Assembly: GCA_964403285.1 (NCBI GenBank)
Contig: CAYOFG010000005.1
Span: 9,995 to 73,994 of the forward strand
Direction: 5' to 3'
DNA length: 64,000 nucleotides
DNA from: an uncultured Clostridia bacterium
GTDB lineage: Bacteria; UBA6262; WVXT01
In this document: piece by piece, positions 1 through 64,000 of the stretch
How positions within the stretch are numbered: position 1 is the stretch's first letter
Layout: the number at the start of each line of letters is the position of its first letter
Program-made: the position numbers and the translations under genes
Notes under the pieces: generated by a model
Database searches by the model: none
What the model was told of the DNA's origin: nothing
Seen by the model: only the letters and a program-made list of their open reading frames with translations

Positions 1-86
1 CTATTTTTCCAGGGATATCTGTAAAAGCAAAGGAAACACAGGCGGTAAGCATTGGTTATGGCTGGTCCACAGAAGAGAATGAAAGA

Positions 87-1271
87 GTGGCAATGAGGAA
101 GGCAGTTTCTATGGTTAATAAACAATTGGCAGGAGTGGTGCCTGAGTATATCCTTCTCTTTTCTACTGTGGGTTATGATTCCCAGAAAGTTCTTCAGGAA
201 GCAAGAAGGTTCTTTGGAGAGAGGGTGAAAATCCACGGTGGGACTTCCAGTGGGGCGGTGTTTACTCCAGGGGGTTATCATGGGGGTAAATCTGACTCAT
301 TGGCTCTCTTGGCTGTGGCTTCTCCCAGGATGACCTTTGGAGTGGGAGGTGCATCTTTAGGAAAAGTGAGCTCAGCAAGGGAAGCAGGAAGCAAGGCAAT
401 TCTGGAAGCAATTGAGAATGCAAGGAAGAAGAGAGAAGACAAGCCAAAACTGATTTTGATGACAGCAGCGCCGGGAAAAGAAGAGGAAATTATACAGGGT
501 ATAGAAGAGGTAATCGGTAAAAGAGTTCCCATATTCGGAGGTAGTGCTGGAGATGATGATAATAGCGGAAAGTGGGAAGAATTTGCCAATGATCGTGTAT
601 ATGGTAATGGCGTTGTCTTGACCGCAGTGTATACAGACTTGAAAGTTGGCTGGGCATTTGAAAGTGGATATCTGAGAAGCGAGAGGAGTGGCATTGCTAC
701 TAAAGTTAAAGAAAGGATCATTTATGAGATAGACCGAAAGCCAGCAGCCCGGGTTTACGACAATTGGATAGGGGGAGAGCTTAGTGAGATTCTCAAAACA
801 GAAAAAGAGAAAATGTCTATCCAAGCAAAGACTGTTTTTTATCCTCTGGCAAAGATTGTCAAAGGAAATGGTGGAGAGACATATTATATTTCCATGCATC
901 CAGCACCGTATGGACCTTCCCAGGAGTTTCTCGAGGTGCGTACCAATGTGGAAGAAGGAGATACTCTTTTCCTTATGCGTGGTGGTTGGGAATTACTCCT
1001 CAACAGGGCCAGGACAACAAGTCTTGAGGCAACGGTAAAAGGAAGAATTCTTCCCCGAGACATAGCCTTCGGAATAGCTTTCTTCTGTGCGGGCACAATG
1101 TTGGGTATACCTCCAGAAGAGAGACCCAAGATTCCCCCATTAGTTAAGGATGGTCTGGTAGGTGCTCCTTTTATTGGTACTTTTACTTTTGGAGAGCAGG
1201 GCTTCTTACCCGGGGTGGGAAATGTCCATGGAAATCTGGTAAGTGTAGCGGTCGTCTTTGGCAATAAATGA
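87..1271 (+). CDS. FIST-domain sensory protein (putative)
   Basis: 394-aa ORF. The Gly-rich N-terminal block (HGGTSSGAVFTPGGYHGG) and the C-terminal ...PFIGTFTFGEQGF...GNVHGNLVSVAVVFG resemble FIST_N/FIST_C modules. It lies directly upstream of a histidine kinase. Confidence 0.45.
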   Translation: MAMRKAVSMVNKQLAGVVPEYILLFSTVGYDSQKVLQEARRFFGERVKIHGGTSSGAVFTPGGYHGGKSDSLALLAVASPRMTFGVGGASLGKVSSAREAGSKAILEAIENARKKREDKPKLILMTAAPGKEEEIIQGIEEVIGKRVPIFGGSAGDDDNSGKWEEFANDRVYGNGVVLTAVYTDLKVGWAFESGYLRSERSGIATKVKERIIYEIDRKPAARVYDNWIGGELSEILKTEKEKMSIQAKTVFYPLAKIVKGNGGETYYISMHPAPYGPSQEFLEVRTNVEEGDTLFLMRGGWELLLNRARTTSLEATVKGRILPRDIAFGIAFFCAGTMLGIPPEERPKIPPLVKDGLVGAPFIGTFTFGEQGFLPGVGNVHGNLVSVAVVFGNK

Positions 1272-1282
1272 CCTTCAGGCTT

Positions 1283-1390
1283 TAGTGTAGGGGCTCAATT
1301 TATTGAGCCCGACGATAACGGGTTCCGATTTATCGGAACCCCTACAAAAGCCCGCGGGGATGGGTTCGATGAATCGAACCCCTACAATGT
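1283..1390. repeat. cluster of three short palindromic hairpins (REP-like)
   Basis: The three hairpins are GGGGCTCAATTTATTGAGCCC, GGGTTCCGATTTATCGGAACCC and GGGTTCGATGAATCGAACCC. Each is followed by CCTACAA. A related unit recurs at 58121-58145. Confidence 0.7.
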
Positions 1391-3340
1391 ATGAGATACT
1401 CTTGTAAATCCTGGGAGGAGCGGATGGACAGAACGGCTGGTCGTGTTTCCCAAAAAAGGTCAAGTATTTTTATTAAAATTTTTCTTTTGATGGCTGGTTT
1501 AGGTATAGGAATATCGATACCGAGCATCTTAATATTTACAGCTCACCACATAAGATATGCGAAGAATATTTTGCTTGAAAACAATAAGCTAATTGCTGAA
1601 TTGGCTTCTATGAATGTTCAGTCTGGATACTTCTTACAGCAGTGGCCTTTTGAATTCTTTAAGAAGATTAAAGATAATGAGAACATTGTTTACTGGAGAG
1701 TAGTCAAACCGGATGGGGAAATCTACTTGGCTGACGATGCAGAAGTCTGGGGGAAGAGGATTGAGGATGAGGCTGTGACCACAAGAACAACTTTGATGAA
1801 AGAGGACATTCTTTCTACAACTGGTGAGAAGATAGGAGTAATAGTTAGACCATTAGATATAAAGGAGGATGGCAGACAGTGGACTTTTTGGTTAGGATAC
1901 TCACTGGAACCGATTCTCGTTATGAAAAGGAAAGTATTATTTATGAGTCTTGGTGTGGAGTTCTTGATTATGATACTTGTTGGTTTTCTTGCTTACTATT
2001 TTTCTAAAGGGATTACTAGACCAGTAAAGCAGTTAGTAGAAGGAACGAAAGCCATATCTGAGGGTAATCTCGATTACGAAATAAAAACAGAATCCAATGA
2101 TGAAATTGGAGAACTGGCAGATTCGTATAACAAGATGGCTTACGATTTAAAGAGAACAACTATTTCCCGGGACTACTTTGACAATATAATCAGGAGTATG
2201 ATTGATACTTTAGTTATCTTTGACTCCCAGGAAAAGATTAAGATGGTGAATCGGGCAACCCTTGACCTTTTACAATATAGAGAAGAAGAACTAATCGGAA
2301 AACCTGCCAGTATACTTTTTGCAGAAGGCGAACCACTCTTCAAGAAAGAAAAGTTGGGAGAACTGATTGAAAAAGGCAAAATCAGGAATTTTGATACTAC
2401 TTATTTAACCAAGTCGGGAGAGAAAATTCCTGTCAGCTTTAGCGGGTCTATAATGAGAAATGTACAAGGAGAAATTGAAGGGATTGTGGGTGTGGCTAAA
2501 GATATAAGAAAGACCCAGAAGCTCATTTCTGAATTGAAAGCAGCGAATTTAGAACTAACCAGAAGTAAGAATGCAATGTTAAATATGTTGGAAGATTTGG
2601 ATGAGTCGCATAGGGAGTTAAAAACTCTCCACTCTCAACTTCTCCAGACGGAGAAGATGGTAGCAGTGGGAAGATTAGCAGCGGGAGTTGCTCATGAGAT
2701 AAATAATCCCTTATCCGGAGTTTTAGGGTTTGCCCAGGTACTTTTACAGGAGATTCCCGAAGGAAATGCCTGGCGCAGGGACGTGGGAAAGATTGAGGAG
2801 GGTGCCAAGCGATGTAAGAAGATTGTTTCCGACCTTTTAACTTTTTCCCGGCAGGAAGATTTTGAGTTGGAGCTTGCTGACATTAGAGAAGTAATCGATT
2901 CCACTCTCAGCCTGTGTCAGAATCAGATCTTATTGGAGAAGATCAAGATAATTAGGGATTATGAGGAAAACTTACCTAAATTGAGAGTAAGTATTCCTCA
3001 AATAGAGCAGGTCTTTCTCAATCTGATTACCAATGCGATTCAAGCTATGTCCGACGGCGGGGAACTAAAAATTTCAACTCGCTGGGGAAATGGAGGAGAT
3101 TCTGTAGAAATTTCTTTCACTGATACTGGGAAGGGAATCGAGAAAGAAAATTTGCCCAAAATATTTGAGCCGTTCTATACTACTCAAGAAGTGGGAAAAG
3201 GCACTGGATTGGGACTTTCTGTAAGTTATGAGATACTGAAGAGACATAATGGCAGTATCAAGGCAGAAAGTGAAGGAGAGGGCAAGGGAGCGCGTTTTAT
3301 GGTGATTTTACCCGTGGAAAAGAAGGAATATGAAAGTTAA
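1391..3340 (+). CDS. sensor histidine kinase (TM-HAMP-PAS-HisKA-HATPase)
   Basis: Two TM segments and a PAS region. H-box AHEINNPLSGVLGFAQ, then N/G1/G2 boxes (NLITNAIQA; DTGKGI; GTGLGLS). The true start is probably internal to the listed ORF. Confidence 0.85.
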   Translation: MRYSCKSWEERMDRTAGRVSQKRSSIFIKIFLLMAGLGIGISIPSILIFTAHHIRYAKNILLENNKLIAELASMNVQSGYFLQQWPFEFFKKIKDNENIVYWRVVKPDGEIYLADDAEVWGKRIEDEAVTTRTTLMKEDILSTTGEKIGVIVRPLDIKEDGRQWTFWLGYSLEPILVMKRKVLFMSLGVEFLIMILVGFLAYYFSKGITRPVKQLVEGTKAISEGNLDYEIKTESNDEIGELADSYNKMAYDLKRTTISRDYFDNIIRSMIDTLVIFDSQEKIKMVNRATLDLLQYREEELIGKPASILFAEGEPLFKKEKLGELIEKGKIRNFDTTYLTKSGEKIPVSFSGSIMRNVQGEIEGIVGVAKDIRKTQKLISELKAANLELTRSKNAMLNMLEDLDESHRELKTLHSQLLQTEKMVAVGRLAAGVAHEINNPLSGVLGFAQVLLQEIPEGNAWRRDVGKIEEGAKRCKKIVSDLLTFSRQEDFELELADIREVIDSTLSLCQNQILLEKIKIIRDYEENLPKLRVSIPQIEQVFLNLITNAIQAMSDGGELKISTRWGNGGDSVEISFTDTGKGIEKENLPKIFEPFYTTQEVGKGTGLGLSVSYEILKRHNGSIKAESEGEGKGARFMVILPVEKKEYES

Positions 3341-3710
3341 AATTAATGTTCTTATAATTGACGATGATGAAATTGTCCGGGACCTTTTCTTAAGAGTTTT
3401 GCAGAAGAGGGAGAATGTTAAGGTATTTGTGGCAGAGAATGGAAATGAGGGCATAGAAATTCTGAAAAGGAATCCTTTGCATACTATATTTCTCGATTTA
3501 GGGTTGCCAGAGATAAATGGAATTGAGACCTTTGAGAAGATACAGAGGCTGAACTTGAATGTAATAGTGACATTTATGACTGCGAGCTCAAATCTGAGTT
3601 TGGAGGAAAAGGCTAAGAAAATTCCTAACACTCAGGTAGTTTATAAACCATTAGAGATTGAAGAAATTTATAATATAGTTGATAGGAATTCAAAGAAACG
3701 TCTAAATTAA
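3330..3710 (+). CDS. single-domain response regulator (receiver only)
   Basis: 126 aa. DD pair (LIIDDDE), phospho-acceptor Asp in FLDLGLP, conserved Lys in YKPLE. No output domain. Confidence 0.85.
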   Translation: MKVKINVLIIDDDEIVRDLFLRVLQKRENVKVFVAENGNEGIEILKRNPLHTIFLDLGLPEINGIETFEKIQRLNLNVIVTFMTASSNLSLEEKAKKIPNTQVVYKPLEIEEIYNIVDRNSKKRLN

Positions 3711-3740
3711 ATTTATGCATACTGGAATTATGGAGGAGGG

Positions 3741-5429
3741 ATGGCGCGAGAAAGAATACTGATTGTGGATGACGAGATAGAGACCAGGGATGTGTGTAAG
3801 AGGCTCCTCAGCAAAAAAGGTTATCTGGTAAAGTTCGCCGAGGATGGACCGACAGCACTCAAAGTGATTAGAGATAGTTACTTTCAAGTGGTGCTTGCCG
3901 ATTTGAAGATGCCTGGTATAGATGGACTGACACTACTGAAGCGGATAAAAGAGGAACGTCCCCGAACAGAAGTAATTATTATTACCGGCTATGCGAGCAT
4001 CAATACAGCAGTTAAGGCAATGCGCATCGGTGCTTATGACTATATTGTAAAGCCATTCGATATCAATGAACTGGCCTTAGTAGTTGGTAGATGCCTGGAG
4101 AAACAGAGGTTGACGAGCAAGGTGGGTGAACTCAAAGAGGTTGTGGCTCTTTATGAGGTCAGTAAGGCAATGCGCTCGGTTATGGATTTGGGCAAGCTCC
4201 TCAAAACCATTCTTAAATTGGCTTGTGAGACAATGGCTGGTGATGGAGGGGTGTTGATGTTATTTGATAGAGAGGGAAAGGAGTTGCTTCCCCGAGTGCG
4301 AATCGGTTTAAAGAGGAAATGGTTAGGAACCATTAAAAAGGAGATTGAGGAGAGAATACCAGAATGGACGGGAAAAGGGAATAGTCCACTGCTACTTAGA
4401 AATATGGTCGGAGATTACTCTGATGGCAGGAAGGATAAGAGGTTTAAGAATAATATTTCAGGTATTGCCGTCCCCTTAAGAATAAAAGGTAGAGTGTTCG
4501 GGGTGATAAGTGTAAATAATTTTAAGGGGGGTGGGGAGAAGTTTACAGGAGAGAGTGCGAAGTTATTAACAATATTTGCCACCAATGCTTCTTTAGCTCT
4601 GGAAAACGCAAAAATTTATGTAAGGCTGGAACAGAAGAAGAAAGATTTGGAGAAGGCTAATGAACGGTTGAGAGAATTAGATAAATTGAAATCTCAGTTT
4701 GTGTTTATTCTTTCTGGCGAGTTGAGGAGGCCATTGGCTGCGGTGCAAGGGGCGATAGATTTGTTGGCAGCAAAATTGCCAAAAGAAGTAACAGCCGAAA
4801 AAGAAAGATTAATAAAAATTGCCAGAAATAATACTACTCGCATGGGAAAGTTGATTGAGGAATTGCTCGATTTTTCCCGAATAGAAGCAAGCACTATGAA
4901 ATTAAAAATGGAGAAGGTTTCCCTACCGGAAGTTGTCTCAGAGGCAGTTATTGAATCCAAAACTTTACTTGATAAGAGAGGGATTTCCCTACAAACTTTC
5001 TTACCCAGAAGTCCTGCTGAGGTATTTGCTGATTTTTACAGACTGAAGCAGGTGATTGTAAACTTGCTCAAAAATGCTGTAAACTTTACACCCCATAGAG
5101 GAAGAGTGGCTATCCAGGTGGAAGATAGAGAAAAGGAAGTGCGGATCGCTGTTGAGGATAAGGGAATGGGAATCCCCTCTAAAAACCAGAGTAAGATTTT
5201 CGAGAAGTTCTATCAGGTCAACGGCTCTTGGATAAAGAATGCTGGCGGATTTGGATTGGGCTTATACATTGCCAAGGCTATTGTGGAGGCGCATGGAGGA
5301 AGGATTTGGGTAAAGAGTGCACCGGGTAAAGGTAGTAAGTTCACATTCGTTATTCCCAAAGAGAAAAGAGCAAAGCCCCGGCCTTGCCAGAGCGAATTAC
5401 CTAACCTTTTTGATTATTTTATGAATTAG
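3741..5429 (+). CDS. hybrid REC-GAF-HisKA-HATPase histidine kinase
   Basis: N-terminal receiver (ILIVDDE...VLADLKMPGIDG...YIVKPF), central GAF-like region, H-box region (GELRRPL), HATPase (GMGIPS, GFGLGL). It is a paralogue of 51258-53192. Confidence 0.85.
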   Translation: MARERILIVDDEIETRDVCKRLLSKKGYLVKFAEDGPTALKVIRDSYFQVVLADLKMPGIDGLTLLKRIKEERPRTEVIIITGYASINTAVKAMRIGAYDYIVKPFDINELALVVGRCLEKQRLTSKVGELKEVVALYEVSKAMRSVMDLGKLLKTILKLACETMAGDGGVLMLFDREGKELLPRVRIGLKRKWLGTIKKEIEERIPEWTGKGNSPLLLRNMVGDYSDGRKDKRFKNNISGIAVPLRIKGRVFGVISVNNFKGGGEKFTGESAKLLTIFATNASLALENAKIYVRLEQKKKDLEKANERLRELDKLKSQFVFILSGELRRPLAAVQGAIDLLAAKLPKEVTAEKERLIKIARNNTTRMGKLIEELLDFSRIEASTMKLKMEKVSLPEVVSEAVIESKTLLDKRGISLQTFLPRSPAEVFADFYRLKQVIVNLLKNAVNFTPHRGRVAIQVEDREKEVRIAVEDKGMGIPSKNQSKIFEKFYQVNGSWIKNAGGFGLGLYIAKAIVEAHGGRIWVKSAPGKGSKFTFVIPKEKRAKPRPCQSELPNLFDYFMN

Positions 5430-5440
5430 GAGGGTCTCTA

Positions 5441-7987
5441 TTGGAAAGAACATCTCAACCAGATGTCTTCTTGGTTAATATTGTATATAAATATACAGGA
5501 CTTCTCGCTGGCATGGTGTGGCCATTAATACTAATTTTGAGAGAAATTCCACTTAGTAAATTCCCGCAAACATTTTCAGTTATCTTTTTAATAGTTGTTT
5601 TTAATATTGCCAGTAGCAAAATGATGCTCAAAGGTAAGTTTCTAAAATTGAATAAGCTACTCATGGGACTACTGAATATTCTTTTCGTGACCCTTCTGGT
5701 CTACTACTCAGGCGGTTACAAGTCGAACCTCTGGGTGATGTTTTTATTGCCCCTGATAATAGTTTCCTTGTTGTATTCGCTAAAGGAGGTGATTGTCGCT
5801 GCATCTTTTGTAACGATAATTTGTAGCCTCTTCTACTTTCTCCAGACCGAGAAAATTCAATTTGAGGGTGTTGCCTGGCTATTGTTGAAGAGTAGCATAT
5901 TTTTTGTTGTAAGTCTAATCTTCAAAAAGATTGTAGAGTTAGAGACAAAACATAGGGAGGCTTTTCAGGAGAAGAGCCGCGAGCTAATTAAAACTCGGGA
6001 TTATACGGACAACATTGTTAGGAATATGTTAGATTCTCTAATTGTAATTAGCCCTGATGCTAAGATAGAAAGGATAAATAAGGCAGCACTTGATATTTTG
6101 AATTATAACGAAAGGGAACTGATAAAAAAGCCAGTTACCAAAATTTTTTCTCAGAAAGACGGAGAACTCTTACAGGGTCGCCAATGGGGGGAGTTGCTAA
6201 ACAAAGGTTTCGTCAGGGATTTCGAGTTGACTTATGTAACTAAAAGAGGAGACAGAATTCCCGTAAGTCTTAGTGGCTCGGTAATGAGGGATGGTGAGGG
6301 GAAGACCGAGGCTGTTGTGGCAGTAGTTAGAGATATGCGGGCTCTGAAGACTCTAATTGCAGGTTTAGAGAAAGCAGGAAGAGAGATTAGAGAGTATAGC
6401 CAGAGTCTGGAAAGGAAGGTTGATGAGAGAACCAAAGAGATAAAAAAGCATGCTCATGAGTTTTCTATCATTTATGAAATAAACAAAGGTATCAGCTACA
6501 CCCTTGATATCCGCCAAATTTTAGAAACGATAATGGGTTCACTCCATAGACTGATAGACTACGATGTTTTCGCATCATTATTGATAGAAGGAGGGAAAGG
6601 AGAATTAATCATAGAATCCTGCCATTCACTAGATGAGAGGTTTCTTCAGGCGGTCAAGTTGAATCTGGCAGGTGTAGCGAATTCTCTTCTCGGCCGGGAT
6701 GTAAAAGTTGAAGATTTAAGAGTTACTTTGAGAAAGGAGAAAAGTTTCAGGCTTCGGCAACAAGTTGAAGGAGAATTGGAATCTTTCCTTAACGTACCTT
6801 TGGTTATTGAAAATCTTCCCCTGGGGATTCTGCACATAAGCAGTTTTAGAAAGAATGCATTTTCTGAAGATGACATCAGAATACTTCACACCATTGCCGA
6901 CCAGGTGGCTTCTGCACATAAGAAACTGAAGGAGTTAATCTCCAAAGAGAAGAGAAAAATTGAATCGATGGTGGAGAGTATGGGTGAAGGGGTAATAATG
7001 ACTGATGAGAGTGACAATCCGCTGGTGTTGAATCCTGCAGCAAAGGGGATGCTGGGAATCTCTTCCATAGATAGTATGAGCGATGAGGAAATGTGGAATT
7101 ATTTTGGAAAGCTTAAACTGGGCAGATTGTATCAAAAACTTTCCCAACAGGCAGGTGACGGGGTGGTTACTGAGGATGTGGATTTAGACGAACCTAAGCC
7201 AATTACTTTAAAAGTCACCTCTTCCCTGGTAAGGAATCACCTGGGCGAGAGACTGGGAGTGGTGACTGTATTGCGAGATGTTACTAAAGAGAAAGAGCTT
7301 GACCGCATGAAATCCGACTTCATTTCCTTCGTCTCTCACGAGTTACGTACTCCCCTTACAATTGTAAAGGGGTTTGCGACCATTATGTTGGACGATGCAT
7401 CGGACAGGCTTACCAGAGAGCAAAAGGAACAGTTATCCTATATCAATGAGAGTATCGACCACCTTTCCCGTATAATTTCCAATCTCCTGGACATTTCCAA
7501 AATAGAAGCGGGAAAGTTGCGGCTGGAAAAGAAGAGCGTAGATATTGTCTCCTTAATTAAAAAGGTGTTACGTTCATTCAGGCTATATGCCAAAAGTAAA
7601 GAGATTAAATTGGAGACTTCTTTTGCTACAAAATTGTCCCTTGTTTCGGCTGACCCCGACCGCCTGACACAAGTACTTACGAATCTTATTGACAATGCCA
7701 TTAAATTCTCTCACAAGAATGGAGAAGTTTTTATCAAAGCAAAAGAGGAGAAAGATGTTATTGAAGTCAGTGTCGCCGATTCGGGAATAGGTATCTCTCC
7801 AGAAAATTTCAATAGAATCTTCAATAAATTCCAGAGAGTAGAGAAGGGAATTAGTTCCAAGTTGAGAGGGACAGGACTGGGACTGCCCATTTCCCGGGAG
7901 ATTATTCAACTTCACGGCGGTAAAATCTGGGTAGAAAGCGAAGAAGGAAGAGGCAGTAAGTTCATTTTTACCCTTCCCCAACAATGA
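5441..7987 (+). CDS. multi-sensor membrane histidine kinase (5-6 TM, PAS, GAF, PAS, HisKA, HATPase)
   Basis: Hydrophobic N-terminal third, PAS/GAF regions, H-box FVSHELRTPLT, HATPase motifs (DNAIKFS, DSGIGIS, GTGLGL). Confidence 0.85.
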   Translation: MERTSQPDVFLVNIVYKYTGLLAGMVWPLILILREIPLSKFPQTFSVIFLIVVFNIASSKMMLKGKFLKLNKLLMGLLNILFVTLLVYYSGGYKSNLWVMFLLPLIIVSLLYSLKEVIVAASFVTIICSLFYFLQTEKIQFEGVAWLLLKSSIFFVVSLIFKKIVELETKHREAFQEKSRELIKTRDYTDNIVRNMLDSLIVISPDAKIERINKAALDILNYNERELIKKPVTKIFSQKDGELLQGRQWGELLNKGFVRDFELTYVTKRGDRIPVSLSGSVMRDGEGKTEAVVAVVRDMRALKTLIAGLEKAGREIREYSQSLERKVDERTKEIKKHAHEFSIIYEINKGISYTLDIRQILETIMGSLHRLIDYDVFASLLIEGGKGELIIESCHSLDERFLQAVKLNLAGVANSLLGRDVKVEDLRVTLRKEKSFRLRQQVEGELESFLNVPLVIENLPLGILHISSFRKNAFSEDDIRILHTIADQVASAHKKLKELISKEKRKIESMVESMGEGVIMTDESDNPLVLNPAAKGMLGISSIDSMSDEEMWNYFGKLKLGRLYQKLSQQAGDGVVTEDVDLDEPKPITLKVTSSLVRNHLGERLGVVTVLRDVTKEKELDRMKSDFISFVSHELRTPLTIVKGFATIMLDDASDRLTREQKEQLSYINESIDHLSRIISNLLDISKIEAGKLRLEKKSVDIVSLIKKVLRSFRLYAKSKEIKLETSFATKLSLVSADPDRLTQVLTNLIDNAIKFSHKNGEVFIKAKEEKDVIEVSVADSGIGISPENFNRIFNKFQRVEKGISSKLRGTGLGLPISREIIQLHGGKIWVESEEGRGSKFIFTLPQQ

Positions 7988-8048
7988 ATGAAAAGTCTGG
8001 AGTCCCCGATTTCATCGGGGGAGGTTGGAGTGTCATTTGTAGGCATCT

Positions 8049-8462
8049 ATGAAGATGAAAAAAAAGATTTTAGTCATTGATGATGAACCTCTGGTAGTTG
8101 AGGTTCTAAAGATTAGGTTGAAAATGAATAATTACGAAGTCATCACAGCCAGCGATGGCACGGAGGGGATAGAAAGGGCAGTGACGGAAAAGCCAGACCT
8201 CATCATTTTGGACGTAGTAATGCCCGGGCTGGATGGTTACCAGGTCTGCCAAAAATTGAAAGAAGATACAAACACCAAGACAATACCCGTTATTATGTTA
8301 ACAGCGCTTGGTCAATCCCCGGGGAGAAAAAAAGGATACTCTGCGGGAGCTCAAGATTATATTTTTAAACCCTTTGACGATGAAGAGTTACTAAATAGCG
8401 TAGAAAAAGCCCTAAAATACAAGATGATAAATTCTTCAAAGAAAAGAAGAAATGCAAACTAA
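8049..8462 (+). CDS. single-domain response regulator
   Basis: 137 aa receiver: ILVIDDEP, IILDVVMPGLDG, conserved Lys in FKPFD. No output domain. Confidence 0.85.
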   Translation: MKMKKKILVIDDEPLVVEVLKIRLKMNNYEVITASDGTEGIERAVTEKPDLIILDVVMPGLDGYQVCQKLKEDTNTKTIPVIMLTALGQSPGRKKGYSAGAQDYIFKPFDDEELLNSVEKALKYKMINSSKKRRNAN

Positions 8463-8474
8463 CGGGGTGCTCAA

Positions 8475-8876
8475 TTGGGTGTTCTAGTAAAGATTCTCGT
8501 TGTTGATGATGAGATAGAGGTGAGGGAATTATGTCGCAGGATATTTAACAAAGAGGGATACGTAGTGCACCTGGCGGTGAACGGGCAAGAAGCACTGGAG
8601 ATTTTGCAGAATAACAGCTACCATGTGGCTGTTGTTGATTTAAAAATGCCCAATATAGACGGGATGAAAGTCCTTGAAAAGATAAAGGAAAATTATCCCC
8701 AGACTGACGTGATTATTATTACCGGCTTTGGGACTATAAAGTCGGCAGTAGAGGCAATTCAGCGAGGAGCATCCAATTATCTTCCCAAGCCATTCGAAAT
8801 TGAAGAACTGAATGGAGCGATTAAAAATTGCCTGTCCAGGCAGAGCCTAATTGACGAAGGAGGAAGTGGAAGCTAA
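8475..8876 (+). CDS. single-domain response regulator
   Basis: 133 aa receiver: ILVVDDE, VVDLKMPNIDG, conserved Lys in LPKPFE. Confidence 0.85.
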   Translation: MGVLVKILVVDDEIEVRELCRRIFNKEGYVVHLAVNGQEALEILQNNSYHVAVVDLKMPNIDGMKVLEKIKENYPQTDVIIITGFGTIKSAVEAIQRGASNYLPKPFEIEELNGAIKNCLSRQSLIDEGGSGS

Positions 8877-9242
8877 GTGAAGAAACCCAAAGTTCTGGTT
8901 GTGGATGATGAACCGGATATCTGTGAAATTTTGGGAGTGTTTCTGGAAGATAATGGTTACCACTTTCTCCAGGCTAGCGATGGAAAACAAGCGATAGCCA
9001 AGGTAGAAAAGGAGAAGCCAGAAATAGTAATCCTGGATGTAGCTATGCCCAAAATGAGTGGGTTAGAAGTTCTTCGTAGAATAAAAAAGGATAATAAAGA
9101 AACAAATGTAATCTTGATTACCGCGTACCAGGATGCGGAAAAGGTTGTAGAGGCATTCCATTTAGGTGCTGACGACCTCGTATTTAAACCCTTTAACTTT
9201 AAATATTTAAGAAAAGTCCTCTCATCAAAAATTAGTGGTTAA
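8877..9242 (+). CDS. single-domain response regulator
   Basis: 121 aa receiver: VLVVDDEPD, VILDVAMPKMSG, conserved Lys in FKPFN. Its start overlaps the stop of the previous receiver gene. Confidence 0.85.
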   Translation: MKKPKVLVVDDEPDICEILGVFLEDNGYHFLQASDGKQAIAKVEKEKPEIVILDVAMPKMSGLEVLRRIKKDNKETNVILITAYQDAEKVVEAFHLGADDLVFKPFNFKYLRKVLSSKISG

Positions 9243-9313
9243 CAAAATTCCTGATTCCCCTCTCAGCTATACCTATCTAAAGATATGACTTCCCGAATCT
9301 AAAAAGGAAAATT

Positions 9314-10243
9314 ATGAAGAGCAGAATACTGGTTGTTGATGATGAGTTGAGCATTGTCGATTTCCTTGGTGGACAACTGGCAAACAGAGGATATGATGTC
9401 CTAAAAGCTTTCGATGGAGAGGAGGGCATTGATTTAGCCAAGAAAGAATTGCCGGACCTTGTGCTTCTGGACGTGCGTATGCCCAAAATGGATGGATTTG
9501 AAATCTGCCGAAAACTGAGAGAAGACCGTATGACTTATCTTATTCCCGTGATAATGATCACGGGGAAAAGGGAACAGGAAGATAAGATTACAGGGATTAA
9601 GTCTGGGGCTGACGATTATGTCACTAAACCCTTTGACCTACCGGAATTATTAGCCAGAATAGAAGGAGTTCTCTGGCGGACAAAGGTAGGAAAGGGAAGT
9701 AACCCCTTAACGGGCTTACCAGGGGCTCCGTCAATTGAGTATGAAATAAGCAAAAGGATAAACAATAGGAGTAAATATGCGGTTTGCTATCTCGATTTAG
9801 ATAATTTTAAAGCATACAATGACAAATATGGATATGACCAGGGAGATAAAGTTATTGTCTTTACAGCTAAGGTTTTAATTCAGGCAATAACTAAGGAAGG
9901 AAATGCAGATGACTTTCTTGGCCACATTGGCGGTGATGATTTTATTATAGTGACCACTCCCGAGAGAGTGGAAAGTATATGTAGAGTGGTCATTGATAAT
10001 TTTGACCTCAATATTCCCGTATTCTATGCTGAAGAAGATATAAAGAAAGGTTACATTGAGACGATTGACCGTAGAGGTAATCTCCATAGGTTCCCCTTTA
10101 TGACCCTTTCTATAGGGGTGTCCACCAATGAGAGGCGAACTTTTAATAGTCCCCTGGAGGTATCAGCCATAGCCACTGAAATGAAACAATATGCCAAGAC
10201 CTTTACGGGCAGTAACTATAAAGAAGATAGAAGAACTGGTTAA
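9314..10243 (+). CDS. response regulator with GGDEF (diguanylate cyclase-type) output; GGDDF variant
   Basis: Receiver (ILVVDDE...LLDVRMPKMDG...VTKPF) followed by NPLTGLPG...LDLDNFKAYND...HIGGDDF. The signature reads GGDDF instead of GGDEF, and no RxxD I-site is visible upstream of the motif. Confidence 0.8.
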   Translation: MKSRILVVDDELSIVDFLGGQLANRGYDVLKAFDGEEGIDLAKKELPDLVLLDVRMPKMDGFEICRKLREDRMTYLIPVIMITGKREQEDKITGIKSGADDYVTKPFDLPELLARIEGVLWRTKVGKGSNPLTGLPGAPSIEYEISKRINNRSKYAVCYLDLDNFKAYNDKYGYDQGDKVIVFTAKVLIQAITKEGNADDFLGHIGGDDFIIVTTPERVESICRVVIDNFDLNIPVFYAEEDIKKGYIETIDRRGNLHRFPFMTLSIGVSTNERRTFNSPLEVSAIATEMKQYAKTFTGSNYKEDRRTG

Positions 10244-10268
10244 TAAAAAGTGACAGGTAGTTTTTTTT

Positions 10269-10465
10269 GGTCTCTGAAAAAGTCCTCCTCGATGTCTTTG
10301 CGAGGAGCAAAGCGGTTGCGAGGCGAAGCCGAAGCAAACTCGTGCGGAATTACGAGATTGCTTCACTTCGTTCGCAATGACACTTTGTGTCAGATTGCCA
10401 CGCCCTTCGGGCTCGTCCCGACTTTCAATCGGGAACAGACCAAAGTCAATACTTTTTCAGAGACC
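10269..10465 (+). repeat. 197-bp MITE-like element with 14-bp terminal inverted repeats (GGTCTCTGAAAAAG)
   Basis: An almost identical copy in inverse orientation lies at 18835-19027. The interior is built from CATTGCGAG / GCAATCTC palindromic sub-units. This copy sits between the two arms (10250-10260 and 10494-10505) of a GTGACAGGTA/GTACCTGTCAC palindrome. Confidence 0.8.
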
Positions 10466-10517
10466 TTTTTTTAAGCGATATCAAGAGAAAAAAGTACCTG
10501 TCACCTTTTTTTAGAAA

Positions 10518-10546
10518 TTGACAGGCAAATATAATAAGTGTATAAT
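10518..10546 (+). promoter_or_regulatory. sigma-70-like promoter for otsA (TTGACA-17-TATAAT)
   Basis: Perfect -35 TTGACA (10518-10523), a 17-nt spacer, and perfect -10 TATAAT (10541-10546), about 60 nt upstream of the otsA ATG. Confidence 0.6.
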
Positions 10547-10605
10547 ACAAAAAAGATAGCCCCACCGTTTATCACGTTTATCAAAATAGTAGGAGAAAAA
10601 TATAA

Positions 10606-12069
10606 ATGTGGACGAAAGAAAACTTAGAGGATACAATTAAAAATAAATTTGGTGGTTATGATTTTATCGTTGTTTCCAACCGAGAGCCATACGTCCATGA
10701 ATATTCGGGCAAGAAAGTCAGATGCGTGAAGTCTATTGGAGGTCTCACTACTGCCATTGATCCAATAATGAAGGCTTGTAAGGGTGTTTGGGTTGCTTAT
10801 GGAAGTGGAGATGCTGACAAGGATGTTGTGGATAAAAGTAACAAAATTAAGGTTCCTCCTGAGGACCCGAAGTATAGTTTAAAGAGAATATGGATGACCA
10901 AGGAAGAGGAGAACGGTTTCTATTACGGCTATGCGAATCAAGTTCTTTGGCCATTATCTCACATCGCCTATCGCCAGCCAATTTTTGACGCCTCCCATTG
11001 GGAGTATTACCAGAAAGTCAACCAGAAGTTTGCCGAAGCTATTCTGGAAGAGAAAAGAGATAAGAAATTGTTCGTCTGGCTCCAGGATTACCATCTAAGT
11101 ATATGTGCGAAAATTATCAAGGAGAAAAATCCCGATGCAATTGTCTCTCTATTCTGGCATATTCCCTGGCCCAACCCGGAGGTATTCAGGATATGTCCCC
11201 AGAAAAAGGAACTCCTGGAAGGGCTTTTAGCCAACGACCTTCTGGGATTCCACCTTCGCTACCATTGCCTCAACTTTCTGGATACCGTAAGCCAGGAATT
11301 GGAAGCCAAAGTCAATCGTGAAGAGTCTTCTGTTACCTATAGGGACCATAAGACTTTAGTGAGACCGTTTCCCATCAGCGTCGATGCCGCGGGTATCTCA
11401 CAGATGGCTAATAGTAAAGAAGTTAAAGAAAAAATGAAAAGCCTTCCGGAAGAGATAGACCCACCTTATGAAATCCTCTGTCTGAGTATAGATAGGGTTG
11501 ATTATACTAAGGGAATTTTGGAAAAAATCAGAGGAGTGGATAGATTTTTAGAGAAGTATCCCGAATACCAGGGGCGGTTCGTGTTCGTTCAGCTGGGGGC
11601 ACTGAGTCGATTGCACATCAAGACTTACAAGCAATTAATAGATGATATCCAGTCCCTGGCTGAAGATGTGAATTGGAAATACCGTTCTGGCTACTGGTAT
11701 CCCATTGTCCTCATCAATCGCCGGCTCGATTATACAACGCACCTCGCCTACTATCGCGCTTGCGACCTGTTCCTGGTAGGTTCTCTCCATGACGGAATGA
11801 ACTTGGTTGCCAAAGAGTACAATATGGCTAACGTAGACCTTAATGGAATGCTCGTTTTGAGCCAGTTTACAGGCGCAGCGAGAGAATTAAAGGATGCTAT
11901 TTTGATAAATCCTTTTGACACTGAAGGATTTGCCGATGCGATTTACTCTGCAGTTACGATGCCAGAGGAGGAGAGAAAAAAACGGGTGAGAAATATGCGG
12001 AAGATCATCCTGGAAAATAACATTTATAAATGGGCAGGGAAATTCATCCTCCAGTTAAGCGAATTATAA
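10606..12069 (+). CDS. otsA: trehalose-6-phosphate synthase (GT20)
   Basis: 487 aa. Contains VVSNREPY, GGLTTAI, NQVLWPLSH and VWLQDYHL blocks typical of OtsA. Confidence 0.8.
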   Translation: MWTKENLEDTIKNKFGGYDFIVVSNREPYVHEYSGKKVRCVKSIGGLTTAIDPIMKACKGVWVAYGSGDADKDVVDKSNKIKVPPEDPKYSLKRIWMTKEEENGFYYGYANQVLWPLSHIAYRQPIFDASHWEYYQKVNQKFAEAILEEKRDKKLFVWLQDYHLSICAKIIKEKNPDAIVSLFWHIPWPNPEVFRICPQKKELLEGLLANDLLGFHLRYHCLNFLDTVSQELEAKVNREESSVTYRDHKTLVRPFPISVDAAGISQMANSKEVKEKMKSLPEEIDPPYEILCLSIDRVDYTKGILEKIRGVDRFLEKYPEYQGRFVFVQLGALSRLHIKTYKQLIDDIQSLAEDVNWKYRSGYWYPIVLINRRLDYTTHLAYYRACDLFLVGSLHDGMNLVAKEYNMANVDLNGMLVLSQFTGAARELKDAILINPFDTEGFADAIYSAVTMPEEERKKRVRNMRKIILENNIYKWAGKFILQLSEL

Positions 12070-12077
12070 AATAAGTC

Positions 12078-12923
12078 TTGAGCAGGATAAGTATCGTGAA
12101 ATATGTTTTCCATGTTTGGCAAAATATTGAAAGGAGATTGTTCTCAGCTAAGAGGATACTTCTTCTTTTGGACTTCGACGGCACACTGACTCCCATTGTC
12201 GATCGTCCTGGGAAGGCGGAACTCCCTTCAGAGATGGAAGGAATTCTGAAATTTCTTACAAGAAAGAGAAGATTCGAGGTTGCTATTATAAGCGGAAGGT
12301 CTCTTTATGACTTAAAACAAAAAATCAAGATAAGGAACATAATTTATGTGGGAAATCATGGATTGGAGATAGAAAGGAAGGGAAAAAAATTTATCTATCC
12401 CCAAGCCTCAAAATCAATCCCCACTATGAAGGAACTAAAGAAAATTCTAAAAGCAAGACTTGGTTCTATTAGAGGAACAATTATTGAAGATAAGAGAGTA
12501 GGCTTAGCTGTACATTATAGAGGGGTAAAGAATTCCGACGTGCCAGAATTAAAGAGGACCGTGAGAGAAGTTTTCAGTCCGTTTATGGAAAAGAGGAAGA
12601 TAAGAGTTGGCCATGGGAAAAAAATGGTTGAGGCAAAACCTCCTATTATGTGGGATAAGGGGAAAGCGGCTTCTCTGCTTATAAATTCTTTCAGGCAAGA
12701 GAAACCTCTTCCCATCTATTTAGGAGATGATAAGACAGACGAAGATGCTTTTTCCTCGCTGGATGGGAAAGGGATTACTGTTTTCGTGGGAAAACCCGGG
12801 AAATCAAAAGCGAATTTTTTTCTCAAGAATATTCGTGAAGTGGGGATTTTCCTGAAGAGGCTTTCTGCTTTGAAGGTAGGAGGTCATAAACCAAGTGCAC
12901 AAGAAAACGGGCCGCCTGGTTAA
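12078..12923 (+). CDS. otsB: trehalose-6-phosphate phosphatase (HAD family)
   Basis: LLLDFDGTLTPIV (HAD motif I), later YLGDDKTDEDAF (motif III). It lies immediately downstream of otsA. Confidence 0.75.
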   Translation: MSRISIVKYVFHVWQNIERRLFSAKRILLLLDFDGTLTPIVDRPGKAELPSEMEGILKFLTRKRRFEVAIISGRSLYDLKQKIKIRNIIYVGNHGLEIERKGKKFIYPQASKSIPTMKELKKILKARLGSIRGTIIEDKRVGLAVHYRGVKNSDVPELKRTVREVFSPFMEKRKIRVGHGKKMVEAKPPIMWDKGKAASLLINSFRQEKPLPIYLGDDKTDEDAFSSLDGKGITVFVGKPGKSKANFFLKNIREVGIFLKRLSALKVGGHKPSAQENGPPG

Positions 12924-13596
12924 GGCCAGAGAGCCATTCCATTTCTATACCAGGCTTAATTTAATTGAGTTTACGGGTAAGAAAGCCACCAATTTGCGCG
13001 AGCTGGTAGAGATAATGAAAGAAGTACCGGGTTCGGTTATCTACCACCATACGCACCATTATCTGCAACAGCACCTTTATCTCTCACCGGAACCTCCCAA
13101 CGACTTTGCCTACTGGGTTACCTATATTCTTCGCGAGGATGAATTGGGAGAAGAGATTGCCAGTATTGACCTCTGCAAATTTTCTACGATTCGCTCCCTG
13201 AGAGAAAAAATTATAGAGACCATTGAACAGCATCTTGCCCAAAACCCTGAACCGCTACGCACGGCACTCCCGGGAGGAGAATTCCATTTCCTTAAGACGA
13301 TTACCTTTATTCTGCCTACTCCTTATGTTGCGGGTGACCTATTAGAGTTTCTGGAATCTATCAAGAAAATTTCTATCCATTCAATCTACTTCCATATGTT
13401 TGAGGCGAAACTAAGGTTAGAAAAAGGAGAAAACGATTTTTCTCGCTGGATTGAAGATATGCTGGGAGAGAAGGAACTTGCCGAGGAGATTGCCCGACTC
13501 GACCCTTATACTTTTACTATGGAAGGTTTGCGGGGTGAACTCTCAAGACTAATTGCCAAGTATATTCCTGGAGAAATAATCGAATGTCAACAATAA
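12895..13596 (+). CDS. conserved hypothetical protein embedded in trehalose locus
   Basis: 233-aa ORF between otsB and the TreT-like gene, overlapping both ends. I recognise no family. Confidence 0.4.
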   Translation: MHKKTGRLVKAREPFHFYTRLNLIEFTGKKATNLRELVEIMKEVPGSVIYHHTHHYLQQHLYLSPEPPNDFAYWVTYILREDELGEEIASIDLCKFSTIRSLREKIIETIEQHLAQNPEPLRTALPGGEFHFLKTITFILPTPYVAGDLLEFLESIKKISIHSIYFHMFEAKLRLEKGENDFSRWIEDMLGEKELAEEIARLDPYTFTMEGLRGELSRLIAKYIPGEIIECQQ

Positions 13597-14804
13597 GTGA
13601 CTACGAATCAATTGTGGGAGCTGATGTAATCAACGAATTAAGAATGCTCGCCCGGAAACTGAAGAATAAAGTTATTCAGAATATCAACTCCACTTCAGTA
13701 GGTGGGGGAGTAGCTGAGATTCTCGGCCGCATGGTTCCCCTCCTGCAAGATTTGGGAGTAGATACCCGCTGGGATGTGGTGGAGGGAGGAGAAAAGTACT
13801 TTCAGGTAACCAAGAAGTTCCATAATGCTCTCCACGGCAGGAAAACGGAGATTACCAGTGATGACTATGAAATTTTTCTTGAAACTACAAAGACAAACAT
13901 TGAACAGATGGAATTTTATGGCGATATAATTTTCGTTCATGACCCTCAGCCGGTAGCTTTAGTGGAAAAGAAAAAATACTTGAAGAGCAGTTGGATCTGG
14001 AGGTGCCATATCGATTTCACCTATCCCGACCCCGAAGTGTGGAAGTTTCTTAAATCCTTTGTAGAGCAATACGACGCCTGTGTTTTTTCAGCGCCTTCTT
14101 TCTCTCGCCCGTTGCCCATTAGGCAGTTTTTGATTTCTCCTTCCATCGACCCCTTAAGCGTTAAGAATAGAGACTTGTCCGAGGAAGAAATTAATGATGT
14201 TCTTGAGAGACTAAAGATAAATAGGGATAAGCCAATAATTACTCAAATTTCTCGTTTCGATTATCTCAAGGATCCTTTTGGGGTAATCGAAGCCTTCCGG
14301 CAGGTTAAAAAGTATGTCGACTGCCGACTGGTTTTGGCTGGAGGAGGTGCAATTGATGACCCTGAGGGAGCAAAAGTCTTTCAGGAAGTAGTAGAGAAAG
14401 CAGGGAATGACCCGGATATCAACGTTTTGCTTCTCCCCCCGGCAAGCGACCTGGAAATAAATGCCTTACAAAGGGCATCTACAGTCATTCTCCAGAAGTC
14501 TCTCAGGGAAGGTTTTGGGCTTACAGTGGCTGAGGCTTTATGGAAGGCTAAGCCAGTGGTTGCTTCTGCAGTAGGTGGCATACCTTTACAGATTACCCAT
14601 AAGTATTCTGGACTACTTTCCCACACAGTTCAGGGAACTGCTTATTGGATCAGGCAGCTGCTCCATAGTCCCGGGTACGCGACAAAGTTGGGCGAAAATG
14701 GTAAAGCACACATTAAGCAAAATTTCCTCCTTACCAGACACTTGAGAGAGTACCTGCTCCTTTTTCTATCCTTAGAAGAAAAAGGGGACATAATCTACTT
14801 ATAA
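13584..14804 (+). CDS. treT: trehalose glycosyltransferring synthase-like GT4 (TreT-like)
   Basis: Blocks NINSTSVGGGVAEIL, RWDVVEGG..FQVTKKFHNALHG, FVHDPQPVALV, WIWRCHIDF, SPSIDPLSVKN, PIITQISRFDYLKDPFGVIEAF, LQKSLREGFGLTVAEALWKAKPVV and LLTRHLREYL. I recall these as matching archaeal/bacterial TreT closely; the match is from memory, not a search. Confidence 0.7.
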   Translation: MSTISDYESIVGADVINELRMLARKLKNKVIQNINSTSVGGGVAEILGRMVPLLQDLGVDTRWDVVEGGEKYFQVTKKFHNALHGRKTEITSDDYEIFLETTKTNIEQMEFYGDIIFVHDPQPVALVEKKKYLKSSWIWRCHIDFTYPDPEVWKFLKSFVEQYDACVFSAPSFSRPLPIRQFLISPSIDPLSVKNRDLSEEEINDVLERLKINRDKPIITQISRFDYLKDPFGVIEAFRQVKKYVDCRLVLAGGGAIDDPEGAKVFQEVVEKAGNDPDINVLLLPPASDLEINALQRASTVILQKSLREGFGLTVAEALWKAKPVVASAVGGIPLQITHKYSGLLSHTVQGTAYWIRQLLHSPGYATKLGENGKAHIKQNFLLTRHLREYLLLFLSLEEKGDIIYL

Positions 14805-14890
14805 AAAAGTGACAGGTACTTTTTTCTTTCCTTTTTCTGTCACACCCTTTTAGATGTTAACTTTCTGTTAAGTTTTTGTTAAAAATCTGG

Positions 14891-14922
14891 TTGACAAAAC
14901 CTGTTTTTTGTGGTAATATAAT
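14891..14922 (+). promoter_or_regulatory. putative promoter upstream of riboswitch 1
   Basis: TTGACA at 14891-14896, with TAATAT/TATAAT 17-20 nt downstream. Confidence 0.4.
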
Positions 14923-14979
14923 ATTGCCCTAAGGGAGCTTGATAAGAGTTGTTTTGACAACATAATAAGTGAGTTTGAA

Positions 14980-15058
14980 TTGTCCGATAAAGGCAAACCT
15001 CGAGAAATCGGGGGGCGCAAAACCTCGGATCTAAGGAGCCACCTCTATGATGGCCGGG
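14980..15058 (+). promoter_or_regulatory. c-di-GMP-I (GEMM)-like riboswitch, copy 1 (translational type)
   Basis: UCCGAUAAAGGCAAAC, then the hairpin CCUCGA-GAAA-UCGGGG (GNRA loop), then GGCGCAAAACC. A second stem CUCGG...CCGGG encloses the AAGGAG SD and the AUG at 15047. Confidence 0.45.
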
Positions 15059-16765
15059 TTGCCGAAGACAATAAACAATATATGGAGCCGAATAGGCAGG
15101 AAAACGTGCTTGTTCGGTTTTATATTTATATTAACTGTAGTTCCTTTAAGAATTATTGCATTTGCTGAGAGTACTGAACAGACTGTTTTAGGAAATCTCC
15201 AAGTTGTCAATAACACGCTGTTTGGAAAATTCAATTATGGCAATGAACGTGCGGAAGGATTTCTGGAAGCTAAAGAGTCTTTCCCAGGAGGGGTAAGCGG
15301 CTTTGTAATAGGGACAAACATTGGTCTGGGTTCTCTTGAGGAGAATTGCGGAAAAGGGAAAATAGACGTAAAAGTATGTTTTACTAATGATAATCCGGTA
15401 TGGGAGCGAAGCGCTCTTTATAAAGTAGGAGCCGCATGGCTTCCCCAGTTGAATCTTGGCTCTACTCACTTAAAAGCCAGGCTGGGCCTTAGAGGGGGTT
15501 ACCTTTCAGTAACGACCACTACCGAGCCGATAGACCCGCCATACCCCTCTCAATTCCTTTATGGAGGCGAGAGCGGACTATCCATTTCCCAGGAGTTCAA
15601 AGGGATAACTTTTGAGACCGGAGTTACCGGGTATATGACTTACAGTTTCTATAATCAGACTAATCAGGTTGATAATTCGGGAATTGAGTTACAGGCGGGT
15701 AGCAGAGTAGAGGTTCTTCCGGTTATATTAAGACTGGGATGGACGGGGACTTTAGTAAGCTATAATCAGGACAAATACTTTTTTCTGGATTCTATGAGAG
15801 AGGACAGTTACGAAGTTAGCATCGCCTATGCTGGAGAAAGGTTTGGTGTGGGACTATTCAATTCTCTGGAAATCAGAGAGGGAATAGAATTTGCAAGGAA
15901 GAGGGACCTGACAGGTATGGGAGTCCAGGTAGGCGGATGGTTAGCGAAGGGGATTTTCTCGCAGGACCTTCTGGTCGGGAAAGAGGCCTTCACAATTTCA
16001 CTGGGTAGAGATTTTTCTGATGCATATTTTGAAGCCTACTGGACAAAAGACCAGAATTATGTAGAGACAGGTAATGGTAACATTTTTGGAGTGAGTTTCA
16101 AGTGCGGGATTGGGCCTAAGCCATCTGATCTTGTGGAAATTGAGTCTTATAAGAGTTATGTTCGAGAAGGTGATAGTCCGTTCAACGCATTGCCCGATTT
16201 TCGCCTGCCATTTACTGAAAGCGTAGAAAGACTCGATACTATGAACAAGGTTATAAGGTACACCAGAAGTAACCTGGAATATATCCCACAGAATGGTTAT
16301 GACCGCGACCCCAAGGAAGTGTTCGAGTTGAGGGGAGGAGACTGTGATGAGCAAGTCTTCTTTCAGCTACATGCCCTGAAGTCCCATGGCTATGATGATT
16401 TATACGAACTGGCTTTCGTGTCTCCCAGAATGGCACACGCCTTCTCATACGGTAAAGATAACAGGACAGGAGAAGAATATATATGGGAGTATGGCAGGGT
16501 ATTCAGATTGGATTTTGACCCTGACTCAAGCCTCTCAGAAAAGGAGAAGATGGCAGCTATCCTTTCATCCAGGAGTTACACAGAGGACTGGGAGTATCTT
16601 TGGACTTTCAAACCCCCAAGTTCTGACTATAGGAAATACAATTACCAGGATATGGAATGCGTTTATGAAGCCTGGAGTGACGAGATAGATATTTCAGGAG
16701 ATACGGTACAAGTAATTCCTGAGTCGGGAATAAGATTATTTATCGGCACAGAATTTGAAGAATAA
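15047..16765 (+). CDS. secreted protein, paralogue A of tandem pair (function unknown; C-terminal GGDCDE-containing domain)
   Basis: 572 aa with an N-terminal signal/TM. More than 90% identical to 17145-18818 across most of its length. Confidence 0.75.
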   Translation: MMAGLPKTINNIWSRIGRKTCLFGFIFILTVVPLRIIAFAESTEQTVLGNLQVVNNTLFGKFNYGNERAEGFLEAKESFPGGVSGFVIGTNIGLGSLEENCGKGKIDVKVCFTNDNPVWERSALYKVGAAWLPQLNLGSTHLKARLGLRGGYLSVTTTTEPIDPPYPSQFLYGGESGLSISQEFKGITFETGVTGYMTYSFYNQTNQVDNSGIELQAGSRVEVLPVILRLGWTGTLVSYNQDKYFFLDSMREDSYEVSIAYAGERFGVGLFNSLEIREGIEFARKRDLTGMGVQVGGWLAKGIFSQDLLVGKEAFTISLGRDFSDAYFEAYWTKDQNYVETGNGNIFGVSFKCGIGPKPSDLVEIESYKSYVREGDSPFNALPDFRLPFTESVERLDTMNKVIRYTRSNLEYIPQNGYDRDPKEVFELRGGDCDEQVFFQLHALKSHGYDDLYELAFVSPRMAHAFSYGKDNRTGEEYIWEYGRVFRLDFDPDSSLSEKEKMAAILSSRSYTEDWEYLWTFKPPSSDYRKYNYQDMECVYEAWSDEIDISGDTVQVIPESGIRLFIGTEFEE

Positions 16766-16798
16766 AAACAAGGGCAACCAAAGAGGTGGTGCTCCCTT

Positions 16799-16835
16799 AC
16801 CGCCAGTACCAGGAAGGGTACTGGCGGTTTTTTTT
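16799..16835 (+). terminator. rho-independent terminator
   Basis: ACCGCCAGTACC-aggaagg-GTACTGGCGG followed by eight T residues, directly after the stop of paralogue A. Confidence 0.75.
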
Positions 16836-16931
16836 AAAAAAGGGGACAGGCTACTTTTTCAAAATTTTACGTATTTTTTACAATTTTTTTACACATCCGT
16901 GATATTAATAGTATAGACTGTATTTAAATAT

Positions 16932-17066
16932 TCCGAAAAGGCAAACTCCGAGCAATCGGAGGGCGCAAAGCCTTGGGGTTACATAGATATACAACATTGC
17001 AGTTGAACCAGCCGGGCTGCCGATAACGAGTAGGGGAACCCGTTAGGGGTAGCCCGGCTTTTTTTT
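16932..17066 (+). promoter_or_regulatory. c-di-GMP-I (GEMM)-like riboswitch, copy 2 (terminator type)
   Basis: UCCGAAAAGGCAAAC, then hairpin CUCCGA-GCAA-UCGGAG, then GGCGCAAAGCC. Further downstream, the stem GCCGGGCU...AGCCCGGC plus eight U residues forms an intrinsic terminator just before the RBS/ATG of paralogue B. Confidence 0.55.
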
Positions 17067-17144
17067 AATCTGCTAGCCCACAAACTCAGTATGGAAAATG
17101 CTGTCAAAAGGGATGAAAAACTTTGGGAAAGAAGTGGGGGAAGT

Positions 17145-18818
17145 ATGTTCAAGGCATGCTTGTTCGGTTTTATATTTGTCATATTGACTATAGTTTCTTT
17201 AGAGACTATTACATTTGCCGGCACTTCTGACGAGACCATTTTAGGAAATCTCCAAATTGTCAATAACACCCTGTTGGGAAAATTCAATTACGGCACTGGA
17301 CGCGTGGAAGGATTTCTGGAAGCCAAAGAGTCTTTCCCGGCAGGGGTAAACGGCTTTGTAATAGGGACAGACATTGGACTGGGTTCTCCTGAGGCGAATT
17401 GCGGAAAAGGGAAAATAGACGTAAAGGTATGTTTTACTAATGATAATCCGGTATGGGAGCGAAGCGCTCTTTATAAAGTAGGAGCCGCATGGCTTCCCCA
17501 GTTGAATCTTGGCTCTACTCACTTAAAAGCCAGGCTGGGCCTTAGAGGGGGTTACCTTTCAGTAACGACCACTACCGAGCCGATAGACCCGCCATACCCC
17601 TCTCAATTCCTTTATGGAGGCGAGAGCGGACTATCCATTTCCCAGGAGTTCAAAGGGATAACTTTTGAGACCGGAGTTACCGGGTATATGACTTACAGTT
17701 TCTATAATCAGACTAATCAGGTTGATAATTCGGGAATTGAGTTACAGGCGGGTAGCAGAGTAGAGGTTCTTCCGGTTATATTAAGACTGGGATGGACGGG
17801 GACTTTAGTAAGCTATAATCAGGACAAATACTTTTTTCTGGATTCTATGAGAGAGGACAGTTACGAAGTTAGCATCGCCTATGCTGGAGAAAGGTTTGGT
17901 GTGGGACTATTCAATTCTCTGGAAATCAGAGAGGGAATAGAATTTGCAAGGAAGAGGGACCTGACAGGTATGGGAGTCCAGGTAGGCGGATGGTTAGCGA
18001 AGGGGATTTTCTCGCAGGACCTTCTGGTCGGGAAAGAGGCCTTCACAATTTCACTGGGTAGAGATTTTTCTGATGCATATTTTGAAGCCTACTGGACAAA
18101 AGACCAGAATTATGTAGAGACAGGTAATGGTAACATTTTTGGAGTGAGTTTCAAGTGCGGGATTGGGCCTAAGCCATCTGATCTTGTGGAAATTGAGTCT
18201 TATAAGAGTTATGTTCGAGAAGGTGATAGTCCGTTCAACGCATTGCCCGATTTTCGCCTGCCATTTACTGAAAGCGTGGAAAGACTCGATACTATGAACA
18301 AGGTTATAAGGTATACCAGGAGTAACCTGGGATATATCCCACAGAATGGTTATGGTCGCAACCCCAAGGAAGTGTTCGAGTTAAGGGGAGGAGACTGTGA
18401 TGAGCAAGCTTTCTTTCAGCTACATGCTCTGAAGTCCCATGGTTATGACGATTTATACGAACTGACCTTCGTGTCTCCCAGAATGGCTCATGCCTTCTCA
18501 TATGGTAAAGATAACAGAACAGGAGAAGAATATATATGGGAATATGGCAGGGTATTCAGATTGGATTTTGACCCTGATGTAAACCTTTCAGAAAAGGAGA
18601 AGATGGCAGCTATCCTTTCATCCAGGCGATGCACAGAGGATTGGGAACGCTTCTGGGCCTTCAGACCTACAAGTTCCGACTATAGGGACTACAATTACCA
18701 GAATATGGAGTGGGTCTATCAAACCTGGAGTAACGAGATAGACATTTCAGAAGATACGGTACAAGTAATTCCCGAATCGGGAATAAGGCTATTTATTGGG
18801 ACTGAATTTGAAGAATAA
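17145..18818 (+). CDS. secreted protein, paralogue B of tandem pair
   Basis: The ORF is called from 17091. The ATG at 17145 (MFKACLFGF...) has the strong RBS GGGGGAAG and aligns with the start of the signal peptide. The body is near-identical to paralogue A. Confidence 0.75.
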   Translation: MFKACLFGFIFVILTIVSLETITFAGTSDETILGNLQIVNNTLLGKFNYGTGRVEGFLEAKESFPAGVNGFVIGTDIGLGSPEANCGKGKIDVKVCFTNDNPVWERSALYKVGAAWLPQLNLGSTHLKARLGLRGGYLSVTTTTEPIDPPYPSQFLYGGESGLSISQEFKGITFETGVTGYMTYSFYNQTNQVDNSGIELQAGSRVEVLPVILRLGWTGTLVSYNQDKYFFLDSMREDSYEVSIAYAGERFGVGLFNSLEIREGIEFARKRDLTGMGVQVGGWLAKGIFSQDLLVGKEAFTISLGRDFSDAYFEAYWTKDQNYVETGNGNIFGVSFKCGIGPKPSDLVEIESYKSYVREGDSPFNALPDFRLPFTESVERLDTMNKVIRYTRSNLGYIPQNGYGRNPKEVFELRGGDCDEQAFFQLHALKSHGYDDLYELTFVSPRMAHAFSYGKDNRTGEEYIWEYGRVFRLDFDPDVNLSEKEKMAAILSSRRCTEDWERFWAFRPTSSDYRDYNYQNMEWVYQTWSNEIDISEDTVQVIPESGIRLFIGTEFEE

Positions 18819-18834
18819 GGGCAGCCAAATAAGA

Positions 18835-19027
18835 GGTCTCTGAAAAAGTATTGACTTTGGTCTGTCATTGCGAGTCCCGATTGAAAATCGGGGCGTGGCA
18901 ATCTGACATAAAGTGTCATTGCGAACGAAGTGAAGCAATCTCGTAATTCCGCACGAGTTTGCTTCGGCTTCGCCTCGCAACCGCTTTGCTCCTCGCAAAG
19001 ACATCGATGGGGACTTTTTCAGAGACC
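18835..19027 (-). repeat. 197-bp MITE-like element, inverted copy
   Basis: Reverse complement of 10269-10465 with a few indels. It has the same terminal inverted repeats. Confidence 0.8.
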
Positions 19028-19272
19028 AAAATAAAAGACTTGACAAATTCGCATTTTTGTAGCATTATTTAAAGAGGGTAAATAGGGATATAAGTGTGTG
19101 CTGGGGTGAATTTTTTTTGTCTGCATTTTGAAGTGTTGATTTCAAAGTTACAGTATTACTAAAATTGACGAAGACGTATCGGAGGAAAAGAACCCAATCC
19201 TTAGCCATGCAGGAGATATCGACCCCAGGCCCAGAATACAGGAGATTCGAACCTAGGCTTTAGTCAAGAAAG

Positions 19273-20391
19273 GTGAAAGAGATAGTGAAAAAACTGTATC
19301 CAGAATCAGAACTGGAAAGGACATATAAGATTTTGATTGAGAATATGGGTGAAGGCTTGTGCGTTCTGGACAAGAATTTTTCACCGACATTTGTTAATCC
19401 TAAGTTCTGTGAGATTACAGGTTACGCCAAGGATGAACTTTTGGGTAAGTCTGCTTTAGAGCTTGTTGAAGGTAGAAGTAGAAAGATATTGAAAAAGGAA
19501 TTAGAAAAAAGGATTAAAGGCAAGTCGTCGCGTTATACCGTAAAGGTCAGGAAAAAAAATGGAGAAGAAGCATTCGTCTTGGTCAACGGGGTGCCTCGTT
19601 TTGACAAAAAAGGAAATTTTAATGGAACCATCGCCATTGTCTCCGATATTACGGAGAGAAAGAGACTGGAGAAGGAACTGGAAGAACGGACCACGGAACT
19701 GGAGAAAGAAGTAGAGAAGAGGACCCGCTTACTGGTTGATCTCTATAGAGGGGTTGCCGTTTCGGAGGAAAGGAGCAGATTGGCGCAGGAGATTCACGAT
19801 AGTTTAGCCCAGACTCTGGCCACTTCACTTTGGAAAACTGAGATGTGTGAGAAACTGGTGGGCGATAACCAGGTGCGGGCAAGGAAAGAACTGTCGGAAT
19901 TGAGAGAGATGCTGGCAAAAAGTGTTAAGTCGACCCGACACGTCATATTTGGATTGCAGTTCCCCAACTTTCACAGAGAGGGTTTTACTGCCGTACTCAA
20001 GCAGTATTTGCGGGAATTTCAGAGAAAGAGCGGGATTACGTGCGACTTGAGACTCAAACTGGAAAGGAGTCTCGCGGTAAAGACACAGGTAGGTATCTAC
20101 CAAATCATTCGGGAAGCAATGAACAATGTGAAAAAACACGCTATGGCGAAAAGAGTCGATTTGGTATTAAGAACCGACAGTAAGGGGAATCTCCATCTTA
20201 CCATAAAAGATGATGGGAAGGGATTCTGTTTGAAGGAAACTTTAGCCCGGAGCGAGTCCGCCAAGCATTTTGGACTGAAAGGGATGAGAGAGCAAGCGAG
20301 ACGATTGGGAGGGAATTTCATTGTGGAAACCGCAAAGGGGCAAGGGACAAGGATAAAGGTGAAAGTACCTCTCAAGACGCAAAATGAGTGA
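19273..20391 (+). CDS. cytoplasmic PAS-HisKA_3-HATPase histidine kinase (NarL/DegS-type); GTG start
   Basis: PAS region, coiled coil, then the H-box LAQEIHDSLAQTL typical of HisKA_3, then HATPase (DDGKGF, GLKGMRE). No cognate LuxR-type regulator is adjacent. Confidence 0.8.
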   Translation: MKEIVKKLYPESELERTYKILIENMGEGLCVLDKNFSPTFVNPKFCEITGYAKDELLGKSALELVEGRSRKILKKELEKRIKGKSSRYTVKVRKKNGEEAFVLVNGVPRFDKKGNFNGTIAIVSDITERKRLEKELEERTTELEKEVEKRTRLLVDLYRGVAVSEERSRLAQEIHDSLAQTLATSLWKTEMCEKLVGDNQVRARKELSELREMLAKSVKSTRHVIFGLQFPNFHREGFTAVLKQYLREFQRKSGITCDLRLKLERSLAVKTQVGIYQIIREAMNNVKKHAMAKRVDLVLRTDSKGNLHLTIKDDGKGFCLKETLARSESAKHFGLKGMREQARRLGGNFIVETAKGQGTRIKVKVPLKTQNE

Positions 20392-20463
20392 ACTTAAATT
20401 CTGACCAAAAATATTTCTACATGCTACCGAAGGATTAAGGAGATTTCTAAAAAGGGGGGAGAA

Positions 20464-20646
20464 ATGGCAAAATTAAAGTGCAATAAATGTGGTACAATAC
20501 AGGACATACCCATTCATTGCGGGCAACCGATGATAGTTACGGAAATTAATGAGAGAACAATGCTCGCCTGTCGCATGGGCGCTGCCTGTGGCGTCACAAA
20601 AGAACTCCCGAAACATTGTGGTCAGCCTATGGTCGTAGTTGAGTAA
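20464..20646 (+). CDS. small Cys-rich protein with internal duplication (CxxCG...HCGQPM x2)
   Basis: 60 aa. KCNKCGTIQDIPIHCGQPMIV and CRMGAACGVTKELPKHCGQPMVV are two half-repeats. A strong terminator follows the gene. Confidence 0.45.
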   Translation: MAKLKCNKCGTIQDIPIHCGQPMIVTEINERTMLACRMGAACGVTKELPKHCGQPMVVVE

Positions 20647-20690
20647 GGCTAAATTTGCACCAGTAAGTTCCATACTGGCGTAAATTTCGG

Positions 20691-20726
20691 AAAAGCCCTC
20701 GTATTTGATACGAGGGCTTTTTTCTT
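20691..20726 (+). terminator. rho-independent terminator
   Basis: AAAGCCCTCGTAT-ttga-TACGAGGGCTTT followed by TTTTCTTTT. Confidence 0.75.
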
Positions 20727-20923
20727 TTGGGGTTAGTGAATTTTTATTTTCCTTGCTTTTTGCAAGAAGTGTAGATACAATATTTTCACAATTTCGCATG
20801 ATTCCAAAGGTACCGCATATAGTGCTACAATTTCAAATATTTCTTTTTGGGGCGGGAATAGCAGGTGAAATCCCTGTCCTAAACCTTCCAGAATATGGTC
20901 CATAAACCAGTAATTCCAATATT

Positions 20924-21892
20924 CTAAAATTTAACTTGTAGTTGAGTCATGAACAAATCGTTTCGTATACTCGGGGTTTCCATTTTTTGTTCGTAATTAT
21001 TTCTGAAGAGAACATTTTTATCAATGAAATAGTTCACTCCCCAGGTCCACCTGCTATTTTCATTATTTGATACATTTATATCTGGATCCAGAGAATCGTA
21101 TCTTAGTAATATGACTACAGATGGGATTAAGGTATATCCTGCAGTGACATAATATCCTTCCTGCTTTGTTGTTTCATCAATACCTGTAATGTATTCTGCT
21201 TTACACATAAATTTTTCAAATTCATATTTCATTTCGAAACCCGTTCGGTTCTTTGTAATACTGTTGGCACGAACGGAGCCATCATAAATTGAAGCCCCGA
21301 CACTAAGGCCGACTATGGGTAGGAATAATATTCTGCCTACGACTGTTTTTTGAGAATTTTCCTCTGCCTGATTCGAACCACTCCCGTTAAGAATTGCAAC
21401 AAAAACATTTGATTTTATGGATTTCAAAGAAAAACTTCTGGAGAGTTCAATACCGATATCTCTTGTGGGCTTTACAGAGTTATTTACAATATCCGATTTA
21501 TCTATAAATTCTAAATCAGCGTCTGGGGTACACTGTTCAAGTGAAAACTTGTATTTAAACTGTCCAACACGTAATATAAAATATTTGATTGATTTGACGT
21601 CAAAATAAGTATCATAAATTAACTTATTATTAATAGTATCAGTATTACTACCTTCAAGTGAGAAACAATATGAAATATTTTTTGATATATTCCCAATAAT
21701 CCCAAACCTCGATTGAGCAATACCAAAGCCGTCTTTTGCTCCTTCCGTAGTATCTGCAGTATATCTGACCCTGGCAAAACCGGCAAAACTAATTTTAGGA
21801 AAATCGGAATCTGCACTTGTTAATACCTGCATTGAAAATGCGGTCTTTACTGAAAAGAATAATACAATGCAAAGCAAGAAGTATTTTTTCAT
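20924..21892 (-). CDS. outer-membrane beta-barrel porin (phosphate-selective porin O/P-like, putative)
   Basis: Signal peptide MKKYFLLCIVLFFSVKTAFS, alternating amphipathic strands, and a C-terminal ...QLQVKF ending in an aromatic residue. Confidence 0.5.
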   Translation of the reverse strand: MKKYFLLCIVLFFSVKTAFSMQVLTSADSDFPKISFAGFARVRYTADTTEGAKDGFGIAQSRFGIIGNISKNISYCFSLEGSNTDTINNKLIYDTYFDVKSIKYFILRVGQFKYKFSLEQCTPDADLEFIDKSDIVNNSVKPTRDIGIELSRSFSLKSIKSNVFVAILNGSGSNQAEENSQKTVVGRILFLPIVGLSVGASIYDGSVRANSITKNRTGFEMKYEFEKFMCKAEYITGIDETTKQEGYYVTAGYTLIPSVVILLRYDSLDPDINVSNNENSRWTWGVNYFIDKNVLFRNNYEQKMETPSIRNDLFMTQLQVKF

Positions 21893-21921
21893 ATTATCTC
21901 CTTTTGAATTTATTTTTTGGC

Positions 21922-22743
21922 TTATTTAAATACATCAGGAAAAAACAAGGGCTCACCAAATTTCTCAACCCCATAATTTTTGATAATGTTTTGTCCCTCA
22001 GTGCTTCTAAGAAATTCAGCAAAATTTTTTGCTAAATCATATTTTACCCAGGGAAATTTGGATGGGGAAACCACAATTACAGAATAAGGGTTGTAAAGTT
22101 CAGGGTCATCATTAACAAGTAAATCAAGTGTATCAATCTCTTTTTTGTGTGACAACCACGTAGCCCTATCGCATAATGAATATGCAACTTTTTCATTTGC
22201 AATTCGCAATGTAACTTCCATACCAGAGCCACTTTCAATATACCAAGTGGAGGAAGGCTTCATACTTAGCTTTTCCCATAAATAAAGTTCCTTTTTATGT
22301 GTACCTGAATCATCACCTCGTGAAATAAATATGGATTTCGTTTCATATATTCTTTTTAATGCTTCTAAAGATTTAAGTCCTTTTATTCCTGCCGGGTCAT
22401 TTTTAGGGCCGATAATAAAAAAATCATTATGCATTATATCAAGCCTTTTTACCCCATAACCCTCAGCTACAAATTGCTCCTCGGATTTTCTGTCATGAAC
22501 AAGAATTACATCTGCATTACCATCTTTGGCAAGGCGCATTGCCTGTCCTGTTCCCACGGCAATTATTTTCACTTTACAATTGTATTTCTTTTCAAAGGGT
22601 GGTATCAAGACATCAAATAATCCTGAATCTAATGTTGAGGTAGTTGAAGCAAGTATCAGGCTCTTTTGGGCACTCACTTCAGAACTAAATCCAACAACCA
22701 ATAAAACAATTCCAAGAAAAAGGGGACAGGCTACTTTTTTCAT
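21922..22743 (-). CDS. periplasmic substrate-binding protein, TupA/WtpA-like (tungstate/molybdate-type PBP)
   Basis: Signal peptide, then ASTTSTLDSGLFD and RGDDSGTH motifs resembling TupA-family oxyanion-binding proteins. No permease or ATPase is adjacent. Confidence 0.45.
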   Translation of the reverse strand: MKKVACPLFLGIVLLVVGFSSEVSAQKSLILASTTSTLDSGLFDVLIPPFEKKYNCKVKIIAVGTGQAMRLAKDGNADVILVHDRKSEEQFVAEGYGVKRLDIMHNDFFIIGPKNDPAGIKGLKSLEALKRIYETKSIFISRGDDSGTHKKELYLWEKLSMKPSSTWYIESGSGMEVTLRIANEKVAYSLCDRATWLSHKKEIDTLDLLVNDDPELYNPYSVIVVSPSKFPWVKYDLAKNFAEFLRSTEGQNIIKNYGVEKFGEPLFFPDVFK

Positions 22744-23134
22744 TATTCACCTCAAAAATAAAAAATCCAGCATTCCGCACTTGCAAAATACTGGACTTCG
22801 TTTCTCCTTCTCAAGCACGGAAAGCGCACCGATTTCTCAATGCACTCTATCGGCCATCAACCATATCTTTTGGACTTAGGCAAAGTGGCTCGGAGAATAT
22901 TTTTATAGCATAGTATAAAAATTATACTTTTTTGTCAAGTAAAAAAGAGATAGATGTTATCCAAAGGCTTTACCCACCCAGATTCTCGTTCTGGGAATCT
23001 TAACTTACCGGCAACCTCTGTTCGCTTCTGGTCATTTAGAAGTGAAAGCTTGACGAATTCTTATTTTCCTTGATTTTTATAGGAGGTTTAGATATAATAC
23101 TTTTGGTATTCTGGATAGTTCTAAGGTTGTGGAT

Positions 23135-23480
23135 GGCTCCTGTCGGCGGCGTACCACAATAGAACATACGCAACATACTTAACAACGATAATTTTCATTG
23201 TTCAAGCTAAAATTCCAAGGCTCAACAAGAATCCAAACGCATATTCAGGCATTACAAGACAGCCGGGCTATTGCTATAATATGCTTAAGAGAAGGAGGCA
23301 GTTACTAAAGAGAGGGTATAGATTTGACCGAAAAACGAGGGAGTGGGTAAAGAAATAACATAATAGCAGGTAATAGTAATAAGGATTCTTTGAAACTGCC
23401 TTACAGATTAGGGCGGTTTTTTATTGCCCTCTGTGGCAGATTTTGCTATAGTAGATCACACCGAAAGACAGGAAAGATTT
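23135..23480 (+). repeat. about 350-bp direct repeat, copy 1 (3' gene fragment plus terminator)
   Basis: Matches 27403-27748 at roughly 80% identity. It includes an in-frame remnant ...[30 protein letters not shown] corresponding to the C-terminus of ORF 27276-27626. No intact ORF lies upstream of the remnant. Confidence 0.7.
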
Positions 23481-23682
23481 GGCAGGTAAATTAGAGTTTA
23501 GAGTATAAATAGACAAATAAAAACGGACAAAGCGATTGATATGAAAAAAGGAAATACTCAAGAAAAGGTGGAAGAATAGCAATAGGAGTATTTAATCGGT
23601 GGTAGTCCACAGGCTCTGCATTAAGACTTTGTGTTGATCGATGGCTGGGCTATAGGATGACTATGGAGAGGAGATTCAATCT

Positions 23683-26232
23683 GTGAAGGAACATCAACTG
23701 CAAAATTTAGATTTTGACTTTGTCAACTGTACTCAAGAAACACTTTTTGAGAAGATGGGAACTTCCCAGAAAGGCCTTACCGATGAAGAAGCCAAAAAGC
23801 GTCTTTCAGAATATGGCTTTAATGAGCCAGCTAAAAAGAAAAAAAGGACAATCCTTTTCCAAATCCTTTCAAAATTCCTTAGTCCTCTGGTTATAGTTCT
23901 TTTAGTCATCGGAGTATTTTCCTTATTTTTTGGGGAAAAGGTAAGCGCGATTCTGGTTATGTTGATGGCGCTTATCAGCGTCCTATTGTCTTTTGTGCAG
24001 GAATACCGCGCGGGCAGGGAAGCCGAGAAACTCAGCGAAATGGTCCGCTCCACAGCCACGGTTTACCGCAATGGCAAAGCCAGAGAGATAAAAATTAAGG
24101 AGATTGTCCCCGGAGACATAGTGGATTTGTTTGCCGGAGATATGATACCTGCGGACCTACGCATAATCTTCTGTAAGGATCTATTTGTTAACCAGGCGTC
24201 ATTAACGGGAGAGTCATTTCCTGTGGAAAAGAGTTCGAACCTCATAGAATCAAAGAGTAGTTCTCCAGCAGCTTTAACCAACATTGCTTTTATGGGCTCA
24301 AGTGTGGTAAGCGGAACAGGCTTAGGCGTGGTTATAAAAAGCGGACTTGCTACTCAATTCGGTGAGCTTTCTCGAAAACTTGCCACTATACCGATTGAGA
24401 CTGGTTTTGATAGAGGCGTACGCAGTTTTACCTGGCTTATGATTCGTTCTATGCTGGTTTTGGTTGCGGTTATCTTTGCCATAAACGCCCTATCAAAAGG
24501 CAATCCCATTCAGGCGTTTCTTTTTTCGCTGGCAGTTGCCGTAGGGCTTACGCCCGAGATGCTTCCCATGTTAGTGGCTATAAATCTTTCCAAGGGCGCG
24601 CTTGCGATGTCAAAGAAAGAAGTTATTGTAAAACGCCTAAATTCTATACAGAATTTCGGTGCAATGGATATTTTATGCACCGATAAAACAGGCACTCTTA
24701 CTTTGGATAAGATTATTTTGGAAAAACACTGCGATGTGGTACGAAATGACGACGAGGATGTGTTAAGGCTTGCCTATATTAACAGTTTTTACCAGACAGG
24801 ACTTAAGAATATTTTGGATAGGGCTATTTTAAGACATGAAAAACTGCTGGTTAAGGAGCATAAAAAGGTGGATGAAATACCTTTTGATTTCTCCAGAAAA
24901 ATAATGTCTGTGATAATTGAAATGAATGGAAAACACAAGCTCATTGCTAAAGGTGCACCAGAGGAAATTTTTAAGAGATGTACAAAATATGAATTAGATG
25001 GCGAAATATTGGATATGGAACAACTAATCCTGACAGACCTAAAAGAAGAACATGACCGATTAAGCATGGAAGGCTTTAGAGTCCTTGCTCTTGCCTATAA
25101 AGATATAGAAGACAAAAAAGAAAAATATACAAAAGAGGATGAAGAAAATTTGGTTCTTAAGGGCTATATTGCATTCTTAGACCCACCAAAACCCACAGCC
25201 AGAAAAACTATTGAAGTGCTAAAGAATTTGGGGATAGAATTTAAGGTCTTAACTGGTGATAATGAATTGGTGACAAAAAAGATATGCAGCGAAGTCAGTA
25301 TCGACGTCAAAGAATTAGTTACTGGTGAACAAGTTGAAAAACTGGATGATAAACAACTTCAGGAATTGGTAAAGACCGCTTCTGTTTTTGCCAGGCTTTT
25401 GCCTTTGCAGAAAGAAAGGATAATCCGCGCTCTTCATAAAAATAAACATATCGTAGGTTATTTGGGAGACGGCATCAATGACGCTCCTGCTTTGAAAGCC
25501 GCAGACGTCGGTATTTCAGTCAATAATGCGGTAGATATCGCCAAAGAGTCTGCAGATATAATTCTTTTAAAGAAAAGTCTTATGGTGCTTGCCGACGGGG
25601 TTACCGAAGGAAGAAAGACTTTCGGAAACATCCTTAAATATATCAAAATGGGTTCAAGCTCAAATTTCGGCAATATGTTTAGTATGACCGGAGCAAGCCT
25701 CTTTTTACCATTCCTGCCAATGCTACCCATACAGATACTATTGAACAATTTTCTCTATGATTTATCGCAGGTATCTATTCCTTCGGATGAAGTAGATAAA
25801 GAATACCTTTTAAAATCGCGGCCTTGGAATGTAAGATATATCAAAAAATTTATGCTTTTTATCGGCCCTATCAGCTCAATTTTTGACTTTGTGACCTTTG
25901 GAGTATTGCTATTTATTTTTCATGCCTCAGTAGCACTTTTTCGTACGGCTTGGTTCCTGGAATCCCTTTGCACACAGACATTGGTTATACATATCATCCG
26001 CACCGGCAAACTCCCCTTTCTTGAAAGTAAGCCCAGCCAGTTTCTGATGTTTACCTCTATCTATATAGTTACGATAGGACTGTTTATTCCGTTTACCCCT
26101 TTGGGAAAATATTTTGGTTTTGTCCAACCGCCGCCCGCATATTTTGTGGCGCTTGTTCTCATTGTGGCAGTTTATTTGTTAATGGTGCAGTTTGCAAAAA
26201 GATGGTTTATAAAAAAATACGGCTATGAATGA
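23683..26232 (+). CDS. mgtA: P-type cation-transporting ATPase, MgtA-like (P3B-type, Mg2+ import)
   Basis: 849 aa. Contains TGESFPVEK, DKTGTLT and GDGINDAPALKAADVGISV, ten predicted TM segments, and a cytoplasmic N-terminal extension typical of MgtA-type pumps. Confidence 0.7.
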   Translation: MKEHQLQNLDFDFVNCTQETLFEKMGTSQKGLTDEEAKKRLSEYGFNEPAKKKKRTILFQILSKFLSPLVIVLLVIGVFSLFFGEKVSAILVMLMALISVLLSFVQEYRAGREAEKLSEMVRSTATVYRNGKAREIKIKEIVPGDIVDLFAGDMIPADLRIIFCKDLFVNQASLTGESFPVEKSSNLIESKSSSPAALTNIAFMGSSVVSGTGLGVVIKSGLATQFGELSRKLATIPIETGFDRGVRSFTWLMIRSMLVLVAVIFAINALSKGNPIQAFLFSLAVAVGLTPEMLPMLVAINLSKGALAMSKKEVIVKRLNSIQNFGAMDILCTDKTGTLTLDKIILEKHCDVVRNDDEDVLRLAYINSFYQTGLKNILDRAILRHEKLLVKEHKKVDEIPFDFSRKIMSVIIEMNGKHKLIAKGAPEEIFKRCTKYELDGEILDMEQLILTDLKEEHDRLSMEGFRVLALAYKDIEDKKEKYTKEDEENLVLKGYIAFLDPPKPTARKTIEVLKNLGIEFKVLTGDNELVTKKICSEVSIDVKELVTGEQVEKLDDKQLQELVKTASVFARLLPLQKERIIRALHKNKHIVGYLGDGINDAPALKAADVGISVNNAVDIAKESADIILLKKSLMVLADGVTEGRKTFGNILKYIKMGSSSNFGNMFSMTGASLFLPFLPMLPIQILLNNFLYDLSQVSIPSDEVDKEYLLKSRPWNVRYIKKFMLFIGPISSIFDFVTFGVLLFIFHASVALFRTAWFLESLCTQTLVIHIIRTGKLPFLESKPSQFLMFTSIYIVTIGLFIPFTPLGKYFGFVQPPPAYFVALVLIVAVYLLMVQFAKRWFIKKYGYE

Positions 26233-26351
26233 AAATAGAGAATTTATTTCGCTTGATTTTTGCAAAAATTCAGAATATAATATATTCGTTACTGTAACGA
26301 AAAAGGGAAAATATGAGCTTGTTTTCGTTATGATAACTAAAAGGACAATAA

Positions 26352-26723
26352 ATGGGAGAATTTAAAAAGCATTTAGAAATTGCAAAAGAGAAATTGAAGG
26401 CAGTAGCAGCTGCGTACAAAAGTAAGCAGCACACGGTAGTAGGGGACCTCGCTACTAAGGTAGTAGAGCAATTGGTAGAAGCGGATGCTGGAAGGTTCAA
26501 TGAACATTTTGGTACTCACAGTGAAAGGCACGAATATTCCAATAAGACCTTTCCTGCTGAAATTAATAAGGCCATGAGAAAGGTATGGTTTGCGTATGGA
26601 GACTTGGGCTATGATGGAGTTGATGGAAAAAGAGCAAAATCTGTTATTATTAATTTGAATAAAATAATAGAATATTTTGCACAGAGGTTTGGTGAGAAAA
26701 TTGAACGCAAAATTAATGTATAA
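26352..26723 (+). CDS. small helical protein, possible partner of the downstream nucleotidyltransferase (HI0074/HEPN-like?)
   Basis: 123 aa, predicted all-helical. It overlaps the downstream NTase gene. No clean Rx4-6H HEPN motif is present. Confidence 0.3.
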   Translation: MGEFKKHLEIAKEKLKAVAAAYKSKQHTVVGDLATKVVEQLVEADAGRFNEHFGTHSERHEYSNKTFPAEINKAMRKVWFAYGDLGYDGVDGKRAKSVIINLNKIIEYFAQRFGEKIERKINV

Positions 26724-27285
26724 GAATATAGTGAAGCAACTGTCCGTAATAAGCGATGTAAAAGCAACAATAGTATACGGCAGCTTTGCAAGGGGTGACT
26801 ATGGACCCAAATCGGATATAGACCTATTTATAATAACCACTAAACCAGAAACCACGCAACAAATACAGGATAGGGTTATTGAACTGGAATCAAAAATAGG
26901 CAGGGGTATTCAGCCGACAATAAGGACAGAGAAAGAGCTAAAAAAGACAGACACAGGTCTGCTTCAGAATGTGTTTCAGGAAGGCAAAATCGTTTATCTA
27001 AGCGAGCCATTGGATATCTCTGTAAACTCCCTTCTCAAACAGAGACCCTATGTAATATACACATTTCAGTTGAATAATTTGAGTCAAAAAGATAAAGCAA
27101 GGTTTAATAGAGAATTATATGAAAGAACACACGAGAAATATGCATATAGAGGATTCCTTCAAGAAATCGGAGGAGAGAAGCTATCCAGTGGATGTGTGTT
27201 GATACCTTATAATAGAAAGAAAAGGATAGAAAAATTTTTTAAGAAATTTAAAGTCAAATATAGAAAATTGAAAATATGGAGATAA
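26677..27285 (+). CDS. nucleotidyltransferase-fold protein (MNT-like)
   Basis: YGSFARGDYGPKSDIDLFII matches the GSx(9-13)DxD polymerase-beta NTase motif. The true start is probably the internal MYKNIV. Confidence 0.6.
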   Translation: MHRGLVRKLNAKLMYKNIVKQLSVISDVKATIVYGSFARGDYGPKSDIDLFIITTKPETTQQIQDRVIELESKIGRGIQPTIRTEKELKKTDTGLLQNVFQEGKIVYLSEPLDISVNSLLKQRPYVIYTFQLNNLSQKDKARFNRELYERTHEKYAYRGFLQEIGGEKLSSGCVLIPYNRKKRIEKFFKKFKVKYRKLKIWR

Positions 27286-27626
27286 TTAAATATTCTAAGA
27301 GGGTATTCTCTGGTAAGGACTTGCAAAAACTCAGCAAATATGATAAAAATAATCTGGAACTAGATATTCACATACCTGGGCAAAATGATTCCCATGGGTG
27401 TGCATGTTATCTGGCGGCGTACCACCATACAACATACACAAACCACATAGGAACAGTAATTTTCATTGTCCAGAGCATGATTTCAAGGCTAAATAAGAAT
27501 CCGAATGCGTGCTCAGGCCGTTCAAAACAGCCAGGCTATCGCTATGGGATGGTCAAAAGAAGAAGGCAGTTACTAAGGAAAGGTTATAGATTTGACCGAA
27601 AAACGAGGGAATGGGTAAAGAGATGA
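27276..27626 (+). CDS. hypothetical protein (its 3' end is duplicated at 23.1-23.35 kb)
   Basis: 116 aa with a basic C-terminus. Its start overlaps the stop of the upstream NTase gene. Confidence 0.4.
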   Translation: MEIIKYSKRVFSGKDLQKLSKYDKNNLELDIHIPGQNDSHGCACYLAAYHHTTYTNHIGTVIFIVQSMISRLNKNPNACSGRSKQPGYRYGMVKRRRQLLRKGYRFDRKTREWVKR

Positions 27627-27661
27627 TGTAATATCAGGTAATATTAATAAGGATTCTTTGA

Positions 27662-27691
27662 AACCGTCTTACCAAGGTGAGGCGGTTTTTT
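27662..27691 (+). terminator. rho-independent terminator
   Basis: AACCGTCTTACC-aa-GGTGAGGCGGTT (using G-U pairs) followed by TTTTTT. Confidence 0.6.
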
Positions 27692-27759
27692 ATTGCCTTT
27701 TCAAAATGTTTTTGCTATATTGACAGTAAGAAAAGGGACTGGAAAGGTTTATCGACCAT

Positions 27760-27832
27760 GGGGCAGTAGTTCGGTTGGGAGAACGCATCCCTCTCACGGA
27801 TGAGGTCAGTGGTTCGAATTCCCTCTGCTCCA
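27760..27832 (+). tRNA. tRNA-Glu (anticodon CUC)
   Basis: Acceptor stem GGGGCAG/CTGCTCC, D-stem GTTC/GAAC, anticodon stem CATCC/GGATG with loop CUCUCAC, T-loop TTCGAAT. There is one mismatch in the T-stem and no encoded CCA. Confidence 0.6.
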
Positions 27833-27941
27833 GAGCCGATGAACGTACGCGACGATTTATTAGAATTTTAGATTTGTCAAGGGGAGCTTTAAGTTAGAAC
27901 TGGTTTTTTTGTTAATGTTGTTGTTTAGTATTTCTTAAGCG

Positions 27942-28022
27942 ATGGATATTCTTCTTATAGCTATAATGCTTGGGTTGATTGCAGTTTCTTTTGCATTCAT
28001 TGCTTTATGTAATAAAGTCTAG
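27942..28022 (+). CDS. 26-aa hydrophobic peptide upstream of kdpF (MDILLIAIMLGLIAVSFAFIALCNKV)
   Basis: Single-TM micropeptide ORF 10 nt upstream of kdpF. This could equally be chance. Confidence 0.25.
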   Translation: MDILLIAIMLGLIAVSFAFIALCNKV

Positions 28023-28032
28023 GAGATAATCT

Positions 28033-28125
28033 ATGCATGTGATTTATTGGATAGGCGGTATTATTTCATTGCTTTTGTTTATTTATCTTCTCATAGCTCT
28101 TCTCAAACCGGAGATTTTTAAATGA
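28033..28125 (+). CDS. kdpF: K+-transporting ATPase subunit F
   Basis: [30 protein letters not shown]. The PExF-type C-terminus and single TM are typical of KdpF. Its stop overlaps the kdpA ATG (ATGA). Confidence 0.6.
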   Translation: MHVIYWIGGIISLLLFIYLLIALLKPEIFK

Positions 28126-29867
28126 ATTGGAATAATCTTGCCCAGAGCCTCATCTATTTGACAGTGCTGCTTTTGTTGGTTAAACCGCTTGGGATCTATA
28201 TGGCGCGAATCTATGAAGGCAAGCCTACCGGTATAAACGTTTGGTTTTGGTGGTTAGAAAAATTTATTTACCGATTGACAGGCGTACATCCTGAGCAGGG
28301 AATGAATTGGAAAACCTATGCAATAGCGATGATGCTATTTAATGTATCAGGAATAGTGGTTGTCTATATCCTTCAGCGTGTTCAACCGTACCTACCTTTA
28401 AATCCTATGTCTATGCCGGCAGTTAATCCGGATCTGGCATTCAATACGGCAGTTAGCTTTACTACCAATACGAATTGGCAGAGTTACGGCGGAGAAACAA
28501 TTTTGAGTTATCTTACCCAGATGCTGGGATTGACCGTTCAAAACTTTGTTTCTGCGGCAACGGGGATGGCTATATTAGTGGCTGTAATCCGAGGGTTTGT
28601 CCAAAAGCAGGTTGAAACAATCGGTAATTTCTGGGTGGATTTAGTTAGGTCTACGCTCTACATACTAATGCCGCTTGCAATAATACTGTCTTTGGTTTTA
28701 GTATCGCAAGGGGTAGTTCAGACCTTTAAACCGAGCGTAAAAGTCGCTTTGCTTGAAGCTGCTAGAGATGCAAATGGAGAAACTGTTTCAGAACAGGTTA
28801 TTGCTTTGGGTCCGGCTGCTTCTCAAATAGCCATCAAGCAGCTAGGTACTAACGGAGGCGGTTTCTTTAATGTCAACTCCTCGCATCCATTCGAAAACCC
28901 GACACCTTTATCAAATTTTCTGGAGATGTTAGCCATACTTTTGATAGCTGCGGCATTGTGCTATACCTTTGGCCATATGGTTAGAGACAGGCGTCAAGGT
29001 TGGGCGATACTGGCGGCTATGTTGATAATCTTTATTCCATGTCTTTGGGGATGCATTCAAGTTGAACAAAAAGGCAATCCTTTGTTTGGTCGATTAGGCG
29101 TTGATCAAAATGCAAGTTCTCTGCAGCCCGGCGGTAATATGGAAGGTAAAGAAGCGCGTTTTGGCATCGTGAATTCAGCTATATGGGCAACAGCCACAAC
29201 CGCAGCTTCCAACGGTTCGGTAAACTCAATGCATGATTCCTATATGCCTCTTGGAGGGATGGTCCCGATGTGGCTTATGCAATTGGGAGAGGTAATTTTT
29301 GGCGGAGTTGGCTCAGGCCTTTATGGGATGATTGCGTTTATCATTATTGCGGTATTTATCTCAGGGCTTATGGTCGGTCGTACGCCCGAATATTTAGGTA
29401 AAAAAATTGAAGGCTATGAAATGAAAATGGCTTCTCTGATGATTTTGATTCCGCCTATTCTTGTTTTATTAGGTACGGCAGTTTCAGTTGTTTTACCGCA
29501 GGCAAAAGCAGCGATATTTAATCCAGGCCCCCACGGATTCAGCGAAGTGCTGTACGCATTTTCTTCTGCAGGAAACAATAATGGAAGCGCATTTGCAGGA
29601 TTATCCACGAATAACCTTTTCTATAACATTGCTCAAGGGTTAGCTATGTTTTTTGCGCGTTACTGGCTCGCAATACCCGCGCTTGCCATTGCAGGTTCCC
29701 TTTCTAAGAAAAAGATTGTTCCTGTAAGTCAGGGCACATTGCCTACGCATACCCCGCTTTTTATAATATTTTTGGTTATGGTTATTTTGATTGTCGGAGC
29801 ACTGACGTTTTTCCCGGCATTAGCTTTAGGCCCAATTGTTGAGCATTTAATTTTATCTGGAGTTTAA
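28122..29867 (+). CDS. kdpA: K+-transporting ATPase subunit A
   Basis: 581 aa. N-terminus [33 protein letters not shown] and the four selectivity-filter-like GG regions are characteristic of KdpA. Confidence 0.9.
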
Positions 29868-29868
29868 T

Positions 29869-31947
29869 ATGAGTAAATCTCACAAGCCCAAGTCATTGTT
29901 TGATCCGTCCATTGCCGGACCGGCTGTCATTGAAGCGATAAAGAAATTAGACCCTAGGCATCAGATTAAGAATCCGGTGATGTTTGTGGTTTTGGTGGGA
30001 AGCGTATTGACTACGGGTCTATATATTCAGGCGTTGATGAGAAAAGGAGAAGCTCCGGCTGGCTTTATTTTAGCTATTAACTTATGGCTGTGGTTTACGC
30101 TTATTTTCGCTAATTTTTCGGAAAGCCTTGCCGAAGGTCGTGGAAAAGCGCAGGCCGCAAGTTTAAGGAAAGCTAGGAAAGATACTCTTGCCAAAAAGCT
30201 TTCGAAGGCTGAGTATAGTTCTGATTACGAAAAGGTAACAGCTTCGATGCTTGGAAAAGGAGATATTGTTCTTGTTGAAGCTGGCGATACAATTCCTATG
30301 GATGGCGATGTTATAGAGGGCGTAGCCTCTGTTGATGAGAGCGCAATTACCGGAGAGAGTGCACCGGTCATACGTGAAAGCGGAGGAGACCGCAGCGCTG
30401 TTACCGGAGGCACAAGGGTTCTTTCCGATTGGCTTGTTGTGCGAATAAGCTCTAATCCAGGAGAAACGTTTTTAGATCATATGATAGCCATGGTTGAAGG
30501 GGCAAAAAGGCAAAAAACGCCTAATGAGATAGCTCTTAGTATCTTGCTTGCTGTTTTTACTTTAATATTTCTTTTAGCAACGGCAACTCTTCTTCCGTTT
30601 TCAATTTATAGTATAAATGTCGCAGGGCATGGCGAGCCTGTCTCGGTAACGGTTTTAGTAGCCCTGCTTGTTTGTCTAATTCCCACTACCATAGGAGGAT
30701 TATTGCCGGCTATAGGCATTGCCGGTATGGATAGAATGATTCAGGCTAATGTTATCGCTACCTCGGGTCGGGCTGTAGAAGCATCAGGAGATGTGGATGT
30801 CCTTCTCTTAGACAAAACAGGAACTATTACGCTTGGCAACAGGCAAGCTGTGGCTTTTATTCCTACTCAAGGTAAGAGCATTGGGTCTTTGGTAGATGCA
30901 GCGCAAATAGCTTCTTTGGCTGACGAGACTCCGGAGGGAAGAAGTATTGTTGTCTTGGCTAAGGAAAAATATGGAATCAGGGAACGCCATATTCAAGAAC
31001 TTAGCGCAAAGTTCATCCCCTTTACAGCACAGACGCGAATGAGCGGAGTGGATTTAGGAGACGGCAGGCAGATCAGAAAGGGAGCGGTCGATTCCGTGGA
31101 AAGCTATGTCAAAGACCTCGGCGGGTCATTCCCAGAAGATTTAAAGACAGCCATTACCTTTATTTCTAAAAGCGGGGGAACTCCACTGGTTGTAGCAGAG
31201 CAAAAAAATGTGCTCGGCGTCATCCATTTAAAAGATATTGTCAAGGGCGGCATAAAGGAACGTTTTGCTGAACTGCGGCGCATGGGAATTAAAACCGTAA
31301 TGATTACCGGAGATAATCCTTTGACTGCAGCAGCGATTGCTGCAGAAGCAGGTATGGATGATTTTTTGGCTCAGGCTACTCCTGAATCTAAGCTTAAATA
31401 TATCCGCAAAATGCAAGAGGGAGGCAGACTTGTTGCGATGACCGGCGATGGAACTAACGATGCGCCGGCTCTTGCGCAGGCAGATGTTGCCGTAGCCATG
31501 AATACGGGAACGCAGGCGGCAAAAGAAGCAGGGAATATGGTTGACCTTGATTCTAATCCCACAAAGCTTATTGAAATTGTTGAAATCGGAAAGCAGCTGC
31601 TAATGACTCGAGGTTCTTTAACCACCTTCAGTATCGCCAATGATGTATCAAAATATTTTGCGATTATTCCGGCAGCATTCGTAGGAACGTATCCGGCGCT
31701 TTCGGCGCTTAATATTATGCATCTTGCCACACCAGCAAGCGCTGTTTTGTCAGCAGTTATTTTTAATGCACTTATTATTATACTTCTGATCCCGTTGGCG
31801 TTACGCGGCATTCGATATAAACCAATGCCTGCAAGCCGCCTTTTACGGGATAACTTGTTTATCTATGGAATAGGCGGAATAATAGCTCCGTTTTTAGGCA
31901 TCAAGTTGATTGATATGATTTTGGTTGCGTTACATCTTGTTCGATAA
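29869..31947 (+). CDS. kdpB: K+-transporting ATPase subunit B (P-type ATPase)
   Basis: 692 aa. Contains [28 protein letters not shown] and TGDNPLTA. Confidence 0.9.
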
Positions 31948-31955
31948 GGAGAAAC

Positions 31956-32564
31956 ATGTTTCGGCAACAAATTAGGCCAACGATTTTATTGTTTATAGTT
32001 TTATCAATCATCTCCGGGATTATTTATCCGCTATTTGTGACTGGCATTGCACAGATGTTTTTCCATAATAAAGCTAACGGCAGCTTAATTTATAGAAATG
32101 GAAAACCAGTAGGGTCATTACTTATTGGTCAACCATTTGATGACCCCAGATACTTTTGGGGCCGTCTTTCAGCAACATCTCCCGTTGCTTTCAATGCAGC
32201 AGCTTCATCGGGGTCTAACTTAGGGCCTTCTAACCCCGCATTAATCAGCGCGGTAGAAGCGCGCATCAAAGAATTAAAAGCAGCCGATCCTGACAATAAA
32301 AATCCAATTCCAGTAGATTTAGTCACTTCTTCAGCAAGCGGTCTAGACCCGCATATTAGTTTAGCGGCGGTGTATTATCAAGTTTCTCGGGTTGCGCGTG
32401 TGCGCGGATTACCGCAAGATTTCGTGAGAAAAATTGTAAACCAATATTCTCGCGGCCGTCTCTTGGGGGTAATTGGAGAGCCGGTTGTAAACGTACTTGA
32501 AGTGAATTTAGCATTGGATGCCCGCCTCACCGGCAGGCAGACGCAAAATGCAAAATTGAGGTGA
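31956..32564 (+). CDS. kdpC: K+-transporting ATPase subunit C
   Basis: 202 aa with a single N-terminal TM and the conserved GLDPHIS-type region. It follows kdpB. Confidence 0.85.
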   Translation: MFRQQIRPTILLFIVLSIISGIIYPLFVTGIAQMFFHNKANGSLIYRNGKPVGSLLIGQPFDDPRYFWGRLSATSPVAFNAAASSGSNLGPSNPALISAVEARIKELKAADPDNKNPIPVDLVTSSASGLDPHISLAAVYYQVSRVARVRGLPQDFVRKIVNQYSRGRLLGVIGEPVVNVLEVNLALDARLTGRQTQNAKLR

Positions 32565-32567
32565 AAT

Positions 32568-34745
32568 ATGGAAAGGCCTGATCCAGATGAATTGTTAGCA
32601 AATATCAAGCGCGAGGAATCGCATAGGGGAAAACTTAAAATTTTCTTTGGCGCGGCCGCGGGAGTAGGTAAAACTTACTCAATGCTTGAGGCCGCAAGGC
32701 TCCAGAAGAAAGAAGGCGTTGACGTTGTTGCCGGATGGGTTGAGACGCATAAACGTGTTGAAACGGAAGTTCTCCTTGAAGGCTTGGAAATCCTTCCGGC
32801 AAAGATTATCCAGTATAAGAATGTTGGGTTGCGAGAATTTGATATTGATGCTGCATTAGTGAGAAAACCAGCTCTTATCTTAGTCGATGAGCTGGCCCAT
32901 ACCAATGCTCCCGGTTCGCGCCACCCAAAACGATGGCAGGATGTTGAGGAACTTCTTGATAAAGGAATAGATGTTTATACTACCCTTAATGTTCAGCACT
33001 GCGAAAGTGCTACTGATGTTGTGGCTCAGATTACAGGCATAACCGTCCGTGAGACTATACCCGACACCATTGTTGAGAAGGCTGATGAAATAGAACTTGT
33101 GGATTTGCCCACCGAGAACCTGCTAAAACGCCTCAAAGAAGGAAAAGTTTATCTTGGAGAAATGGCAGAGCGAGCGGCTCAACATTTCTTTCAACCGGGT
33201 AATTTAATCGCATTGCGACAGTTGGCGCTGCGTTATACGGCGCACAACGTGGATGAAAAACTAATGTCGTATAAACAGGCTCATGCTGTTTCAAAAGTAT
33301 GGGGCGCGCGGGATAGATTTCTGGTATGTATATCTGCTAGCCCAAATGCCATTCGCTTAATCAGGGCAGGTAAACGCATTGCGGCAGATTTAGGAGTAAA
33401 CTGGACTGTTGCATATGTAGAGACTGGCACGCAATTAAATGAGAAGGACAAGGCTAGGATATCCGAAATGATGCGCCTTGCGGAAAAACTAGGGGCACAG
33501 GTAGCTACACTGAGCGGCCAAGATGTGGCAGAGACGTTAATTTCGTATGCGCGTTCAAAGAATGTCAACAAAATAATTGTGGGTAAGCCGGCAAAACCAA
33601 AATGGAAGGAGCTTGTTTTTGGTTCTATTATCGATAAGTTAGCCCGTAAATGCCAAGAAATAGATTTGTATCTATTAAGCGGAGAGGCTCAAAGTGAACC
33701 CATTGAGGTTGCTCCTGTGGCCATGGTTCCTTTTTCTTGGAAAAACTTCTTTAAAGTTTTAAGCATAGTCATTCTTTGTACCTTAATAGACTGGGCAATG
33801 TTTCGTAATTTAGCCCTTGTTAATTTAATAATGGTTTATTTACTGGGAGTAACCTGGGTTGCCTTCAAATACGGCCGCCGGCTGTCAATGATAGCGTCCT
33901 TCTTGAGTGTTGTATTTTTTGATTTCTTTTTCGTACCTCCGTATTTGACATTTGCGGTAGCAGACGTTCAATATATTCTTACTTTCGCAGTTATGCTCAT
34001 TGTGGGTTTTGCTATATCCCATTTGACGGGTCAGCTTCGCCGCCAAACTATCATGATGCGTTTCCGGGATGACAGAACGCAGGTTCTTTATGCGCTAAGC
34101 CGTGACTTGTCAAAAAGTTCCTATCCCGATGAACTTTTTAAGATTACGTTAAAACATATTCAAGAATTTTTTAAATGTCGGGCCGTTATCCTTACTCCTG
34201 ATGCAAAGAAAAAACTTATGCCGCGTTTTGGCGAAGCAGAAGAATTAAGTCTTTTCCCCAACGAAATTGCTGTCGCGCAGTGGGCATATGAAAATAAGAA
34301 AGTCGCTGGAAAAGATACCGATACCTTGCCGGGTGCAAAGGGAATTTATTTTCCTTTTGTGGGCGCAGAAAAGACAGTGGGAGTAATTGGAGTTTTTCCT
34401 CATGAGGATAAACAGTTTGTTGATCCCGAACAGTTTCATATTTTAGAAATGTTTGTTAGCCAAGCTGCACTGGCTGTCGAAGGAGCACAGCTTGCAGCGG
34501 CAGCTCTTGACGCAGAAGCAAAGATTGAAAGTGAACGTCTCAAGAATTTACTTCTAACTACTTTTTCTTCCGGTTTACCTGAGCCTTTAACGTCTATCTC
34601 TCAAACCGCCTCGGAATTATTAAAACCGGAAAATATTAAAGACGATTCAAAACGTGCTGAATTGATAGAGAAAATGCGCCAAGAGACAGAGCGTTTGAAT
34701 TCCCTTATTACTGAGTTGCCAAAGATACTTGAATCAGAAGAGTAG
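32568..34745 (+). CDS. kdpD: KdpD-like sensor lacking the kinase catalytic domain and the phospho-acceptor His
   Basis: KdpD N-terminal domain (GAAAGVGKTYSM P-loop), USP-like region, 4-TM block, GAF, then a degenerate DHp (ERLKNLLLTTFSSGLPEPLTSIS, where the canonical form is ..SHDLRTPLT..). The protein ends after about 70 more residues with no HATPase. No kdpE is present. Confidence 0.75.
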   Translation: MERPDPDELLANIKREESHRGKLKIFFGAAAGVGKTYSMLEAARLQKKEGVDVVAGWVETHKRVETEVLLEGLEILPAKIIQYKNVGLREFDIDAALVRKPALILVDELAHTNAPGSRHPKRWQDVEELLDKGIDVYTTLNVQHCESATDVVAQITGITVRETIPDTIVEKADEIELVDLPTENLLKRLKEGKVYLGEMAERAAQHFFQPGNLIALRQLALRYTAHNVDEKLMSYKQAHAVSKVWGARDRFLVCISASPNAIRLIRAGKRIAADLGVNWTVAYVETGTQLNEKDKARISEMMRLAEKLGAQVATLSGQDVAETLISYARSKNVNKIIVGKPAKPKWKELVFGSIIDKLARKCQEIDLYLLSGEAQSEPIEVAPVAMVPFSWKNFFKVLSIVILCTLIDWAMFRNLALVNLIMVYLLGVTWVAFKYGRRLSMIASFLSVVFFDFFFVPPYLTFAVADVQYILTFAVMLIVGFAISHLTGQLRRQTIMMRFRDDRTQVLYALSRDLSKSSYPDELFKITLKHIQEFFKCRAVILTPDAKKKLMPRFGEAEELSLFPNEIAVAQWAYENKKVAGKDTDTLPGAKGIYFPFVGAEKTVGVIGVFPHEDKQFVDPEQFHILEMFVSQAALAVEGAQLAAAALDAEAKIESERLKNLLLTTFSSGLPEPLTSISQTASELLKPENIKDDSKRAELIEKMRQETERLNSLITELPKILESEE

Positions 34746-34948
34746 GACCTTCGAGCTTGGATCTTATATAACCAATAATTCTTTTGTTTCCTTTGACTAT
34801 TATCTGTGGTAAAATCATTTCCTGAAATCCTTCTGAATTTTTGTAGTTTTGTTGTGAAAAAGGACAAATTTTTGGCGCTACTAAAGATAAGGCCCTGTAT
34901 CGAAACCTGTCGATATCTGGCGCACCAGACAAAATTTTTACTAAACTT

Positions 34949-35533
34949 ATGGCAATTATGATATTTATTGAAAGAATAAGAGAATGTAAAAAATGTGACA
35001 TTAGATTTCATAAGCCTCTTGTGTTTGGAGATATTGAAAAGAACAAGTTCGTATTTTTGAGTGAGGAGCCCACGAAAGATGCAAGAGACAGGGATTTTTT
35101 TGAATATTATCTTGGCTCGCCAAATGGGAGATTTCATACTGAATGGATGCCCAAGATGGGAATTGACATTGCTTGGCTCAAAAATAATGCTTATATTACG
35201 CATGTATATAAATGTTGTTCGGAAATGAAAAAGTATCAACGTAATAAAATGTGCGCCCACTGCTTGGATTGGTTAGAAAAGGAAAAAGAATATTTTAAGA
35301 ATGGAAAAACTATCATTACTTTTGGAAGCTATGCTCTTGCAAATCTGCGTTCTACGCATCCTTATGCACAGCGTATAACAGAAATAATAAAAGAAAAAAA
35401 GCAGTTTTCAATTTGGGAAAGTGATGTGATTCCACTCCTTCATCCAGCCAGAACAAACAATCGTTATATAAATAAGTATAGAGAAGAAATCGATTACATC
35501 TTACATAAAATCAGAAGTCTTATCCATAATTAA
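34949..35533 (+). CDS. hypothetical protein, weakly uracil-DNA-glycosylase-superfamily-like
   Basis: 194 aa in an AT-rich segment. N-terminal CKKCD, ...VFLSEEPTKD, and LLHPARTNN are reminiscent of family-4/5 UDG motifs (GEAPG / HPSPLN) but divergent. Confidence 0.25.
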   Translation: MAIMIFIERIRECKKCDIRFHKPLVFGDIEKNKFVFLSEEPTKDARDRDFFEYYLGSPNGRFHTEWMPKMGIDIAWLKNNAYITHVYKCCSEMKKYQRNKMCAHCLDWLEKEKEYFKNGKTIITFGSYALANLRSTHPYAQRITEIIKEKKQFSIWESDVIPLLHPARTNNRYINKYREEIDYILHKIRSLIHN

Positions 35534-35726
35534 GTATGTGAGATTGATTTTGAAATCCCTTAATTTTTAAATTTGTTAATTTCCTTTGGTGCAAATTGAA
35601 ATTAAAAAAAGAGAAAGGAAGGTCTAACATCAGGATTCCTATTTTGCTTGATTTTTGCAAAAGCTTTAGATATAATAGATTTGGCATTCAGCATAAGGCA
35701 TAATAAGAAAATGCACGGCAGAATTT

Positions 35727-35804
35727 CGGCGGCGTAGCTCAGTTGGTCAGAGCAGGGGAATCATAATCCCTTTGTCGTAGGTTCGAATCCTACCGCCGCT
35801 ACCA
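35727..35804 (+). tRNA. tRNA with CAU anticodon (elongator Met or tRNA-Ile2/lysidine)
   Basis: GGCGGCGTAGCTCAGTTGGTCAGAGCAGGGGAATCATAATCCCTTTGTCGTAGGTTCGAATCCTACCGCCGCTACCA is a full cloverleaf with CAU in the anticodon loop and a paired 1:72 position, so it is not an initiator. Coordinates are +/-1 because of a local numbering ambiguity. Confidence 0.85.
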
Positions 35805-35818
35805 GAAATATTATAGTC

Positions 35819-37255
35819 TTGTCCAAAGAGTCCGCAATGGCGGGCTATTTTTATCGAAAAATGGTCTTCCCCAAGGTAAAAAAAATAATAGAAAAATATA
35901 GTATGTTTTCTCCTGGAGATAAAATCCTGGTGGGAGTTTCCGGAGGACCGGATTCAGTTTGCCTGTTGCATATCCTGGATAGATTCCGAAAAGAGATGGC
36001 TTTATCCTTGCACATCGCACACATCAACCATGGAATAAGAAAGAGGGAATCTAAAAGAGAAGAAGAATTTGTGAGTCACCTGGCTGGTAGGATGGGTCTA
36101 CCAATTACGGTGAAATCAATAAATGTTCCCTCTTATGCTAGAAAGAAAAAGCTAACGGTTGAGGAAGCAGCAAGGGATATGCGTTACAGGGTTTTGGAGC
36201 GATTAGCCGGGAAACTGAATGCTAAAAAGATTGCTCTGGGACATACTGCTTCCGATCAGGTGGAGACAGTGCTAATGCACCTTTTGCGTGGCAGCGGTCC
36301 GCAAGGGTTATCTGGAATTCCTCCTTTGAGAAAATTGGGTAGAGCGGAAATCGTCCGTCCTCTAATAGAAATAAGTAGGGAAGAAATTTTGGGCTATTTA
36401 AAAGAGAATAATCTGAAATTCTGCCTGGATTCGTCAAACAGAAAAACCGAATATTTTCGTAACAAGATAAGGTTAAAGCTTCTGCCTCTTTTGCGAAAGA
36501 ACTATAATAGGAACATTGAGGGAGCGCTCCTCCGTTTGTCAGAAATTTTGAAAGAAGAGAATGCCTATTGGGAGAGAGTGGTGGAGAGAGTTTTGAACGA
36601 GGTAGTCTCCTGGAAATCAGGGAAAATTTTGATTGATTTCAGGAGGTTTTTAAGATATAATGTAGTTGTTCAGAGAAGAGTTTTATACAGGCTTTTTGCG
36701 GGAATTGTAAGTCTATACCAGATAGAAGCAATAAGAAATTTAGCAGGGAAGAGTTCTCAGGGGAAAAGGATTTATCTGGTTAACAGGTTAAGTGTCAGGA
36801 AAGAGGGCGATTTTCTCATATTCTCATCTTCTCCTGAGCGAAAGTTAAAAAAATTCAATTATCCCATCAGAGTTCCTGGCAAAAACGAGATTGACGGACT
36901 GAACTTAACACTCAATACCAGAATAGTAGATTTTCGTCCTGTTTCTGATGGAAGTGCCAATATAGTCTATTTTGATATTGATAAGATAAACTCCCGGAAG
37001 TTAATAATAAGGAATAGACGGGAGGGAGACAGGTTTAAGCCTTTTGGGTTGAGAGGTACAAAGAAGCTTAGTGACTTCTTTATTGATAGAAAAATCCCCA
37101 GACGTTTACGGGACAGGGTTCCTCTTCTGGTAGATGGAAACGATATTCTCTGGGTTGTGGGGATTCGCCGGGCCGATAAAGCAAGGATTACTGAAGATAC
37201 CAGAAAGATTTTGGAAGTTCAGGTTTTACGTGAGAAAGAGTCTTTCAGTGATTAA
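35819..37255 (+). CDS. tilS: tRNA(Ile)-lysidine synthetase
   Basis: PP-loop SGGPDS at residues 41-46 and a TilS-like C-terminal domain. The ORF begins at a TTG; alternative ATG starts lie 18 and 42 nt downstream. Confidence 0.85.
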   Translation: MSKESAMAGYFYRKMVFPKVKKIIEKYSMFSPGDKILVGVSGGPDSVCLLHILDRFRKEMALSLHIAHINHGIRKRESKREEEFVSHLAGRMGLPITVKSINVPSYARKKKLTVEEAARDMRYRVLERLAGKLNAKKIALGHTASDQVETVLMHLLRGSGPQGLSGIPPLRKLGRAEIVRPLIEISREEILGYLKENNLKFCLDSSNRKTEYFRNKIRLKLLPLLRKNYNRNIEGALLRLSEILKEENAYWERVVERVLNEVVSWKSGKILIDFRRFLRYNVVVQRRVLYRLFAGIVSLYQIEAIRNLAGKSSQGKRIYLVNRLSVRKEGDFLIFSSSPERKLKKFNYPIRVPGKNEIDGLNLTLNTRIVDFRPVSDGSANIVYFDIDKINSRKLIIRNRREGDRFKPFGLRGTKKLSDFFIDRKIPRRLRDRVPLLVDGNDILWVVGIRRADKARITEDTRKILEVQVLREKESFSD

Positions 37256-37266
37256 AGAGGTGGAAT

Positions 37267-39117
37267 ATGAATAAATTTTTGAAAGGTTTGTCTCTCTGGC
37301 TAATCATTATTCTGGTGGCTATGCTTTTTGCCAGATTGATGAGGCCACAAGAATATAAGGAAATAGATTATAGTGAATTTAAAGGCTATCTGAAATCAGG
37401 TCAGGTAGTGGAAGCCTTAATCAGCGAGGGGCTGATTAAAGGAAGCTTCAAGAGCGAAACAGGAGAGCTGGTCAAATTTAAGACGGTGCCTGTGGAGGAC
37501 CCCAAGCTCGTGGAAGAACTGGAAGCCTATGGAGTTAAATACAAAGGTGAAGTTAGGAAAAACTGGTTCTCTGTCATTCTTTTCAATTTTGGGCCGATTC
37601 TTCTGTTTGTTTTTATCTGGTTTATGTTGATTCGTTCCATGCAGGCTGGTGGAAAGCAGGCTATGTCTTTTGGCAGAAGTCGGGCAAAACTTATGGACAA
37701 GAGTAAACAGAGAGCAACTTTTGCTGACGTTGCCGGAGTAGATGAGGCAAAAGAAGAGTTACAAGAGATAATTGCATTTTTGAAGGACCCAAAGAAGTTT
37801 CAGAAGCTGGGTGGAAAAATTCCCAAAGGAGTCCTGCTTTACGGAGCTCCGGGCTCAGGCAAGACGCTTTTAGCCAGGGCGGTGGCAGGGGAAGCAGGGG
37901 TACCTTTCTTCAGTTCTAGTGGCTCTGAGTTTGTGGAGATGTTTGTGGGAGTGGGAGCTTCAAGGGTGCGGGACCTATTCACTCAGGGAAGAAAAAACGC
38001 GCCTTGCCTCCTCTTCGTGGATGAGTTGGACGCTGTGGGCAGGCACAGGTTTTCCGGTATTGGAGGTGGACACGATGAGCGGGAGCAGACTCTCAATCAG
38101 CTTCTGGTGGAGATGGATGGATTCGATACCAGAGAGGGTGTAATTCTCATTGCCGCCACTAATAGACCGGATGTCCTCGATCCAGCGCTTCTCCGTCCGG
38201 GAAGATTTGACAGGCATATAATGGTACCCAATCCTGATTTGAAAGGACGCGAAGAGATACTAAAGGTGCATAGCCGCAACGTAAAATTGGCTCCCGGTGT
38301 CGATTTAAAAGTTATCGCCAGAAGGACTCCGGGATTTGTGGGTAGCGATATAGCTAATTTAGTCAATGAAGCTGCGCTTCTGGCAGCGCGTGAAGACAAG
38401 AAGGCAGTAGAAATGAAAGAGTTGGAAGAAGCAATCGACAGAGTTATTGCTGGCCCGCAGAGGAAGAGCAGGATGATTTCTGAAAGGGAGAAGAAGATTA
38501 TTGCCTATCATGAAGCCGGACATACTCTGGTGGCAAAACTGATTCCTGGCACAGACCCGATCCATAAGGTCTCCATTATTCCCCGGGGACCTGCTTTAGG
38601 ATACACCCTGCAGCTCCCTTTGGAAGATAAGTATTTGGCTACTAAAACTGAAATTACAGATAAGTTGACTGTTTTTTTGGGAGGCAGGGCGGCTGAAGAG
38701 TTGACTTTTAATGAATTGACTACGGGCGCGGAAAACGACCTCCACCAGGCAACTGAGGTTGCCCATAAGATGGTCTGTGAATACGGGATGAGCGATAGAC
38801 TCGGCCCATTGACTCTCAGGAAAAAAGAGACTGAGATATTTTTAGGTCGAGATTTCACTGCAGAGAAAGCCTATAGTGAGAAAACAGCAGAGATGATAGA
38901 TGAAGAAGTAAAGAAGATTATGGAAGATTGTAGAGATCGGGCGAAGGAGCTTTTGGGAAAGAACAGGGCTAAACTGGATAGATTGGCTAAAGCACTGATG
39001 GAAAAAGAAATACTTGTGGGAGAAGAGGTAGAAGAGATATTGAAACATGTGGAAGAAGTTTTCCCCCCGGGGAAAAAGAGTAGAACCCAGGGTAGAACGA
39101 AAAAGAGTAGGGAGTGA
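37267..39117 (+). CDS. ftsH: ATP-dependent zinc metalloprotease FtsH
   Basis: Two N-terminal TM segments, Walker A GAPGSGKT, Walker [12 protein letters not shown] region, and zinc-binding HEAGH. Confidence 0.9.
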
Positions 39118-39677
39118 TGGACAAGAAGAAAATTGAGAGAGCTGTAAAAATGATTTTGGAGGCAATTGGCGAGGAGCCCTCGCGAGAAGGATTGAAGGGG
39201 ACTCCGCAACGCGTTGCCGAAATGTATGAAGAAATTTTGGCTGGCTATTCAGAGACGCCAGCCAAAGAATTAAAAATTCATTACGAGAAAGAAAACTATG
39301 AAGAGATAGTTCTGGTGCGGGACATTCCCCTTTACTCGATGTGCGAGCACCATATGTTGCCTTTTTTTGGCAGAGCCCACGTAGCTTATATGCCTCATAA
39401 AGATAGAGTTGCCGGGTTGAGCAAAATCGTTAGGGCGGTGGAACTTCTCGCGCGCAAGCTTCAAGTGCAGGAAAGGCTAACCAAGCAGATTGCCGATACC
39501 ATAATGGAGGCATTATCCCCCCAGGGAGTGTTAGTGGTTATTGAAGCGGAACATTTTTGTATGACTATGCGCGGGATAAAGAAACCAGGTTCACTGGTGA
39601 TGACTTCAGCAATGCGAGGTATATTCCTTAAAGACGCCCGTACCCGGAATGAAGCGATGGCCTTAATTAGTAAATAA
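39114..39677 (+). CDS. folE: GTP cyclohydrolase I
   Basis: 187 aa with the conserved [10 protein letters not shown] and GLSK..R blocks. Confidence 0.9.
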
Positions 39678-39769
39678 TATCGGGGTCGGGCACTCTTCAG
39701 AGTGCCGTTCTTCGTCACCCTTAAGGGTGACCGACCTATAACTACATTCCTCCCTTTCGGGAGGACTCC
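39678..39769 (-). repeat. compound palindromic repeat (REP-like), inverted copy of 62364-62507
   Basis: Hairpins GGGCACTCTTCAGAGTGCCC-like, GGTCACCCTTAAGGGTGACC and CCTCCCTTTCGGGAGG. The reverse complement recurs downstream of argS. Confidence 0.8.
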
Positions 39770-39863
39770 AAATTGATGAAGATTGAGTTCCTCGAGTTGT
39801 TTTGCCCTCCGTTATAGCTGCAATTAAATAGAAAAAAATAACTAACAGAAGTAAGTTGATGAA

Positions 39864-41066
39864 ATGGCTGAAAGTCAAGTGAGAGTTATTAGTATAGATG
39901 ATTCTCCTTGTGCTCGCTCAGAAATGGGAAAGATTGACGTCCATGAGACGGGTATCAGGATAATGGAGAAGAAGGCGATTTTCTACTCCATCAAAGTAGA
40001 AAGTGTTAATAGTCAATCCGCCAATATTATTAAACAGGAGATGCTGTCGTTGGGAGGAGAAACAGCAGTTTCCCGCGATGTTTTGAATTTCTCCAGAAAA
40101 AAGTCGGATATTTTGCTTTTAGGTACGGAGAAGCAGTTTGCAGAGTTAATAGTTAAACTTAGCCGACATCCTTTCGGTCTGGCGCTCCTCAGTCAAGAGA
40201 TTAAGAAAGTCCTCTCAAATTATCGGAACAGAGATTTTAGATTAAGTTCTAAAGGACATACCCTGCAATTGGGCAAGAGGACGCTAATTACGGGAGTCCT
40301 AAATGTAACTCCCGACTCTTTTTATGATGGTGGAAGATATAACAGCTTGAAACGGGCGGTGGACCGTGCTTTGGAGATGGTAGAAGAGGGCGCGGACATT
40401 ATCGATATCGGTGGAGAGTCGAGCCGTCCCGGGGCAAGTCCAGTAGGGGAAAAGGAGGAATTGGAGAGGGTGATTCCAGTGATAAAGAAGCTGTCATCCA
40501 GAATTAAGGCGTTTATCTCCATCGACACTTATAAATCAGGAGTAGCAAGAAAGGCTATCGATGTGGGAGCAAGTATAGTCAACGATATTTCCGCACTACG
40601 TATGGACGAAAAGATGGCTAAGGTGGTAGAGAGTAATGGAGTTCCTGTTTGCCTGATGCATATGCAGGGTACTCCACGGAACATGCAGAGGAATCCCAGA
40701 TACAAGGATGTGATAAGCGAGATATTTGCTTTCTTGAGAGAAAGGATAGATTTTTGTGAACAGGCAGGCATTGATATAGAAAAGACTATCGTGGACCCGG
40801 GAATTGGATTTGGCAAGACAGTGGAGCATAATCTACAAATTTTAAAGAACCTCGATCAGTTCAAATCCCTGGGCAGACCGATTATGGTAGGGGTCTCCAG
40901 GAAATCCCTTATAGGGAAAGTCCTCCAGTTAGAGCCTGAGGAGAGATTAGAGGGTTCTCTTGCTTCGGCAATCTGGTCTATGATGAAGGGAGCAAGTATT
41001 CTGAGGGTTCATGATGTTAAAGAGACAAAGAGAGCGGTAAAGATGGTAGAGGCAATTAAAGAATAA
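39864..41066 (+). CDS. folP: dihydropteroate synthase with about 130-aa N-terminal extension
   Basis: The C-terminal 270 aa has LITGVLNVTPDSFYDGG, IIDIGGESSRPG and other pterin-binding DHPS blocks. The N-terminal 130 aa has no recognisable family. Confidence 0.85.
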   Translation: MAESQVRVISIDDSPCARSEMGKIDVHETGIRIMEKKAIFYSIKVESVNSQSANIIKQEMLSLGGETAVSRDVLNFSRKKSDILLLGTEKQFAELIVKLSRHPFGLALLSQEIKKVLSNYRNRDFRLSSKGHTLQLGKRTLITGVLNVTPDSFYDGGRYNSLKRAVDRALEMVEEGADIIDIGGESSRPGASPVGEKEELERVIPVIKKLSSRIKAFISIDTYKSGVARKAIDVGASIVNDISALRMDEKMAKVVESNGVPVCLMHMQGTPRNMQRNPRYKDVISEIFAFLRERIDFCEQAGIDIEKTIVDPGIGFGKTVEHNLQILKNLDQFKSLGRPIMVGVSRKSLIGKVLQLEPEERLEGSLASAIWSMMKGASILRVHDVKETKRAVKMVEAIKE

Positions 41067-41173
41067 AGAAAAGGGGTCAGAGTCATTTTTTCTCACAATT
41101 GCTTTCTTCCACAAAGGTGGGTTGAAACAGGTAGAGATGGGAAAATCACTCTGACCCCATTTTCGCAAAGGGG

Positions 41174-42301
41174 GTGAACATGACAGAAGGGATTGAAGTT
41201 AAGGAAGTAAGAACTAAAAAAGAGTTGATGGAGTTTATAAAATTTCCCTGGAAGGTCTATCAAAATGACCCTTACTGGGTGCCACCATTAATTAATGATG
41301 TAAAACTTATTTTAAGTGAAAAGAACCCTTTCTGGCAACATGCGGAAAAGGAACTTTTCCTCGCCAGAAGAGACGGTAAATCAGTAGGTAGGATTTCTGC
41401 CATAGTTGATGATAACTACATAAATTTTCATAATGAAAAGTTAGGATTCTTTGGGTTCTTCGAGTCCATCGAAGATTATACAGTCGCTGAAAATTTGCTC
41501 AACCGGACAAGAGAATGGTTAAGAGACAAAGGGATGGGGAAAATGGCTGGTCCTATGAACCCTTCTACCAACGACGAGGTGGGTTTCCTGATAGAAGGAT
41601 TCGATTCTAGCCCTTACATTTTGATGACTTATAATCCAAAGTACTATATCGATTTTATGGAGAGATACGGTTTGGTTAAAGGGATGGATTTCTTCGCCTA
41701 TTTGACAGAGGTAGATAAGGGTCCCTTAGAAAGATTAGAAAAAGTGGCTAAGAAAATAAAAGAGAAAAATCCAGATGTTAAAATTCGACAAGGCAATCTA
41801 AAAAACTGGAAAAACGAAGTGGAGAATGTTCGTACAATCTATAATAATGCCTGGGAAAAAAACTGGGGATTCGTTCCCTGGACAAAGGAGGAGTTCTACA
41901 CTGAGGCTATGAAGTTGAAGCCTTTTCTCGTGACGGGAACGCTTCCCATGGCTGAAGTAGATGGTAAGGCAGTGGGAATGTTAATTACGGTTCCTAACTA
42001 TAATGAGGTTACTAAAAAGATGAACGGAAAGTTGAATCCCTGGACTATTCTGAAATTCCTATGGTACAGGAAGAAGATTACTACTCAGCGTTTGCCGATT
42101 ATGGGAGTGGTAAAAGAATATCAGAAGAGAGGAATTGAGACCCTGCTTATGTTGGAAGGATTGAAAGGTTCACAGAAGGTGGGTTATAAATATTGTGAGT
42201 GTTCCTGGGTGCTGGAAGATAACATCTTAACCCAGAGAGCAGCCGAAATGATGGGTGGTAAAGTATACAAAAAGTACAGAGTGTATCAGACCGATATTTG
42301 A
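41174..42301 (+). CDS. hypothetical protein, possibly acyl-CoA N-acyltransferase (GNAT-like) fold
   Basis: 375 aa, soluble. This is a weak pattern-based guess only. Confidence 0.25.
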   Translation: MNMTEGIEVKEVRTKKELMEFIKFPWKVYQNDPYWVPPLINDVKLILSEKNPFWQHAEKELFLARRDGKSVGRISAIVDDNYINFHNEKLGFFGFFESIEDYTVAENLLNRTREWLRDKGMGKMAGPMNPSTNDEVGFLIEGFDSSPYILMTYNPKYYIDFMERYGLVKGMDFFAYLTEVDKGPLERLEKVAKKIKEKNPDVKIRQGNLKNWKNEVENVRTIYNNAWEKNWGFVPWTKEEFYTEAMKLKPFLVTGTLPMAEVDGKAVGMLITVPNYNEVTKKMNGKLNPWTILKFLWYRKKITTQRLPIMGVVKEYQKRGIETLLMLEGLKGSQKVGYKYCECSWVLEDNILTQRAAEMMGGKVYKKYRVYQTDI

Positions 42302-42306
42302 AAGCA

Positions 42307-43317
42307 TTAAGATTGAGAAGACTTTATATGATATTTTGAATTATTCTTATACCATTCTACCGTTTTCTCCATACCTTCATCCAGAGAGACTCTCGGTTGG
42401 TAGCCAAGTTTAGCCCTCGCCTTTTTTATACTGAAATGGTAATCCTTACCCACGTTGGCTATTCTGTAGCGAGTAATGATAGGTGGCTTCTTTGACCGGA
42501 ACAATCTTAAGATTGCCTCACAGACAGCCGCGGCAGAATAGGCTACAGGGTAAGGGACAGAGAACAGAGGTCTTCTTACGCCGAGTTTCTCGGCAATCTT
42601 GTCCGTATATTCCTTCCAGGTAATTTCCAGCCCATCAGTGACAATGAATGTCTCTCCTACTGTATCCTTCCTGTCCACAGCAAGGAGAATGGCATCTATG
42701 AGATTTTCAACATATGTGGGACAGGTCAAAGGTCTTCCTCTGCTAATATAGACCATCTGTCCCTTCTCTATGAGTTCTGCCATTTTTGCAAAAGTCACTC
42801 GATCTCTTGGCCCAAAAACATTCCCCGGCCTGATAATCAATGTAGGTAGACCTCTTTCTCTATGGTATCTATTTACCAGATCCTCCGCTTCTCTTTTGGT
42901 TATGGAGTAGGGGAAGATGGTATCTGTCTTTGGAGAATTCTCTATAGCATTGCGAAAGCCTCTAAACCCGTGAACCGCAGCAGAACTGATAAACACGAAT
43001 CTCTTGACTCCAGAGTTGACTGAGCTTTCCATAAGGTTCTTGGTACCTTCCACATTTACTTTTCTAAATAGTTCTATTGGTCCCCAATCGGATGCTCGTC
43101 CTGCCACATGGTATACTACATCTATTCCTTGAGTAGCTTTATCTAATAACGCTTTATCCGATAAATCTCCAAAGAATAATTTTACTTTCAGCCCTTCAAG
43201 GAAAGAGAGATTACTGGTTTTCCTCACCAGGCCCGATACTTCTTGACCTTCTGCAATCAGGCGTGTTGCCAGATTGCTTCCAATAAAACCATTTATTCCC
43301 GTAATAAACGTTTTCAT
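42307..43317 (-). CDS. NAD-dependent epimerase/dehydratase (SDR family)
   Basis: N-terminal TGINGFIGSNL Rossmann motif and a YxxxK-type active-site region. Confidence 0.8.
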   Translation of the reverse strand: MKTFITGINGFIGSNLATRLIAEGQEVSGLVRKTSNLSFLEGLKVKLFFGDLSDKALLDKATQGIDVVYHVAGRASDWGPIELFRKVNVEGTKNLMESSVNSGVKRFVFISSAAVHGFRGFRNAIENSPKTDTIFPYSITKREAEDLVNRYHRERGLPTLIIRPGNVFGPRDRVTFAKMAELIEKGQMVYISRGRPLTCPTYVENLIDAILLAVDRKDTVGETFIVTDGLEITWKEYTDKIAEKLGVRRPLFSVPYPVAYSAAAVCEAILRLFRSKKPPIITRYRIANVGKDYHFSIKKARAKLGYQPRVSLDEGMEKTVEWYKNNSKYHIKSSQS

Positions 43318-43364
43318 CTCAAAAAAGGGAACAAGCTACTTTTCCCACTCCTCCTTCAATATGA

Positions 43365-43413
43365 AAAAGGTGACAGGTACTTTTTTCTAAATATTGTACC
43401 TGTCACTTTTTTT
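43365..43413. terminator. palindromic hairpin AAAAAGGTGACAGGTAC-N15-GTACCTGTCAC-T7 (bidirectional terminator-like; REP family member)
   Basis: Perfect 11-bp inverted repeat flanked by an A-run and a T-run. The same arms recur at 10250/10494 and 14808. Confidence 0.6.
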
Positions 43414-43414
43414 G

Positions 43415-44140
43415 CTACAGAATAGTTACCAATAAGTCCGTGGAGACTCCTATATAGGAATGGATTATGAGGGGATACAATATAGACCGGGTTCGTAAAG
43501 CAAGATAGCCCAATACTAATCCCAGAATTATCGACCCTAAGAATTCCGGCTCTGGCTTATTAAAATGTAAGATAGATGAGGGAATAACTTGTAGTAAAAT
43601 TGCATAGGTATCACCGAATTTTTCTCTCAATCCAAATAGTATGTATCCTCTAAAAAAGAACTCCCAGCCCACATAATATAACAAAACATAAGAAAATTCA
43701 TACAATAAGAAAACCGAAGCCTTATCCTGTACCAGTTTTGATAGCGGGTATTCTGCACGAAACTGTGGCATATATGCTCCCAGAATCATTATCGGAGTCA
43801 CAATAAGAGGAATAGTTATAATAATAAATCGTAATCCATATCTTTTATCTCCCAAGGAAAGTCCATAATCCTTAAGTTTCTCTTTAAAAACCAGTTTTAT
43901 GATTACCAGAGGAAAGAGAAAAAACAGAATGAGTGTAGCCAGAAATTGGTAAACATAGCGGTATATGTCGAAATAGCATAAATTAGAAAGGTGAGAAAAA
44001 TATCGTGCAAATGCCTCGTCCATCCCGTGGTAAATGTAGACTAATATAATTACAGGGACAGAAAGGAGAAGAATTTTTGTTTTCCAATCACCTTCTTTTA
44101 AGGTCTCAATGAATCTCAATCTTCCTCCCTTATTAAGCAA
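43415..44140 (-). CDS. CPBP-family intramembrane metalloprotease (CAAX protease/Abi-like)
   Basis: Multi-TM protein with the EFFFRG motif (WEFFFRGY) and downstream conserved His residues. Confidence 0.7.
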   Translation of the reverse strand: MLNKGGRLRFIETLKEGDWKTKILLLSVPVIILVYIYHGMDEAFARYFSHLSNLCYFDIYRYVYQFLATLILFFLFPLVIIKLVFKEKLKDYGLSLGDKRYGLRFIIITIPLIVTPIMILGAYMPQFRAEYPLSKLVQDKASVFLLYEFSYVLLYYVGWEFFFRGYILFGLREKFGDTYAILLQVIPSSILHFNKPEPEFLGSIILGLVLGYLALRTRSILYPLIIHSYIGVSTDLLVTIL

Positions 44141-45068
44141 ATTTTGTCTCAGGCAAAACTACCTGAATAGCCTGAGGGCAGATTTCGATTTCTTGAGGGA
44201 GAGTGCCCATAATTTCTCCATCAACCTGTATCCACACTTCCCCGGGGGCATCAATCTCTATCTTCTTTGCCTTGGTATATTCCACATCTTTAAAATAGGT
44301 GTGGCGCCCTCGCAAAATGCCCAAGACATAACGGAGAATATCTCTTCTTTTACCATTTTTAAATATAATAACATCCAGATAGCCATCAGCCATGTCGGCT
44401 TCAGGGGCAATTATGGAAGATACACCGTAGAAACTCCCGTTGGAGATAATTGCCTCAAAACCTCGCCGGGAAGAGCCATCCACTCTAATAGAAAGTTCAG
44501 TTGCTTGGTGTTTAATTAACACGCCCACTCCTGCTATCAAATGAGCAGGGATCCCGCCCAAGGTTCTTACCAGGTTAGGCTTCAGTGATTTAATTACCGA
44601 AGCCTCGTATCCTATTCCTGCCATGGAAACAAAGTAGCGGAGGAAATTGCCAGTTCCCACTTTCCCCAGGTCGATTTTCCTCACGTATTTTTTAATAACA
44701 ATTTCACAGGCCCGGATAGGGTCAAGAGGAATACCTGCAGAAAGCGCATAAATATTACTTGTACCGCAGGGAATAAATCCTATAGGAAGGGAACTGTGGG
44801 AAGAGACCACTCCGTTAATTACCTCGTTCATAGTCCCATCGCCTCCACAGACCACAATCAGGTCATACTCTTCCCCGCTTACTTTCTGAGCTTCCTGAAA
44901 TGCACCGTTTTTCTCTTTGGTTATAGCCCAACTGAGGGAATTATCCTTTCCCAGAATTTCCTTAATTATGGGCAGGTAAGTTTCTATTTTCTTGCCACCA
45001 GATAAAGGATTTACGATTAGTTTCATTCTCATAGTATTGAATTCCTTTACTTTGACTAAGTATATCAA
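44133..45068 (-). CDS. diacylglycerol/lipid kinase family protein (YegS/DgkA-type catalytic domain)
   Basis: LIVNPLSGGKK and VVCGGDGTMNEVINGV motifs. Confidence 0.8.
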   Translation of the reverse strand: MIYLVKVKEFNTMRMKLIVNPLSGGKKIETYLPIIKEILGKDNSLSWAITKEKNGAFQEAQKVSGEEYDLIVVCGGDGTMNEVINGVVSSHSSLPIGFIPCGTSNIYALSAGIPLDPIRACEIVIKKYVRKIDLGKVGTGNFLRYFVSMAGIGYEASVIKSLKPNLVRTLGGIPAHLIAGVGVLIKHQATELSIRVDGSSRRGFEAIISNGSFYGVSSIIAPEADMADGYLDVIIFKNGKRRDILRYVLGILRGRHTYFKDVEYTKAKKIEIDAPGEVWIQVDGEIMGTLPQEIEICPQAIQVVLPETKFA

Positions 45069-45199
45069 AATGGTATCACTCGGTCAAGGCAAAACTATCT
45101 CCTGTTTTTTCTCTTGCGTTTTTTGAGATTTCGTGGTAATCTAAAAATGGGTACTTGTAAGCTATTCCCGGAAACTTAAGCGGTCATCATCCATATCTT

Positions 45200-47542
45200 T
45201 TGCCAAAAATGAAAAACGCAAAATATTGTTTGCTATTATTTTTATTTCTCGCCTTTTTTGTCCCATTTTGCTGGGCTCTTCCTGATCTATATATCTCCGA
45301 ATCAGACATCAGTTTTAGTACTGATTATCCCGACTCAAGTGAAGTATTTACTATTTCAGCAACTGTACATAACAGTGGGGATGACTATTCTGATCCGGTT
45401 TTTACTAAGAATCCTGGACCTGTCGACCTGATGGCAGCAGTATATAATAGTCAGTGGCTTGCTCAATCGTTTAATCACTCGGATGATATAAACTTAACAG
45501 GTGTAAGTCTGTTTATAAAAGATGTTGGAAATGATGATTCTCTAATTGTAACGATTGAGACAAATACTGCAGGTAATCTGCCGAGCGGCTTTGAAATTGC
45601 CTCCAGCACAGAAAATAGTAGTGGTGACGGATATTACTGGGTCGATTTTATGTTTTCTGGATTAGTCTCTTTATCAGCAAATACTACATACTGGATAGTA
45701 ACTCACAATTATGCTGTGGCCGACTCAGATGGGTATAAAGTAGTACTCACATCTTATAACTATTATGCTTCCGGCATAGAGGCTTACTCATATGACCAGG
45801 GAGGTACGTGGGAAGAATGGCAGAAACGCGATTTGTTGTTTGAAGCATATCGCTCTACAACAACTATAGTCAAATTCTATGATGGCGACCCGGATTCTGG
45901 AGGTTTTTTGATTGGTACAGACGAAATATCTCCAGTTCCTAACGGAGGTAGTGTAACTGCATCCATCTCAACTTCTACTTCCGCTGGCTATCATAGTATT
46001 TATGTCCATATAAACATGGATAATTACATTGTTGAACAGGATACAACTGATAATAAGGCTTATAATACAATTGCTGTAGATTTTCCCAGAGTTGTAAGTG
46101 CGGAAACAATTGATGCTGACCTCAATGGCTGTATAGATGCTTATTATATTGTCTTTAATGAGGATATAAATGATTCTGATTCTCAATTCAATCCGGCGGG
46201 TTTTACAGTTGATGGTCATAGTATCATAGGTGTCATCACCACTCTGGCAAATCATCTGGATGAGTTAGATGATGATGATATCTATCTTTGCTTTACTGAA
46301 AGCGGAATCCCTGATACTGGCATCGTTCCCGAAATCACTTATAGTAGCGCTACCGGAAAACTGACAGACCTGGACGATGGTAATCCTTTGCTTGATATTG
46401 GTCCATCGGACATAACCGAGGCCGATGGAACATCTCCGGCAATCAATTCTCTTCTTTCCTTTCCCCAAGACGGTGGACTGGGTGTCCTGATTGATGACTC
46501 AATTCAGATTATTTTTGCTGAAGAGATGAATGTCGACACTACAACCAGCGCCATCAAGGTAGAAGCAATTGTAAATAAAGATAGGGAAACTATAACTCCT
46601 GAGATAGTTTCCGGAGATTTTTCCTCTTCTTATGATGAAACTACCCACCGACATAAATTCATTTTTCAGCCGATTCCCACTCTAAAAAATAATTATACTT
46701 ATCGAGTTACTGTTGATACAACAGCAACAGATACCACTGGTGAACATTTTAGCGGCTTTGAGTTCGATTTTACCACAATTTCCAATTACCGGGAGTCGAA
46801 TACGTTTCTTTCAGGTGATGGCAAAATGAAAATAGCTTTACATGCTGCAACATTGAAAAAGGATTTCTTTGTAGAGGTGAGCACCTCTCCTCTTAAGGAC
46901 TCTTCCAAGAAAAACAATATAATTGATGCCAATAATAAACTTGACAATGATGATGACCCATTTTCCTTTACCCTGGAACCCACTATAGTAGAGATAGAAG
47001 CTTTTGATGCCAATGGGGATGCGATTACTGATGCCTTTGAAATTCCGGCAACTATAACTTTGTCTTACGAAGATAATAACCCTGAGAATGGGATTGTTGA
47101 TGAAACATCACCTGCGTTGAGAGAAAAGACATTACAAGTTTACTGGCTTGACGAGTCACATAGCCTCTGGGTGAAATTATCAGGTTCAAAAGTTGATACT
47201 GACTCTAACCGCGTTTCAGCTGACACGTTTCACTTTAGCGTTTTTAGCCTGCATGGAATGGGAACGACCGATTTGAGCGATGCTTATGCTTATCCTGTTC
47301 CGTTTATACCCAGTCGGGGAGATGAGGATATCACCTTTACAAACATTTCTCCTTTATGCACAATTAAAATATACACCCTGAATGGCGAACTTGTTAGAAC
47401 TATTGAACATACAAGCGGCAAAACTAGTCGTTCGTGGGACGTTACCAATGATAGAGGAGACAGGTTGGGAAGCGGAGTCTACCTTTACTTAATTGATAGT
47501 AATAGAAGCAAAAAGAAAGGGAAATTAATAATCATTCGATAA
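45200..47542 (+). CDS. large secreted protein with T9SS C-terminal sorting domain
   Basis: Signal peptide. The C-terminus ...CTIKIYTLNGELVRTI...WDVTNDRGDRLGSGVYLYLI...KKGKLIIIR matches the Por-secretion-tail pattern. Confidence 0.6.
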   Translation: MPKMKNAKYCLLLFLFLAFFVPFCWALPDLYISESDISFSTDYPDSSEVFTISATVHNSGDDYSDPVFTKNPGPVDLMAAVYNSQWLAQSFNHSDDINLTGVSLFIKDVGNDDSLIVTIETNTAGNLPSGFEIASSTENSSGDGYYWVDFMFSGLVSLSANTTYWIVTHNYAVADSDGYKVVLTSYNYYASGIEAYSYDQGGTWEEWQKRDLLFEAYRSTTTIVKFYDGDPDSGGFLIGTDEISPVPNGGSVTASISTSTSAGYHSIYVHINMDNYIVEQDTTDNKAYNTIAVDFPRVVSAETIDADLNGCIDAYYIVFNEDINDSDSQFNPAGFTVDGHSIIGVITTLANHLDELDDDDIYLCFTESGIPDTGIVPEITYSSATGKLTDLDDGNPLLDIGPSDITEADGTSPAINSLLSFPQDGGLGVLIDDSIQIIFAEEMNVDTTTSAIKVEAIVNKDRETITPEIVSGDFSSSYDETTHRHKFIFQPIPTLKNNYTYRVTVDTTATDTTGEHFSGFEFDFTTISNYRESNTFLSGDGKMKIALHAATLKKDFFVEVSTSPLKDSSKKNNIIDANNKLDNDDDPFSFTLEPTIVEIEAFDANGDAITDAFEIPATITLSYEDNNPENGIVDETSPALREKTLQVYWLDESHSLWVKLSGSKVDTDSNRVSADTFHFSVFSLHGMGTTDLSDAYAYPVPFIPSRGDEDITFTNISPLCTIKIYTLNGELVRTIEHTSGKTSRSWDVTNDRGDRLGSGVYLYLIDSNRSKKKGKLIIIR

Positions 47543-47546
47543 AATT

Positions 47547-49457
47547 ATGAAAGAATGGATATATAAATTAATTATATTTATCATATTGTCCGTTGGCCTG
47601 TCACTTCCGGATTGTTTTGCTAAGGGACGGGGAACTACAGGAGCAAATTTCTTAAAGATAGATGTGGGAGCCAGACCCTTGGGAATGGGGGGTGCTTTTG
47701 TTGCTGTAGCAGATGATGTTAACACTATTTGGTGGAACCCGGCGGGAGCTGCCACTACAAAGCGTAAAGAGATAACCTTAATGCATAATGAAATGGGTGA
47801 AGATATACGCTATCAATTCTTGGCTTATAGCCAGCCGGTAGGAAAACTGCGAGGAGGATTAGGGGGAAGCATATCCTATTTAAGTGTAAGCGATATTCAG
47901 GGATATAGCCCCGGGGGGATAGAAACCAAAAAGTTAAGCACATATGATTTGGGAATCAGTTTATGTTATGGTTTAAGAATTATTCCTTCCGTTTCCGGGG
48001 GCGTCAATTTTAAATTTATTGCAGAGAAACTGGCTGATAGGAAAGCTTCCACCTGTGCGTTGGACATAGGAGGGTTGTGGAAGACGCCTGTTTCTGGTTT
48101 ACGATTGGGATTCAATATTCAAAACCTCGGAGGAGGACTTAAGTTTATCGAGGAGAGGTCATCCCTTCCTCTAAATGGTAAACTCGGTTGTGCTTACGAA
48201 TTTGAGTTTTTTGGCGCTAAATCAATTGTTGCCATGGATGTCAATATACCGGTTGACTATAGCGTTTTTGTAAATGGTGGAGTGGAATGCAAAATATACG
48301 ATTTGATTGCTTTACGTGCAGGATTCAAGTCAAAAGATGATTTGTCCAGTGGACTCCGTTTAGGGATAGGAATTGGGGGGAAAAATTTGGTAGTTGACTA
48401 TTCCTGGCTATCCAGAGGAGATTTTGAGAATAGCCACCGTGTGAGTGCTACTCTCCGTTTCGGCAGAGAGTATGAAGAGAGTATGATTGAAACAGATATT
48501 AAAGAACATTTTGAGCGAGGCAAGAAATATTTTCATAACGGACAACTACTTAACGCCCACAGGGAGTTCAAAAACATACTTTTGGTTAGTCCGGGGCACA
48601 AAGGCGCGCGTGATTTTATAAGCCGCATCGAAGTCAGCGTAGAGGAAGTGGAAGTTGCGAAGGATATCACTAATTTCTTTAGCCAGGGAGAAAAGTATTA
48701 CAAAAAAGGTGATTTGATTTCTGCGCGCGCAATGTTTGAGGAGATTATTGCCCTTAATCCCGACCATCAAGAAGCAAGGGATTATATTAATATGATTGAG
48801 CAAAGGTTCGGTGAAGTCGTTAATTCCATTTTTGTAAGAGGAGTATCATATTATGAACAGGCGAATTACTCTAATGCTCTTGAGGAAATGAAAAAAGTCT
48901 TATCCCTTAATCCCGACCACCGGGAGGCAAAAGAATATATAACGCTCATTGAGAATAAGCAGAGGGAGCTGGAGAAAATCAAATTTGCCTTAAAGAAAAA
49001 ACAGGAAGAAGAAAGAAAAAACAGGAAAATCTCCGCCTGCCTCAAGAAAGGACTAAATTATTATGAAGAGAAACAGTGGACAAAAGCGATTAACTTATTT
49101 AATGAGGTGTTAGCTCTTGCCCCTGGCCATAAAGTAGCATTAGAGCATATTGTTATTTGTTACTATGCACAGGGACTCACCCTGCATAAAGAAGGCAAAT
49201 TGCTGGAAGCACTGCATATGTTCAACAATGTGCTCAGGTTATATCCGGAACATGAAGAGGCTCAAGAACGGATTTCCCGAATAGATGAGGAATGTAAGGA
49301 AAAAGCAGAACAGTACAATCGAGAAGGGCTGGTAGAATATACCCAGGGGAATTTGCAGGAAGCCATAGAAGCCTGGGAGAATGCGCTTCGTTTCTATCCT
49401 GACCTGGAGACAGCGCGAAAGAATCTGGAAAGAGCCCAAAAGGAAATAAACAAATGA
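47547..49457 (+). CDS. outer-membrane beta-barrel (PorV/FadL-like family) fused to C-terminal TPR repeats
   Basis: Signal peptide, then GARPLGMGGAFVAVADDVNTIWWNPAG motif and beta-strand-rich region to about residue 300. After that come 7-8 TPR-like repeats (..A...F..IL.L.P.H.EA..YI..IE..). Confidence 0.45.
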   Translation: MKEWIYKLIIFIILSVGLSLPDCFAKGRGTTGANFLKIDVGARPLGMGGAFVAVADDVNTIWWNPAGAATTKRKEITLMHNEMGEDIRYQFLAYSQPVGKLRGGLGGSISYLSVSDIQGYSPGGIETKKLSTYDLGISLCYGLRIIPSVSGGVNFKFIAEKLADRKASTCALDIGGLWKTPVSGLRLGFNIQNLGGGLKFIEERSSLPLNGKLGCAYEFEFFGAKSIVAMDVNIPVDYSVFVNGGVECKIYDLIALRAGFKSKDDLSSGLRLGIGIGGKNLVVDYSWLSRGDFENSHRVSATLRFGREYEESMIETDIKEHFERGKKYFHNGQLLNAHREFKNILLVSPGHKGARDFISRIEVSVEEVEVAKDITNFFSQGEKYYKKGDLISARAMFEEIIALNPDHQEARDYINMIEQRFGEVVNSIFVRGVSYYEQANYSNALEEMKKVLSLNPDHREAKEYITLIENKQRELEKIKFALKKKQEEERKNRKISACLKKGLNYYEEKQWTKAINLFNEVLALAPGHKVALEHIVICYYAQGLTLHKEGKLLEALHMFNNVLRLYPEHEEAQERISRIDEECKEKAEQYNREGLVEYTQGNLQEAIEAWENALRFYPDLETARKNLERAQKEINK

Positions 49458-50875
49458 AATTAAGAGCAAAGTTTTCTTTTTTAAACAGTTTCTTAATCAT
49501 TGCTGTCATTTTGGGAGTAAGTATCTTTCTTTTTATTGCTCAGAAGCGGCTTCTGATTCAAGAAATGGAAAAGAACCAAACGAATATTATTAAAGGATTA
49601 GCTCAGGTAGGCAAGGAATCTCTCATAACCAATGATGAAATACTGCTCATAAACTATGTAAACCTTGTAAAGAGAACCAGAGGAGTGATGTACGCAGTGG
49701 TGACCGATCCTCAGGGTAAAGTTCTTGCTCATACTGACGTGAGTCTTTTAGGAGCCATTGCCAATGATACTATTGGAATAAAAGCCGGTTCATCAAATAA
49801 ACTTATTACTCAATCATATGTAGATAAGGAAAAACAAAAAGTAATAGATGTCGCCTTGCCTATCTTGATTAACCAGGAGAAGGTGGGGATTGCTCGCATT
49901 GGGTTTTCTCAGGATAGTATACACGAAATAGTAGAGGAAACCCTAAGAGAAACGCGCAGAAGAATTTTTGGTGTCGCAGTGGTAATGTTAATCATCGGTT
50001 TTGTCGGCGCCGTAATTCTCGCCCAGATGATGACTAAACCAATTAAACAGATGGCAGAAGGAGCAGAATTAATCGGCCAGGGGAAACTTGATACGAAAAT
50101 TGTGGTCAAAAGCAAGGATGAACTGGGAAGTTTAGCCAGGGACCTCAACAAGATGTCCGGCCAATTAAAAGAGATCGACCAGATGAAAAGTGACTTCCTT
50201 GCCAGTGTTACCCATGAGTTAAAGTCGCCATTAACTTCACTAATTATGTACATTGACCTTTTCTTGACAGGGGCAACGGGTAAGTTGAACGAGAAAGCAA
50301 AAAAATTCTTGAGAATTATGGAAAGGAACAGCAATCGCCTTTCCCGATTTATTGATGACCTGTTAGATATGGCAAAGATTGAGCGAGGTAAGATGGAAGT
50401 AAGAAAGGAGTCCCTGGGAATTTTTCCCATAGTTTCGGAAACAGTAGAACTTATGAAACCTCAGGCTGATGAAAAAAATATTGAAATAGCAATTAATATT
50501 CAGGATAACTTGCCTTTAGTTTCTGTCGACGGGGACAGAACTCGACAGATCATCACCAATCTTCTCAGCAATTCCATAAAGTTTACCCCGGAGGAAGGAA
50601 AGATATCGATCAAAATCCAGGACGATAAAGAGTACCTTCAAGTCAGTATTAGCGATACGGGAATAGGTATTCCCCCGGACCAGATAAATAAGATTTTCGA
50701 TAAATTTGAACAAGTTAAAGAAATAAGAGAAAGAGTAAAAGGGCCAAGAGGGACTGGCTTGGGTTTGGCAATCGTGAAATCCCTGGTTGAGGCTCAGGGA
50801 GGAAAAATCTGGGTAGAATCGGAAGTGGACAAAGGTTCAACTTTTTATTTTACCCTGCCCAAACAGACAATATAA
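49454..50875 (+). CDS. membrane sensor histidine kinase (TM-sensor-TM-HAMP-HisKA-HATPase)
   Basis: H-box VTHELKSPLTSL and HATPase (NLLSNSIKFT, DTGIGIP, GTGLGL). Its start overlaps the stop of the upstream gene. Confidence 0.85.
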   Translation: MKLRAKFSFLNSFLIIAVILGVSIFLFIAQKRLLIQEMEKNQTNIIKGLAQVGKESLITNDEILLINYVNLVKRTRGVMYAVVTDPQGKVLAHTDVSLLGAIANDTIGIKAGSSNKLITQSYVDKEKQKVIDVALPILINQEKVGIARIGFSQDSIHEIVEETLRETRRRIFGVAVVMLIIGFVGAVILAQMMTKPIKQMAEGAELIGQGKLDTKIVVKSKDELGSLARDLNKMSGQLKEIDQMKSDFLASVTHELKSPLTSLIMYIDLFLTGATGKLNEKAKKFLRIMERNSNRLSRFIDDLLDMAKIERGKMEVRKESLGIFPIVSETVELMKPQADEKNIEIAINIQDNLPLVSVDGDRTRQIITNLLSNSIKFTPEEGKISIKIQDDKEYLQVSISDTGIGIPPDQINKIFDKFEQVKEIRERVKGPRGTGLGLAIVKSLVEAQGGKIWVESEVDKGSTFYFTLPKQTI

Positions 50876-50899
50876 GGCAAAGGTTTTTCCCTGCAGGTT

Positions 50900-51190
50900 A
50901 AGTTTAAAGTTAAAAGATAGTTCTTCGCTTGAGGAATATGCTCGGGATTTGGTTCGCTCGCTGACAATTTTTTGCTCTTCGAGCACCGCCAAAAATCTCT
51001 GTAGCTGCAGAGCGATAGCTCTGCGCAAATAATAAGCAAAGCTTGCGCTTTGCGGCTACAAATCTTCGATTTTTGGCTAAAAATTCCAAGAGCTCCTTAT
51101 AAATTGCACAAATTGAATTTGTGCCTACAATGAGATGAATTTGAAATTTTGTAGGCACGATTTCAAATCGTGCAAGGTTTTGAATAACGG
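50900..51190. repeat. mosaic of short palindromic repeat units (REP/BIME-like)
   Basis: Shares AAGTTAAAAGATAGTT, GCAGAGCGATAGCTCTGC, GCTTTGCGGCTACAAATCTTCGATTTTTGGCTAAAAATTCCAA with 58081-58335. It also holds a hairpin pair, TTGCACAAATTGAATTTGTGC and CACGATTTCAAATCGTG. Confidence 0.75.
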
Positions 51191-51257
51191 TAGAAGCTCT
51201 TTAGGCGAATAGTATATCTTCGAAAATTAAAGTTTAAGATGTTGGTGTGGGGGTATT

Positions 51258-53192
51258 ATGGCTGGTGAACGAATTTTAGTTGTTGATGACGATCCTAATA
51301 TTAGAGAAGCCTGTGTGGAATATTTGAAGATGAATAGATACAGTGTAGATGAAAGTAAGAATGGAGAAGAGTGTCTGCGACAACTTAAACAGAATTATTA
51401 TCAGATTATCCTTACAGATTTAATGATGCCGGGCATTGATGGAATTGGAGTGTTAAGAGCGGCAAAAAAAGAATATCCCCAATCTGATGTAATTATAATG
51501 ACTGCTTATGGGACTATCGAAAATGCAGTGGAAGCGATGAAAATAGGGGCTTACGATTATATTACAAAACCATTCAAGATTGACGAACTGGGTATATTGA
51601 TTGATAGATGCCTGGAGAAGCAAAGGCTTGCTCGAGAAGTTGATGAATTAAAAGAAGTAGTAAACCTCTATGAAGTAAGTAAAGCAATAAGTTCACTTAT
51701 GGATCTGGACCAATTGCTCTCGCGCATCATAAAATTAGCCACTGATACTTTAGGCGCGGATGGCGGGTCTATAATGTTATTTGATAAAGAAACGGGAAAA
51801 CTCATAGTAAAAGCAGCCTCAGGGAGAAGGGAAGATATGGTTATGGGAAAGAAACTCGATATCGGGGAAAGGGTAGCCGGGTATGCAGCCGAGAAAAGTG
51901 AGATTGTGAAGATCGATGGAAATTTGAAGGATGACCCGCGGTTCTCTAATCTTGAGCAGTTCGACGGGATACATTCAGGAATAACCATTCCCTTGGTTAG
52001 AAAAGATAAATTATTCGGTATAATCAATGTTCATAGAACAGAGAAAAAAGACACATTTACTAAAAAGGACGTGGACCTGTTATCTATCTTTGCGGCCCAG
52101 TCAGCAATTGCTATTGATAACGCGTACCTTTTCAGCACCTTGCAACAGGAAAAAGAAAAGATTGAGGCTGTTTTTCGAGGAATGGAAGATGGAGCGATTA
52201 TTACCGATGCTCAATTGAACATAATTATGCTTAATTCATCAACAGAAAGATTGTTAAATATAAAAAGAGAAGAGTGCCTGGGAAATAACCTTCTGGAATT
52301 CATTCCAGATTTTCAACCTTCTATTACCTGGAAAGAACTGGAAAAGAAAGAGGAAAAGGTGGTCAATTTTGACCTAGTAAGAACAACCAGGAAGACTCTT
52401 TTTCTTTCTGTTGTAGCCACCAAAATCAGGAATGAAGAGGGGAAATTATTGGGCCAGATTATGGTGCTTCGTGATGTTACTGATGAGAAAAAAGAGGAAA
52501 TGGTAAAGAGAAATTTCCTTAACCTTATTTCCCACAAACTGAGAAATCCCCTGACAACGATTCTGGGATACCTTCCTTTCCTTCAGGAAAAAATGAAAGT
52601 ATTGGGCAAGTCGGAAAAAGAGATTCTGGAAGTGATAGAAAAGGAAACACTGATTCTTTCCAGTCACGTAGATAAACTACTTATGTTTACCCTGCTGGAG
52701 CGGGAATATTTAGAAATTAAGAAAGAAAAAGTAAATATAAAATCCCTTGTAGAGACTGCATTGGAAATGATAGCAAGTCTCATTAAGGTTAATCTGGCAG
52801 AAGTAGAGATTGATAGCAGGTTGGGCGATGTAGGCCAGGTTTATGTAGATAAATTAAAAATCCAGGATGTCATTGAAAACTTAGTGGAAAATGCAATAAA
52901 GTTTAATGATAAGAAGAGAAAAAAGGTGAGAATTAGCGGGTGTGCTGTGGATGATAAGTTTATTCAAATGGAAATATCCGATAATGGGCCGGGTGTTCCT
53001 TCCGAAGAACATGAAAAAATATTTCAAAAGTTCTATCAGGTGGAGGAATATTTTACGGGCAAGGTAGAAGGAACAGGACTAGGATTGGCACTGGCAAAAA
53101 GACTCGTAGAAACTCATGGGGGGAGAATCTGGGTGGAAAGCAAATTGGGAGAGGGAAGTACCTTCTATTTTACTTTACCAAGAACAGAATGA
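51258..53192 (+). CDS. hybrid REC-GAF-PAS-HisKA-HATPase histidine kinase
   Basis: Receiver (ILVVDDDPN...[12 protein letters not shown]...YITKPF) closely similar to that of 3741-5429. Then GAF, PAS, H-box [10 protein letters not shown], and HATPase. Confidence 0.85.
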
Positions 53193-53229
53193 GGAGTAGC
53201 AGACTTTAGTCTGCGTTATACAGAATGTT

Positions 53230-54240
53230 CTAAAAATGGATGATTAATGAAATCTTGTTATCCCGGGTATAACCTATCATTTCACTTGCCGGCACATTAG
53301 CCCAATCGAATTGATAGTTCTTAAGTTTAATCCCCATCCCGTAAGTTGCTCCCCTAACATTGCCATCTTTTTCATAATAACCAAATCGTAGGAAAATTGC
53401 ATCTTTGAATTTGTGTTCTCCTCCCATATGTATGCGCCATCGGTCGTTGAGAACTTTGTTAATATCACTGGCAATGATCCAGGGACCCTTATTGTAAGAA
53501 AGACCTAATCTTATTGTTCTCGGTAAATCATCCTTTTTGATTTCTCCTTCCATCTGAAGTCTGTTTCCTGCATTTAAGAGAGAAGACCCCAGATTCAATC
53601 CCTTGGCAAAAGGAAATTCATAAATGAGACCAAAATCTCCAGAATATGCTGTTCCTTTGGTAGTTCCAAAGATAGGGTCACTTTCTATCCGTTGGATTAC
53701 CTTAAACCCAAGACCAAAAGAAAGGCCTCCTGTAACTTCTTTACCATACGATAATGCTAATGCCCAATCTGTCCACCTTAGGTTCCCCAAAGTTTTACCC
53801 CCTGTATCTGTTACCGGGAGAGGGTCAATAAACAAAAATACCCCACTTATTTCATAAGTTCCCCAACCCTTTACGGGAACAGCTAAACCAAAAAAGTTAA
53901 GGAAAGCGTCCCTTACCGCCTCGCTATACATTGCTGCGCATTGTATCCTCTTTATTTTTGCTAACCCTGCAGGATTCCAATAAGCAGAAGTTACGTCAGA
54001 ATGGAGGGAAACAGAGGCCTCTCCCATTGCAGAGGGTCTGGCTCCTATGCCAAATATAAGAAAATCTACATAGGTGGGACGTATATCGCCGGCATATGCA
54101 TTTTTTACTAATGCACAAAATGCAAAAATCAAAAATAAAATTTTAAAAGTTGATTTAATCATTTTCCTAATCTGGTAGTCGCAAGCTTTAGCTTGCGTTA
54201 AACTTCGCAGTCTGCGGGATATTTTGTTCACAGGGCTCAT
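53230..54240 (-). CDS. outer-membrane beta-barrel protein, PorV/FadL-like family
   Basis: Signal peptide, GIGARPSAMGEASVSLHSDVTSAYWNPAG (same family motif as 47547), and a C-terminal ...ISLIIHF. Confidence 0.45.
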   Translation of the reverse strand: MSPVNKISRRLRSLTQAKACDYQIRKMIKSTFKILFLIFAFCALVKNAYAGDIRPTYVDFLIFGIGARPSAMGEASVSLHSDVTSAYWNPAGLAKIKRIQCAAMYSEAVRDAFLNFFGLAVPVKGWGTYEISGVFLFIDPLPVTDTGGKTLGNLRWTDWALALSYGKEVTGGLSFGLGFKVIQRIESDPIFGTTKGTAYSGDFGLIYEFPFAKGLNLGSSLLNAGNRLQMEGEIKKDDLPRTIRLGLSYNKGPWIIASDINKVLNDRWRIHMGGEHKFKDAIFLRFGYYEKDGNVRGATYGMGIKLKNYQFDWANVPASEMIGYTRDNKISLIIHF

Positions 54241-54306
54241 AAATAATAATACCTCTCGGTATAATTATTATATATCAGACTTTTGCGTGCCGAGAGGTAA
54301 TATATA

Positions 54307-55779
54307 TCATTTCAGGATAGCCATTCTTTTGGTATCTATAAAATCACCTGCTTTTAACTGATAATAATAGATACCGCGCGAAAGTCTATCGCCAGCATCG
54401 AAATGTTTTGAATAACTTCCTGCCTGCTGATACTCATCCACGATAGTGGCTACTAACTGTCCACAAATGTTATACAGTTTTAAGGTAACGTGGCAATCCT
54501 GAGAAATAGCGTAGTTTATTGTCGTTGATGGATTGAATGGATTGGGATAATTCTGTCCCAAAGAATTTTTTGCTGACTCGGCTAGTTCTCTTTTATCGCC
54601 TGGATCAGACTGTCCAGGTGAAGATGATGAAACGCACATAATCTGATACAGGCAATACCCTGTCCTTTTCGTGGTGACACTTTGTTCTGCCGGGTCTAAT
54701 GTGGAATCGGGCATAACTTCCCATTGAGATGTTGCTTCATTCCATCCACAGATTACGATATTTTCTGTATCCATCCCCTGGATATCTTCGTCCCTGAAGA
54801 AAAGTCGCACCAGCTTTCTCCCTTTAGGGAAGATAAATCTGGGAGCAATAGGCTTAAGGTTTTGTTCCTCTATAGCATTTTCCTCAAGGGTGGTTGAACC
54901 TTCATAGGTGACGATGAGTGCGGGGTACCCATTGACAATTTGCGTATCATAATCCAGGGAAATCGTAACATAGTAAATTCCCTTGTCCCAATTTCCCCTT
55001 ACAGTTTCAGTAAGATCCCATTCATAGCCACCGCCTTCAATAATGGGTAAGAAGTAGTGTTTGGCAAATTTATGCTCAAGCAATCTCGACCACTTGCGGT
55101 TTAAGAATTTTCTCAGCCAAAATTTAATTCTCCAATCATTCTTTCGGTAATTCATCCACAACAGGGCTTTTACGATTGTGGAATCTGAAGATAAGTGCTT
55201 GCCTAAACGGAAAATAAACGTCTTTTCTCTGGCATTTACAGGGAAACATTTTCCCGGCCCAATAACTCTTAAGGTGTCAACTCCGGTAAACTTTTCTCCA
55301 CTTGCGAGCAATCCTTCAATGGTTATTTCAACTTCGTCTCCGGGACTAAGAACATTTATTAAATCTCCTCTTGCAAACTTCGCTAATAGACAATTATCGC
55401 TTTCTGTCCCTGACTTCGTCGTTTTATCTGCGGGTATTGGTTCTATGGGATATCCATCGATTGCCGAGATTTGTACGGTATTTCCATCAATCTGATTGAC
55501 ATTGAACTCATCCGGCAATCTAATAGATGCGGTAATATATTTACCCATGCTCTTAAGGTTTATGGTGTTTGGGGTTATATTCACGGTTACTGCTATGGGT
55601 TCGGGAGGTGGAGGTTCAGGTGGAGGTGGAGGCACGTCATCATCAAGATCATCGTCTATAGGTTCATCGACAGGCTCTCCCATCACGACAACTGTGTCGG
55701 CTTGGGCAAAAGTAGGGAAAATAGATAAACCCGTTATCAGCAAACAGCCAATCAGAAATAGCATAAGGGTTTTTTTCAT
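54307..55779 (-). CDS. secreted protein with Pro-rich linker and T9SS C-terminal sorting domain
   Basis: Signal peptide. A DDDLDDDVPPPPPEPPPPEP linker. C-terminus ...GQNYPNPFNPSTTINYAI...LKLYNICGQLVATIVDE...GIYYYQLKAGDFIDTKRMAILK, the hallmark Por_Secre_tail. Confidence 0.6.
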   Translation of the reverse strand: MKKTLMLFLIGCLLITGLSIFPTFAQADTVVVMGEPVDEPIDDDLDDDVPPPPPEPPPPEPIAVTVNITPNTINLKSMGKYITASIRLPDEFNVNQIDGNTVQISAIDGYPIEPIPADKTTKSGTESDNCLLAKFARGDLINVLSPGDEVEITIEGLLASGEKFTGVDTLRVIGPGKCFPVNAREKTFIFRLGKHLSSDSTIVKALLWMNYRKNDWRIKFWLRKFLNRKWSRLLEHKFAKHYFLPIIEGGGYEWDLTETVRGNWDKGIYYVTISLDYDTQIVNGYPALIVTYEGSTTLEENAIEEQNLKPIAPRFIFPKGRKLVRLFFRDEDIQGMDTENIVICGWNEATSQWEVMPDSTLDPAEQSVTTKRTGYCLYQIMCVSSSSPGQSDPGDKRELAESAKNSLGQNYPNPFNPSTTINYAISQDCHVTLKLYNICGQLVATIVDEYQQAGSYSKHFDAGDRLSRGIYYYQLKAGDFIDTKRMAILK

Positions 55780-55791
55780 TATTACCCCTGG

Positions 55792-55952
55792 AATAAAAAA
55801 ACCGGCTTGCCTACTCTTTTAGAGTTTTTTCGGCAACCCGGCTCGCATGGAACGGTATCTTCGGCAACCAGCTAGCATAGACCTACCGGTCTTTAGCCCC
55901 GTGGCTTTGCGTCCTCCGATTTCTCGGAGTTTGCCTTTATCGAATACCCCTG
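55792..55952 (-). promoter_or_regulatory. c-di-GMP-I (GEMM) riboswitch with intrinsic terminator expression platform
   Basis: Minus-strand RNA: GGGUAUUCGAUAAAGGCAAAC, then UCCGA-GAAA-UCGGA (GNRA hairpin), then GGACGCAAAGCCACGGGG. The P2 hairpin carries a tetraloop-receptor-like CUAAAG...UAUG. After that comes CCGGGUUGCC...GGCAAGCCGG plus seven U residues, then the RBS and AUG of 54307-55779. Confidence 0.7.
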
Positions 55953-56036
55953 TTTTCATTACAAGTATATCACACAAATTGGGAATTGTCAACGTGAAAA
56001 AATACGGAGAAATAAGTAATAACCCCTTAAAAATAC

Positions 56037-56065
56037 TTGACAGAAAAAAAGATATTTTATAAAAT
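56037..56065 (+). promoter_or_regulatory. putative promoter for plsY (TTGACA-17-TAAAAT)
   Basis: -35 TTGACA at 56037-56042 and -10 TAAAAT at 56060-56065, followed by the AGGAG RBS. Confidence 0.45.
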
Positions 56066-56074
56066 CAAGGAGCT

Positions 56075-56710
56075 ATGGAAACAGGAACATTAAGACAAAT
56101 CGGTTTAATAGTTGGCGCATACCTTTTAGGATCGGTCTCTTCGGCATACTATGTTACAAAATGGAAGAAGAGAGCCGATATACGAGAATTGGGTTCGGGT
56201 AATGCTGGAGCCAGGAATGTGATGTTAACGGTGGGAGCCTCCTTGGGGATTGCAGTAGCTATTTTCGATATTCTTAAGGGCGCGGTGCCTATACTTTTTG
56301 CCAAGGCTCTTAAAATGCCCCCTCATACCGTTACTCTCACGGCTCTTGCCGCAATTTCTGGACACAATTGGCCAATTTTTCTCCAGTTTCGTGGAGGTTC
56401 TGGACTGGCCACTCTGGGGGGAGTGATTCTTCCCCTGATGCCTCGCGAGGCTTTTCTTCTCTCTCTGGTGGGGATGGGAGTAGGTTGGACCTGGGTACGT
56501 TTTCCTGCCTGGTGTCAGAAAGCGCCACCTATAGAGAGTAGCTGTCTGTTTATATATATTATCTGTCCTTTTCTGGCATGGCATTTTGGTGAGCCTATCT
56601 ATTTAATCACCTTTCCTCTCTATGTGGGAATCCCCATCATTATTCGGCGTATCTCTCTCCTTAAAAATGGGCTGTACGAACGGGTAGATGAGTTCCGGAA
56701 ACCCTGTTAG
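56075..56710 (+). CDS. plsY: glycerol-3-phosphate acyltransferase PlsY
   Basis: GSGNAGARNV motif and multi-TM layout typical of PlsY. The C-terminal 60 aa are atypical. Confidence 0.7.
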   Translation: METGTLRQIGLIVGAYLLGSVSSAYYVTKWKKRADIRELGSGNAGARNVMLTVGASLGIAVAIFDILKGAVPILFAKALKMPPHTVTLTALAAISGHNWPIFLQFRGGSGLATLGGVILPLMPREAFLLSLVGMGVGWTWVRFPAWCQKAPPIESSCLFIYIICPFLAWHFGEPIYLITFPLYVGIPIIIRRISLLKNGLYERVDEFRKPC

Positions 56711-56822
56711 TTAAAAATCACACCAAGAAATACTCTTCCCCTATTGCATTAGTTCACAAATTATGTTAAAATAAACCTCTCTATTCTCTAACTGAAAGTA
56801 TTTCTTTTAAGGAGAAAGGGTT

Positions 56823-58079
56823 ATGGATAGTATAAAAGAAATGGAAAAGATGGCAAGAAGGGCAAAGCTGGCGGCGAGTGGAATGGCTAATCTGAGTCCT
56901 TCATTGAAGAAAAAAGCACTCGTGGCGATGGCTAAGGCGATTGAGGAAAAAGCTCTAAATATCAAATCCAAAAATAGAATCGACCTAAAAAAGGCCAAAG
57001 AAGAGGGTCTTACTCCCGCATTAATTGACAGGCTAACTCTGAATGACAAAAGAATCAAGAACATGGCTAAAAGTTTAAAGGAAATAGCCAAACTGCCCGA
57101 TCCGATTGGCGAAGTTATTGAAGAGAAGCTAAGACCCAATGGCTTAAGAATCAAAAAAGTCAGGGTTCCTCTGGGTGTTATAGCCATAATCTATGAATCC
57201 CGTCCCAATGTCACCTGTGATGCAGCGGGGTTATGTCTTAAGGCAGGTAATGCAGTTATCTTGCGTGGCGGTTCAGAAGCAATAAATTCTAATATGATTA
57301 TTGCCAGGGTCTTGCAACAGGCTGCTTATTCATCAGGGATTCCTCAGGGTGCAATCCAGTTGGTAGAGACCACGGATAGGGAAGCAGTATTCCAACTCAT
57401 AAAGATGGATGAGTTTATCGATGTAGTAATTCCTCGAGGCAGTGAAGAGATGATAAAGAAAATAAAAGCCAGCGCTACTGTTCCCGTGATTGGTCATGGT
57501 AAGGGACTATGCCACGTTTATGTAGATAAGAATGCTGACCTGAAAATGGCAGAGAGGATATGTTTCAATGCTAAAGTGCAGAGACCAGGCGTGTGCAACG
57601 CTATGGAAACTCTTTTAGTCCATAAGGATATTGCAGGTAAATTCTTACCCGGTATGATTAGGAAATTTGAGGAAGCGAAGGTGGAAATTCGCGGGGATGA
57701 AAAGACCAAAAGACTGTTTACGCATATTAAAAGTGCCAGTGAAGAGGATTGGAGTACTGAATATCTGGATCTGATTCTCTCAGTCAAAGTCGTTGACTCG
57801 CTCTCAGAAGCCATAGACCATATCAGTAAGTATGGATCGGGGCATTCCGAGGCAATTGTAACCAGGGACAAGGATGCAGCCCAAAGATTTCTAAAGGAAA
57901 TAGATGCCGCTTCCGTTTTCTGGAATGCCTCTACCAGGTTTACGGATGGGGGAGAGTTTGGGATGGGGGCGGAGATTGGCATCTCTAACCAGAAACTGCA
58001 CGCCCGGGGCCCAATGGGCGTAAGGGAGTTGACCAGTACGAAGTTTGTAATATTTGGAAATGGACAGATAAGAGAGTGA
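56823..58079 (+). CDS. proA: gamma-glutamyl phosphate reductase
   Basis: 418-aa aldehyde dehydrogenase-fold protein, with ProA blocks VIAIIYESRPNVT and LLVH. Confidence 0.9.
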   Translation: MDSIKEMEKMARRAKLAASGMANLSPSLKKKALVAMAKAIEEKALNIKSKNRIDLKKAKEEGLTPALIDRLTLNDKRIKNMAKSLKEIAKLPDPIGEVIEEKLRPNGLRIKKVRVPLGVIAIIYESRPNVTCDAAGLCLKAGNAVILRGGSEAINSNMIIARVLQQAAYSSGIPQGAIQLVETTDREAVFQLIKMDEFIDVVIPRGSEEMIKKIKASATVPVIGHGKGLCHVYVDKNADLKMAERICFNAKVQRPGVCNAMETLLVHKDIAGKFLPGMIRKFEEAKVEIRGDEKTKRLFTHIKSASEEDWSTEYLDLILSVKVVDSLSEAIDHISKYGSGHSEAIVTRDKDAAQRFLKEIDAASVFWNASTRFTDGGEFGMGAEIGISNQKLHARGPMGVRELTSTKFVIFGNGQIRE

Positions 58080-58080
58080 A

Positions 58081-58335
58081 TTAAAGTTAAAAGATAGTTT
58101 ATTCCTCGCTGAGAGAAACGGGCTCAATAAATTGAGCCCCTACAAATCTTCGATTTTTGGCTAAAAATTCCAAAAGCTCTTCACAAACCATATTTTGAAT
58201 GTTGTAGCGGCAGAGCGATAGCTCTGCATTGTAATCGTGTCACTGCGAGCGACTGAAAGGAGCGTGGCAGTCTGGAGATTGCTTCGGTCGCCTGCTCCCT
58301 CGCAATGACAGCGCTTTGCGGCTACAGGATAGATA
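58081..58335. repeat. mosaic of REP-like units (same families as 1283-1390, 50900-51190, and the CATTGCGAG family)
   Basis: Contains GGGCTCAATAAATTGAGCCCCTACAA, CTACAAATCTTCGATTTTTGGCTAAAAATTCCAAAAGCTC, GCAGAGCGATAGCTCTGC, and GTCACTGCGAGCGA...CTCGCAATGACAGCGCTTTGCGGCTACAGG. Confidence 0.75.
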
Positions 58336-58364
58336 GTGTAGGTTGGAAAAATGGAGGGGGTAGG

Positions 58365-58952
58365 ATGCGAATTGGGATTCTCGGAGGGGTGTTTAATCCC
58401 ATCCACTATGGGCACTTAGTCATCGCCGGTGAGGCTAAGGATAAGCTTAATTTGGATAAGGTTATTTTTGTTCCCACAGGAAAGGCACCACATAAGAAGG
58501 TAAAAGGGGCTACTCCTGAGGAGCGGTATCAGATGGTCTCTCTGGCGATAAAGGGGAATTCTTCGTTCGAGGTTTCTCCTATAGAGATAGAAAAGAGCAA
58601 GCTTGCGAGTCGTCCCACTTTTACTCTGGAAACGATAAGAGAATTTATAAAGATTTACAATAAAGCAAAAATATATTTCATCGTCGGGTTAGACGAAATG
58701 CTAAAAATCTCTACCTGGAAAGAACCGAAGAAGTTGCTGGAACTTTGCAAATTTGTAGTCGTTACCAGGCCGGGTTATGAATCAAGTAAGTTGGATGAAA
58801 GAATAGCTTCTAAAGTTATGATGCTACAAGTTCCCGGCTTAGAGATTTCTGCTTCCGACATTCGCAAGAGAATAAAAACTGGCAGGCCAATCAGATATTT
58901 ACTGCCCCCCTCAGTAGAAGAGTATATTCGTAAGAAGAGACTATACTCTTAA
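58365..58952 (+). CDS. nadD: nicotinate-nucleotide adenylyltransferase
   Basis: MRIGILGGVFNPIHYGHL (the HxGH motif) preceded by RBS GGAGGGGG. The listed ORF extends upstream into the repeat mosaic and is probably spurious there. Confidence 0.8.
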   Translation: MRIGILGGVFNPIHYGHLVIAGEAKDKLNLDKVIFVPTGKAPHKKVKGATPEERYQMVSLAIKGNSSFEVSPIEIEKSKLASRPTFTLETIREFIKIYNKAKIYFIVGLDEMLKISTWKEPKKLLELCKFVVVTRPGYESSKLDERIASKVMMLQVPGLEISASDIRKRIKTGRPIRYLLPPSVEEYIRKKRLYS

Positions 58953-58954
58953 AA

Positions 58955-60181
58955 ATGAAAAAGCTAAGAATTCCCATAAAGAAGTTAATTTTAGCTTGCA
59001 TATTAGTCTGTATAGCTCTATTTATCTTCTTCTCTTATAATGGTAAGATTTTTCAATTCATCAGACAGGGGAAGCGAATCAATATCCTGGTTCTGGGATG
59101 TGATGAGCTAAAGTTTGCCAAACACGCTGATGTAATAATGTTGTTAAGTTATGAACCCAGAACAAGATTCCTGGACGTCCTGTCGATTCCCCGCGACACC
59201 AAGGTTTCCTGTTCCAAAGAGCTCTCCTGGTGGGGGTACAGAAAGATAAGTGAAATTTATGCCCTGGTGTATAGGAAAACTCAAACCATTGGTGAAGCTT
59301 GTCTTTCTTTGAAGAATGCGATAGAAAATGTTTTGGAAATGGAAATACCATTATACTTGCAGATTAATTATCAGGGAGTGGTTAATATAGTCGATACTAT
59401 TGGCGGCGTGACAGTAAATATCGACGAACCGATGGATTACGACGATCACACAGCAGATTTACATATTCACTTTACGGTGGGAGAGAAAGGATTAAACGGA
59501 GACGGAGTGTTAGAGTATATTCGATTTCGGGATAGGTTACTGGGAGATAAGGGTAGAGTTGAGAGGCAACAGAGACTCCTTAAACTCATCGCCCGAAAGA
59601 TGGGGGACCCGAAAATTCTGCTGAAAACCCCCCAAATCTATCGAAATATAAAAGGCAACATCTGGACAAATCTCAGCTTCTGGGATTTTTTGGCTCTGGC
59701 CAATGAGATGAGAAGTTTCGACCAGGAAAATCTGAGGATCCAGAGTTTGCCTGGGAAATCGGAATATATCAGGGGGGTGGACTACTGGGTCCCGGATAAG
59801 AAAATGTCTGAAGAGGTTGTTCAGGTAATTATGAATAGTTATAGAATTGGTGGAAAAGCTTCTCGGCCTGTCTATTCCGGGGGGAAACTCGATCAAATAG
59901 TAAAGGTGGAAGTATGGAATGCCACTAATAGAGGAGATTTAGCCTATGATGTCCAGCGTAAATTGAGGCAGTATGGGATCGATGCTGTTCGCTGGGGTAA
60001 TTTTGGAATTCATAAGAAATATACCACAGTCATAGATCGTCTTGGCGATATTGAAGTGGCTCAGAAAGTAGCAAAAATAGTTGGCTCGAGCGTAGTAAAA
60101 ACGGAAATTGACACGACGAGATTTGTCGACCTCTCAATTGTTCTCGGTAGTGACTTTATAGAAGTGGGCGAGCCTGAATAA
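58955..60181 (+). CDS. LytR-CpsA-Psr (LCP) family protein
   Basis: N-terminal TM, then INILVLGCDEL...DVIMLLSYEP...LSIPRDT, typical of the LCP catalytic domain. Confidence 0.8.
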   Translation: MKKLRIPIKKLILACILVCIALFIFFSYNGKIFQFIRQGKRINILVLGCDELKFAKHADVIMLLSYEPRTRFLDVLSIPRDTKVSCSKELSWWGYRKISEIYALVYRKTQTIGEACLSLKNAIENVLEMEIPLYLQINYQGVVNIVDTIGGVTVNIDEPMDYDDHTADLHIHFTVGEKGLNGDGVLEYIRFRDRLLGDKGRVERQQRLLKLIARKMGDPKILLKTPQIYRNIKGNIWTNLSFWDFLALANEMRSFDQENLRIQSLPGKSEYIRGVDYWVPDKKMSEEVVQVIMNSYRIGGKASRPVYSGGKLDQIVKVEVWNATNRGDLAYDVQRKLRQYGIDAVRWGNFGIHKKYTTVIDRLGDIEVAQKVAKIVGSSVVKTEIDTTRFVDLSIVLGSDFIEVGEPE

Positions 60182-60312
60182 AAAAAGCGACATAAAAAAT
60201 GGCATAGCTTTATCAGAAAGCCCCGATTTCATCGGGGAGGCATCAGATTATAGCCTAAACTTCCGCTTTAGCGGAAGGATGTTTAGGAGGAAATAGGCGG
60301 ATTCACACAAGA

Positions 60313-60693
60313 ATGAATTTCAGAAATTTAGCTAAAGAATGTGCAGGTCTTGCCTTGGCGAAGAAGGCAAAGGAGATATTAATTCTGGATGTCCGTAAAT
60401 TGACATCGATTGCAGATTATTTTGTAATTTGCAGTGGTAGATCTAACATACATGTGGAGACTATTGCCGAGTCGATAGTTGCAAAATTGAAAGATGAAGG
60501 GATTCGTCCCCTCCATATAGAAGGAGAAAAACAGGCACAGTGGGTACTCATAGATTATATAGGGACAATTGTTCACGTGTTCTACGGAGAGACAAGAAAG
60601 TTCTATGGGTTGGAAAAACTCTGGGGGGAAGGGGAGAGAGTAGGATTCCAGGGGCAAGAAAAAAAGAAGCTCAAGAGGTCAAGTAGATTATAA
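60313..60693 (+). CDS. rsfS: ribosomal silencing factor RsfS (Iojap)
   Basis: ILILDVRKLTSIADYFVICSGRSNIHVETIAESI...WVLIDYIGTIVHVF matches RsfS. Confidence 0.8.
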   Translation: MNFRNLAKECAGLALAKKAKEILILDVRKLTSIADYFVICSGRSNIHVETIAESIVAKLKDEGIRPLHIEGEKQAQWVLIDYIGTIVHVFYGETRKFYGLEKLWGEGERVGFQGQEKKKLKRSSRL

Positions 60694-60713
60694 GAATTTT
60701 AAGGAAGAATAGA

Positions 60714-62336
60714 TTGATAATCAAAAATGAACTTAGAAACGGAATCGATGAGGTGCTGAGGAAATTGCACCTGGATATTCCCAATTATAGTTTAGAGTTT
60801 GCACCCGAAGAGATTGGTGGAGACTTCGCTACTAATGTCGCTTTAATAGTAGGGTCGAAGACAGAGAAGTCTACTATAGAGACTGCCGAGGTTATCTCCA
60901 GAACCCTTCAGGAAGCGGAACCGGAAACAATCGAGCGCATAGAAGTAGCTAAACCCGGTTTCATTAATATATGCATAGCAAGGAAACGATGGCACAGGGA
61001 ACTGGATATGATCTTGAAAGAGGGAAGAGATTACGGGAAAGATAATATTGGCAAGGGAATGAAAGTCCTGATCGAATTTGTCTCAGCAAATCCTACCGGA
61101 CCTCTGCATGTGGGACACGGCAGATGCGCATCCATTGGTGATTCTCTGGCAAATATCTTAAAAGAGGTAGGATATCGGGTAGTAAAAGAATATTATGTTA
61201 ACGATATTGGTAACCAGATGGATCTTTTGGAAAAGTCTATAGATATAAGACAAAAACAGTTACGCGGTGAGGATGTCTCTCTTCCCGAGGGTGGATATCG
61301 GGGACCTTATGTCAAGGAGATAGCAGAAGAACTCCAGTCGAGATATGGCAAGAAAAATTCATTCCATTGCAGGGAGTACGCCGTTCAGAAAATACTAAGT
61401 TGGATAAGAAAAGACCTGAAAGATTTTGGGGTTAAGTTTGACAAATGGTTTTTTGAAAGTACGCTTTACAGAAAGAATAAAGTTAAAGAGATTATCGAGT
61501 TATTGAGAAACAAAGATTTAATTTATGAGAAGGACGGCGCACAGTGGTTTAAATCTTCTCAATTCGGCGATGAAAAAGACCGGGTAGTAATTAGAGAAAA
61601 TAAGAAACCTACTTACTTTATTTCTGATATTACTTACCATTACCATAAATTCAGGAAAGGTTCTAAGAAAGTTATTAATATCTGGGGTGCTGATCATCAT
61701 GGTTATGTCGATAGAATAAGGGCGTCAGTAGTTGCTCTGGGAATTCCTGTGGAGAATCTTAAAATAATTCTTTATCAATTAGTGAGCCTGACGCGCGGGG
61801 GGCAACAGGTCTCAATGTCCACGAGGGAAGGTGAGTTTGTGACCTTGAGACAAGTTATGGAAGAGGTGGGAAAAGATGCCTCGCGGTTCTTCTTTTTGAT
61901 GCGCGGGGCAGACAGTGGCTTGGATTTCGATCTGGAATTAGCCAAGAAACAGTCTCCGGAAAATCCTGTATATTATGTTCAGTATGCGCATGCACGAATA
62001 TGCAGTATCTTCCGGGAAAGGAAGAAAGAAGGATATGAAAAGGTCTCTCTTACGGAAGGAACCGGAGAAGAAAAGAAAGAGTCGATTGAGATCATAAAGA
62101 GGCTGTCCCGCTATCCAGAAGTTGTCAAGAATTGTGCTGCAAGGTACGAGCCGCACCATCTGACCGGATATTTACAGGATTTGGCTAAATGTTTCCACCA
62201 TTATTACGATAAGTATAGAATCTTAAGTGGCGATAGAAACGCTACCGAGTTTCGCTTAAAACTCATGGCAGCAATTCGATTAGTGATAAGTAATGGTTTG
62301 GGTCTTTTGGGGATTTCCGCTCCTAAGAGTATGTGA
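60714..62336 (+). CDS. argS: arginine--tRNA ligase
   Basis: 540 aa with class-I HIGH-type motif PTGPLHVGHGR and a C-terminal anticodon-binding (DALR) region. Confidence 0.9.
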   Translation: MIIKNELRNGIDEVLRKLHLDIPNYSLEFAPEEIGGDFATNVALIVGSKTEKSTIETAEVISRTLQEAEPETIERIEVAKPGFINICIARKRWHRELDMILKEGRDYGKDNIGKGMKVLIEFVSANPTGPLHVGHGRCASIGDSLANILKEVGYRVVKEYYVNDIGNQMDLLEKSIDIRQKQLRGEDVSLPEGGYRGPYVKEIAEELQSRYGKKNSFHCREYAVQKILSWIRKDLKDFGVKFDKWFFESTLYRKNKVKEIIELLRNKDLIYEKDGAQWFKSSQFGDEKDRVVIRENKKPTYFISDITYHYHKFRKGSKKVINIWGADHHGYVDRIRASVVALGIPVENLKIILYQLVSLTRGGQQVSMSTREGEFVTLRQVMEEVGKDASRFFFLMRGADSGLDFDLELAKKQSPENPVYYVQYAHARICSIFRERKKEGYEKVSLTEGTGEEKKESIEIIKRLSRYPEVVKNCAARYEPHHLTGYLQDLAKCFHHYYDKYRILSGDRNATEFRLKLMAAIRLVISNGLGLLGISAPKSM

Positions 62337-62363
62337 AGTAAAAGATAGACGGAAAAAAGGACT

Positions 62364-62507
62364 GGAGTCCTCCCGAAAGGGAGGATTAATTTATAGGTCG
62401 GTCACCCTTAAGGGTGACGAAGAACGGCACTCTGAAGAGTGCCCGACCCCGATAAATATCGGGGAGTCCTCCCGAAAGGGAGGAATAATCCCGATTTTAT
62501 CGGGGGG
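62364..62507 (+). repeat. compound palindromic repeat (REP-like), partner of 39678-39769
   Basis: CCTCCCGAAAGGGAGG (two copies), GGTCACCCTTAAGGGTGACG, GGCACTCTGAAGAGTGCC, CCCGATAAATATCGGGG and CCCGATTTTATCGGGGGG. Confidence 0.8.
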
Positions 62508-62650
62508 ATTCCAGGGATTTTCGTTGATATTTTGGGTTGGTTGGGAGGTGAAGGATGAGGAGAAAAAATTTCCTTTTGTTACTGGGTGTTGTGGTGATTG
62601 GGTTTGGTTTTTTGCTCGCGGCAAAATTACAAATGGAAAAGGAGGGGATA

Positions 62651-63286
62651 ATGAGAATTAAATGGTATGGGCACGCCTGCTTTTTGGTAGAAGCAAAAGA
62701 TGGAACAAAGGTCATTACCGATCCTTTTGATGAGTCTATAGGATACCAGATTCCTGAGGATAAGCCAGATATAGTTACTGTGAGTCATAGCCATTTTGAC
62801 CATAATGCGGTGGACTTGCTTCAGGGCGATCCTGAGGTAGTGAAGAATGTGGGAGAGACAGAGGTCAAAGGGATAATCTTTAAGGGCATTAAAAGTTTCC
62901 ACGATAAAAACAAAGGGGCTCAGCGAGGAAGCAACATTATTTTCGTTTTTGCTATTGATGGGGTAAGGTTCTGCCATTTGGGAGACCTGGGTCACCTCTT
63001 AAGTAGTGAACAACAGAAAGAGATAGGAGAAGTGGATGTTTTGTTTATTCCTGTAGGAGGTACTTTTACTATAGATGGCCGGGAGGCGCAAGAAGTTTCT
63101 CAGCAATTGAATCCCAGATTGATTATTCCTATGCATTATAAAACAGAAGCTTGCAATATTGGTATCGCTTCCTGTGAGGAATTCCTGAAAGGGTTTACAA
63201 AAGTAGAAAAAATGGCAGAATGGCAAGGAAATAAAGAATCCCTGCCTTCCGAACAGACAGTTTTAGTTCTGGAATATGGCAGGTAG
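62651..63286 (+). CDS. MBL-fold metallo-hydrolase (UPF0173-like)
   Basis: MRIKWYGHACFLVE...VTVSHSHFDHN, with RBS GGAGGGG upstream of the ATG at 62651. The listed ORF from 62555 reads through the repeat element. Confidence 0.7.
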   Translation: MRIKWYGHACFLVEAKDGTKVITDPFDESIGYQIPEDKPDIVTVSHSHFDHNAVDLLQGDPEVVKNVGETEVKGIIFKGIKSFHDKNKGAQRGSNIIFVFAIDGVRFCHLGDLGHLLSSEQQKEIGEVDVLFIPVGGTFTIDGREAQEVSQQLNPRLIIPMHYKTEACNIGIASCEEFLKGFTKVEKMAEWQGNKESLPSEQTVLVLEYGR

Positions 63287-63622
63287 ATTGGCTTATTTCT
63301 TTTGATTAATTGTGGATGTGGATGTGGATAATATTCTTGACAGTCTATATAAAATATGGTATAAAAAACAAGTTAATCTCATAATAAATGTTAATTGATC
63401 CGTGCCACTGCAGTTGTCTGGACTATTTGGGAGTTGTTACTCTGTATAGTATTCCGATGCATGGGTGATAAGGAAAGTGATTGCACCGATGAGGACAGTG
63501 GCGGGACAAATAGAAAGGAGGGTCGCTGTTCCGACGAATAAGGAGGAACGGGGTAGCGACGCCTGCGAGTCGGTGAGCAGGCGGGTCACCGAGTGAAGCG
63601 AAGCGAAAGGAGGTGAGTAAGG

Positions 63623-63898
63623 TTGAATCAAGTTCAATTAATAGAGAAAGTAGCAAAAGCAGGAAAGATTAAGAAGGCTGCAGCTGGAAGGGCTATAAAG
63701 GCTATGGTAACGAACATTGTGGACTCTTTGAAATCTGAAAGCCGAGTAGTTATTGCTGGTTTGGGCACGTTCAAAGTGAAGGCGACCAAGCCAAGGACAG
63801 GAAGAAATCCAAAGACTGGTGAGAGTATCCAAATCGCTGCTAGCAAGAGGGTATTATTTAAACCCAGTCTTGGCTTGAAGAAAATGTTGAAATCGTAA
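63623..63898 (+). CDS. hup: HU family DNA-binding protein (TTG start)
   Basis: 91 aa containing GLGTFKVKATKPRTGRNPKTGESIQI, the HU/IHF arm signature. Confidence 0.85.
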   Translation: MNQVQLIEKVAKAGKIKKAAAGRAIKAMVTNIVDSLKSESRVVIAGLGTFKVKATKPRTGRNPKTGESIQIAASKRVLFKPSLGLKKMLKS

Positions 63899-64000
63899 GG
63901 TTGAATCATCACTCTGTTTTTAGCCCGTTAGAAGGTTCTGTCCTTTGATGGAGATGGTATGGGGAGGAAGGTATAGCAAAATTTCTAGCGAGGCTTAGAG

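Follow-up and report, generated by a model that had tools for sequence, protein, structure and literature searches.

Two c-di-GMP-I riboswitch leaders before a tandemly duplicated gene, one of them with its translation start inside the aptamer

A stretch of 64,000 nucleotides from an uncultured Clostridia bacterium (the window) carries a gene in two tandem copies, each preceded by a structured RNA leader. Do the two leaders belong to a known riboswitch family, which ligand do they recognise, and does that ligand act on both copies in the same direction? A first-pass annotation had described GEMM-type leaders with different expression platforms, possibly degenerate or variant, and we used covariance models, comparison with orthologous loci and RNA folding to follow this up.

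Family membership and covariation of the leaders

We searched the whole window with covariance models. The leader of copy 1 was found to match RF01051 (c-di-GMP-I) at 14982-15066 on the + strand, over model positions 1-87 of 87 (79.6 bits, E 5e-14). The leader of copy 2 matched RF03167, a model of the same clan, at 16931-17025 on the + strand (62.2 bits, E 3e-12). Each score lies above its gathering score (35 bits for RF01051, 59 bits for RF03167), so that GEMM-type leaders are present at both sites, one per gene copy, as had been annotated. Both leader types were found again upstream of orthologues at about 40 metagenomic loci, type 1 scoring 76-83 bits and type 2 scoring 54-65 bits; conservation ahead of orthologues, on which the annotation had made its reading depend, is therefore seen. 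Orthologues served for this comparison, as searching for exact matches to the window's own protein and to P0001 returned no contig. RF03167 gave 61.1-65.2 bits in type-2 orthologues and was not the best model for copy 1. Because only the best match per clan was listed, the standing of copy 2 against RF01051 is taken from L032 and L053, two near-identical type-2 leaders that differ from it by a few bases, for which RF01051 was the best model (57.0 and 54.2 bits, respectively). The well-known c-di-GMP class I (GEMM-I) family includes both leaders as ordinary members.

Pairing was examined in an alignment of 23 distinct aptamers that included both leader types. In the aptamer helices 96.7% of cells were paired, compared with 23-46% when the partners were slid; 11 of 24 pairs had changed on both sides, and the observed values were reached by none of 500 shuffles. 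P1, the 2-bp helix, the hairpin and P2 were all supported by covariation. The first hairpin reads CCUCGA-GAAA-UCGGGG at 14998-15013 in copy 1 and CUCCGA-GCAA-UCGGAG at 16946-16961 in copy 2, followed on the 3' side by GGCGCAAAACC and GGCGCAAAGCC as previously noted, and the claim that compensatory changes had kept both the hairpin and its GNRA loop agrees with this covariation. The W substitution described in the shared 5' block is really a 1-nt length difference (UCCGAUAAAGGC vs UCCGA-AAAGGC).

The columns equivalent to G20, A47 and C92 (Vc2 numbering) and the AAA linker were invariant in the same alignment. The role of A47 and the placing of the Vc2 numbers on these sequences are assumed from the Vc2 and Gs1761 sequences. 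In the junction both window aptamers carry GGCGC where GACGC is usual, with G for a highly conserved A. Roles of G20 and C92 in ligand contact have been described (PMC6140456).

Organisation of the two copies

The features of copy 1 were placed as follows, all on the + strand.

14891..14919, + strand: promoter-like site (TTGACA-17-TAATAT, TG upstream), from a consensus scan
14939-14966, + strand: second candidate promoter, from the same kind of scan
14979..15072, + strand: type-1 c-di-GMP-I aptamer (RF01051, 79.6 bits, and covariation), with P1 at 14979-84/15067-72, the 2-bp helix at 14993-94/15017-18, the GAAA-loop hairpin at 14998-15013, P2 at 15021-31/15049-60 with an 11-nt receptor and a distal stem at 15036-38/15043-45, and the equivalents of G20 at 14992, A47 at 15019 and the C92 region at 15062-63
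15033..15038, + strand: Shine-Dalgarno AAGGAG, read from the sequence, made up of the 5' half of the receptor and the first distal-P2 pairs
15050..15052, + strand: conserved start codon, the second AUG of UAUGAUGG, in the P2 3' strand, with A71 and U72 paired in P2
15050..16765, + strand: copy 1 coding sequence (in the ORF list from 15047)
15085..15120, + strand: conserved 14-bp hairpin in the signal-peptide region, then U-rich sequence; terminator-like by fold and conservation, with a presumed function

The TTGACA...TGTGGTAATAT block of the first promoter-like site was also found upstream in orthologous loci. In copy 1 P2 is entirely canonical and carries the 11-nt receptor CUAAG...UAUG, to go with the GAAA loop of the first hairpin, and the ribosome-binding site lies inside the aptamer fold: AAGGAG (15033-38) and AUG 15050 both fall within P2 and the receptor, an arrangement conserved in three lineages. 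AAGGAG is invariant among type-1 leaders apart from one with GAGGAG; in the distant leaders L009/L010 and in L073 the Shine-Dalgarno is shifted, still within P2. The sequence GAUGGCCGGG is present in 28 of 28 distinct leaders, and the first AUG (15047) is not conserved and is missing from several. Since AUG 15050 is located in the P2 3' strand, the aptamer encodes MAGLPKTI, the first eight codons of copy 1 coinciding with the aptamer 3' strand plus P1. The MAGLPK N-terminus is kept in proteins down to 38-44% identity, and in every orthologue the start placed by gene callers falls 65-83 nt into the aptamer. Between aptamer and downstream hairpin lie 20, 23, 26, 29 or 38 nt among the 28 leaders, always 2 mod 3, so the reading frame from the aptamer AUG is preserved. 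Starts downstream of the aptamer were rejected, as none is conserved in frame and the spacer differences keep the frame of the aptamer AUG. The stem enclosing the Shine-Dalgarno and AUG had been annotated as a downstream platform for translational control; the enclosure and its fit to such control hold, but the stem is the aptamer's own P2 rather than a separate element. A literature phrase search for natural aptamers containing their own start codon returned nothing relevant, which is weak evidence of absence.

Folding of copy 1 gave -24.6 kcal/mol for the native secondary structure against a minimum free energy of -27.5 kcal/mol. In the unconstrained fold, about 3 kcal/mol below the native one, the Shine-Dalgarno is left open through an alternative GUCCGA/UCGGAU pairing, which shows no covariation because its sequence is invariant. 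As a local hairpin, P2 could form in the absence of ligand, which makes exposure of the ribosome-binding site in the apo state uncertain.

The hairpin inside the copy 1 coding sequence was predicted at -19 to -26 kcal/mol in 26 type-1 leaders. It is shorter in L009/L010 (8 bp, -12.4 kcal/mol) and in L073, where U7 follows. Pairing is kept in 97.1% of cells; 9 of the 14 pairs vary on one side and are paired still in most sequences. A DNA palindrome or operator was considered and rejected, since about 14% of the pairs are G-U, which pair in the sense RNA only. An antiterminator linking the aptamer to this hairpin, in which the aptamer tail GCCGAA repeats the hairpin 5' arm, was likewise rejected as the main mechanism, with 6 bp set against 14 bp. 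The hairpin is kept in most type-2 genes and deleted in the copy 2 of the window. Its presence hints at more than translational control of copy 1.

Downstream of copy 1 the following features were placed.

16799..16836, + strand: intrinsic terminator of copy 1, from a terminator scan; a T run preceded by a 12-bp stem, 8 of whose pairs are GC
16931..17025, + strand: type-2 c-di-GMP-I aptamer (RF03167, 62.2 bits, and covariation), with the G20 equivalent at 16940, the GCAA-loop hairpin at 16946-16961, the A47 equivalent at 16967 and the C92 equivalent at 17019/20
17010..17066, + strand: intrinsic terminator of the copy 2 leader, with 5' arm 17010-17021, 3' arm 17048-17059 and U run 17059-17066
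17145..18818, + strand: copy 2 coding sequence from its likely start, ATG 17145 after GGGGGAAG (mechanical ORF from 17091)

The terminator that follows copy 1 makes copy 2 a separate transcription unit. The copy 2 aptamer has a GCAA loop and a P2 without the 11-nt receptor; its distal P2 carries a 4-bp hairpin together with an asymmetric loop of 11 nt, which reads ACAUAGAUAUA in the window and ACAUAGAUAGA in the majority of orthologues. The earlier description of P2 as less canonical thus applies to copy 2 and not to copy 1. Nor does it speak for degeneracy, since a non-canonical P2 is a known correlate of the GYRA (here GCAA) loop: GYRA tetraloops go with a missing 11-nt receptor and GAAA loops with a receptor in P2 (PMC1950547). 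The GC-rich stem plus eight U residues, which had been taken to suggest transcriptional control, was confirmed and fits such control. Folded on its own this terminator reaches -33.5 kcal/mol; it dominates the minimum-free-energy fold of the full leader, and 10 orthologous leaders have kept it. The P2 3' strand of the aptamer, together with the C92 region, forms the 5' arm (17010-17021). The ATG at 17091 is ATA in orthologues and a purine-rich stretch just upstream of ATG 17145 is conserved, and from these alignments the mechanical ORF call probably misplaces the copy 2 start.

The coding parts of the two copies share 94% DNA identity over their aligned length, in agreement with the tandem duplication first proposed. 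The copy 1 protein has a long signal peptide, a predicted beta-barrel of about 18 strands and a C-terminal Cys-His-Asp protease-like domain, and the RGGDCDEQ motif is invariant in its alignment with the orthologues. Neither of the two proteins had a Pfam match at E <= 0.01, and relaxed thresholds gave a weak Transglut_core match alone (E 0.19). The structural model of the copy 1 protein (pLDDT 66.9) matched outer-membrane barrels and the CPR-C4 protease. The gene product is a secreted protein, probably of the outer membrane, with a beta-barrel and a C-terminal cysteine-protease-like domain.

Proposed switching and competing readings

From these sequences we infer ligand binding and the direction of each switch, and favour with moderate confidence a reading in which both leaders are functional c-di-GMP-I riboswitches, copy 1 being switched OFF by direct occlusion and copy 2 ON by antitermination. 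In copy 1, c-di-GMP would lock the aptamer fold with the Shine-Dalgarno in the receptor and the start codon in P2, keeping the 30S subunit off, and the gene would be OFF at high c-di-GMP. In copy 2, ligand binding would hold the P2 3' strand in the aptamer so that the terminator could not form; transcription would then read through and the gene would be ON at high c-di-GMP. The two switches thus probably have opposite polarity. A fuller scenario, which we offer as tentative, is that one messenger switches between the paralogues, high c-di-GMP shutting copy 1 through a ribosome-binding site in the tetraloop receptor of an aptamer that also encodes MAGLPKTI and opening copy 2 by antitermination, with the in-ORF hairpin turning the translational decision into premature termination each time the polymerase runs without a ribosome behind it.

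An altered specificity of one or both aptamers, for cGAMP (GEMM-Ib) or for the ligand of the c-di-GMP-I-GGC variant, appears very improbable, even though RF03167 is the best-scoring model for copy 2 and its orthologues (61-65 bits) and the junction reads GGC, not GAC, in both window aptamers. The G20 equivalent is G in 23 of 23 aligned aptamers, both window copies included, and the adenine needed for cGAMP, which cGAMP aptamers carry at this position (PMC6140456), is absent. Where the RF03167 consensus is CGCGAA and that of RF01051 is CGCAAA, copy 2 (CGCAAAGCC) has the A of RF01051, and the near-identical L032 and L053 are best described by RF01051; the preference of copy 2 for RF03167 is accounted for by its missing receptor and longer distal P2. 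With the A47 and C92 equivalents invariant as well as the specificity base, the suggestion of a degenerate or variant, possibly cGAMP-type, aptamer is not supported. The GGC and UAU variants were reportedly defined by Weinberg et al. in 2017, and the GGC variant presumably takes its name from a G in place of A at the A47 position. Given the invariant G20, A47 and C92 equivalents, copy 2 does not belong to the GGC variant proper; to annotate it with the Rfam name 'c-di-GMP-I-GGC' would be a mis-call, and both leaders are plain c-di-GMP-I riboswitches. Least credible of all is that they are decaying relics without a regulatory role. In type-2 genes the N-terminal coding region does hold what is left of a type-1 aptamer's 3' half, in decayed form, so aptamer decay occurs at this locus, but the two leader types, where intact, hardly vary among loci with proteins diverged to 73-90% identity, and such leader changes as occur keep the pairing.

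As to direction, copy 1 could instead be an ON switch in which the apo structure hides the ribosome-binding site or triggers termination and the ligand relieves this. Both ON and OFF members exist in GEMM-I, and a P2 able to form without ligand leaves an additional ligand effect on accessibility not obvious. We nevertheless regard this as improbable: only the native aptamer fold pairs or docks the Shine-Dalgarno and AUG, the predicted alternative fold frees the Shine-Dalgarno, and neither an apo-specific sequestering helix nor a ligand-sensitive antiterminator was found. A doubtful but more plausible proposal extends direct occlusion of copy 1 rather than excluding it. Here control would be mainly transcriptional, 15085-15120 acting as an intrinsic terminator that forms only when no ribosome follows the polymerase. 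By blocking initiation at the aptamer-embedded ribosome-binding site, c-di-GMP would cause the untranslated transcript to end about 90 nt into the gene (translation-coupled attenuation). The stable 14-bp stem with its U-rich sequence in type-1 leaders is consistent with this, as is its listing by the terminator scan; its many G-U pairs, unpairable on the opposite strand, point to a sense-strand RNA structure in which 97% of cells pair, and lineages at 38-44% identity have shorter hairpins followed by AUUUUUAUUU or U7. On the other hand, the U tract, dictated by Phe, Ile and Leu codons of the signal peptide, is broken (UUUUAUAUUU or UCUAUAUUU), and a search for a competing antiterminator found none. 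The hairpin also occurs in type-2 genes that have their own upstream terminator switch, yet is deleted in the window's copy 2, and is thus neither specific to the embedded aptamer nor essential.

With copy 1 read as an OFF switch and copy 2 as an ON switch, the locus suggests that c-di-GMP may choose between near-identical surface-protein paralogues, which goes beyond turning one gene up or down. Copy 1 offers a compact natural example in which the same nucleotides serve a large aptamer, the ribosome-binding site and the opening codons of a signal peptide; if confirmed, engineered c-di-GMP sensors could profitably borrow this design, and it would illustrate how RNA and protein coding jointly constrain one sequence. 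Knowledge of the riboswitch class itself is unchanged; the leaders are textbook members detected by Rfam at gathering score.

Comparison with known systems

Compared with c-di-GMP-I riboswitches of RF01051, such as Vc2 of Vibrio cholerae, the locus shares the full-length model match, the two hairpins with an AAA linker, the GNRA tetraloop with an 11-nt receptor (in copy 1), the G20, A47 and C92 equivalents and the 5' regulatory position ahead of a gene for a secreted or surface protein. It differs in that the ribosome-binding site and first eight codons of copy 1 lie in the aptamer, with no separate downstream platform, and in the junction GGC instead of GAC. With RF03167 and the cGAMP GEMM-Ib aptamers, copy 2 shares the clan, the fold and a score past the RF03167 gathering threshold; it has A, not G, where that consensus departs from RF01051, and in both copies the position responsible for cGAMP recognition is G rather than A.

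For copy 2 there is a close precedent. A terminator overlapping the 3' side of P2 was described in 78 of 322 GEMM RNAs, for which ligand was predicted to raise expression (Weinberg et al. 2007, PMC1950547). Like the GYRA, receptor-less members of that set, copy 2 combines a GCAA loop and a missing receptor with a terminator whose 5' arm is the P2 3' strand; we see no essential difference, and expression is likewise predicted to rise with ligand.

Copy 1 resembles instead the direct-occlusion riboswitches, in which the aptamer that the ligand stabilises itself contains the ribosome-binding site and there is no separate expression platform. This group comprises SAM-II/V, SAM-III, SAM-SAH and some preQ1-I/II riboswitches, and c-di-GMP-I is absent from the classes so described in a review (PMC10907184). 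Most of them are small H-type pseudoknots whose ligand touches or adjoins the ribosome-binding site (PMC10907184), whereas copy 1 is a large aptamer that holds this site in a peripheral helix and tetraloop receptor and has the start codon and eight codons inside.

Finally, in Bacillota c-di-GMP-I riboswitches have been described upstream of transglutaminase-like putative cysteine proteases of COG1305 (PMC12452182). The protein regulated here is similar in its invariant Cys-His-Asp core and weak transglutaminase-core similarity. Those cases have tandem aptamers in one leader, while the present locus has single aptamers in two transcription units and a protease-like domain fused to a beta-barrel.

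Covariation and conservation of the leaders

We scanned the whole window with Rfam at gathering thresholds. Both leaders of the tandem secreted-protein genes (copy 1 and copy 2) gave covariance-model matches, as did a third element:

14982-15066, copy 1 aptamer: RF01051 (c-di-GMP-I), full-length model, 79.6 bits against a gathering score of 35, E 5e-14
16931-17025, copy 2 aptamer: same clan, best model RF03167 (c-di-GMP-I-GGC), 62.2 bits against a gathering score of 59
55860-55945, minus strand, third aptamer (c-di-GMP-I): 84.2 bits

The first-pass annotation, whose description agreed with the sequence at 14980-17066 and which also mentioned the third aptamer, had assigned both leaders to the GEMM family; the Rfam matches and the covariation show this to be correct. 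Both hairpins that it quoted were found (CCUCGA-GAAA-UCGGGG and CUCCGA-GCAA-UCGGAG), each followed by GGCGCAAA(A/G)CC. The shared 5' block was present in both leaders, but a 1-nt deletion separates them and not the proposed W substitution. The leaders are thus additional members of a known riboswitch class, findable by standard annotation.

An alignment was made of 23 distinct aptamers, comprising both leader types (type-1, as in copy 1, with a GAAA loop and 11-nt receptor; type-2, as in copy 2, with a GCAA loop and no receptor), a distant lineage and the third aptamer. With the Rfam helices and outer P1 imposed, 96.7% of cells were paired, and changes on both sides were seen in 11 of 24 pairs. 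The covariation score was 0.335 against 0.205 in shuffles, none of 500 reaching the observed value, while slid-partner controls were only 23-46% paired. The compensatory changes spotted earlier are real and reach P1 and P2 too.

Relatives of the encoded proteins formed one group at 73-90% identity and a second at 38-44%; on their contigs synteny was the same as in the window, with the gene in one or two copies. The 85-nt type-1 leader preceded every single or first copy with enough upstream sequence (76-83 bits in Rfam), and the 95-nt type-2 leader preceded second copies (61-65 bits on RF03167; those of loci L032 and L053 scored 57.0 and 54.2 bits on RF01051). Distant relatives also carried an RF01051 aptamer (L009 and L010 at 64-66 bits, L073 at 39.5 bits). 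Model matches and leader conservation upstream of orthologues, whose absence had been named as evidence against the assignment, were therefore both found. In L073 (308-453) ~47 extra nt, which seem to form two small hairpins, separate the aptamer's first hairpin from its closing GC helix; this locus keeps the embedded AUG, plus a hairpin then U7 in the ORF. The order in L032 (1-4597) is gene copy, PAS kinase, then type-2 leader with another copy, so the second copy does not always directly adjoin the first.

Ligand-contacting positions and model choice

At the position adjoining the 2-bp GC helix on its 5' side (copy 1, 14992; copy 2, 16940) 23 of 23 aptamers had G, and there was no variation in the A47 equivalent or in the GCCGA segment with the C92 equivalent. 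We take these positions to be the equivalents of the ligand-contacting bases G20, A47 and C92 (Vc2 numbering), A47 being the first A after the 2-bp helix. In c-di-GMP-I aptamers G20 reads one ligand guanine and C92 pairs with the other; in GEMM-Ib RNAs, which sense cGAMP, position 20 is A (PMC6140456). The suggestion of cGAMP-type aptamers is therefore not supported.

Although RF03167 was its best model, copy 2 was ruled out as a GGC variant: the RF03167 and RF01051 consensus sequences read CGCGAA and CGCAAA, respectively, and copy 2 has A at the distinguishing fourth position, a mismatch to the model. Its higher RF03167 score is probably due to the missing receptor and the longer distal P2. 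GAAA loops accompany the 11-nt receptor and GYRA loops almost never do (Weinberg et al. 2007; PMC1950547). Copy 1 is of the former kind and copy 2 (GCAA) of the latter, so the receptor-less P2 of copy 2 is not a sign of degeneracy. In the GAC junction, G replaces the conserved A in both window copies, a small shared deviation.

Expression platforms of the two copies

The Rfam alignment of copy 1 was placed onto window coordinates. The features of both genes are as follows:

15033-15038: Shine-Dalgarno AAGGAG, the 5' half of the tetraloop receptor and first pairs of distal P2
15047: first AUG, within the UAUG of the receptor's 3' half
15050: second AUG, its A and U paired within P2
15047-16765: copy 1 ORF, 572 aa
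15085-15098 with 15107-15120 (extendable to 15080-15125): 14-bp hairpin, 35 nt into the copy 1 ORF, signal-peptide region
16799-16828 plus T run: strong copy 1 terminator
17010-17021: copy 2 leader terminator, 5' arm, AGCCGGGCUGCC
between the arms: its inner stem, 5 bp
17048-17059: its 3' arm, GGUAGCCCGGCU
17059-17066: its U run, eight U
17091-18818: copy 2 ORF, 575 aa

The earlier distinction between translational control of copy 1 and transcriptional control of copy 2 was judged right. The stem said to enclose the copy 1 Shine-Dalgarno and AUG does exist, but it is the aptamer's own P2. The codons GCC GGG UUG CCG AAG ACA AUA make up the 3' strand of P2, the C92 junction and the 3' strand of P1. 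We found GAUGGCCGGG in 28 of 28 distinct leaders, the first AUG being missing from several, and MAGLPK was the N-terminus even of proteins with only 38-44% overall identity. Between the aptamer and the conserved element that comes next lay 20, 23, 26, 29 or 38 nt, in each case 2 mod 3, and the frame was open. In L009/L010 and L073 the receptor half is no longer AAGGAG; a Shine-Dalgarno-like AAAGGAG or AGGA lies elsewhere in P2, 8-10 nt before an AUG. No conserved alternative in-frame start was found among the leaders compared. Taken together, these sequence patterns indicate that translation truly initiates inside the copy 1 aptamer.

The native secondary structure was predicted at -24.6 against a minimum of -27.5, a gap of ~3 kcal/mol, and in the unconstrained fold an alternative GUCCGA/UCGGAU pairing breaks P2 and frees the Shine-Dalgarno. 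With the Shine-Dalgarno and AUG lying in P2, direct occlusion is the most likely mechanism: c-di-GMP would stabilise P1, P2 and the loop-receptor dock, blocking initiation (OFF).

The terminator at the end of copy 1 makes copy 2 its own transcription unit. The copy 2 leader terminator (-33.5 kcal/mol) dominates the full-leader fold, and its 5' arm coincides exactly with the 3' strand of P2 and the junction that carries the C92 equivalent, so that aptamer and terminator are mutually exclusive. Ligand would favour read-through (ON). ATG 17091, the mechanical ORF start, reads ATA in orthologues; ATG 17145, after a purine-rich Shine-Dalgarno-like stretch, is the start that is conserved. In the L003 record the gene is called over-long (621 aa), reaching back through the terminator.

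The hairpin inside the copy 1 ORF spans codons for SR..RK.CLFGF, and none of the 28 distinct type-1-style leaders lacked it; its energy was -19 to -26 kcal/mol in the 26 close leaders, and L009/L010 have it as an 8-bp stem (-12.4). Of its cells 97.1% were paired; in 9 of 14 pairs one side varies, most variant cells still pairing, and a G-U share of ~14% argues for a sense-strand RNA structure. Distant lineages have shorter hairpins followed by AUUUUUAUUU or U7. The hairpin is kept in most type-2 genes and deleted in the window's copy 2. U-rich sequence follows the stem, which resembles a terminator. It could be an intrinsic terminator that acts only when the transcript is not translated, so that the translational decision would carry over to transcription. 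We consider this rather unlikely, as the U tract is interrupted and codon-dictated and no antiterminator for this hairpin was found.

Origin of the second copy, encoded proteins and known systems

The N-terminal extension of type-2 genes (…KELPGDMFKAID…) aligns with the 3' half of the type-1 aptamer in decayed form. L053 (1-330) has a chimeric leader: ~100 nt beyond a type-2 aptamer and terminator come an intact type-1 3' half (AAGGAGCCACCUCUAUGAUGGCCGGGUUGCCGAAGACAAU) and then the ORF, suggesting that the extension is a decayed embedded aptamer. Apparently the second copy acquired a new switch upstream as the embedded one decayed. The aligned coding parts of the two copies share 94% DNA identity, with an 851-bp run of complete identity (~15378-16228 in copy 1) between flanks at 79-95%, a pattern suggestive of recent gene conversion or possibly of an assembly effect in the metagenome-derived contig.

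Neither protein gave a match in the Pfam search, and a Transglut_core match at relaxed thresholds was weak (E 0.19). An RGGDCDEQ motif and a His and Asp further downstream were invariant among relatives. A structure model of moderate confidence (pLDDT 66.9) had ~18 beta strands, then an alpha/beta domain; a fold search returned outer-membrane barrels, and CPR-C4 cysteine protease for the C-terminal part. Upstream neighbours are a DUF5752 gene and a TreT-like gene, and downstream lies a PAS/HisKA_3 histidine kinase.

The third aptamer is followed by a terminator (55790-55945, minus strand; GCCGGGUUGCC...GGCAAGCCGGU plus U7) whose 5' arm nearly repeats the 3' strand of the aptamer itself. Encoded downstream of this aptamer are a 490-aa protein that has a C-terminal sorting domain for type IX secretion (54307-55779) and a protein weakly similar to PorV (53230-54240). 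With a phosphate-selective-type porin and predicted outer-membrane barrels also encoded (20924-21892, 53230-55779), the organism is evidently diderm and its taxonomic label doubtful; NCBI labels on related MAGs (loci L011-L021) read Clostridia, Firmicutes or Aminicenantes. The minus strand also carries a Moco/tungsten cofactor riboswitch at 22788-22907 (RF01055, 70.5 bits), its P3-like stem region mostly deleted in the alignment. In the syntenic locus L001 (9511-9722) a downstream FtsH homologue (1143 aa, running off the locus) has Intein_splicing and LAGLIDADG matches between two AAA matches, and is an intein-containing FtsH.

The leaders appear to be of modest interest for two predicted features: the embedding of a ribosome-binding site and N-terminal codons in an aptamer, and the switching of tandem paralogues in opposite directions. 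In Bacillota, transglutaminase-like putative proteases have previously been noted to be under c-di-GMP-I control (PMC12452182). An overlap of terminator and P2 as in copy 2 has been described for 78 of 322 GEMM RNAs (PMC1950547). A recent review of direct occlusion names SAM-II/V, SAM-III, SAM-SAH and some preQ1 riboswitches and not c-di-GMP-I (PMC10907184), so that direct occlusion in this class would be the single unusual aspect of the copy 1 leader.

Follow-up and report, generated by a model that had tools for sequence, protein, structure and literature searches.

A composite island with predicted potassium and magnesium pumps, probably inserted between the promoter and the body of a bacterial tRNA(CAU) gene

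Results and discussion

Boundaries of the island

Positions 20824-35727 of the 64,000-nucleotide stretch of DNA analyzed here (the window) are likely to represent a composite genomic island that was assembled horizontally at a tRNA(CAU) gene, where it separates the native promoter and leader from the tRNA. The host belongs to an uncultivated clade whose core proteins bear Elusimicrobiota labels. The insert is 14.9 kb (~15 kb) long and probably arose stepwise, by several events directly 5' of the tRNA gene. It comprises at least five modules and is a mosaic of an AT-rich porin/binding-protein pair, mgtA, a nucleotidyltransferase pair, kdpFABC with a kinase-less KdpD, and a UDG-like gene. Its edges are as follows.

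20693-20823, + strand: native terminator, promoter and leader of tRNA(CAU), 80% identical to L027 9693-9820; promoter repeat family D3
20824-35727, strand not applicable: probable inserted composite block, missing at the same locus in three relatives
35633-35727, + strand: promoter copy of family D3, its leader divergent, now driving tRNA(CAU)
35728-35804, + strand: tRNA(CAU), marking the right edge of the block; tilS follows directly in all four genomes

In three relatives (L027, L028, and L032), the tRNA(CAU) promoter abuts the tRNA directly, whereas 14.9 kb separate the two in the window. L028 is colinear with window positions 10511-18828, 20424-20803 (aligned with L028 9486-9864), and 35635-47271; the L027 homolog of 20693-20823 directly adjoins tRNA(CAU), and L032 has the arrangement promoter-tRNA-tilS. 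Downstream, the order tilS-ftsH-folE-folP is kept in all three, with TilS identities of 89, 86, and 79%. The native promoter is now orphaned and aimed at the 3'-terminal part of the porin gene, and the island is flanked by promoter copies at 20738-20807 and 35633-35702, the mutual identity of which is only ~67%. Other gains and losses were seen in the clade, e.g., at window 18829-20423 and 45.1-56.0 kb. The original prediction, made from the window alone, had correctly ended the block at tRNA(CAU), but it had taken a repeat at 23135 and a "tRNA-Glu" as further bounds, and synteny with the relatives moves the left edge to 20824. The comparison with relatives that it proposed showed that none of the three has the block at this locus.

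The block might instead be ancestral and have been lost from the L027, L028, and L032 lineages, and the arginine-codon shift of kdp (see below) would then reflect gene-specific selection, e.g., on membrane proteins. The further gains and losses in the clade speak for this possibility. However, judged by TilS and FtsH identity, the topology is ((window, L027), L028). A single gain is then the parsimonious reading, and ancestry would take two or more independent deletions that share their end points.

The window comes from a metagenome assembly, its modules have repeats of 70-350 nt at their borders, and phylum labels differ between pumps and core genes, all of which would also fit a MAG contig in which Omnitrophota-like pump DNA had been fused with host DNA at repeated promoter or cassette sequences. 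We regard such an artefact as extremely unlikely, because three independent Logan assemblies (L002, L003, and L004) span 26956-35871 at 99.9-100% identity and repeat the order MNT-cassette-tRNA-like gene-kdp-UDG-promoter-tRNA(CAU)-tilS start, the cassette-pump junctions are reproduced in L025 and L026, which derive from other samples, and cassettes lie beside host core genes in L027 and L032. No independent assembly covering 20.8-26.9 kb, the left portion of the island, was among the loci retrieved for comparison.

Cargo of the island

The genes and RNA elements of the modules are listed below.

20924-21892, - strand: Porin_O_P outer-membrane porin, AT-rich (Pfam PF07396, E=5e-22; GC3 0.28, z=-3.1)
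21922-22743, - strand: PBP_like_2 periplasmic binding protein, AT-rich (Pfam PF12849, E=1e-43; GC3 0.26, z=-3.75)
22788-22907, - strand: Moco/tungsten riboswitch upstream of the binding-protein/porin pair (Rfam RF01055, 70.5 bits)
23683-26232, + strand: mgtA, Mg2+-importing P-type ATPase (TIGR01524, 1040 bits versus a cut-off of 611)
26352-27285, + strand: 123-aa ORF overlapping an MNT-type nucleotidyltransferase (26677-27285; PF18765, PF01909)
27760-27832, + strand: probable degenerate tRNA-Ala paralog, anticodon CUC (called tRNA-Glu by ARAGORN)
27942-28022, + strand: conserved 26-aa hydrophobic ORF, start of homology with the L021 kdp operon
28033-28125, + strand: kdpF, 30 aa
28122-32564, + strand: kdpA (28122-29867), kdpB (29869-31947), and kdpC (31956-32564); Pfam families reported on identical Logan contigs
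32568-34745, + strand: KdpD-like non-kinase sensor with KdpD-N, Usp, DUF4118, and GAF domains
34949-35533, + strand: family-4 UDG-like ORF, AT-rich (PF03167, E=1.6e-10; GC3 0.295)

Judged by family membership, ATP-driven K+ uptake would be provided by Kdp together with its kinase-less sensor of the KdpD type, and Mg2+ uptake by MgtA. The cargo may also add a riboswitch-controlled oxyanion binding protein with a porin, the nucleotidyltransferase pair, and the UDG-like ORF. The predicted mgtA, kdpF/A/B/C, and KdpD-like genes were all recovered, as was the orphan AT-rich UDG-like ORF, the TIGR00758 score of which is under that model's cut-off. Of the predicted nucleotidyltransferase pair, only one member was recognized as a nucleotidyltransferase; it scores 37 bits against the MntA model, under the cut-off of 60, and its 123-aa partner had no family match. 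A promoter at 26253-26281 precedes both.

In its full-length TIGR01524 match above the cut-off, the mgtA product resembles MgtA proteins encoded behind an Mg2+-sensing leader, either an M-box riboswitch or the mgtL-containing leader of enterobacterial mgtA. The window gene is likewise preceded by an extended untranslated stretch that includes a terminator and a small ORF. An Rfam search up to an E of 10 found neither an M-box nor any other family in this leader. The small ORF is a multi-copy cassette that is also present away from pumps and therefore, unlike mgtL, not a dedicated mgtA leader peptide.

Compared with E. coli-type KdpFABC and KdpD/KdpE, the operon keeps the canonical order kdpF, kdpA, kdpB, kdpC but is devoid of kdpE and has the extra 26-aa hydrophobic ORF and a tRNA-like gene before kdpF. 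Its KdpD shares the N-terminal sensor, Usp, four-helix membrane (DUF4118), and GAF domains with the E. coli-type protein but ends in a degenerate DHp, SSGLPEPL, without the phospho-acceptor His, and the HATPase/catalytic domain is absent; the canonical KdpD H-box is of the SHDLRTPL type. The gene had been read as a truncated kdpD', yet it encodes a kinase-less form of 724-732 aa that is conserved in more than 100 protein clusters. This protein is longer than the 'KdpD_non_kinase' model NF038185 (~370 aa), which it matches over residues 2-371 only.

Small-ORF cassettes and a possible route of insertion

The direct repeat inside the island (23135-23470 versus 27403-27748; ~80% identity, ungapped offset 4268) consists of two paralogs of a clade-specific promoter/small-ORF/terminator cassette and is not an att site. 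Its parts are given below.

23055-23124, + strand: promoter (TTGATT-17-TATAAT) and leader of cassette 1, homologous to the tRNA(CAU) promoter/leader
23125-23425, + strand: small-ORF cassette copy 1; coding core ~23185-23358, ~57 aa; terminator hairpin 23391-23420, then a U run
23424-23452, + strand: second promoter P2 (TTGCCC-17-TATAGT, upstream TG), preceding the 230-nt mgtA leader
27393-27694, + strand: small-ORF cassette copy 2; coding core 27453-27626; terminator hairpin 27659-27689
27693-27721, + strand: P2 promoter copy (TTGCCT-17-TATATT, upstream TG)

The cassette ORF, open in six copies, encodes a basic protein of ~57 aa, and pN/pS is 0.27-0.29 from ~23190 to the stop versus 0.98 upstream; about half of each repeat is a small ORF under purifying selection. 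At least six cassettes, solitary ones included, occur in four genomes, those in L027 and L032 adjoin host core genes, and the protein forms 23 clusters in a global protein library. P2 is kept in both window copies, L025_B, and L026, and in copy 2 the end of the MNT gene stands in place of the cassette's own promoter. The 5' ends of the cassettes align with the tRNA(CAU) promoter, its leader, and GGCGGCGT, the first 8 nt of the tRNA. Window 23051-23148 aligns with L028 9795-9893 at 75%, and the 95.4% match between L025 139-570 and L032 1381-1812 ends exactly at tRNA nt 8, the start of the cassette body. Two mobile units can be delineated, [cassette-P2-leader-mgtA] and [cassette-P2-tRNA-Ala-like gene-small ORF-kdpFABC-kdpD-like gene].

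Read along the lines of the original suggestion, the region would be one classical integrase island or a pair of them, with the 350-bp repeats as att sites and tRNA genes as targets. Integrative elements usually target tRNA genes, and such an origin would explain direct repeats together with two tRNA-type genes in or at the edge of the region. The repeat does exist, and its second copy does end 11-12 nt before the tRNA-like gene at 27760, but both copies lie inside the island and not at its edges. This fact, the divergence and coding constraint of the repeats, their solitary copies elsewhere, the insertion 5' of tRNA(CAU), where no 3' part of the tRNA is duplicated, the absence of an integrase from the 64 kb, and an internal tRNA that is a degraded paralog moving with kdp make this origin highly unlikely.

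A stepwise insertion could instead have proceeded by recombination at the repeated ~110 nt (tRNA(CAU) promoter, leader, and first 8 nt), copies of which are present in the small-ORF cassettes. Each insertion would add a module, push the old promoter away, and give the tRNA a new one, and repeated events would stack modules in tandem. Since no integrase, transposase, or target-site duplication was found within the 64-kb window, we infer this mechanism from the repeats alone; the left junction is without the GGCGGCGT-cassette fusion expected from a simple single crossover. The block resembles tRNA-associated islands and integrative elements (e.g., pathogenicity islands at tRNA loci) in adjoining a tRNA gene, in being missing from the relatives' locus, and in its tandemly stacked, mosaic accessory cargo with partly foreign codon usage or GC3. 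It differs from them in that (i) no integrase or recombinase was seen, (ii) the insertion is on the 5' side, between promoter/leader and tRNA nt 1, (iii) promoter and leader (plus 8 tRNA nt in the cassettes) are duplicated instead of a 3' tRNA fragment, and (iv) the flanking copies are so divergent. The gene transfer is of an ordinary kind, and what is unusual is the insertion site and the repeated mini-gene at the module edges.

Codon usage and distribution of homologs

Outside the block, AGA/AGG account for 66.5% of arginine codons (549 AGR versus 277 CGN), less than the ~80% estimated originally. The kdp operon has 31 AGR versus 65 CGN (Fisher p=2e-10 versus the rest of the window), the shift being strongest in kdpD' (8 versus 30, p=9e-8), and the remaining block genes are AGR-rich (43 versus 12). 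A CGN shift had been predicted for mgtA, kdpA, and the kdpD-like gene; it holds for kdp but is not significant for mgtA (16 versus 15, p=0.12). The proposed survey of codon usage and GC3 gave normal GC3 in kdp and mgtA and low GC3 in the porin, binding-protein, and UDG genes (z -2.9 to -3.8). By whole-codon atypicality, kdp and mgtA (z -0.8 to -2.8) stand out no more than some genes of the syntenic core (otsA and DUF5752, both -3.1).

At the DNA level, the window kdp is 94.5% identical to that of L025, 90.9% to L021, 82% to L023, and 78% to L030, and the flanks differ in all five genomes; the mgtA module (23061-26232) is 90.8% identical to L026, whose flanks also differ. The AGR fraction of genes flanking kdp is 0.23 in both L021 and L023, indistinguishable from that of their own kdp (p=0.15 and 0.2), versus 0.68 in L025. 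Both L021 and L023, with kdp 91% and 82% identical to that of the window among CGN-rich neighbors, therefore look donor-like, and the window kdp module retains the CGN-rich arginine usage of such genomes. L030, labelled Omnitrophica, has no CGN bias, which points to a particular lineage and not a whole phylum as donor.

These data also bear on an ancestral block under gene-specific selection. Some envelope or membrane genes outside the block have a low AGR fraction as well (plsY 0.27, Rce1 0.45, PorV-TPR 0.44), as that explanation would predict. Nevertheless, the strongest shift is in kdpD', about half of which is cytoplasmic, the kdp identity to the L021 operon exceeds that of core DNA to the closest relative (87.5%), and module neighbors differ in every genome examined. 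We therefore consider ancestry with deletion very unlikely and favor horizontal acquisition, as first proposed for one or two Mg2+/K+ cassettes; absence from the relatives' locus, the kdp shift, and mobile modules bear out acquisition, although the extent and the number of modules proved larger.

The distribution of protein homologs speaks for acquisition as well. TilS has ~75 in-clade clusters at 71-97% identity before a drop to 48%, whereas MgtA has three clusters at ≥96%, the next being at 81%. Most of the named MgtA matches from 81% down are Omnitrophica, a few being labelled Planctomycetes-type or simply 'bacterium', and the window MgtA is as close to these matches (78.7%) as they are to each other (78.5%). 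Among cluster-mates at ≥90%, FolP and OtsA are labelled Elusimicrobiota and KdpB Omnitrophota or Margulisiibacteriota; the nearest labelled homologs of the pumps carry another phylum label than those of core genes, such labels being submitters' names on MAG proteins and not derived from phylogeny.

The tRNA-like gene upstream of kdp

The gene at 27760, internal to the island and traveling with kdp, had been read as tRNA-Glu. It has an Ala-type acceptor stem (G3:U70 and A73), shares 88% identity with a genuine tRNA-Ala(CGC), and most likely represents a decaying tRNA-Ala paralog. Its lesions, labelled on the presupposition of standard tRNA numbering, are A14G, a U51-C63 mismatch, G53-U61, and the absence of an encoded CCA, and its Infernal score is 50.4 bits versus 64.7 for the L023 tRNA-Ala(CGC), i.e., 14 bits less. 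AlaRS recognizes G3:U70 rather than the anticodon, and mistranslating tRNA-Ala anticodon variants have been described (PMC12084884; bioRxiv 10.1101/2022.11.23.517754). Like these, the window gene pairs an Ala-type acceptor stem with a non-Ala anticodon, but it differs from them by its extra lesions, missing CCA, and lower covariance score. The anticodon itself varies among near-identical strains, being CUC in the window, UGC in L002, and CGC in L025.

Absence of the island from related genomes

On the 5′ side of tRNA(CAU), the region forms an island of composite make-up that was acquired horizontally. TilS homologues formed a tight clade at 71–97% identity, followed by a fall to 48%, and three fetched members of this clade, L027 (TilS 89%), L028 (86%), and L032 (79%), were used for the synteny comparison. 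L028 was colinear with the window at 10511–18828 (otsA through the second 575-aa paralogue), at 20424–20803 (a small Cys-rich ORF, a terminator, and a promoter), and at 35635–47271 (promoter, tRNA(CAU), tilS, ftsH, folE, folP, and onward). In L027, the homologue of window 20693–20823 abutted tRNA(CAU), the counterpart of window 35728, and the promoter-tRNA(CAU)-tilS order was also found in L032. Since the promoter abuts the tRNA in the relatives, it is 14.9 kb (20824–35727) that separates the native promoter/leader from the tRNA in the window and leaves it orphaned. The block was missing from the same locus in L027, L028, and L032, downstream synteny being conserved, and none of them showed gene order identical to that of the window. 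The original prediction had placed the left boundary of the block at 23135; the synteny of the relatives puts this edge at 20824. TilS and FtsH identities grouped the genomes as ((window, L027), L028), which makes a single gain a more parsimonious explanation than the same loss occurring repeatedly. Together with the shifted arginine codons of kdp and the presence of the modules elsewhere, the absence from three relatives means that the proposed horizontal acquisition was right in substance.

A second, smaller difference was a segment with a PAS/HisKA_3 histidine kinase (18829–20423), absent from L028, and a 43-nt element present at 10272–10314 and, inverted, at 18982–19024 (L028 2135–2177) lies near one of its edges. 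In L032, plsY and an aldehyde dehydrogenase gene come immediately after the DAGK gene, and the roughly 10.9 kb of window 45099–56028 are missing; this segment encodes two histidine kinases, T9SS-tail proteins, a PorV-TPR protein, and a Big_5 protein, of which at least the last is also encoded in L027 and L028. Three c-di-GMP-I-type riboswitches were found at 14982–15066 (+), 16931–17025 (+), and 55860–55945 (−). Downstream of two of them, in an order that L028 shares, lie genes for paralogous proteins of 572 and 575 aa without Pfam domains; the third is followed by the gene for a 490-aa protein that carries a type IX secretion sorting tail.

Gene content of the island

The window has a GC content of about 42% and two tRNA-type genes. 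The genes expected in the block (mgtA, a nucleotidyltransferase pair, kdpFABC, a kdpD-like gene, and an AT-rich UDG-like ORF) were all present, the partner of the nucleotidyltransferase being devoid of a family match.

Features of the inserted block
23683–26232: mgtA (TIGR01524, 1040 bits versus a cut-off of 610.75, residues 7–847)
26677–27285: nucleotidyltransferase, with a 123-aa partner
27760–27832 (27759–27833 at widest): tRNA-Ala-like gene; L002 805–877, L025 2346–2418
27942–28022: 26–27-aa hydrophobic ORF; L021 5385–5468, L023 5323–5406, L025 2527–2607
kdpF, kdpA, kdpB, and kdpC: present, the complete kdpFABC set of a KdpFABC-KdpDE system
32568–34745: KdpD-like protein of 725 aa with no HATPase domain
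UDG-like ORF: AT-rich

MgtA gave a full-length TIGR01524 match over the curated cut-off. The nucleotidyltransferase pair was compared with MNT-HEPN (type VII) toxin-antitoxin systems, in which a HEPN-domain protein accompanies a MntA-type enzyme. The nucleotidyltransferase matched PF18765 and PF01909 and scored 37 bits with the MntA model, under its cut-off of 60, while its 123-aa partner had no match in Pfam, NCBIfam, or PDB and no similarity to the HEPN protein of L021, another genome's kdp locus. The KdpD-like protein (KdpD′) matched E. coli-type KdpD over model positions 6–718 of 895. Its DHp remnant (SSGLPEPL) contained no His, no HATPase_c/catalytic domain was found in the gene, and no kdpE followed downstream, so that a KdpDE pair with H-box, HATPase_c, and response regulator is lacking. 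As more than 100 clusters share its architecture and a length of 724–732 aa, KdpD′ represents a conserved sensor that lacks the kinase part, not a truncated protein; the 725-aa KdpD should thus be annotated as a conserved form rather than a broken gene.

A 26–27-aa hydrophobic ORF (MDILLIAIMLGLIAVSFAFIALCNKV) is conserved just upstream of kdpF, and its product may join the Kdp complex as a second small membrane subunit. A PBP_like_2 binding protein and a Porin_O_P porin, both under the control of a Moco/tungsten riboswitch, occupy 20924–22907 (−) within the inserted block; no other part of the window is as rich in AT as this pair (GC3 0.26–0.28).

Codon usage and source of the ion pumps

Flanking genes had been credited with roughly 80% AGA/AGG among their arginine codons, and a shift away from these codons had been ascribed to both pumps. 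Counting gave 66.5% outside the block (549 AGA/AGG versus 277 CGN). The kdp operon was clearly shifted (31 AGA/AGG versus 65 CGN, Fisher p = 2e-10; kdpD′ alone 8 versus 30), whereas mgtA was not (16 versus 15, p = 0.12), and the remaining block genes were AGA/AGG-rich (43 versus 12). By an all-codon likelihood score, kdp and mgtA (z −0.8 to −2.8) were no more atypical than otsA and DUF5752 (both −3.1), which are syntenic with the relatives. The codon-usage observation therefore holds for kdp only. GC3 was normal in kdp and mgtA and low in the porin, binding protein, and UDG genes (z −2.9 to −3.8), so that composition and codon usage set apart only part of the block and do not distinguish mgtA.

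The kdp unit was found in four other genomes, with different neighbours each time.

DNA identity of kdp units in other genomes to the window, with window span
L025: 94.5%, 27413–34866
L021: 90.9%, 27943–34744
L023: 82%, 28021–34740
L030: 78%, 28042–34744 (in pieces)

The mgtA unit (23061–26232; promoter, cassette, leader, and gene) was likewise 90.8% identical to that of another genome, L026, and its flanks differed. Housekeeping genes next to kdp in L021 and L023 (miaB-like, lapAB, dnaX, ybaB, and others) had an AGA/AGG fraction of 0.23, from which kdp was statistically indistinguishable, whereas it stands out among the AGA/AGG-rich neighbours in both the window (0.67) and L025 (0.68). Furthermore, the window shares 90.9% identity with L021 in kdp DNA, more than the 87.5% that it shares in core DNA with the closest available relative. 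Cluster-mates at 90% or more carried, as submitters' names, Elusimicrobiota or 'bacterium' for the window FolP and OtsA, and Omnitrophota or Margulisiibacteriota for KdpB. For MgtA, there were only three clusters at 96% or more, followed by matches at 81% and lower. Of these, the ones with an organism name, as given by submitters, were mostly Omnitrophica, besides a small number of entries named 'bacterium' or of the Planctomycetes type; the window MgtA was as similar to these matches (78.7%) as they were among themselves (78.5%). Labels and identity distributions suggest Omnitrophota-type pumps in an Elusimicrobiota-labelled clade, the labels being submitters' names. These codon context, identity, and label patterns indicate that both pumps were imported, the evidence being strong for kdp and moderate for mgtA. 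Ion-homeostasis operons would then move between candidate phyla, as far as submitters' labels define them. That the block is an accessory island of an ordinary kind, bringing ATP-driven K+ and Mg2+ uptake to an uncultivated lineage, is well supported.

A general CGN bias of Omnitrophota was rejected, because the Omnitrophica-labelled L030 was GC3-rich with no CGN bias. A plasmid or phage origin was also considered, and a megablast search of the block against plasmid and phage collections gave no match. The taxon labels conflict, since near-identical FolP and OtsA and the 86% TilS are labelled Elusimicrobiota/Elusimicrobia or 'bacterium', and the pump relatives Omnitrophica/Omnitrophota; the species is absent from the GTDB-representative genome collection.

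The direct repeat is a small-ORF cassette

The predicted direct repeat does exist: 23135–23470 and 27403–27748 align without gaps at an offset of 4268 and with about 80% identity, and only 11–12 nt separate the end of the second copy from the tRNA-like gene. The two copies do not bound the block, however, but are paralogous small-gene cassettes inside the island. Four further copies were found, in L026 (mgtA-linked), in L025 (one kdp-linked and one solitary), and in L027 (upstream of a TetR operon), and L032 contained a partial remnant (617–721).

Small ORF in the six cassette copies
Window 23185–23358
Window 27453–27626
L025 594–761
L025 2050–2205
L026 460–624
L027 1944–2114

All six copies share one open forward frame, apart from a single TAG in one of the L025 copies (L025_B); one copy has a 9-nt indel, and all reverse frames were closed. 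From about 23190 to the stop codon (23358), pN/pS was 0.22–0.45, compared with a value of about 1 ahead of this stretch. The coding signal emerged only with six copies; mismatch periodicity of the two window copies alone (16/17/22) gave none. An ATG-initiated ORF in frame B and a +1 frameshift were discarded, since that frame is not under purifying selection. We also considered that the repeat is a riboswitch, a leader, or an sRNA. Rfam searches found no matching family, either with the gathering threshold or with E relaxed to 10, and single- and two-sequence folds were unconvincing (MFE z-scores 0.08 and −2.5) except for the terminator hairpin; the frame open in 6 copies, with a pN/pS of 0.27, also speaks against this reading, which was dropped for that of a small ORF.

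The predicted protein is a basic, clade-specific one of about 57 aa. Among 1.84 billion representative proteins, searching with a profile revealed only 23 clusters of small proteins with a shared core, and no family, PDB, or fold match was obtained. AlphaFold predicted a confident helix followed by a beta-hairpin in its C-terminal half. No canonical start codon was conserved among the copies, and an in-frame ATT was invariant. In each cassette, about 380 bp in size, the small ORF is preceded by a promoter and a leader and followed by a terminator; the two pump-linked lineages have a second promoter (P2) in addition. Exact 19-mer and 18-mer scans of genome and metagenome contigs with the most conserved repeat segment gave chance matches only.

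A tRNA-Ala-like gene with a variable anticodon

The gene at 27760 had been called tRNA-Glu. Its anticodon is CUC in the window, which is insufficient for this assignment, and the Glu-type acceptor stem and body were not found; instead, the gene is of the Ala type (G3:U70, A73) and 88% identical to a bona fide tRNA-Ala(CGC) of L023, its orthologues having the anticodons UGC (L002) and CGC (L025). L002 represents a strain 99.93% identical to the window over 8335 nt, and 3 of the 6 differences fall within these 73 nt (27793, 27794, and 27820; binomial ~1e-5), affecting two anticodon nucleotides and position 61. The gene scored 50.4 bits versus 64.7 for the tRNA-Ala(CGC) of L023 and had several lesions (A14G, a U51-C63 mismatch, G53-U61, and no encoded CCA). 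Judged from its sequence, it is most likely a decaying paralogue travelling with kdp. Because AlaRS disregards the anticodon (PMC12084884), the gene may alternatively be functional as a natural Glu-to-Ala mistranslator. If expressed and charged, it could act in this way or as a regulatory tRNA-like leader. With its drifting anticodon, it is a candidate natural mistranslating tRNA in bacteria.

Shared promoter and leader sequences at the insertion site

In every cassette, the first ~110 nt (promoter, leader, and GGCGGCGT) aligned with the promoter, the leader, and the first 8 nt of tRNA(CAU). L025 139–570 and L032 1381–1812, both from one sample, were 95.4% identical, with the match breaking off precisely at tRNA nt 8, the point at which the cassette body starts. 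It is doubtful that L025 is a simple orthologous tRNA(CAU) locus, as its homology to L032 also ends leftward at L025 139. Copies of the promoter family were present at both island ends (20738–20807 and 35633–35702) and ahead of internal modules (23055–23124 and 26245–26286).

In integrase-type tRNA elements, the repeats derive from the 3′ part of the tRNA, whereas here the insertion is 5′ of the tRNA and the repeated sequence is promoter plus leader. No direct repeats of the tRNA 3′ part flanked the island, no tyrosine or serine recombinase gene lay at either end within the window, and a Pfam scan of ORFs of at least 80 aa across the 64 kb detected no integrase or transposase domain. From the cassette 5′ ends, the L025/L032 junction, and the promoter copies, we infer that modules may enter or shuffle via recombination within the shared promoter/leader sequence. 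Such an event would leave the old promoter behind and supply the tRNA with a new one, and repeated entry at the tRNA 5′ end would let modules accrete in tandem. Caution is advised, as the identity between the promoter copies that flank the island is only about 67%, the left junction differs from a simple crossover product, and no recombinase was seen in the window.

It may be that the cassettes serve as the active ends of a so far undescribed system for insertion and gene capture that needs no integrase, in which the ~57-aa basic protein could be a DNA-binding accessory factor. If real, this way of building an island at the promoter end of a tRNA gene, by means of a clade-specific cassette that mimics this promoter and without a dedicated recombinase, would be new. 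Both this reading of the cassettes and, separately, that of a functional tRNA-Ala-like gene are rather improbable. What deserves further study here is the small-gene cassette with its mimicked promoter, together with the tRNA-like gene and its variable anticodon.

The tRNA(CAU) gene (35728–35804) lies immediately upstream of tilS (35819), as it does in L027 (9823), L028 (9887), and L032 (1805). This adjacency in all four genomes suggests that it is a lysidine-modified tRNA-Ile2, the substrate of TilS, rather than a tRNA-Met.

Follow-up and report, generated by a model that had tools for sequence, protein, structure and literature searches.

A conserved KdpD homologue without the histidine-kinase half, predicted to control KdpFABC by serine phosphorylation of KdpB

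The gene kdpD', the final gene of the kdpF-A-B-C operon in the 64-kb stretch of DNA analysed here (the window), encodes a real and conserved short form of KdpD without the histidine-kinase half, and the sequence of the protein indicates that it cannot autophosphorylate on histidine. KdpD' belongs to a type of KdpD that was already described in 2024 (PMC11018627) and is not a new kind of regulator. Judged from its residues and gene context, it is probably a membrane-anchored KdpD of the 'Truncated DHpCA' type, the only action of which would be post-translational: serine phosphorylation of KdpB, inhibiting the pump. The locus comprises the following features.

27942–28022, plus strand: conserved, unannotated hydrophobic mini-ORF of 26 amino acids, MDILLIAIMLGLIAVSFAFIALCNKV, directly upstream of kdpF
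28033–28125, plus strand: kdpF, 30 amino acids (TIGR02115 / PF09604), overlapping the start of kdpA (ATGA)
28122–29867, plus strand: kdpA (PF03814, E 4e-248)
29869–31947, plus strand: kdpB, the predicted substrate, 70% identical to E. coli KdpB, with TGES containing E163/S164
31956–32564, plus strand: kdpC (PF02669, E 4.5e-73)
32568–34745, plus strand: kdpD', encoding a 725-amino-acid KdpD without the phospho-acceptor His and the CA (HATPase) domain (from the open-reading-frame list, the translation and Pfam)
34746–34948: non-coding spacer 3' of kdpD', 203 nt, 34.5% GC, with no CA-domain remnant

Beyond the spacer lie a UDG-family gene and then tRNA-Met, tilS and ftsH. Within kdpD' itself, the following segments were delimited.

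32622–33251, plus strand: KdpD N-terminal domain, residues 19–228, a predicted atypical serine kinase module (PF02702, E 1e-94; PDB entry 2r8r, E 2.5e-73)
32649–32675, plus strand: Walker A-like GAAAGVGKT (G-X5-GKT), residues 28–36, followed by Y37 (E. coli W39); aligned to E. coli GACAGVGKT-W
32886–32891, plus strand: Walker B pair D107/E108 (E. coli D109/E110 by alignment), invariant in the family
33312–33653, plus strand: USP domain, residues 249–362 (Pfam Usp; Foldseek match to PDB entry 7ji4, TM 0.89), with a partial c-di-AMP-binding signature
33753–34055, plus strand: four-helix membrane domain DUF4118, residues 396–496 (Pfam E 7e-28; PDB entry 2ksf, E 1e-19)
34125–34481, plus strand: GAF domain, residues 520–638 (Pfam GAF_3; PDB entries 4qpr/4y2f, the GAF domain of E. 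coli KdpD, TM 0.87)
34515–34742, plus strand: His-less DHp remnant, residues 650–725, two helices and a loop (alignment to the E. coli DHp domain; AF2 helices)
34563–34592, plus strand: degenerate H-box FSSGLPEPLT, residues 666–675, aligned to E. coli LSHDLRTPLT

Over residues 1–720, KdpD' and E. coli KdpD share 45% identity. The original prediction that the KdpD N-terminal, USP, four-helix transmembrane and GAF modules are kept, that the H-box is mutated and that the reading frame stops short of an HATPase domain was borne out in each part: the four sensor modules were all found by Pfam and all have sequence matches in the PDB (2r8r, 7ji4, 2ksf and 4qpr), the alignment places S668 opposite the E. 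coli phospho-acceptor H673, and no Pfam match to HATPase_c was found in KdpD'. Among 21 family members, residue 668 is Ser, Tyr, Phe or Leu and never His. The E/D-x-x-T/N phosphatase motif beside the His has also gone (E. coli H-D-L-R-T versus S-G-L-P-E), with G669 and E672 standing in the H-box where the phosphatase Asp and Thr would be. The only trace of HisKA is a partial match below threshold (21 bits versus a cutoff of 26.9), in which residues 673–717 cover profile positions 16–57, past the His. The protein ends with DHp helix 2, at about E. coli L720, where the CA domain would begin; the DHp hairpin is therefore whole, and the loss is confined to the CA domain. The two helices of this stub (residues 620–684 and 693–722) were predicted with pLDDT values of 83–87 in an AF2 model. 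This model had a shallow alignment of 39 sequences behind it and is of mediocre quality as a whole (pLDDT 67.7, pTM 0.34); its use was confined to the secondary structure of the tail and to Foldseek matches at the level of domains. The stub has a mean pairwise identity of 0.58–0.69 and a dN/dS of 0.065–0.12, which corresponds to purifying selection.

The short form is shared by a large family, comprising at least 120 protein clusters with this architecture. The best 120 database clusters are 69–96% identical to KdpD', all have lengths of 720–735 amino acids (apart from two that are shorter and probably partial) and none carries HATPase_c, and an Omnitrophica homologue with 57% identity (L006) has the same end point. 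The clade corresponds to one 50%-identity cluster, and a large score gap (1151 versus 704 bits) sets it off from full-length KdpDs. Eight coding sequences examined contain no internal stops, and dN/dS lies between 0.04 and 0.17 in all domains, the stub among them, for pairs with unsaturated dS, with the N-terminal domain being the most constrained (0.04–0.06); for the very close pair of the window and L085, dN/dS reaches 0.44 in the middle domains at a dS of about 0.1. One relative (P0196) has the same truncation point and still has the H-box His.

With the histidine-kinase half absent, attention falls on the N-terminal domain. This domain of KdpD was shown to be an atypical serine kinase, which attaches phosphate to KdpB Ser162 and thereby inhibits KdpFABC (Silberberg et al. 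2024, Nat Commun 15:3223, PMC11018627). E. coli KdpD deprived of DHp-CA (residues 663–894) still phosphorylates KdpB S162, as do the isolated residues 1–230, and phosphorylation is abolished by a Walker A mutant, by D109A, by E110A and by W39A/R190A (PMC11018627). The serine kinase of E. coli KdpD is stimulated by K+ in a membrane environment, a dependence that is known only for the E. coli protein in SMALPs (PMC11018627). The same study defined a 'Truncated DHpCA domain' class, found in 61 of 5495 species and without KdpE in 54 of the 61, and proposed that it acts solely via the serine kinase (PMC11018627).

Most of the residues required in E. coli are present in KdpD'. The Walker A sequence differs from that of E. 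coli at one position (GAAAGVGKT versus GACAGVGKT), D107/E108 and R188 are identical to the E. coli catalytic residues, and the aromatic/Arg pair that coordinates the adenine, W39/R190 in E. coli, has Y37/R188 as its predicted counterpart, a conservative aromatic exchange. G28, A29, A31–T36, Y37, D107/E108 and R188 are invariant among 39 family members. On the substrate side, E163/S164 of KdpB correspond to E161/S162 of E. coli, and TGES is invariant in the eight family loci. This motif and its Ser are conserved in practically all KdpB proteins and are general to P-type ATPases, such that their presence is necessary and does not discriminate.

On the basis of the published work, we infer that KdpD' is most likely active as a serine kinase and that the effect on the pump is most likely inhibitory. 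The N-terminal Walker A/B domain would move phosphate from ATP straight to KdpB Ser164 in the TGES loop of the A domain, and phosphorylated Ser164 would hold KdpFABC inhibited when K+ is plentiful. The four-helix transmembrane and GAF modules would most likely deliver the K+ signal, by E. coli precedent, the USP domain may contribute a c-di-AMP input, and the His-less DHp hairpin may serve as a structural element for dimerization or coupling that has no role in phosphotransfer. Since the window shows no KdpE-type phosphorelay, transcription of the operon would be constitutive or under other control, which in sister lineages would be exerted by a c-di-AMP riboswitch that is absent from the window.

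Comparison with known systems places KdpD' closest to the 'Truncated DHpCA' class, which likewise retains the Walker A/B domain, USP, transmembrane and GAF modules, lacks what a histidine kinase requires, is encoded with kdpFABC with no adjoining KdpE and is predicted to inhibit KdpFABC post-translationally via KdpB serine phosphorylation (PMC11018627). The KdpD' clade differs from other truncated forms in that it has a complete His-less DHp hairpin, whereas they end directly after the GAF domain at about 655–675 amino acids. The species surveyed by Silberberg and coworkers, taken from UniProt/LPSN (Archaea 17, Campylobacterota 12, Pseudomonadota 19 and others), include no Omnitrophota entry, and the portion of the phylum table consulted here has no Elusimicrobiota row (PMC11018627). 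E. coli KdpD, a tandem serine/histidine kinase, has the same domain order as KdpD' and matching serine-kinase catalytic residues (with W39 replaced by Y37), but it has H673, the CA domain and KdpE, which give it control over transcription as well. The engineered E. coli protein from which residues 663–894 were deleted still phosphorylates KdpB (PMC11018627) and is therefore a close laboratory analogue of KdpD', although KdpD' keeps the DHp helices that this deletion removes. The short KdpDs of Deinococcus geothermalis, cyanobacteria and the Bacillus cereus group (the KdpD domain plus USP, about 370 amino acids; NF038185) resemble KdpD' in not being histidine kinases, in being encoded with kdpFABC and in usually lacking KdpE, and serine kinase activity has been demonstrated in D. 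geothermalis (PMC11018627). These proteins are soluble and have no transmembrane, GAF or DHp parts, whereas KdpD' has the membrane half that senses K+. The kdp operon of the B. cereus group is under a c-di-AMP riboswitch (B. thuringiensis type, PMC6488665), as in sister loci of kdpD'. Our search found no biochemically characterized member of the 'Truncated DHpCA' class.

KdpD' offers a clean natural case, from uncultured candidate-phylum bacteria that resemble Elusimicrobiota/Omnitrophota, of a KdpD cut down to its predicted serine-kinase role with the membrane K+-sensing half kept. It lends support to the view put forward in 2024 that the ancestral core task of KdpD is to control KdpFABC post-translationally, and carries that view over to lineages outside the survey. 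It would also be a simple system for studying signalling from the transmembrane and GAF modules to the N-terminal kinase, since neither a histidine-kinase nor a phosphatase activity would interfere. Proteins of the family are widely mislabelled in databases as 'two-component sensor histidine kinase KdpD', which they cannot be.

The same serine kinase might instead be controlled by c-di-AMP bound to the USP domain, as in the short KdpD of D. geothermalis, with the transmembrane and GAF modules serving mainly as an anchor. The c-di-AMP-binding motifs of the KdpD USP domain, S-x-S-X20-F-T-A-x-Y and (A/G/C)-x-S-x-S-x2-N (Moscoso 2016; Dutta 2021), were quoted for comparison from PMC8214093. By alignment, C254, S256, S258, Y283 and G339 occupy the positions of the S. 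aureus c-di-AMP contacts A242, S244, S246, Y271 and G329, and the stretch from C254-I-S256-A-S258 through 20 residues to W-T-V-A-Y283 fits the first motif loosely; E. coli KdpD, which does not bind c-di-AMP, in contrast has Gly and Asn at the two Ser positions of SxS. The equivalent of S. aureus Asn249, a conserved residue that is required for c-di-AMP specificity, is A261, directly preceded by N260, and the SxS residues fall just short of invariance across the family. Of the sensing of c-di-AMP by the USP domain that had been proposed for this protein, what stands is a plausible site with five matching contact residues; the specificity-determining Asn is not matched.

In D. geothermalis, c-di-AMP stimulates KdpD (PMC11018627), and a c-di-AMP riboswitch precedes the kdp operon in the sister loci L002/L003, L004 and L087 (60–76 bits), from which it follows that the clade uses c-di-AMP on Kdp. 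Against this, the window contains no visible diadenylate cyclase, and no c-di-AMP riboswitch (RF00379) was found either across the window at the Rfam gathering threshold or at E ≤ 1 in the interval 27600–28150, where the Rfam search returned tRNA-Glu only. A scan of the window for sigma-70 promoters and terminators gave site counts no higher than those in shuffled sequence and was discarded. The transmembrane and GAF modules are under purifying selection like the remainder of the protein, which argues for a role beyond anchoring, and we regard control principally by c-di-AMP as unlikely.

A further alternative retains the mechanism first put forward for this protein, namely that KdpD' is a noncatalytic scaffold that senses K+ and c-di-AMP and acts through protein contacts or through a recruited histidine kinase or response regulator, or is one part of a split KdpD with the CA domain supplied in trans. 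The retained and conserved DHp hairpin might in principle serve as a docking site for a CA domain or a receiver, and the window encodes six other histidine kinases and several single-domain receivers. Split KdpD arrangements are known in other phyla, and combinations of a truncated KdpD with a separate histidine kinase appear in the tables of Silberberg and coworkers, mainly in Bacillota (PMC11018627). A KdpE, or a kinase with its own TM-GAF-DHp-CA modules, may likewise be encoded in the genome beyond the 64 kb analysed. The relative P0196, truncated at the same point yet keeping its H-box His, could be read in the same way. However, the family has no phospho-acceptor, the position of the H-box His being free to vary, and has lost the adjoining phosphatase motif too. 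The sensors of the other histidine kinases in the window are of the PAS, HAMP, GAF or Cache types, with no DUF4118/KdpD-type sensor among them. As had been noted originally, no response regulator follows kdpC: no KdpE adjoins the operon, and tblastn with KdpE gave no match to its OmpR-type DNA-binding domain anywhere in the window. Across eight related loci with different flanks, of which up to 10 kb was covered, the operon has no syntenic histidine kinase or response regulator. In these loci kdpD' is always last in kdp(F)ABC while the flanking genes vary, and its functional partner is therefore the pump. The invariant Walker A and B residues favour catalysis over a passive scaffold, and the earlier mechanism is superseded by the published finding that the N-terminal domain is itself a serine kinase, independent of DHp-CA (PMC11018627). 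A scaffold or a borrowed kinase is accordingly improbable here, and serine phosphorylation of KdpB by KdpD' remains the preferred explanation.

A reading of kdpD' as a pseudogene in decay, as an artefact of assembly or of a frameshift, or as a truncation that arose recently by accident and has no maintained function would agree with the absence of two hallmark features of KdpD and with NCBIfam scores under both cut-offs (722.3 versus 1123 bits for the KdpD equivalog NF007793, and 395.4 versus 550 bits for the KdpD-like non-kinase potassium sensor NF038185), but it is effectively refuted by the end point shared among the at least 120 clusters and L006, by the eight uninterrupted coding sequences, by the low dN/dS in all domains including the stub, and by the lack of any CA remnant downstream. 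The 203 nt beyond the stop codon are AT-rich and non-coding, in agreement with the original description, which had also excluded a frameshift. A split gene or frameshift was likewise rejected: tblastn with the E. coli DHp-CA region found no CA remnant 3' of kdpD' in any frame and matched only five unrelated histidine kinases in the window (at 2.7, 4.7, 7.3, 50.2 and 52.5 kb, with 28–34% identity), and KdpE as query gave no OmpR-type DNA-binding domain in the window.

More speculatively, the His-less DHp hairpin might be no relic but a device for coupling or dimerization by which the K+-sensing transmembrane and GAF modules gate the N-terminal serine kinase, and the mini-ORF, kdpFABC and kdpD' might together form a self-contained, possibly horizontally mobile cassette with interchangeable transcriptional input (a c-di-AMP riboswitch in some lineages, no recognizable element in the window), in which the 26-residue peptide is a possible extra Kdp component. 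We hold this wider picture only tentatively; if it is true, the KdpD' clade would represent a natural histidine-kinase chassis that has been fully repurposed for transporter phosphorylation. The mini-ORF has no Pfam or NCBIfam match, and a literature search on it found nothing. It is present in seven of the eight family loci, and an HMM built from it also finds matches upstream of kdpF in other phyla.

The kdp genes of the window form a compact operon that ends with the gene for the KdpD homologue under study (KdpD').

27759-27833, tRNA-Glu(CTC), upstream of the operon
27942-28022 (+), 26-aa hydrophobic mini-ORF, first in the operon
28033-28125 (+), kdpF, second in the operon
28122-29867 (+), kdpA
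29869-31947 (+), kdpB
31956-32564 (+), kdpC
32568-34745 (+), kdpD', 725 aa, final gene of the operon

Besides the tRNA gene, a nucleotidyltransferase and small-ORF pair lies upstream, and kdpD' is followed by a 203-nt spacer (34.5% GC), a family-4-like UDG gene, tRNA-Met, tilS and ftsH. In a pairwise alignment, KdpD' is colinear with E. coli K-12 KdpD from residue 1 to around L720 of the E. coli protein, with an identity of 45%. Pfam located the KdpD N-terminal domain at residues 19-228 (E 1e-94), followed by Usp (249-362), DUF4118 (396-496) and GAF_3 (520-638); HisKA gave only a sub-threshold partial match (21 bits) starting past the His position, and Pfam found no HATPase_c. The H-box LSHDLRTPLT of E. 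coli is FSSGLPEPLT in KdpD', with S668 in place of H673, and the D and T of the phosphatase motif H-D-x-x-T are replaced by G and E. The original prediction of retained modules, a mutated H-box and an absent HATPase domain is thus correct in every particular according to Pfam and the E. coli alignment, with the refinement that the histidine-bearing helical hairpin (DHp) is retained whole: the C-terminus is the exact end of the second DHp helix, and the catalytic ATP-binding (CA) domain is the sole missing part. As also predicted, autophosphorylation on His is impossible, since both His and the CA domain are gone. The AlphaFold2 model is mediocre overall (pLDDT 67.7, pTM 0.34); its tail (pLDDT 83-87), in which a long helix (620-684) leaves the GAF domain and is joined by a short loop to a second one (693-722), is predicted to be a DHp-like hairpin.

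Silberberg et al. (2024; PMC11018627) identified the N-terminal domain of KdpD as an atypical serine kinase with a Walker A motif (G-X5-GKT), a Walker B motif (D109/E110) and an adenine-binding W39/R190 pair. It phosphorylates Ser162 of KdpB, assisted by E161, which inhibits KdpFABC at high K+; H673 and DHp-CA are both dispensable for this phosphorylation, KdpD without residues 663-894 and residues 1-230 alone are both active, and K+ stimulates both phosphorylation and inhibition only through this activity, as measured in native-like membranes (PMC11018627). In KdpD', GAAAGVGKT, D107/E108 and R188 are identical to E. coli, with Y37 where E. coli has W39, and all of these residues are invariant in 39 family members. 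Within kdpD', constraint is strongest on the N-terminal domain (dN/dS 0.04-0.06). The KdpB of the window, 70% identical to that of E. coli, keeps TGES with E163/S164, as do the KdpBs of all eight loci; P-type ATPases in general have TGES, so that it is a necessary but not a discriminating feature. It is likely that KdpD' is a K+-responsive, membrane-anchored KdpD that would act only as a serine kinase and would switch KdpFABC off post-translationally; we infer both the serine-kinase activity and the nature of its signal. The originally proposed mechanism, a K+/c-di-AMP-sensing scaffold that might borrow another histidine kinase (HK), gives way to the serine-kinase function documented for KdpD (PMC11018627).

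Compared with the canonical KdpD histidine kinase, KdpD' lacks both His and the CA domain, stays below the score cut-off (722 bits, where 1123 are required) and lacks a nearby KdpE; as a short 'KdpD-like non-kinase potassium sensor' it scores 395 bits, below 550, and has extra domains. Apart from Tyr in place of W39, it agrees on every sequence-testable feature with the 'Truncated DHpCA domain' class, which comprised 61 species, of which 54 lack KdpE, in a classification of the KdpDs of 5495 species, and for which post-translational control was proposed as the sole role (PMC11018627). The survey has no Omnitrophota entries, and no Elusimicrobiota row stands among the phylum-table rows listed there; the named family members among the matches listed are mostly Omnitrophota MAGs, and the FtsH of the window is closest to Elusimicrobiota MAGs (93%). 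By its sequence KdpD' would therefore belong to this published type, from lineages which, as far as the listed rows go, were not previously surveyed. Its minor distinctions are the fully retained, His-less DHp and, in sister operons, the pairing of a c-di-AMP riboswitch with a membrane-bound KdpD. After 2024 such a protein is no surprise to the specialist; it is a clean natural system, and the assignment is of use in annotation, where 'sensor histidine kinase' is the routine but wrong label for these proteins.

The best 120 protein-search clusters are 69-96% identical to KdpD' and 720-735 aa in length, except for two shorter, probably partial ones, and none contains HATPase_c; a homologue from an Omnitrophica MAG (L006, 57% identity) has the same end point. 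When 50%-identity representatives were searched exhaustively, the family proved to be a discrete clade: all members fall in a single cluster (P0111, 1151 bits) and the next matches are full-length KdpDs of ~900 aa with at most 48% identity (704 bits). The mean pairwise identity of the DHp stub (0.58-0.69) is comparable to those of the USP, TM and GAF domains, and its dN/dS of 0.065-0.12 is a sign of purifying selection. Where His once stood, the family has S, Y, F or L, never His; this position is free to vary, unlike the surrounding helices. A tblastn search of the window with E. coli DHp-CA found only five unrelated HKs (28-34% identity), far from the operon and all with PAS, HAMP, GAF or Cache sensors, and the KdpE DNA-binding domain had no tblastn match within the window. 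Eight related loci share an unchanged kdp(F)ABC-kdpD' block, to which no HK or regulator is consistently linked. An artefact, a pseudogene or a gene split within the locus is ruled out by family conservation, purifying selection and the lack of a nearby CA remnant.

From the purifying selection, we infer that the DHp stub may be kept for dimerisation or for signal transmission from the TM and GAF domains. A 446-aa metagenomic fragment (P0196), 61% identical to residues 306-722 and with the same end point, retains the His of the H-box (TFTHDLPVPL, T-H-D-L), and an unrelated 728-aa protein (P0167, 41% identity) also ends after DHp and has Gln at this position. Together, these two sequences suggest that the CA domain was lost first and that His decayed afterwards, and that the DHp-stub form may have more than one origin.

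The USP domain of KdpD' was superimposed by Foldseek onto the c-di-AMP-binding USP domain of S. aureus KdpD (7ji4) with a TM score of 0.89. C254, S256, S258, Y283 and G339 match A242, S244, S246, Y271 and G329 of S. aureus; Asn249 of S. aureus lies opposite A261, with an Asn one residue before A261. E. coli KdpD, which does not bind c-di-AMP, carries G and N in place of the two Ser residues. A c-di-AMP input is plausible, because the USP residues partly match those of S. aureus and the non-binder differs. In three sister operons, the mini-ORF and kdpF are preceded by a bona fide c-di-AMP riboswitch (RF00379) with a terminator hairpin after it.

L002/L003, 4796-4967, RF00379, 69 bits
L004, 5071-5225, RF00379, 75.6 bits
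L087, 1893-2081, RF00379, 59.9 bits

The RF00379 search found none at the kdp operon of the window, L085, L086, L005 or L006. The riboswitch-bearing lineages carry the same 725-aa KdpD'. As in Bacillus thuringiensis, where a c-di-AMP riboswitch takes the place of KdpDE, the riboswitch precedes kdp; unlike in the Bacillus cereus group, the accompanying KdpD is membrane-bound. Earlier reports of the B. thuringiensis-type arrangement came essentially from the B. cereus group alone and covered just 12 species, each with an N-terminal-only KdpD (PMC6488665). The window operon may be transcribed constitutively or by read-through from a promoter-like site of tRNA-Glu (27693-27721); the promoter scan was not significant.

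The unannotated mini-ORF directly upstream of kdpF encodes a single-helix peptide of 26-28 aa (consensus MDILfI.I..GL...SFaFIaLC.KV) without a Pfam or NCBIfam match, and is conserved in seven of eight family loci (in the window and at L002 5356, L004 5271, L005 3371, L006 3197, L085 2386 and L087 2130). Its HMM also has matches just 5' of kdpF where the KdpD is of another type, in Holophagales (L010), Thermoanaerobaculia (L019), Burkholderiales (L040), Phycisphaerae (L065) and a gammaproteobacterium (L066). The peptide may be a leader peptide or a small Kdp subunit that has escaped recognition.

The kdp block (within 26677-35804 of the window) looks mobile or recombining, as its sequence context differs at every locus: the flanking genes are all different in the window, L085, L086, L002, L004, L005, L006 and L087. 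In the window, the block lies between tRNA-Glu and tRNA-Met, adjoins the nucleotidyltransferase/HEPN-like pair and has a GC content of 43.6%, slightly above that of the immediate flanks (~35%). The synonymous divergence between kdpD' of the window and of L085 is a mosaic, with dS of ~0.09 mid-gene, against 0.30 for the N-terminal domain and 1.9 for the tail. Among the matches listed, the KdpD' relatives with 74-86% identity bear the labels Omnitrophota, Margulisiibacteriota, Patescibacteria and Sedimentisphaerales; together with the Elusimicrobiota affinity of FtsH, this points to horizontal transfer or mis-binned MAGs.

Elsewhere in the window, a dense signalling cluster (1391-9784) encodes a FIST-domain protein, several single-domain receivers, a REC-GGDEF protein and three PAS/GAF/HAMP histidine kinases, one with an N-terminal receiver, and after it comes a trehalose synthesis set (OtsA, OtsB, DUF5752, TreT-like; 10606-14804); the genes at 1391-14804 look like osmoadaptation genes near the kdp operon. 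Two of the three c-di-GMP-I riboswitches, at 14982-15066 (+) and 16931-17025 (+), precede large ORFs without a Pfam match (15047-16765 and 17091-18818), and the third, at 55860-55945 (-), precedes a Por_Secre_tail (T9SS) sorting-domain protein (54307-55779, -). Downstream of a Moco/tungsten riboswitch at 22788-22907 (-) are the genes of a PBP_like_2 solute-binding protein (21922-22743, -) and of a phosphate-selective-porin-like protein (20924-21892, -), which probably form a locus for the uptake of molybdate or tungstate.

Follow-up and report, generated by a model that had tools for sequence, protein, structure and literature searches.

A conserved c-di-GMP-I riboswitch with a duplicated aptamer 3' strand in the leader of a T9SS-type cargo and barrel gene pair

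A 64,000-nucleotide stretch of DNA from an uncultured bacterium, hereafter called the window, carries on its minus strand a gene for a secreted protein with a T9SS sorting domain, followed by a gene for an outer-membrane barrel. The leader of this gene pair raises the question of whether a cyclic dinucleotide controls it, and by what kind of switch. The initial annotation had proposed a c-di-GMP-I (GEMM-I) riboswitch with a terminator at this position, and had extended the proposal to the gating of surface-protein export through the T9SS in a bacterium of the FCB group. GEMM-I riboswitches are well-known regulators of envelope, adhesion and motility genes. The features of the locus, in the direction of transcription, are as follows.

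55964-55992, minus strand: sigma-70-like promoter, TTGACA, 17 nt, TG-n-TATACT (score 11 of 12, with the extended -10 TG)
55941-55948, minus strand: P1 5' strand GGUAUUCG, pairing with CGAAGAUACC at 55854-55863 in the MFE folds
55860-55945, minus strand: c-di-GMP-I (GEMM-I) aptamer core, full RF01051 model, with a GAAA tetraloop hairpin and a CUAAAG/CUAUG receptor
55854-55876, minus strand: proximal aptamer 3' strand GCUAGCU-GGUUGCCGAAGAUACC, comprising the P2 3' strand, C92 and the P1 3' strand
55829-55850, minus strand: distal copy of the aptamer 3' strand, CCAUGCGAGCCGGGUUGCCGAA, serving as terminator 5' arm (stem 55832-55841)
55795-55844, minus strand: intrinsic terminator, GAGCCGG-G-UUGCC, inner ACUCU-AAA-AGAGU hairpin, GGCAA-G-CCGG, then U7
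55777-55789, minus strand: SD AGGGG (55785-55789) and AUG (55779) of the 490-aa protein gene, from the sequence and the ORF
54307-55779, minus strand: gene of the 490-aa secreted protein
54251-54298, minus strand: intercistronic inverted repeat ACCUCUCGG ... CCGAGAGGU with a 30-nt loop, then AUUAUUAUUU, read from the sequence
53230-54240, minus strand: gene of the 336-aa PorV/PorQ-family outer-membrane beta-barrel

The whole window was scanned with cmscan and Rfam 15. The model of the c-di-GMP-I/GEMM-I class, RF01051, matched at 55860-55945 on the minus strand with 84.2 bits (E 3.8e-15) against a gathering score of 35, and the match covered model positions 1-87 of 87. This is far beyond chance, and the covariance-model check that had been proposed along with the riboswitch was thus passed. 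A second model, R1, which was partly trained on the same sequence, gave 105.8 bits on the aptamer. The minus strand contains the blocks AAAGGCAAAC and GACGCAAAGCC, and its architecture is that of type 1 GEMM-I, with a GAAA loop on the CUCCGA/UCGGAG helix and a CUAAAG...CUAUG receptor that flanks a GACC-GGUA-GGUC hairpin. Every sequence block quoted in the initial annotation was found there; the 8-bp P1 formed by GGUAUUCG and CGAAGAUACC was missing from its description, and both strands of P1 are invariant in 22 distinct homologous leaders. In the same 22 leaders 98.6% of the cells were paired with no pair broken, and two pairs of the GAAA hairpin showed compensatory changes, found in the leaders L086, L106 and L108. 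Most other pairs never vary in the close clade, which leaves the covariation support thin. In the RF01051 alignment, model positions 11, 38 and 83 are G (55935), A (55908) and C (55864), which we take to correspond to G20, A47 and C92 of Vc2 (PDB 3IRW, 3MXH). From these three bases the ligand would be c-di-GMP. The 5' leader of this operon-like pair of genes thus contains a canonical GEMM-I aptamer, accompanied by an intrinsic terminator.

The first gene of the pair encodes a protein with a signal-peptide-like N-terminus, a Pro-rich linker, an Ig-like beta-sandwich at about residues 60-175 and a T9SS type-A CTD at residues 411-487, which scored above the curated cut-offs of both Por_Secre_tail PF18962 (32 against 27) and TIGR04183 (40 against 23). 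The N-terminus and the CTD together characterize it as a T9SS type-A cargo protein. Its body between the Ig-like region and the CTD has no Pfam match. An AlphaFold model from an 18-sequence alignment had a pLDDT of 47 and was confident only at residues 60-175, and a Foldseek search of the PDB with this model returned generic Ig-like matches only (Fabs, ClfA and RbmA), with TM ≤0.17 over the query. The second gene encodes a barrel of the PorV/PorQ family (NF033709, 143 against 90), the true start of which is probably the ATG at 54162, ahead of the signal peptide. The barrel stayed below the equivalog cut-offs for PorV (NF033710, 67 bits against 250), PorQ (57 against 220) and PorV2 (69 against 325). 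The earlier reading of the gene pair is thus retained for the type-A sorting domain and for membership in the PorV/PorQ family, but not for PorV itself. Between the two genes lies an inverted repeat of 9 bp with an AU-rich tail, which may be a partial terminator or a stabiliser. As for the surroundings, a PlsY gene lies upstream of the leader and is divergently transcribed, and two sensor kinase genes downstream are convergent on the operon. Past the kinase genes, at 45200-49457, there is a second cassette of a CTD protein and a PorV-like-TPR protein. The window also encodes a REC-GGDEF protein with a GGDDF motif.

Exact look-up supplied part of the homologous loci, and the others came from scanning metagenomes with an alignment that lacked the CTD. 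A scan of genome contigs with the full-length protein alignment was swamped by the CTD motif QNYPNPFN, and it gave CTD-level matches only and no orthologs. About 30 homologs of the 490-aa protein are full-length, with identities of 62-95%, and come from metagenomes throughout; a second tier at 33-40% identity includes proteins labelled Elusimicrobia. The close loci share the gene order LytR-NadD-ProA-PlsY, then leader, cargo and barrel, then RR/HK-HK. A GEMM-I match was present in all close loci having enough upstream DNA (24/24), and the order of promoter-like site, aptamer, terminator and SD/AUG was kept in the 22 distinct leaders, the mean column identity of which was 91%. The leaders averaged 93.3% identity to the window and the adjoining CDS 82.3%, indicating that constraint on the leader exceeds that on the protein. 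Seven distant orthologous operons, with proteins at 33-40% identity, were also compared; they have the same cargo-barrel pair and often the same RR/HK neighbour. Five of them carried a GEMM-I aptamer directly upstream (L110, L112, L114, L117 and L118), and the remaining two (L115 and L116) had no GEMM-I upstream. The 80 loci returned by the contig scan, which surround unrelated T9SS-CTD genes (570 kb; Bacteroidota, Ignavibacteriota, KSB1 and others), served as a negative control, and no GEMM-I was found in them. These results indicate that the association is evolutionarily conserved and that it is specific to the family of the 490-aa gene. The control loci do not bear out a general link between c-di-GMP riboswitches and T9SS cargo.

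Upstream of the aptamer, TTGACA and the -10 element are kept in the homologous loci, and the transcription start is predicted at about 55957. Downstream of it, the terminator stem CCGGGUUGCC...GGCAAGCCGG is followed by the U7 tract at 55795-55801. The stem was present in every MFE fold of the full leader and contributed about -18 kcal/mol (-46.2 versus -27.9 kcal/mol), in agreement with the intrinsic terminator proposed before. A simple terminator scan with a loop limit of 8 nt skipped it because its loop is longer than 8 nt. Its position needs correction: the U-tract had been placed 12 nt before the RBS/AUG, but it ends at 55795, at distances of 5 nt from the SD and 15 nt from the AUG. In the 22 leaders, 9/9 pairs of the stem are kept, and so is its central mismatch, which is G.G in 20 leaders and G.A in the other 2.

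The aptamer 3' strand is present a second time in the leader, as the 5' arm of the terminator. The initial annotation described the terminator but overlooked this feature of the expression platform. A repeat finder reported a direct repeat at 55824-55838 and 55855-55869, which is 15 nt long and 87% identical, with a spacing of 31 nt. The proximal copy reads CUAUGCUAGCU-GGUUGCCGAAGAUACC and the distal copy CCAUGCGAGCCGGGUUGCCGAAAAAAC. The distal copy does not vary among the 22 leaders. It is identical to the canonical strand found in related aptamers (family consensus AGCCGGGUUGCCGAA), which it fits better than the proximal copy does. The proximal copy is 1 nt short of the family consensus, with a gap at model position 77 in the RF01051 alignment, and opposite C45/G46 it has U, A or G, never C, throughout the 22 leaders. 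In all of these leaders the distal copy is 100% complementary to the P2 5' strand, and because of this perfect complementarity the Rfam match in several homologs uses the distal copy and is 118 nt long. In the P2 5' strand, moreover, C42 is a perfect partner for the mismatched G of the terminator, the third G of the GGG run in its 5' arm. The kept mismatch and this pairing of its G show that the distal arm is constrained by pairing with the aptamer, beyond its pairing with the terminator partner. The conserved 1-nt deletion in the proximal P2 strand, and its lack of the C that would restore a pair, fit a helix that is kept displaceable. Two copies, lying 22 nt apart, are also present in L117, an ortholog at 33% protein identity, where the repeated sequence is GCCGGGUUGCCGA. 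The pairing partner of its second copy is a segment that ends 4 nt upstream of the AUG, there is no U-tract, and the two states are nearly isoenergetic (-66.0 versus -64.3 kcal/mol). That two lineages with only 33% identity between their cargo proteins both have this design argues for its selection.

We consider it fairly likely that the riboswitch acts via transcription termination and that c-di-GMP induces the termination, the element thus being an OFF switch. In such a mechanism, transcription would start near 55957 and the aptamer would be complete by about nucleotide 104. In this first-formed aptamer, the proximal 3' strand would close a fold made up of P1, the GAAA hairpin and a P2 that contains the tetraloop receptor. 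When c-di-GMP is present, the ligand, recognised by G20, A47 and C92, would lock this proximal fold; the distal copy would stay free and pair with GGCAAGCCGG, and the polymerase would stop at U7, with the operon OFF. Without ligand, the aptamer would not be the most stable fold, and aptamer segments would capture the terminator 5' arm and delay the terminator hairpin long enough for read-through. We infer that the antiterminator partner would be the P2 5' strand, a perfect complement, or the proximal 3' strand, by analogy with the A:T pairing of the Clostridioides difficile riboswitch Cd1, or both, and that the barrel gene would be co-transcribed with the cargo gene.

The preference for ligand-induced termination, a direction on which the initial annotation took no position, comes from the layout of the leader. 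The complete aptamer (P-A) and the terminator (T-H) consist of different nucleotides and coexist in the MFE fold, and this separation, as in Cd1, favours c-di-GMP-induced termination. The invariant 8-bp P1, in addition, exists only for the proximal strand. For transcripts ending before the terminator 3' arm, non-aptamer folds lay 4-10 kcal/mol below the enforced aptamer in 22/22 leaders, and the terminator 5' arm was largely paired in these folds. A gap of this size is smaller than the binding energy expected of a ligand bound at pM-nM concentrations. When the pairing of the P2 5' strand with the distal copy was enforced, the energy was -40.0 kcal/mol, as compared with -38.3 kcal/mol for the proximal aptamer. 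Across the 22 leaders, the pairing of the P2 5' strand with T was 100% compatible and that of A with T 94%; in the close clade the proximal-P2, distal-P2 and A:T pairings are all 94-100% compatible, values too sparse in covariation to discriminate among them. Nearest-neighbour folding of the 22 truncated leaders gave no consistent antiterminator, the predicted partner differing among homologs, and the perfect pairing of the P2 5' strand with the distal copy had almost no weight in the unconstrained ensemble of growing transcripts; this kind of ensemble folding fails to reproduce the native P2 and cannot decide between ON and OFF. At full length, the aptamer with the terminator was about 7 kcal/mol more stable than the antiterminated state. 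The terminated state is thus the global minimum, and regulation would have to be kinetic.

The leader was compared with known systems. With Vc2 of Vibrio cholerae, the archetype of RF01051, it presumably shares the three-helix junction, the docking of the GAAA loop in the receptor and the G20/A47/C92 contacts. Vc2 differs in having no intrinsic terminator of this type and another gene context, and in the window a 1-nt deletion gives P2, when closed by the proximal strand, an internal loop. In OFF switches such as Cd1 the segments follow the order P-A-T-H, with [PA] and [TH] separate, whereas ON switches share the A strand with the terminator (PMC9262584). Cd1, a transcriptional OFF switch of the flgB operon, is like the window element in its aptamer class, in the P-A-T-H order with non-overlapping [PA] and [TH], and in the timing, its aptamer being complete at about 90-100 nt and its decision point lying at about 150-160 nt (PMC9262584). 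By comparison with Cd1, the T strand in the window is a near copy of A and can pair both with A and with the P2 5' strand; the window leader has a long P1, and Cd1 has no detectable P1; and the target is a T9SS-type cargo and barrel, not flagella. Cd1 is experimentally proven, while the window element is known here from its sequence. By this analogy, we favour the view that the window element would work most like Cd1. The ON-type GEMM-I switches, represented by pilM/GEMM-Ib of Geobacter and by a second riboswitch of the window at 16931-17025, resemble the leader in that the terminator 5' arm has the aptamer 3'-strand sequence AGCCGGG[C/U]UGCC, after which come a spacer hairpin, the complementary arm and a run of U residues. 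Their arm, however, is the sole aptamer 3' strand, which makes aptamer and terminator exclusive (at 16931-17025 the riboswitch's own P2 3' strand serves as terminator arm), whereas in the present leader an extra proximal copy allows the two to coexist. The order 'T before A' of pilM was considered as a precedent for a decoy strand and rejected, since the pilM T is part of the terminator stem and does not mimic A (PMC9262584).

The two copies of the 3' strand allow other readings of the leader. The distal copy could close the ligand-bound aptamer, so that c-di-GMP would sequester the terminator 5' arm and prevent termination; the sole role of the proximal copy would be to keep the P2 5' strand engaged when ligand is absent and transcription terminates. 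A three-state or band-pass version of this ON switch, with ligand bound by both conformers, is also conceivable. We regard such a switch as possible but not probable. It is the distal copy that matches the family consensus exactly without variation, while the proximal copy has the deletion and variable bases at the conserved 'AG', and the 118-nt Rfam matches suggest that the distal copy could complete a ligand-competent aptamer. Rfam models align to it in many homologs; for L104 and L108 the aligning model is RF01051 itself (81.3 and 78 bits). The T5-T3 module resembles the ON-type platform of the riboswitch at 16931-17025, the two-copy design with its nearly isoenergetic states is found again in L117, and some single-copy orthologous leaders look ON-type, the aptamer 3' end being complementary to the SD in L112, and aptamer and terminator overlapping in L118. 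On the other hand, the proximal conformer is transcribed first, so the ligand should trap it, and it has all binding-site bases, a compact tetraloop-receptor geometry and the only long P1 (8 versus about 4 bp), a conserved extension that would be pointless for a mere decoy. The distal conformer is mostly mismatched opposite G48 and has about 38 nt inserted into the receptor, and equal binding by both conformers would mean no switching at equilibrium. The leader may also be no simple two-state device, with one aptamer 5' half and two interchangeable 3' halves: a ~30-nt internal duplication would have inverted an ON logic to OFF, or both conformers would bind c-di-GMP. We hold this idea to be rather unlikely. 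If both conformers do bind, the choice between termination and read-through would be set by the timing of the ligand during transcription, which could give a band-pass response.

Other alternatives concern the ligand and the reach of the control. c-di-GMP- and 3'3'-cGAMP-specific GEMM-I aptamers are nearly alike in overall sequence, and several homologs were reported under the variant model RF03167, so that the aptamer might sense 3'3'-cGAMP (as in GEMM-Ib) or another dinucleotide in place of c-di-GMP. An A at position 20 is reportedly typical of the cGAMP-selective GEMM-Ib. The base at this position is G (55935) in the window, and G is invariant there in the 22 leaders, which speaks against membership in GEMM-Ib. 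The c-di-GMP-I-GGC variant of RF03167 has G at position 47, but GCAAAG gives A47 in the window and in all homolog aptamers; the RF03167 label on the homologs appears to be an artefact, because this model tolerates long P2 insertions or use of the distal strand better. A ligand other than c-di-GMP is thus highly improbable. The aptamer might, in turn, be real and control only the 490-aa gene, or act otherwise than by termination, for example on RNA stability, with the PorV-like gene expressed independently. The spacer of about 145 nt between the genes contains the inverted repeat with its AU-rich tail as well as a weak promoter-like site at 54264-54293, and both would suit separate expression of the barrel. 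However, the two genes lie side by side in the same orientation in all orthologs examined, close and distant, the intercistronic hairpin has no proper U-tract, and the terminator in the leader is canonical and conserved, which disfavours an action other than termination. We therefore think this alternative improbable, and c-di-GMP-induced termination ahead of both genes is the reading we retain.

The wider part of the initial proposal concerned the host and the secretion system. The ArgRS encoded in the window falls in a clade made up of metagenome sequences only, with identities of 74-95%; beyond this clade identities are ≤56%, and the named neighbours at that level are from Elusimicrobiota, Thermodesulfobacteriota/Deltaproteobacteria and Nitrospinota. 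The MAGs carry the NCBI label 'bacterium', and NCBI taxonomy keeps Elusimicrobiota outside the FCB group. An FCB-group host, which had been assumed, is not supported by these neighbours and labels. No gene of the T9SS core (SprA/Sov, PorU, PorK-N/GldK-N) was found in the 64-kb window. The pair of genes is like the PorV-cargo shuttle in the T9SS of Bacteroidota (P. gingivalis, F. johnsoniae) in combining a type-A CTD cargo (TIGR04183) with an adjoining barrel of the PorV/PorQ family (NF033709); it differs in that the barrel is far below the equivalog cut-offs and is encoded beside one specific cargo, in a window with no core genes and without support for an FCB host. The literature searched, in addition, reports no riboswitch control of T9SS cargo. 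The claim that cyclic dinucleotides gate export through the T9SS accordingly goes too far, since the element can only affect the expression of one cargo-barrel pair. What is supported is transcriptional control of one cargo-barrel cassette, probably repression.

Full-text literature searches returned no paper linking a c-di-GMP riboswitch with the T9SS, and the gene association appears to be undocumented. Another member of GEMM-I is in itself not surprising, and an association with a cargo-barrel pair is within the known scope of GEMM (environment, membranes and motility). What is new is a conserved link of a c-di-GMP riboswitch to a T9SS-type CTD protein with a dedicated PorV/PorQ-like barrel, which extends down to 33% identity and spans uncultivated lineages of sediment and groundwater near Elusimicrobiota. 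One aptamer class, moreover, is joined to three platforms within one 64-kb window: one is a terminator that is probably of the OFF type, one a terminator of the ON type, and in the third the SD and AUG lie inside the aptamer. Two of these three GEMM-I platforms drive paralogs that are 90% identical. The current understanding of these riboswitches is not overturned by the finding. The duplicated-strand platform is the part of most experimental value. The duplicated aptamer 3' strand would offer a clean system for studying strand-displacement switching and the inversion of riboswitch logic.

Besides the first c-di-GMP-I aptamer, in the leader of the operon for the T9SS-CTD cargo and the PorV/PorQ-family barrel, the window carries two others, each placed before one of two paralogous genes.

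14982-15066, +, second RF01051 aptamer (79.6 bits)
15047-16765, +, gene for a 572-aa protein with a signal peptide
16931-17025, +, third GEMM-I aptamer, reported as RF03167 (62.2 bits)
ends at about 17063, +, terminator of the third aptamer (12-bp stem, then U8)
17091-18818, +, gene for a 575-aa protein, paralog of the 572-aa product

The 572-aa protein had no Pfam match, and the two paralogs are 90% identical. In the second aptamer, the SD AAGGAG (15034-15039) lies inside the P2 hairpin, and the sole plausible start codon, ATG at 15047, falls within the conserved CUAUGAUGG block. The aptamer itself would sequester the ribosome-binding site, in a compact translational OFF design. The third aptamer has A47 despite its assignment to RF03167, the variant model with G at this position, and shows a GCAA loop without the receptor. 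In the MFE fold, AGCCGGGCUGCC, the 3' strand of its P2, doubles as the 5' arm of the terminator, and this arrangement is of the ON type. With a translational OFF design before one gene and an ON-type terminator before the other, c-di-GMP seems to control the near-identical paralogs in opposite directions.

A translational output is also apparent in L117, a distant ortholog locus whose cargo protein is 33% identical to the 490-aa cargo of the window. In its leader, the aptamer 3' strand GCCGGGTTGCCGA occurs in two exact copies (2431-2443 and 2453-2465), the second of which is paired to a stretch whose end lies 4 nt from the AUG; a U-tract is absent. L117 has the same two-strand architecture as the window leader, with an output that seems to be translational.

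The riboswitch operon has one element between its cargo and barrel genes, and a second CTD/barrel cassette was found in the window.

54251-54298, -, 9-bp GC-rich inverted repeat ACCUCUCGG / CCGAGAGGU with a 30-nt loop, then AUUAUUAUUU
45200-49457, +, second cassette of CTD-protein and barrel genes

Candidate roles for the repeat are partial termination, transcript processing and stabilisation. The barrel ORF, annotated from 54240, probably starts further downstream; an ATG is found at 54162, ahead of the signal peptide. In the second cassette, the first product is a Big_5/CARDB protein of 780 aa that carries a weak T9SS CTD; the next gene, 4 nt further on, encodes a 636-aa protein in which a PorV/PorQ-family barrel is joined to TPR repeats. 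No riboswitch precedes this cassette. In three distant orthologs (L110, L114 and L115), genes for similar proteins of the Big_5/CARDB/FlgD_ig type lie next to the riboswitch operon.

Other signalling and regulatory features are as follows.

87-1271, FIST-domain protein
1391-7987, 19273-20391 and 28122-34745, +, three further PAS/GAF histidine kinases and a complete kdpABC-kdpD region
9314-10243, +, response-regulator receiver and GGDEF-domain protein
20924-21892, Porin_O_P-family porin, downstream of the RF01055 riboswitch
21922-22743, PBP_like_2 solute-binding protein, downstream of the same riboswitch
22788-22907, -, Moco/tungsten-cofactor riboswitch (RF01055, 70.5 bits)
27760-27832 and 35728-35801, tRNA genes
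49454-53192, +, HAMP/sCache histidine kinase and REC-GAF-PAS-HisKA hybrid kinase, convergent with the riboswitch operon

Sensor kinases are unusually abundant in the window. The 9314-10243 protein, which has GGDDF in place of GG[D/E]EF at the active site and matches the GGDEF profile over only the first 91 of 161 positions, could be an effector, or a diguanylate cyclase that has degenerated. The kinase neighbourhood of the riboswitch operon is also present at the homologous loci L084, L086, L112, L116 and L117. Its retention even in orthologs at 33% identity suggests that the two-component pair is functionally linked to the cargo-barrel cassette.
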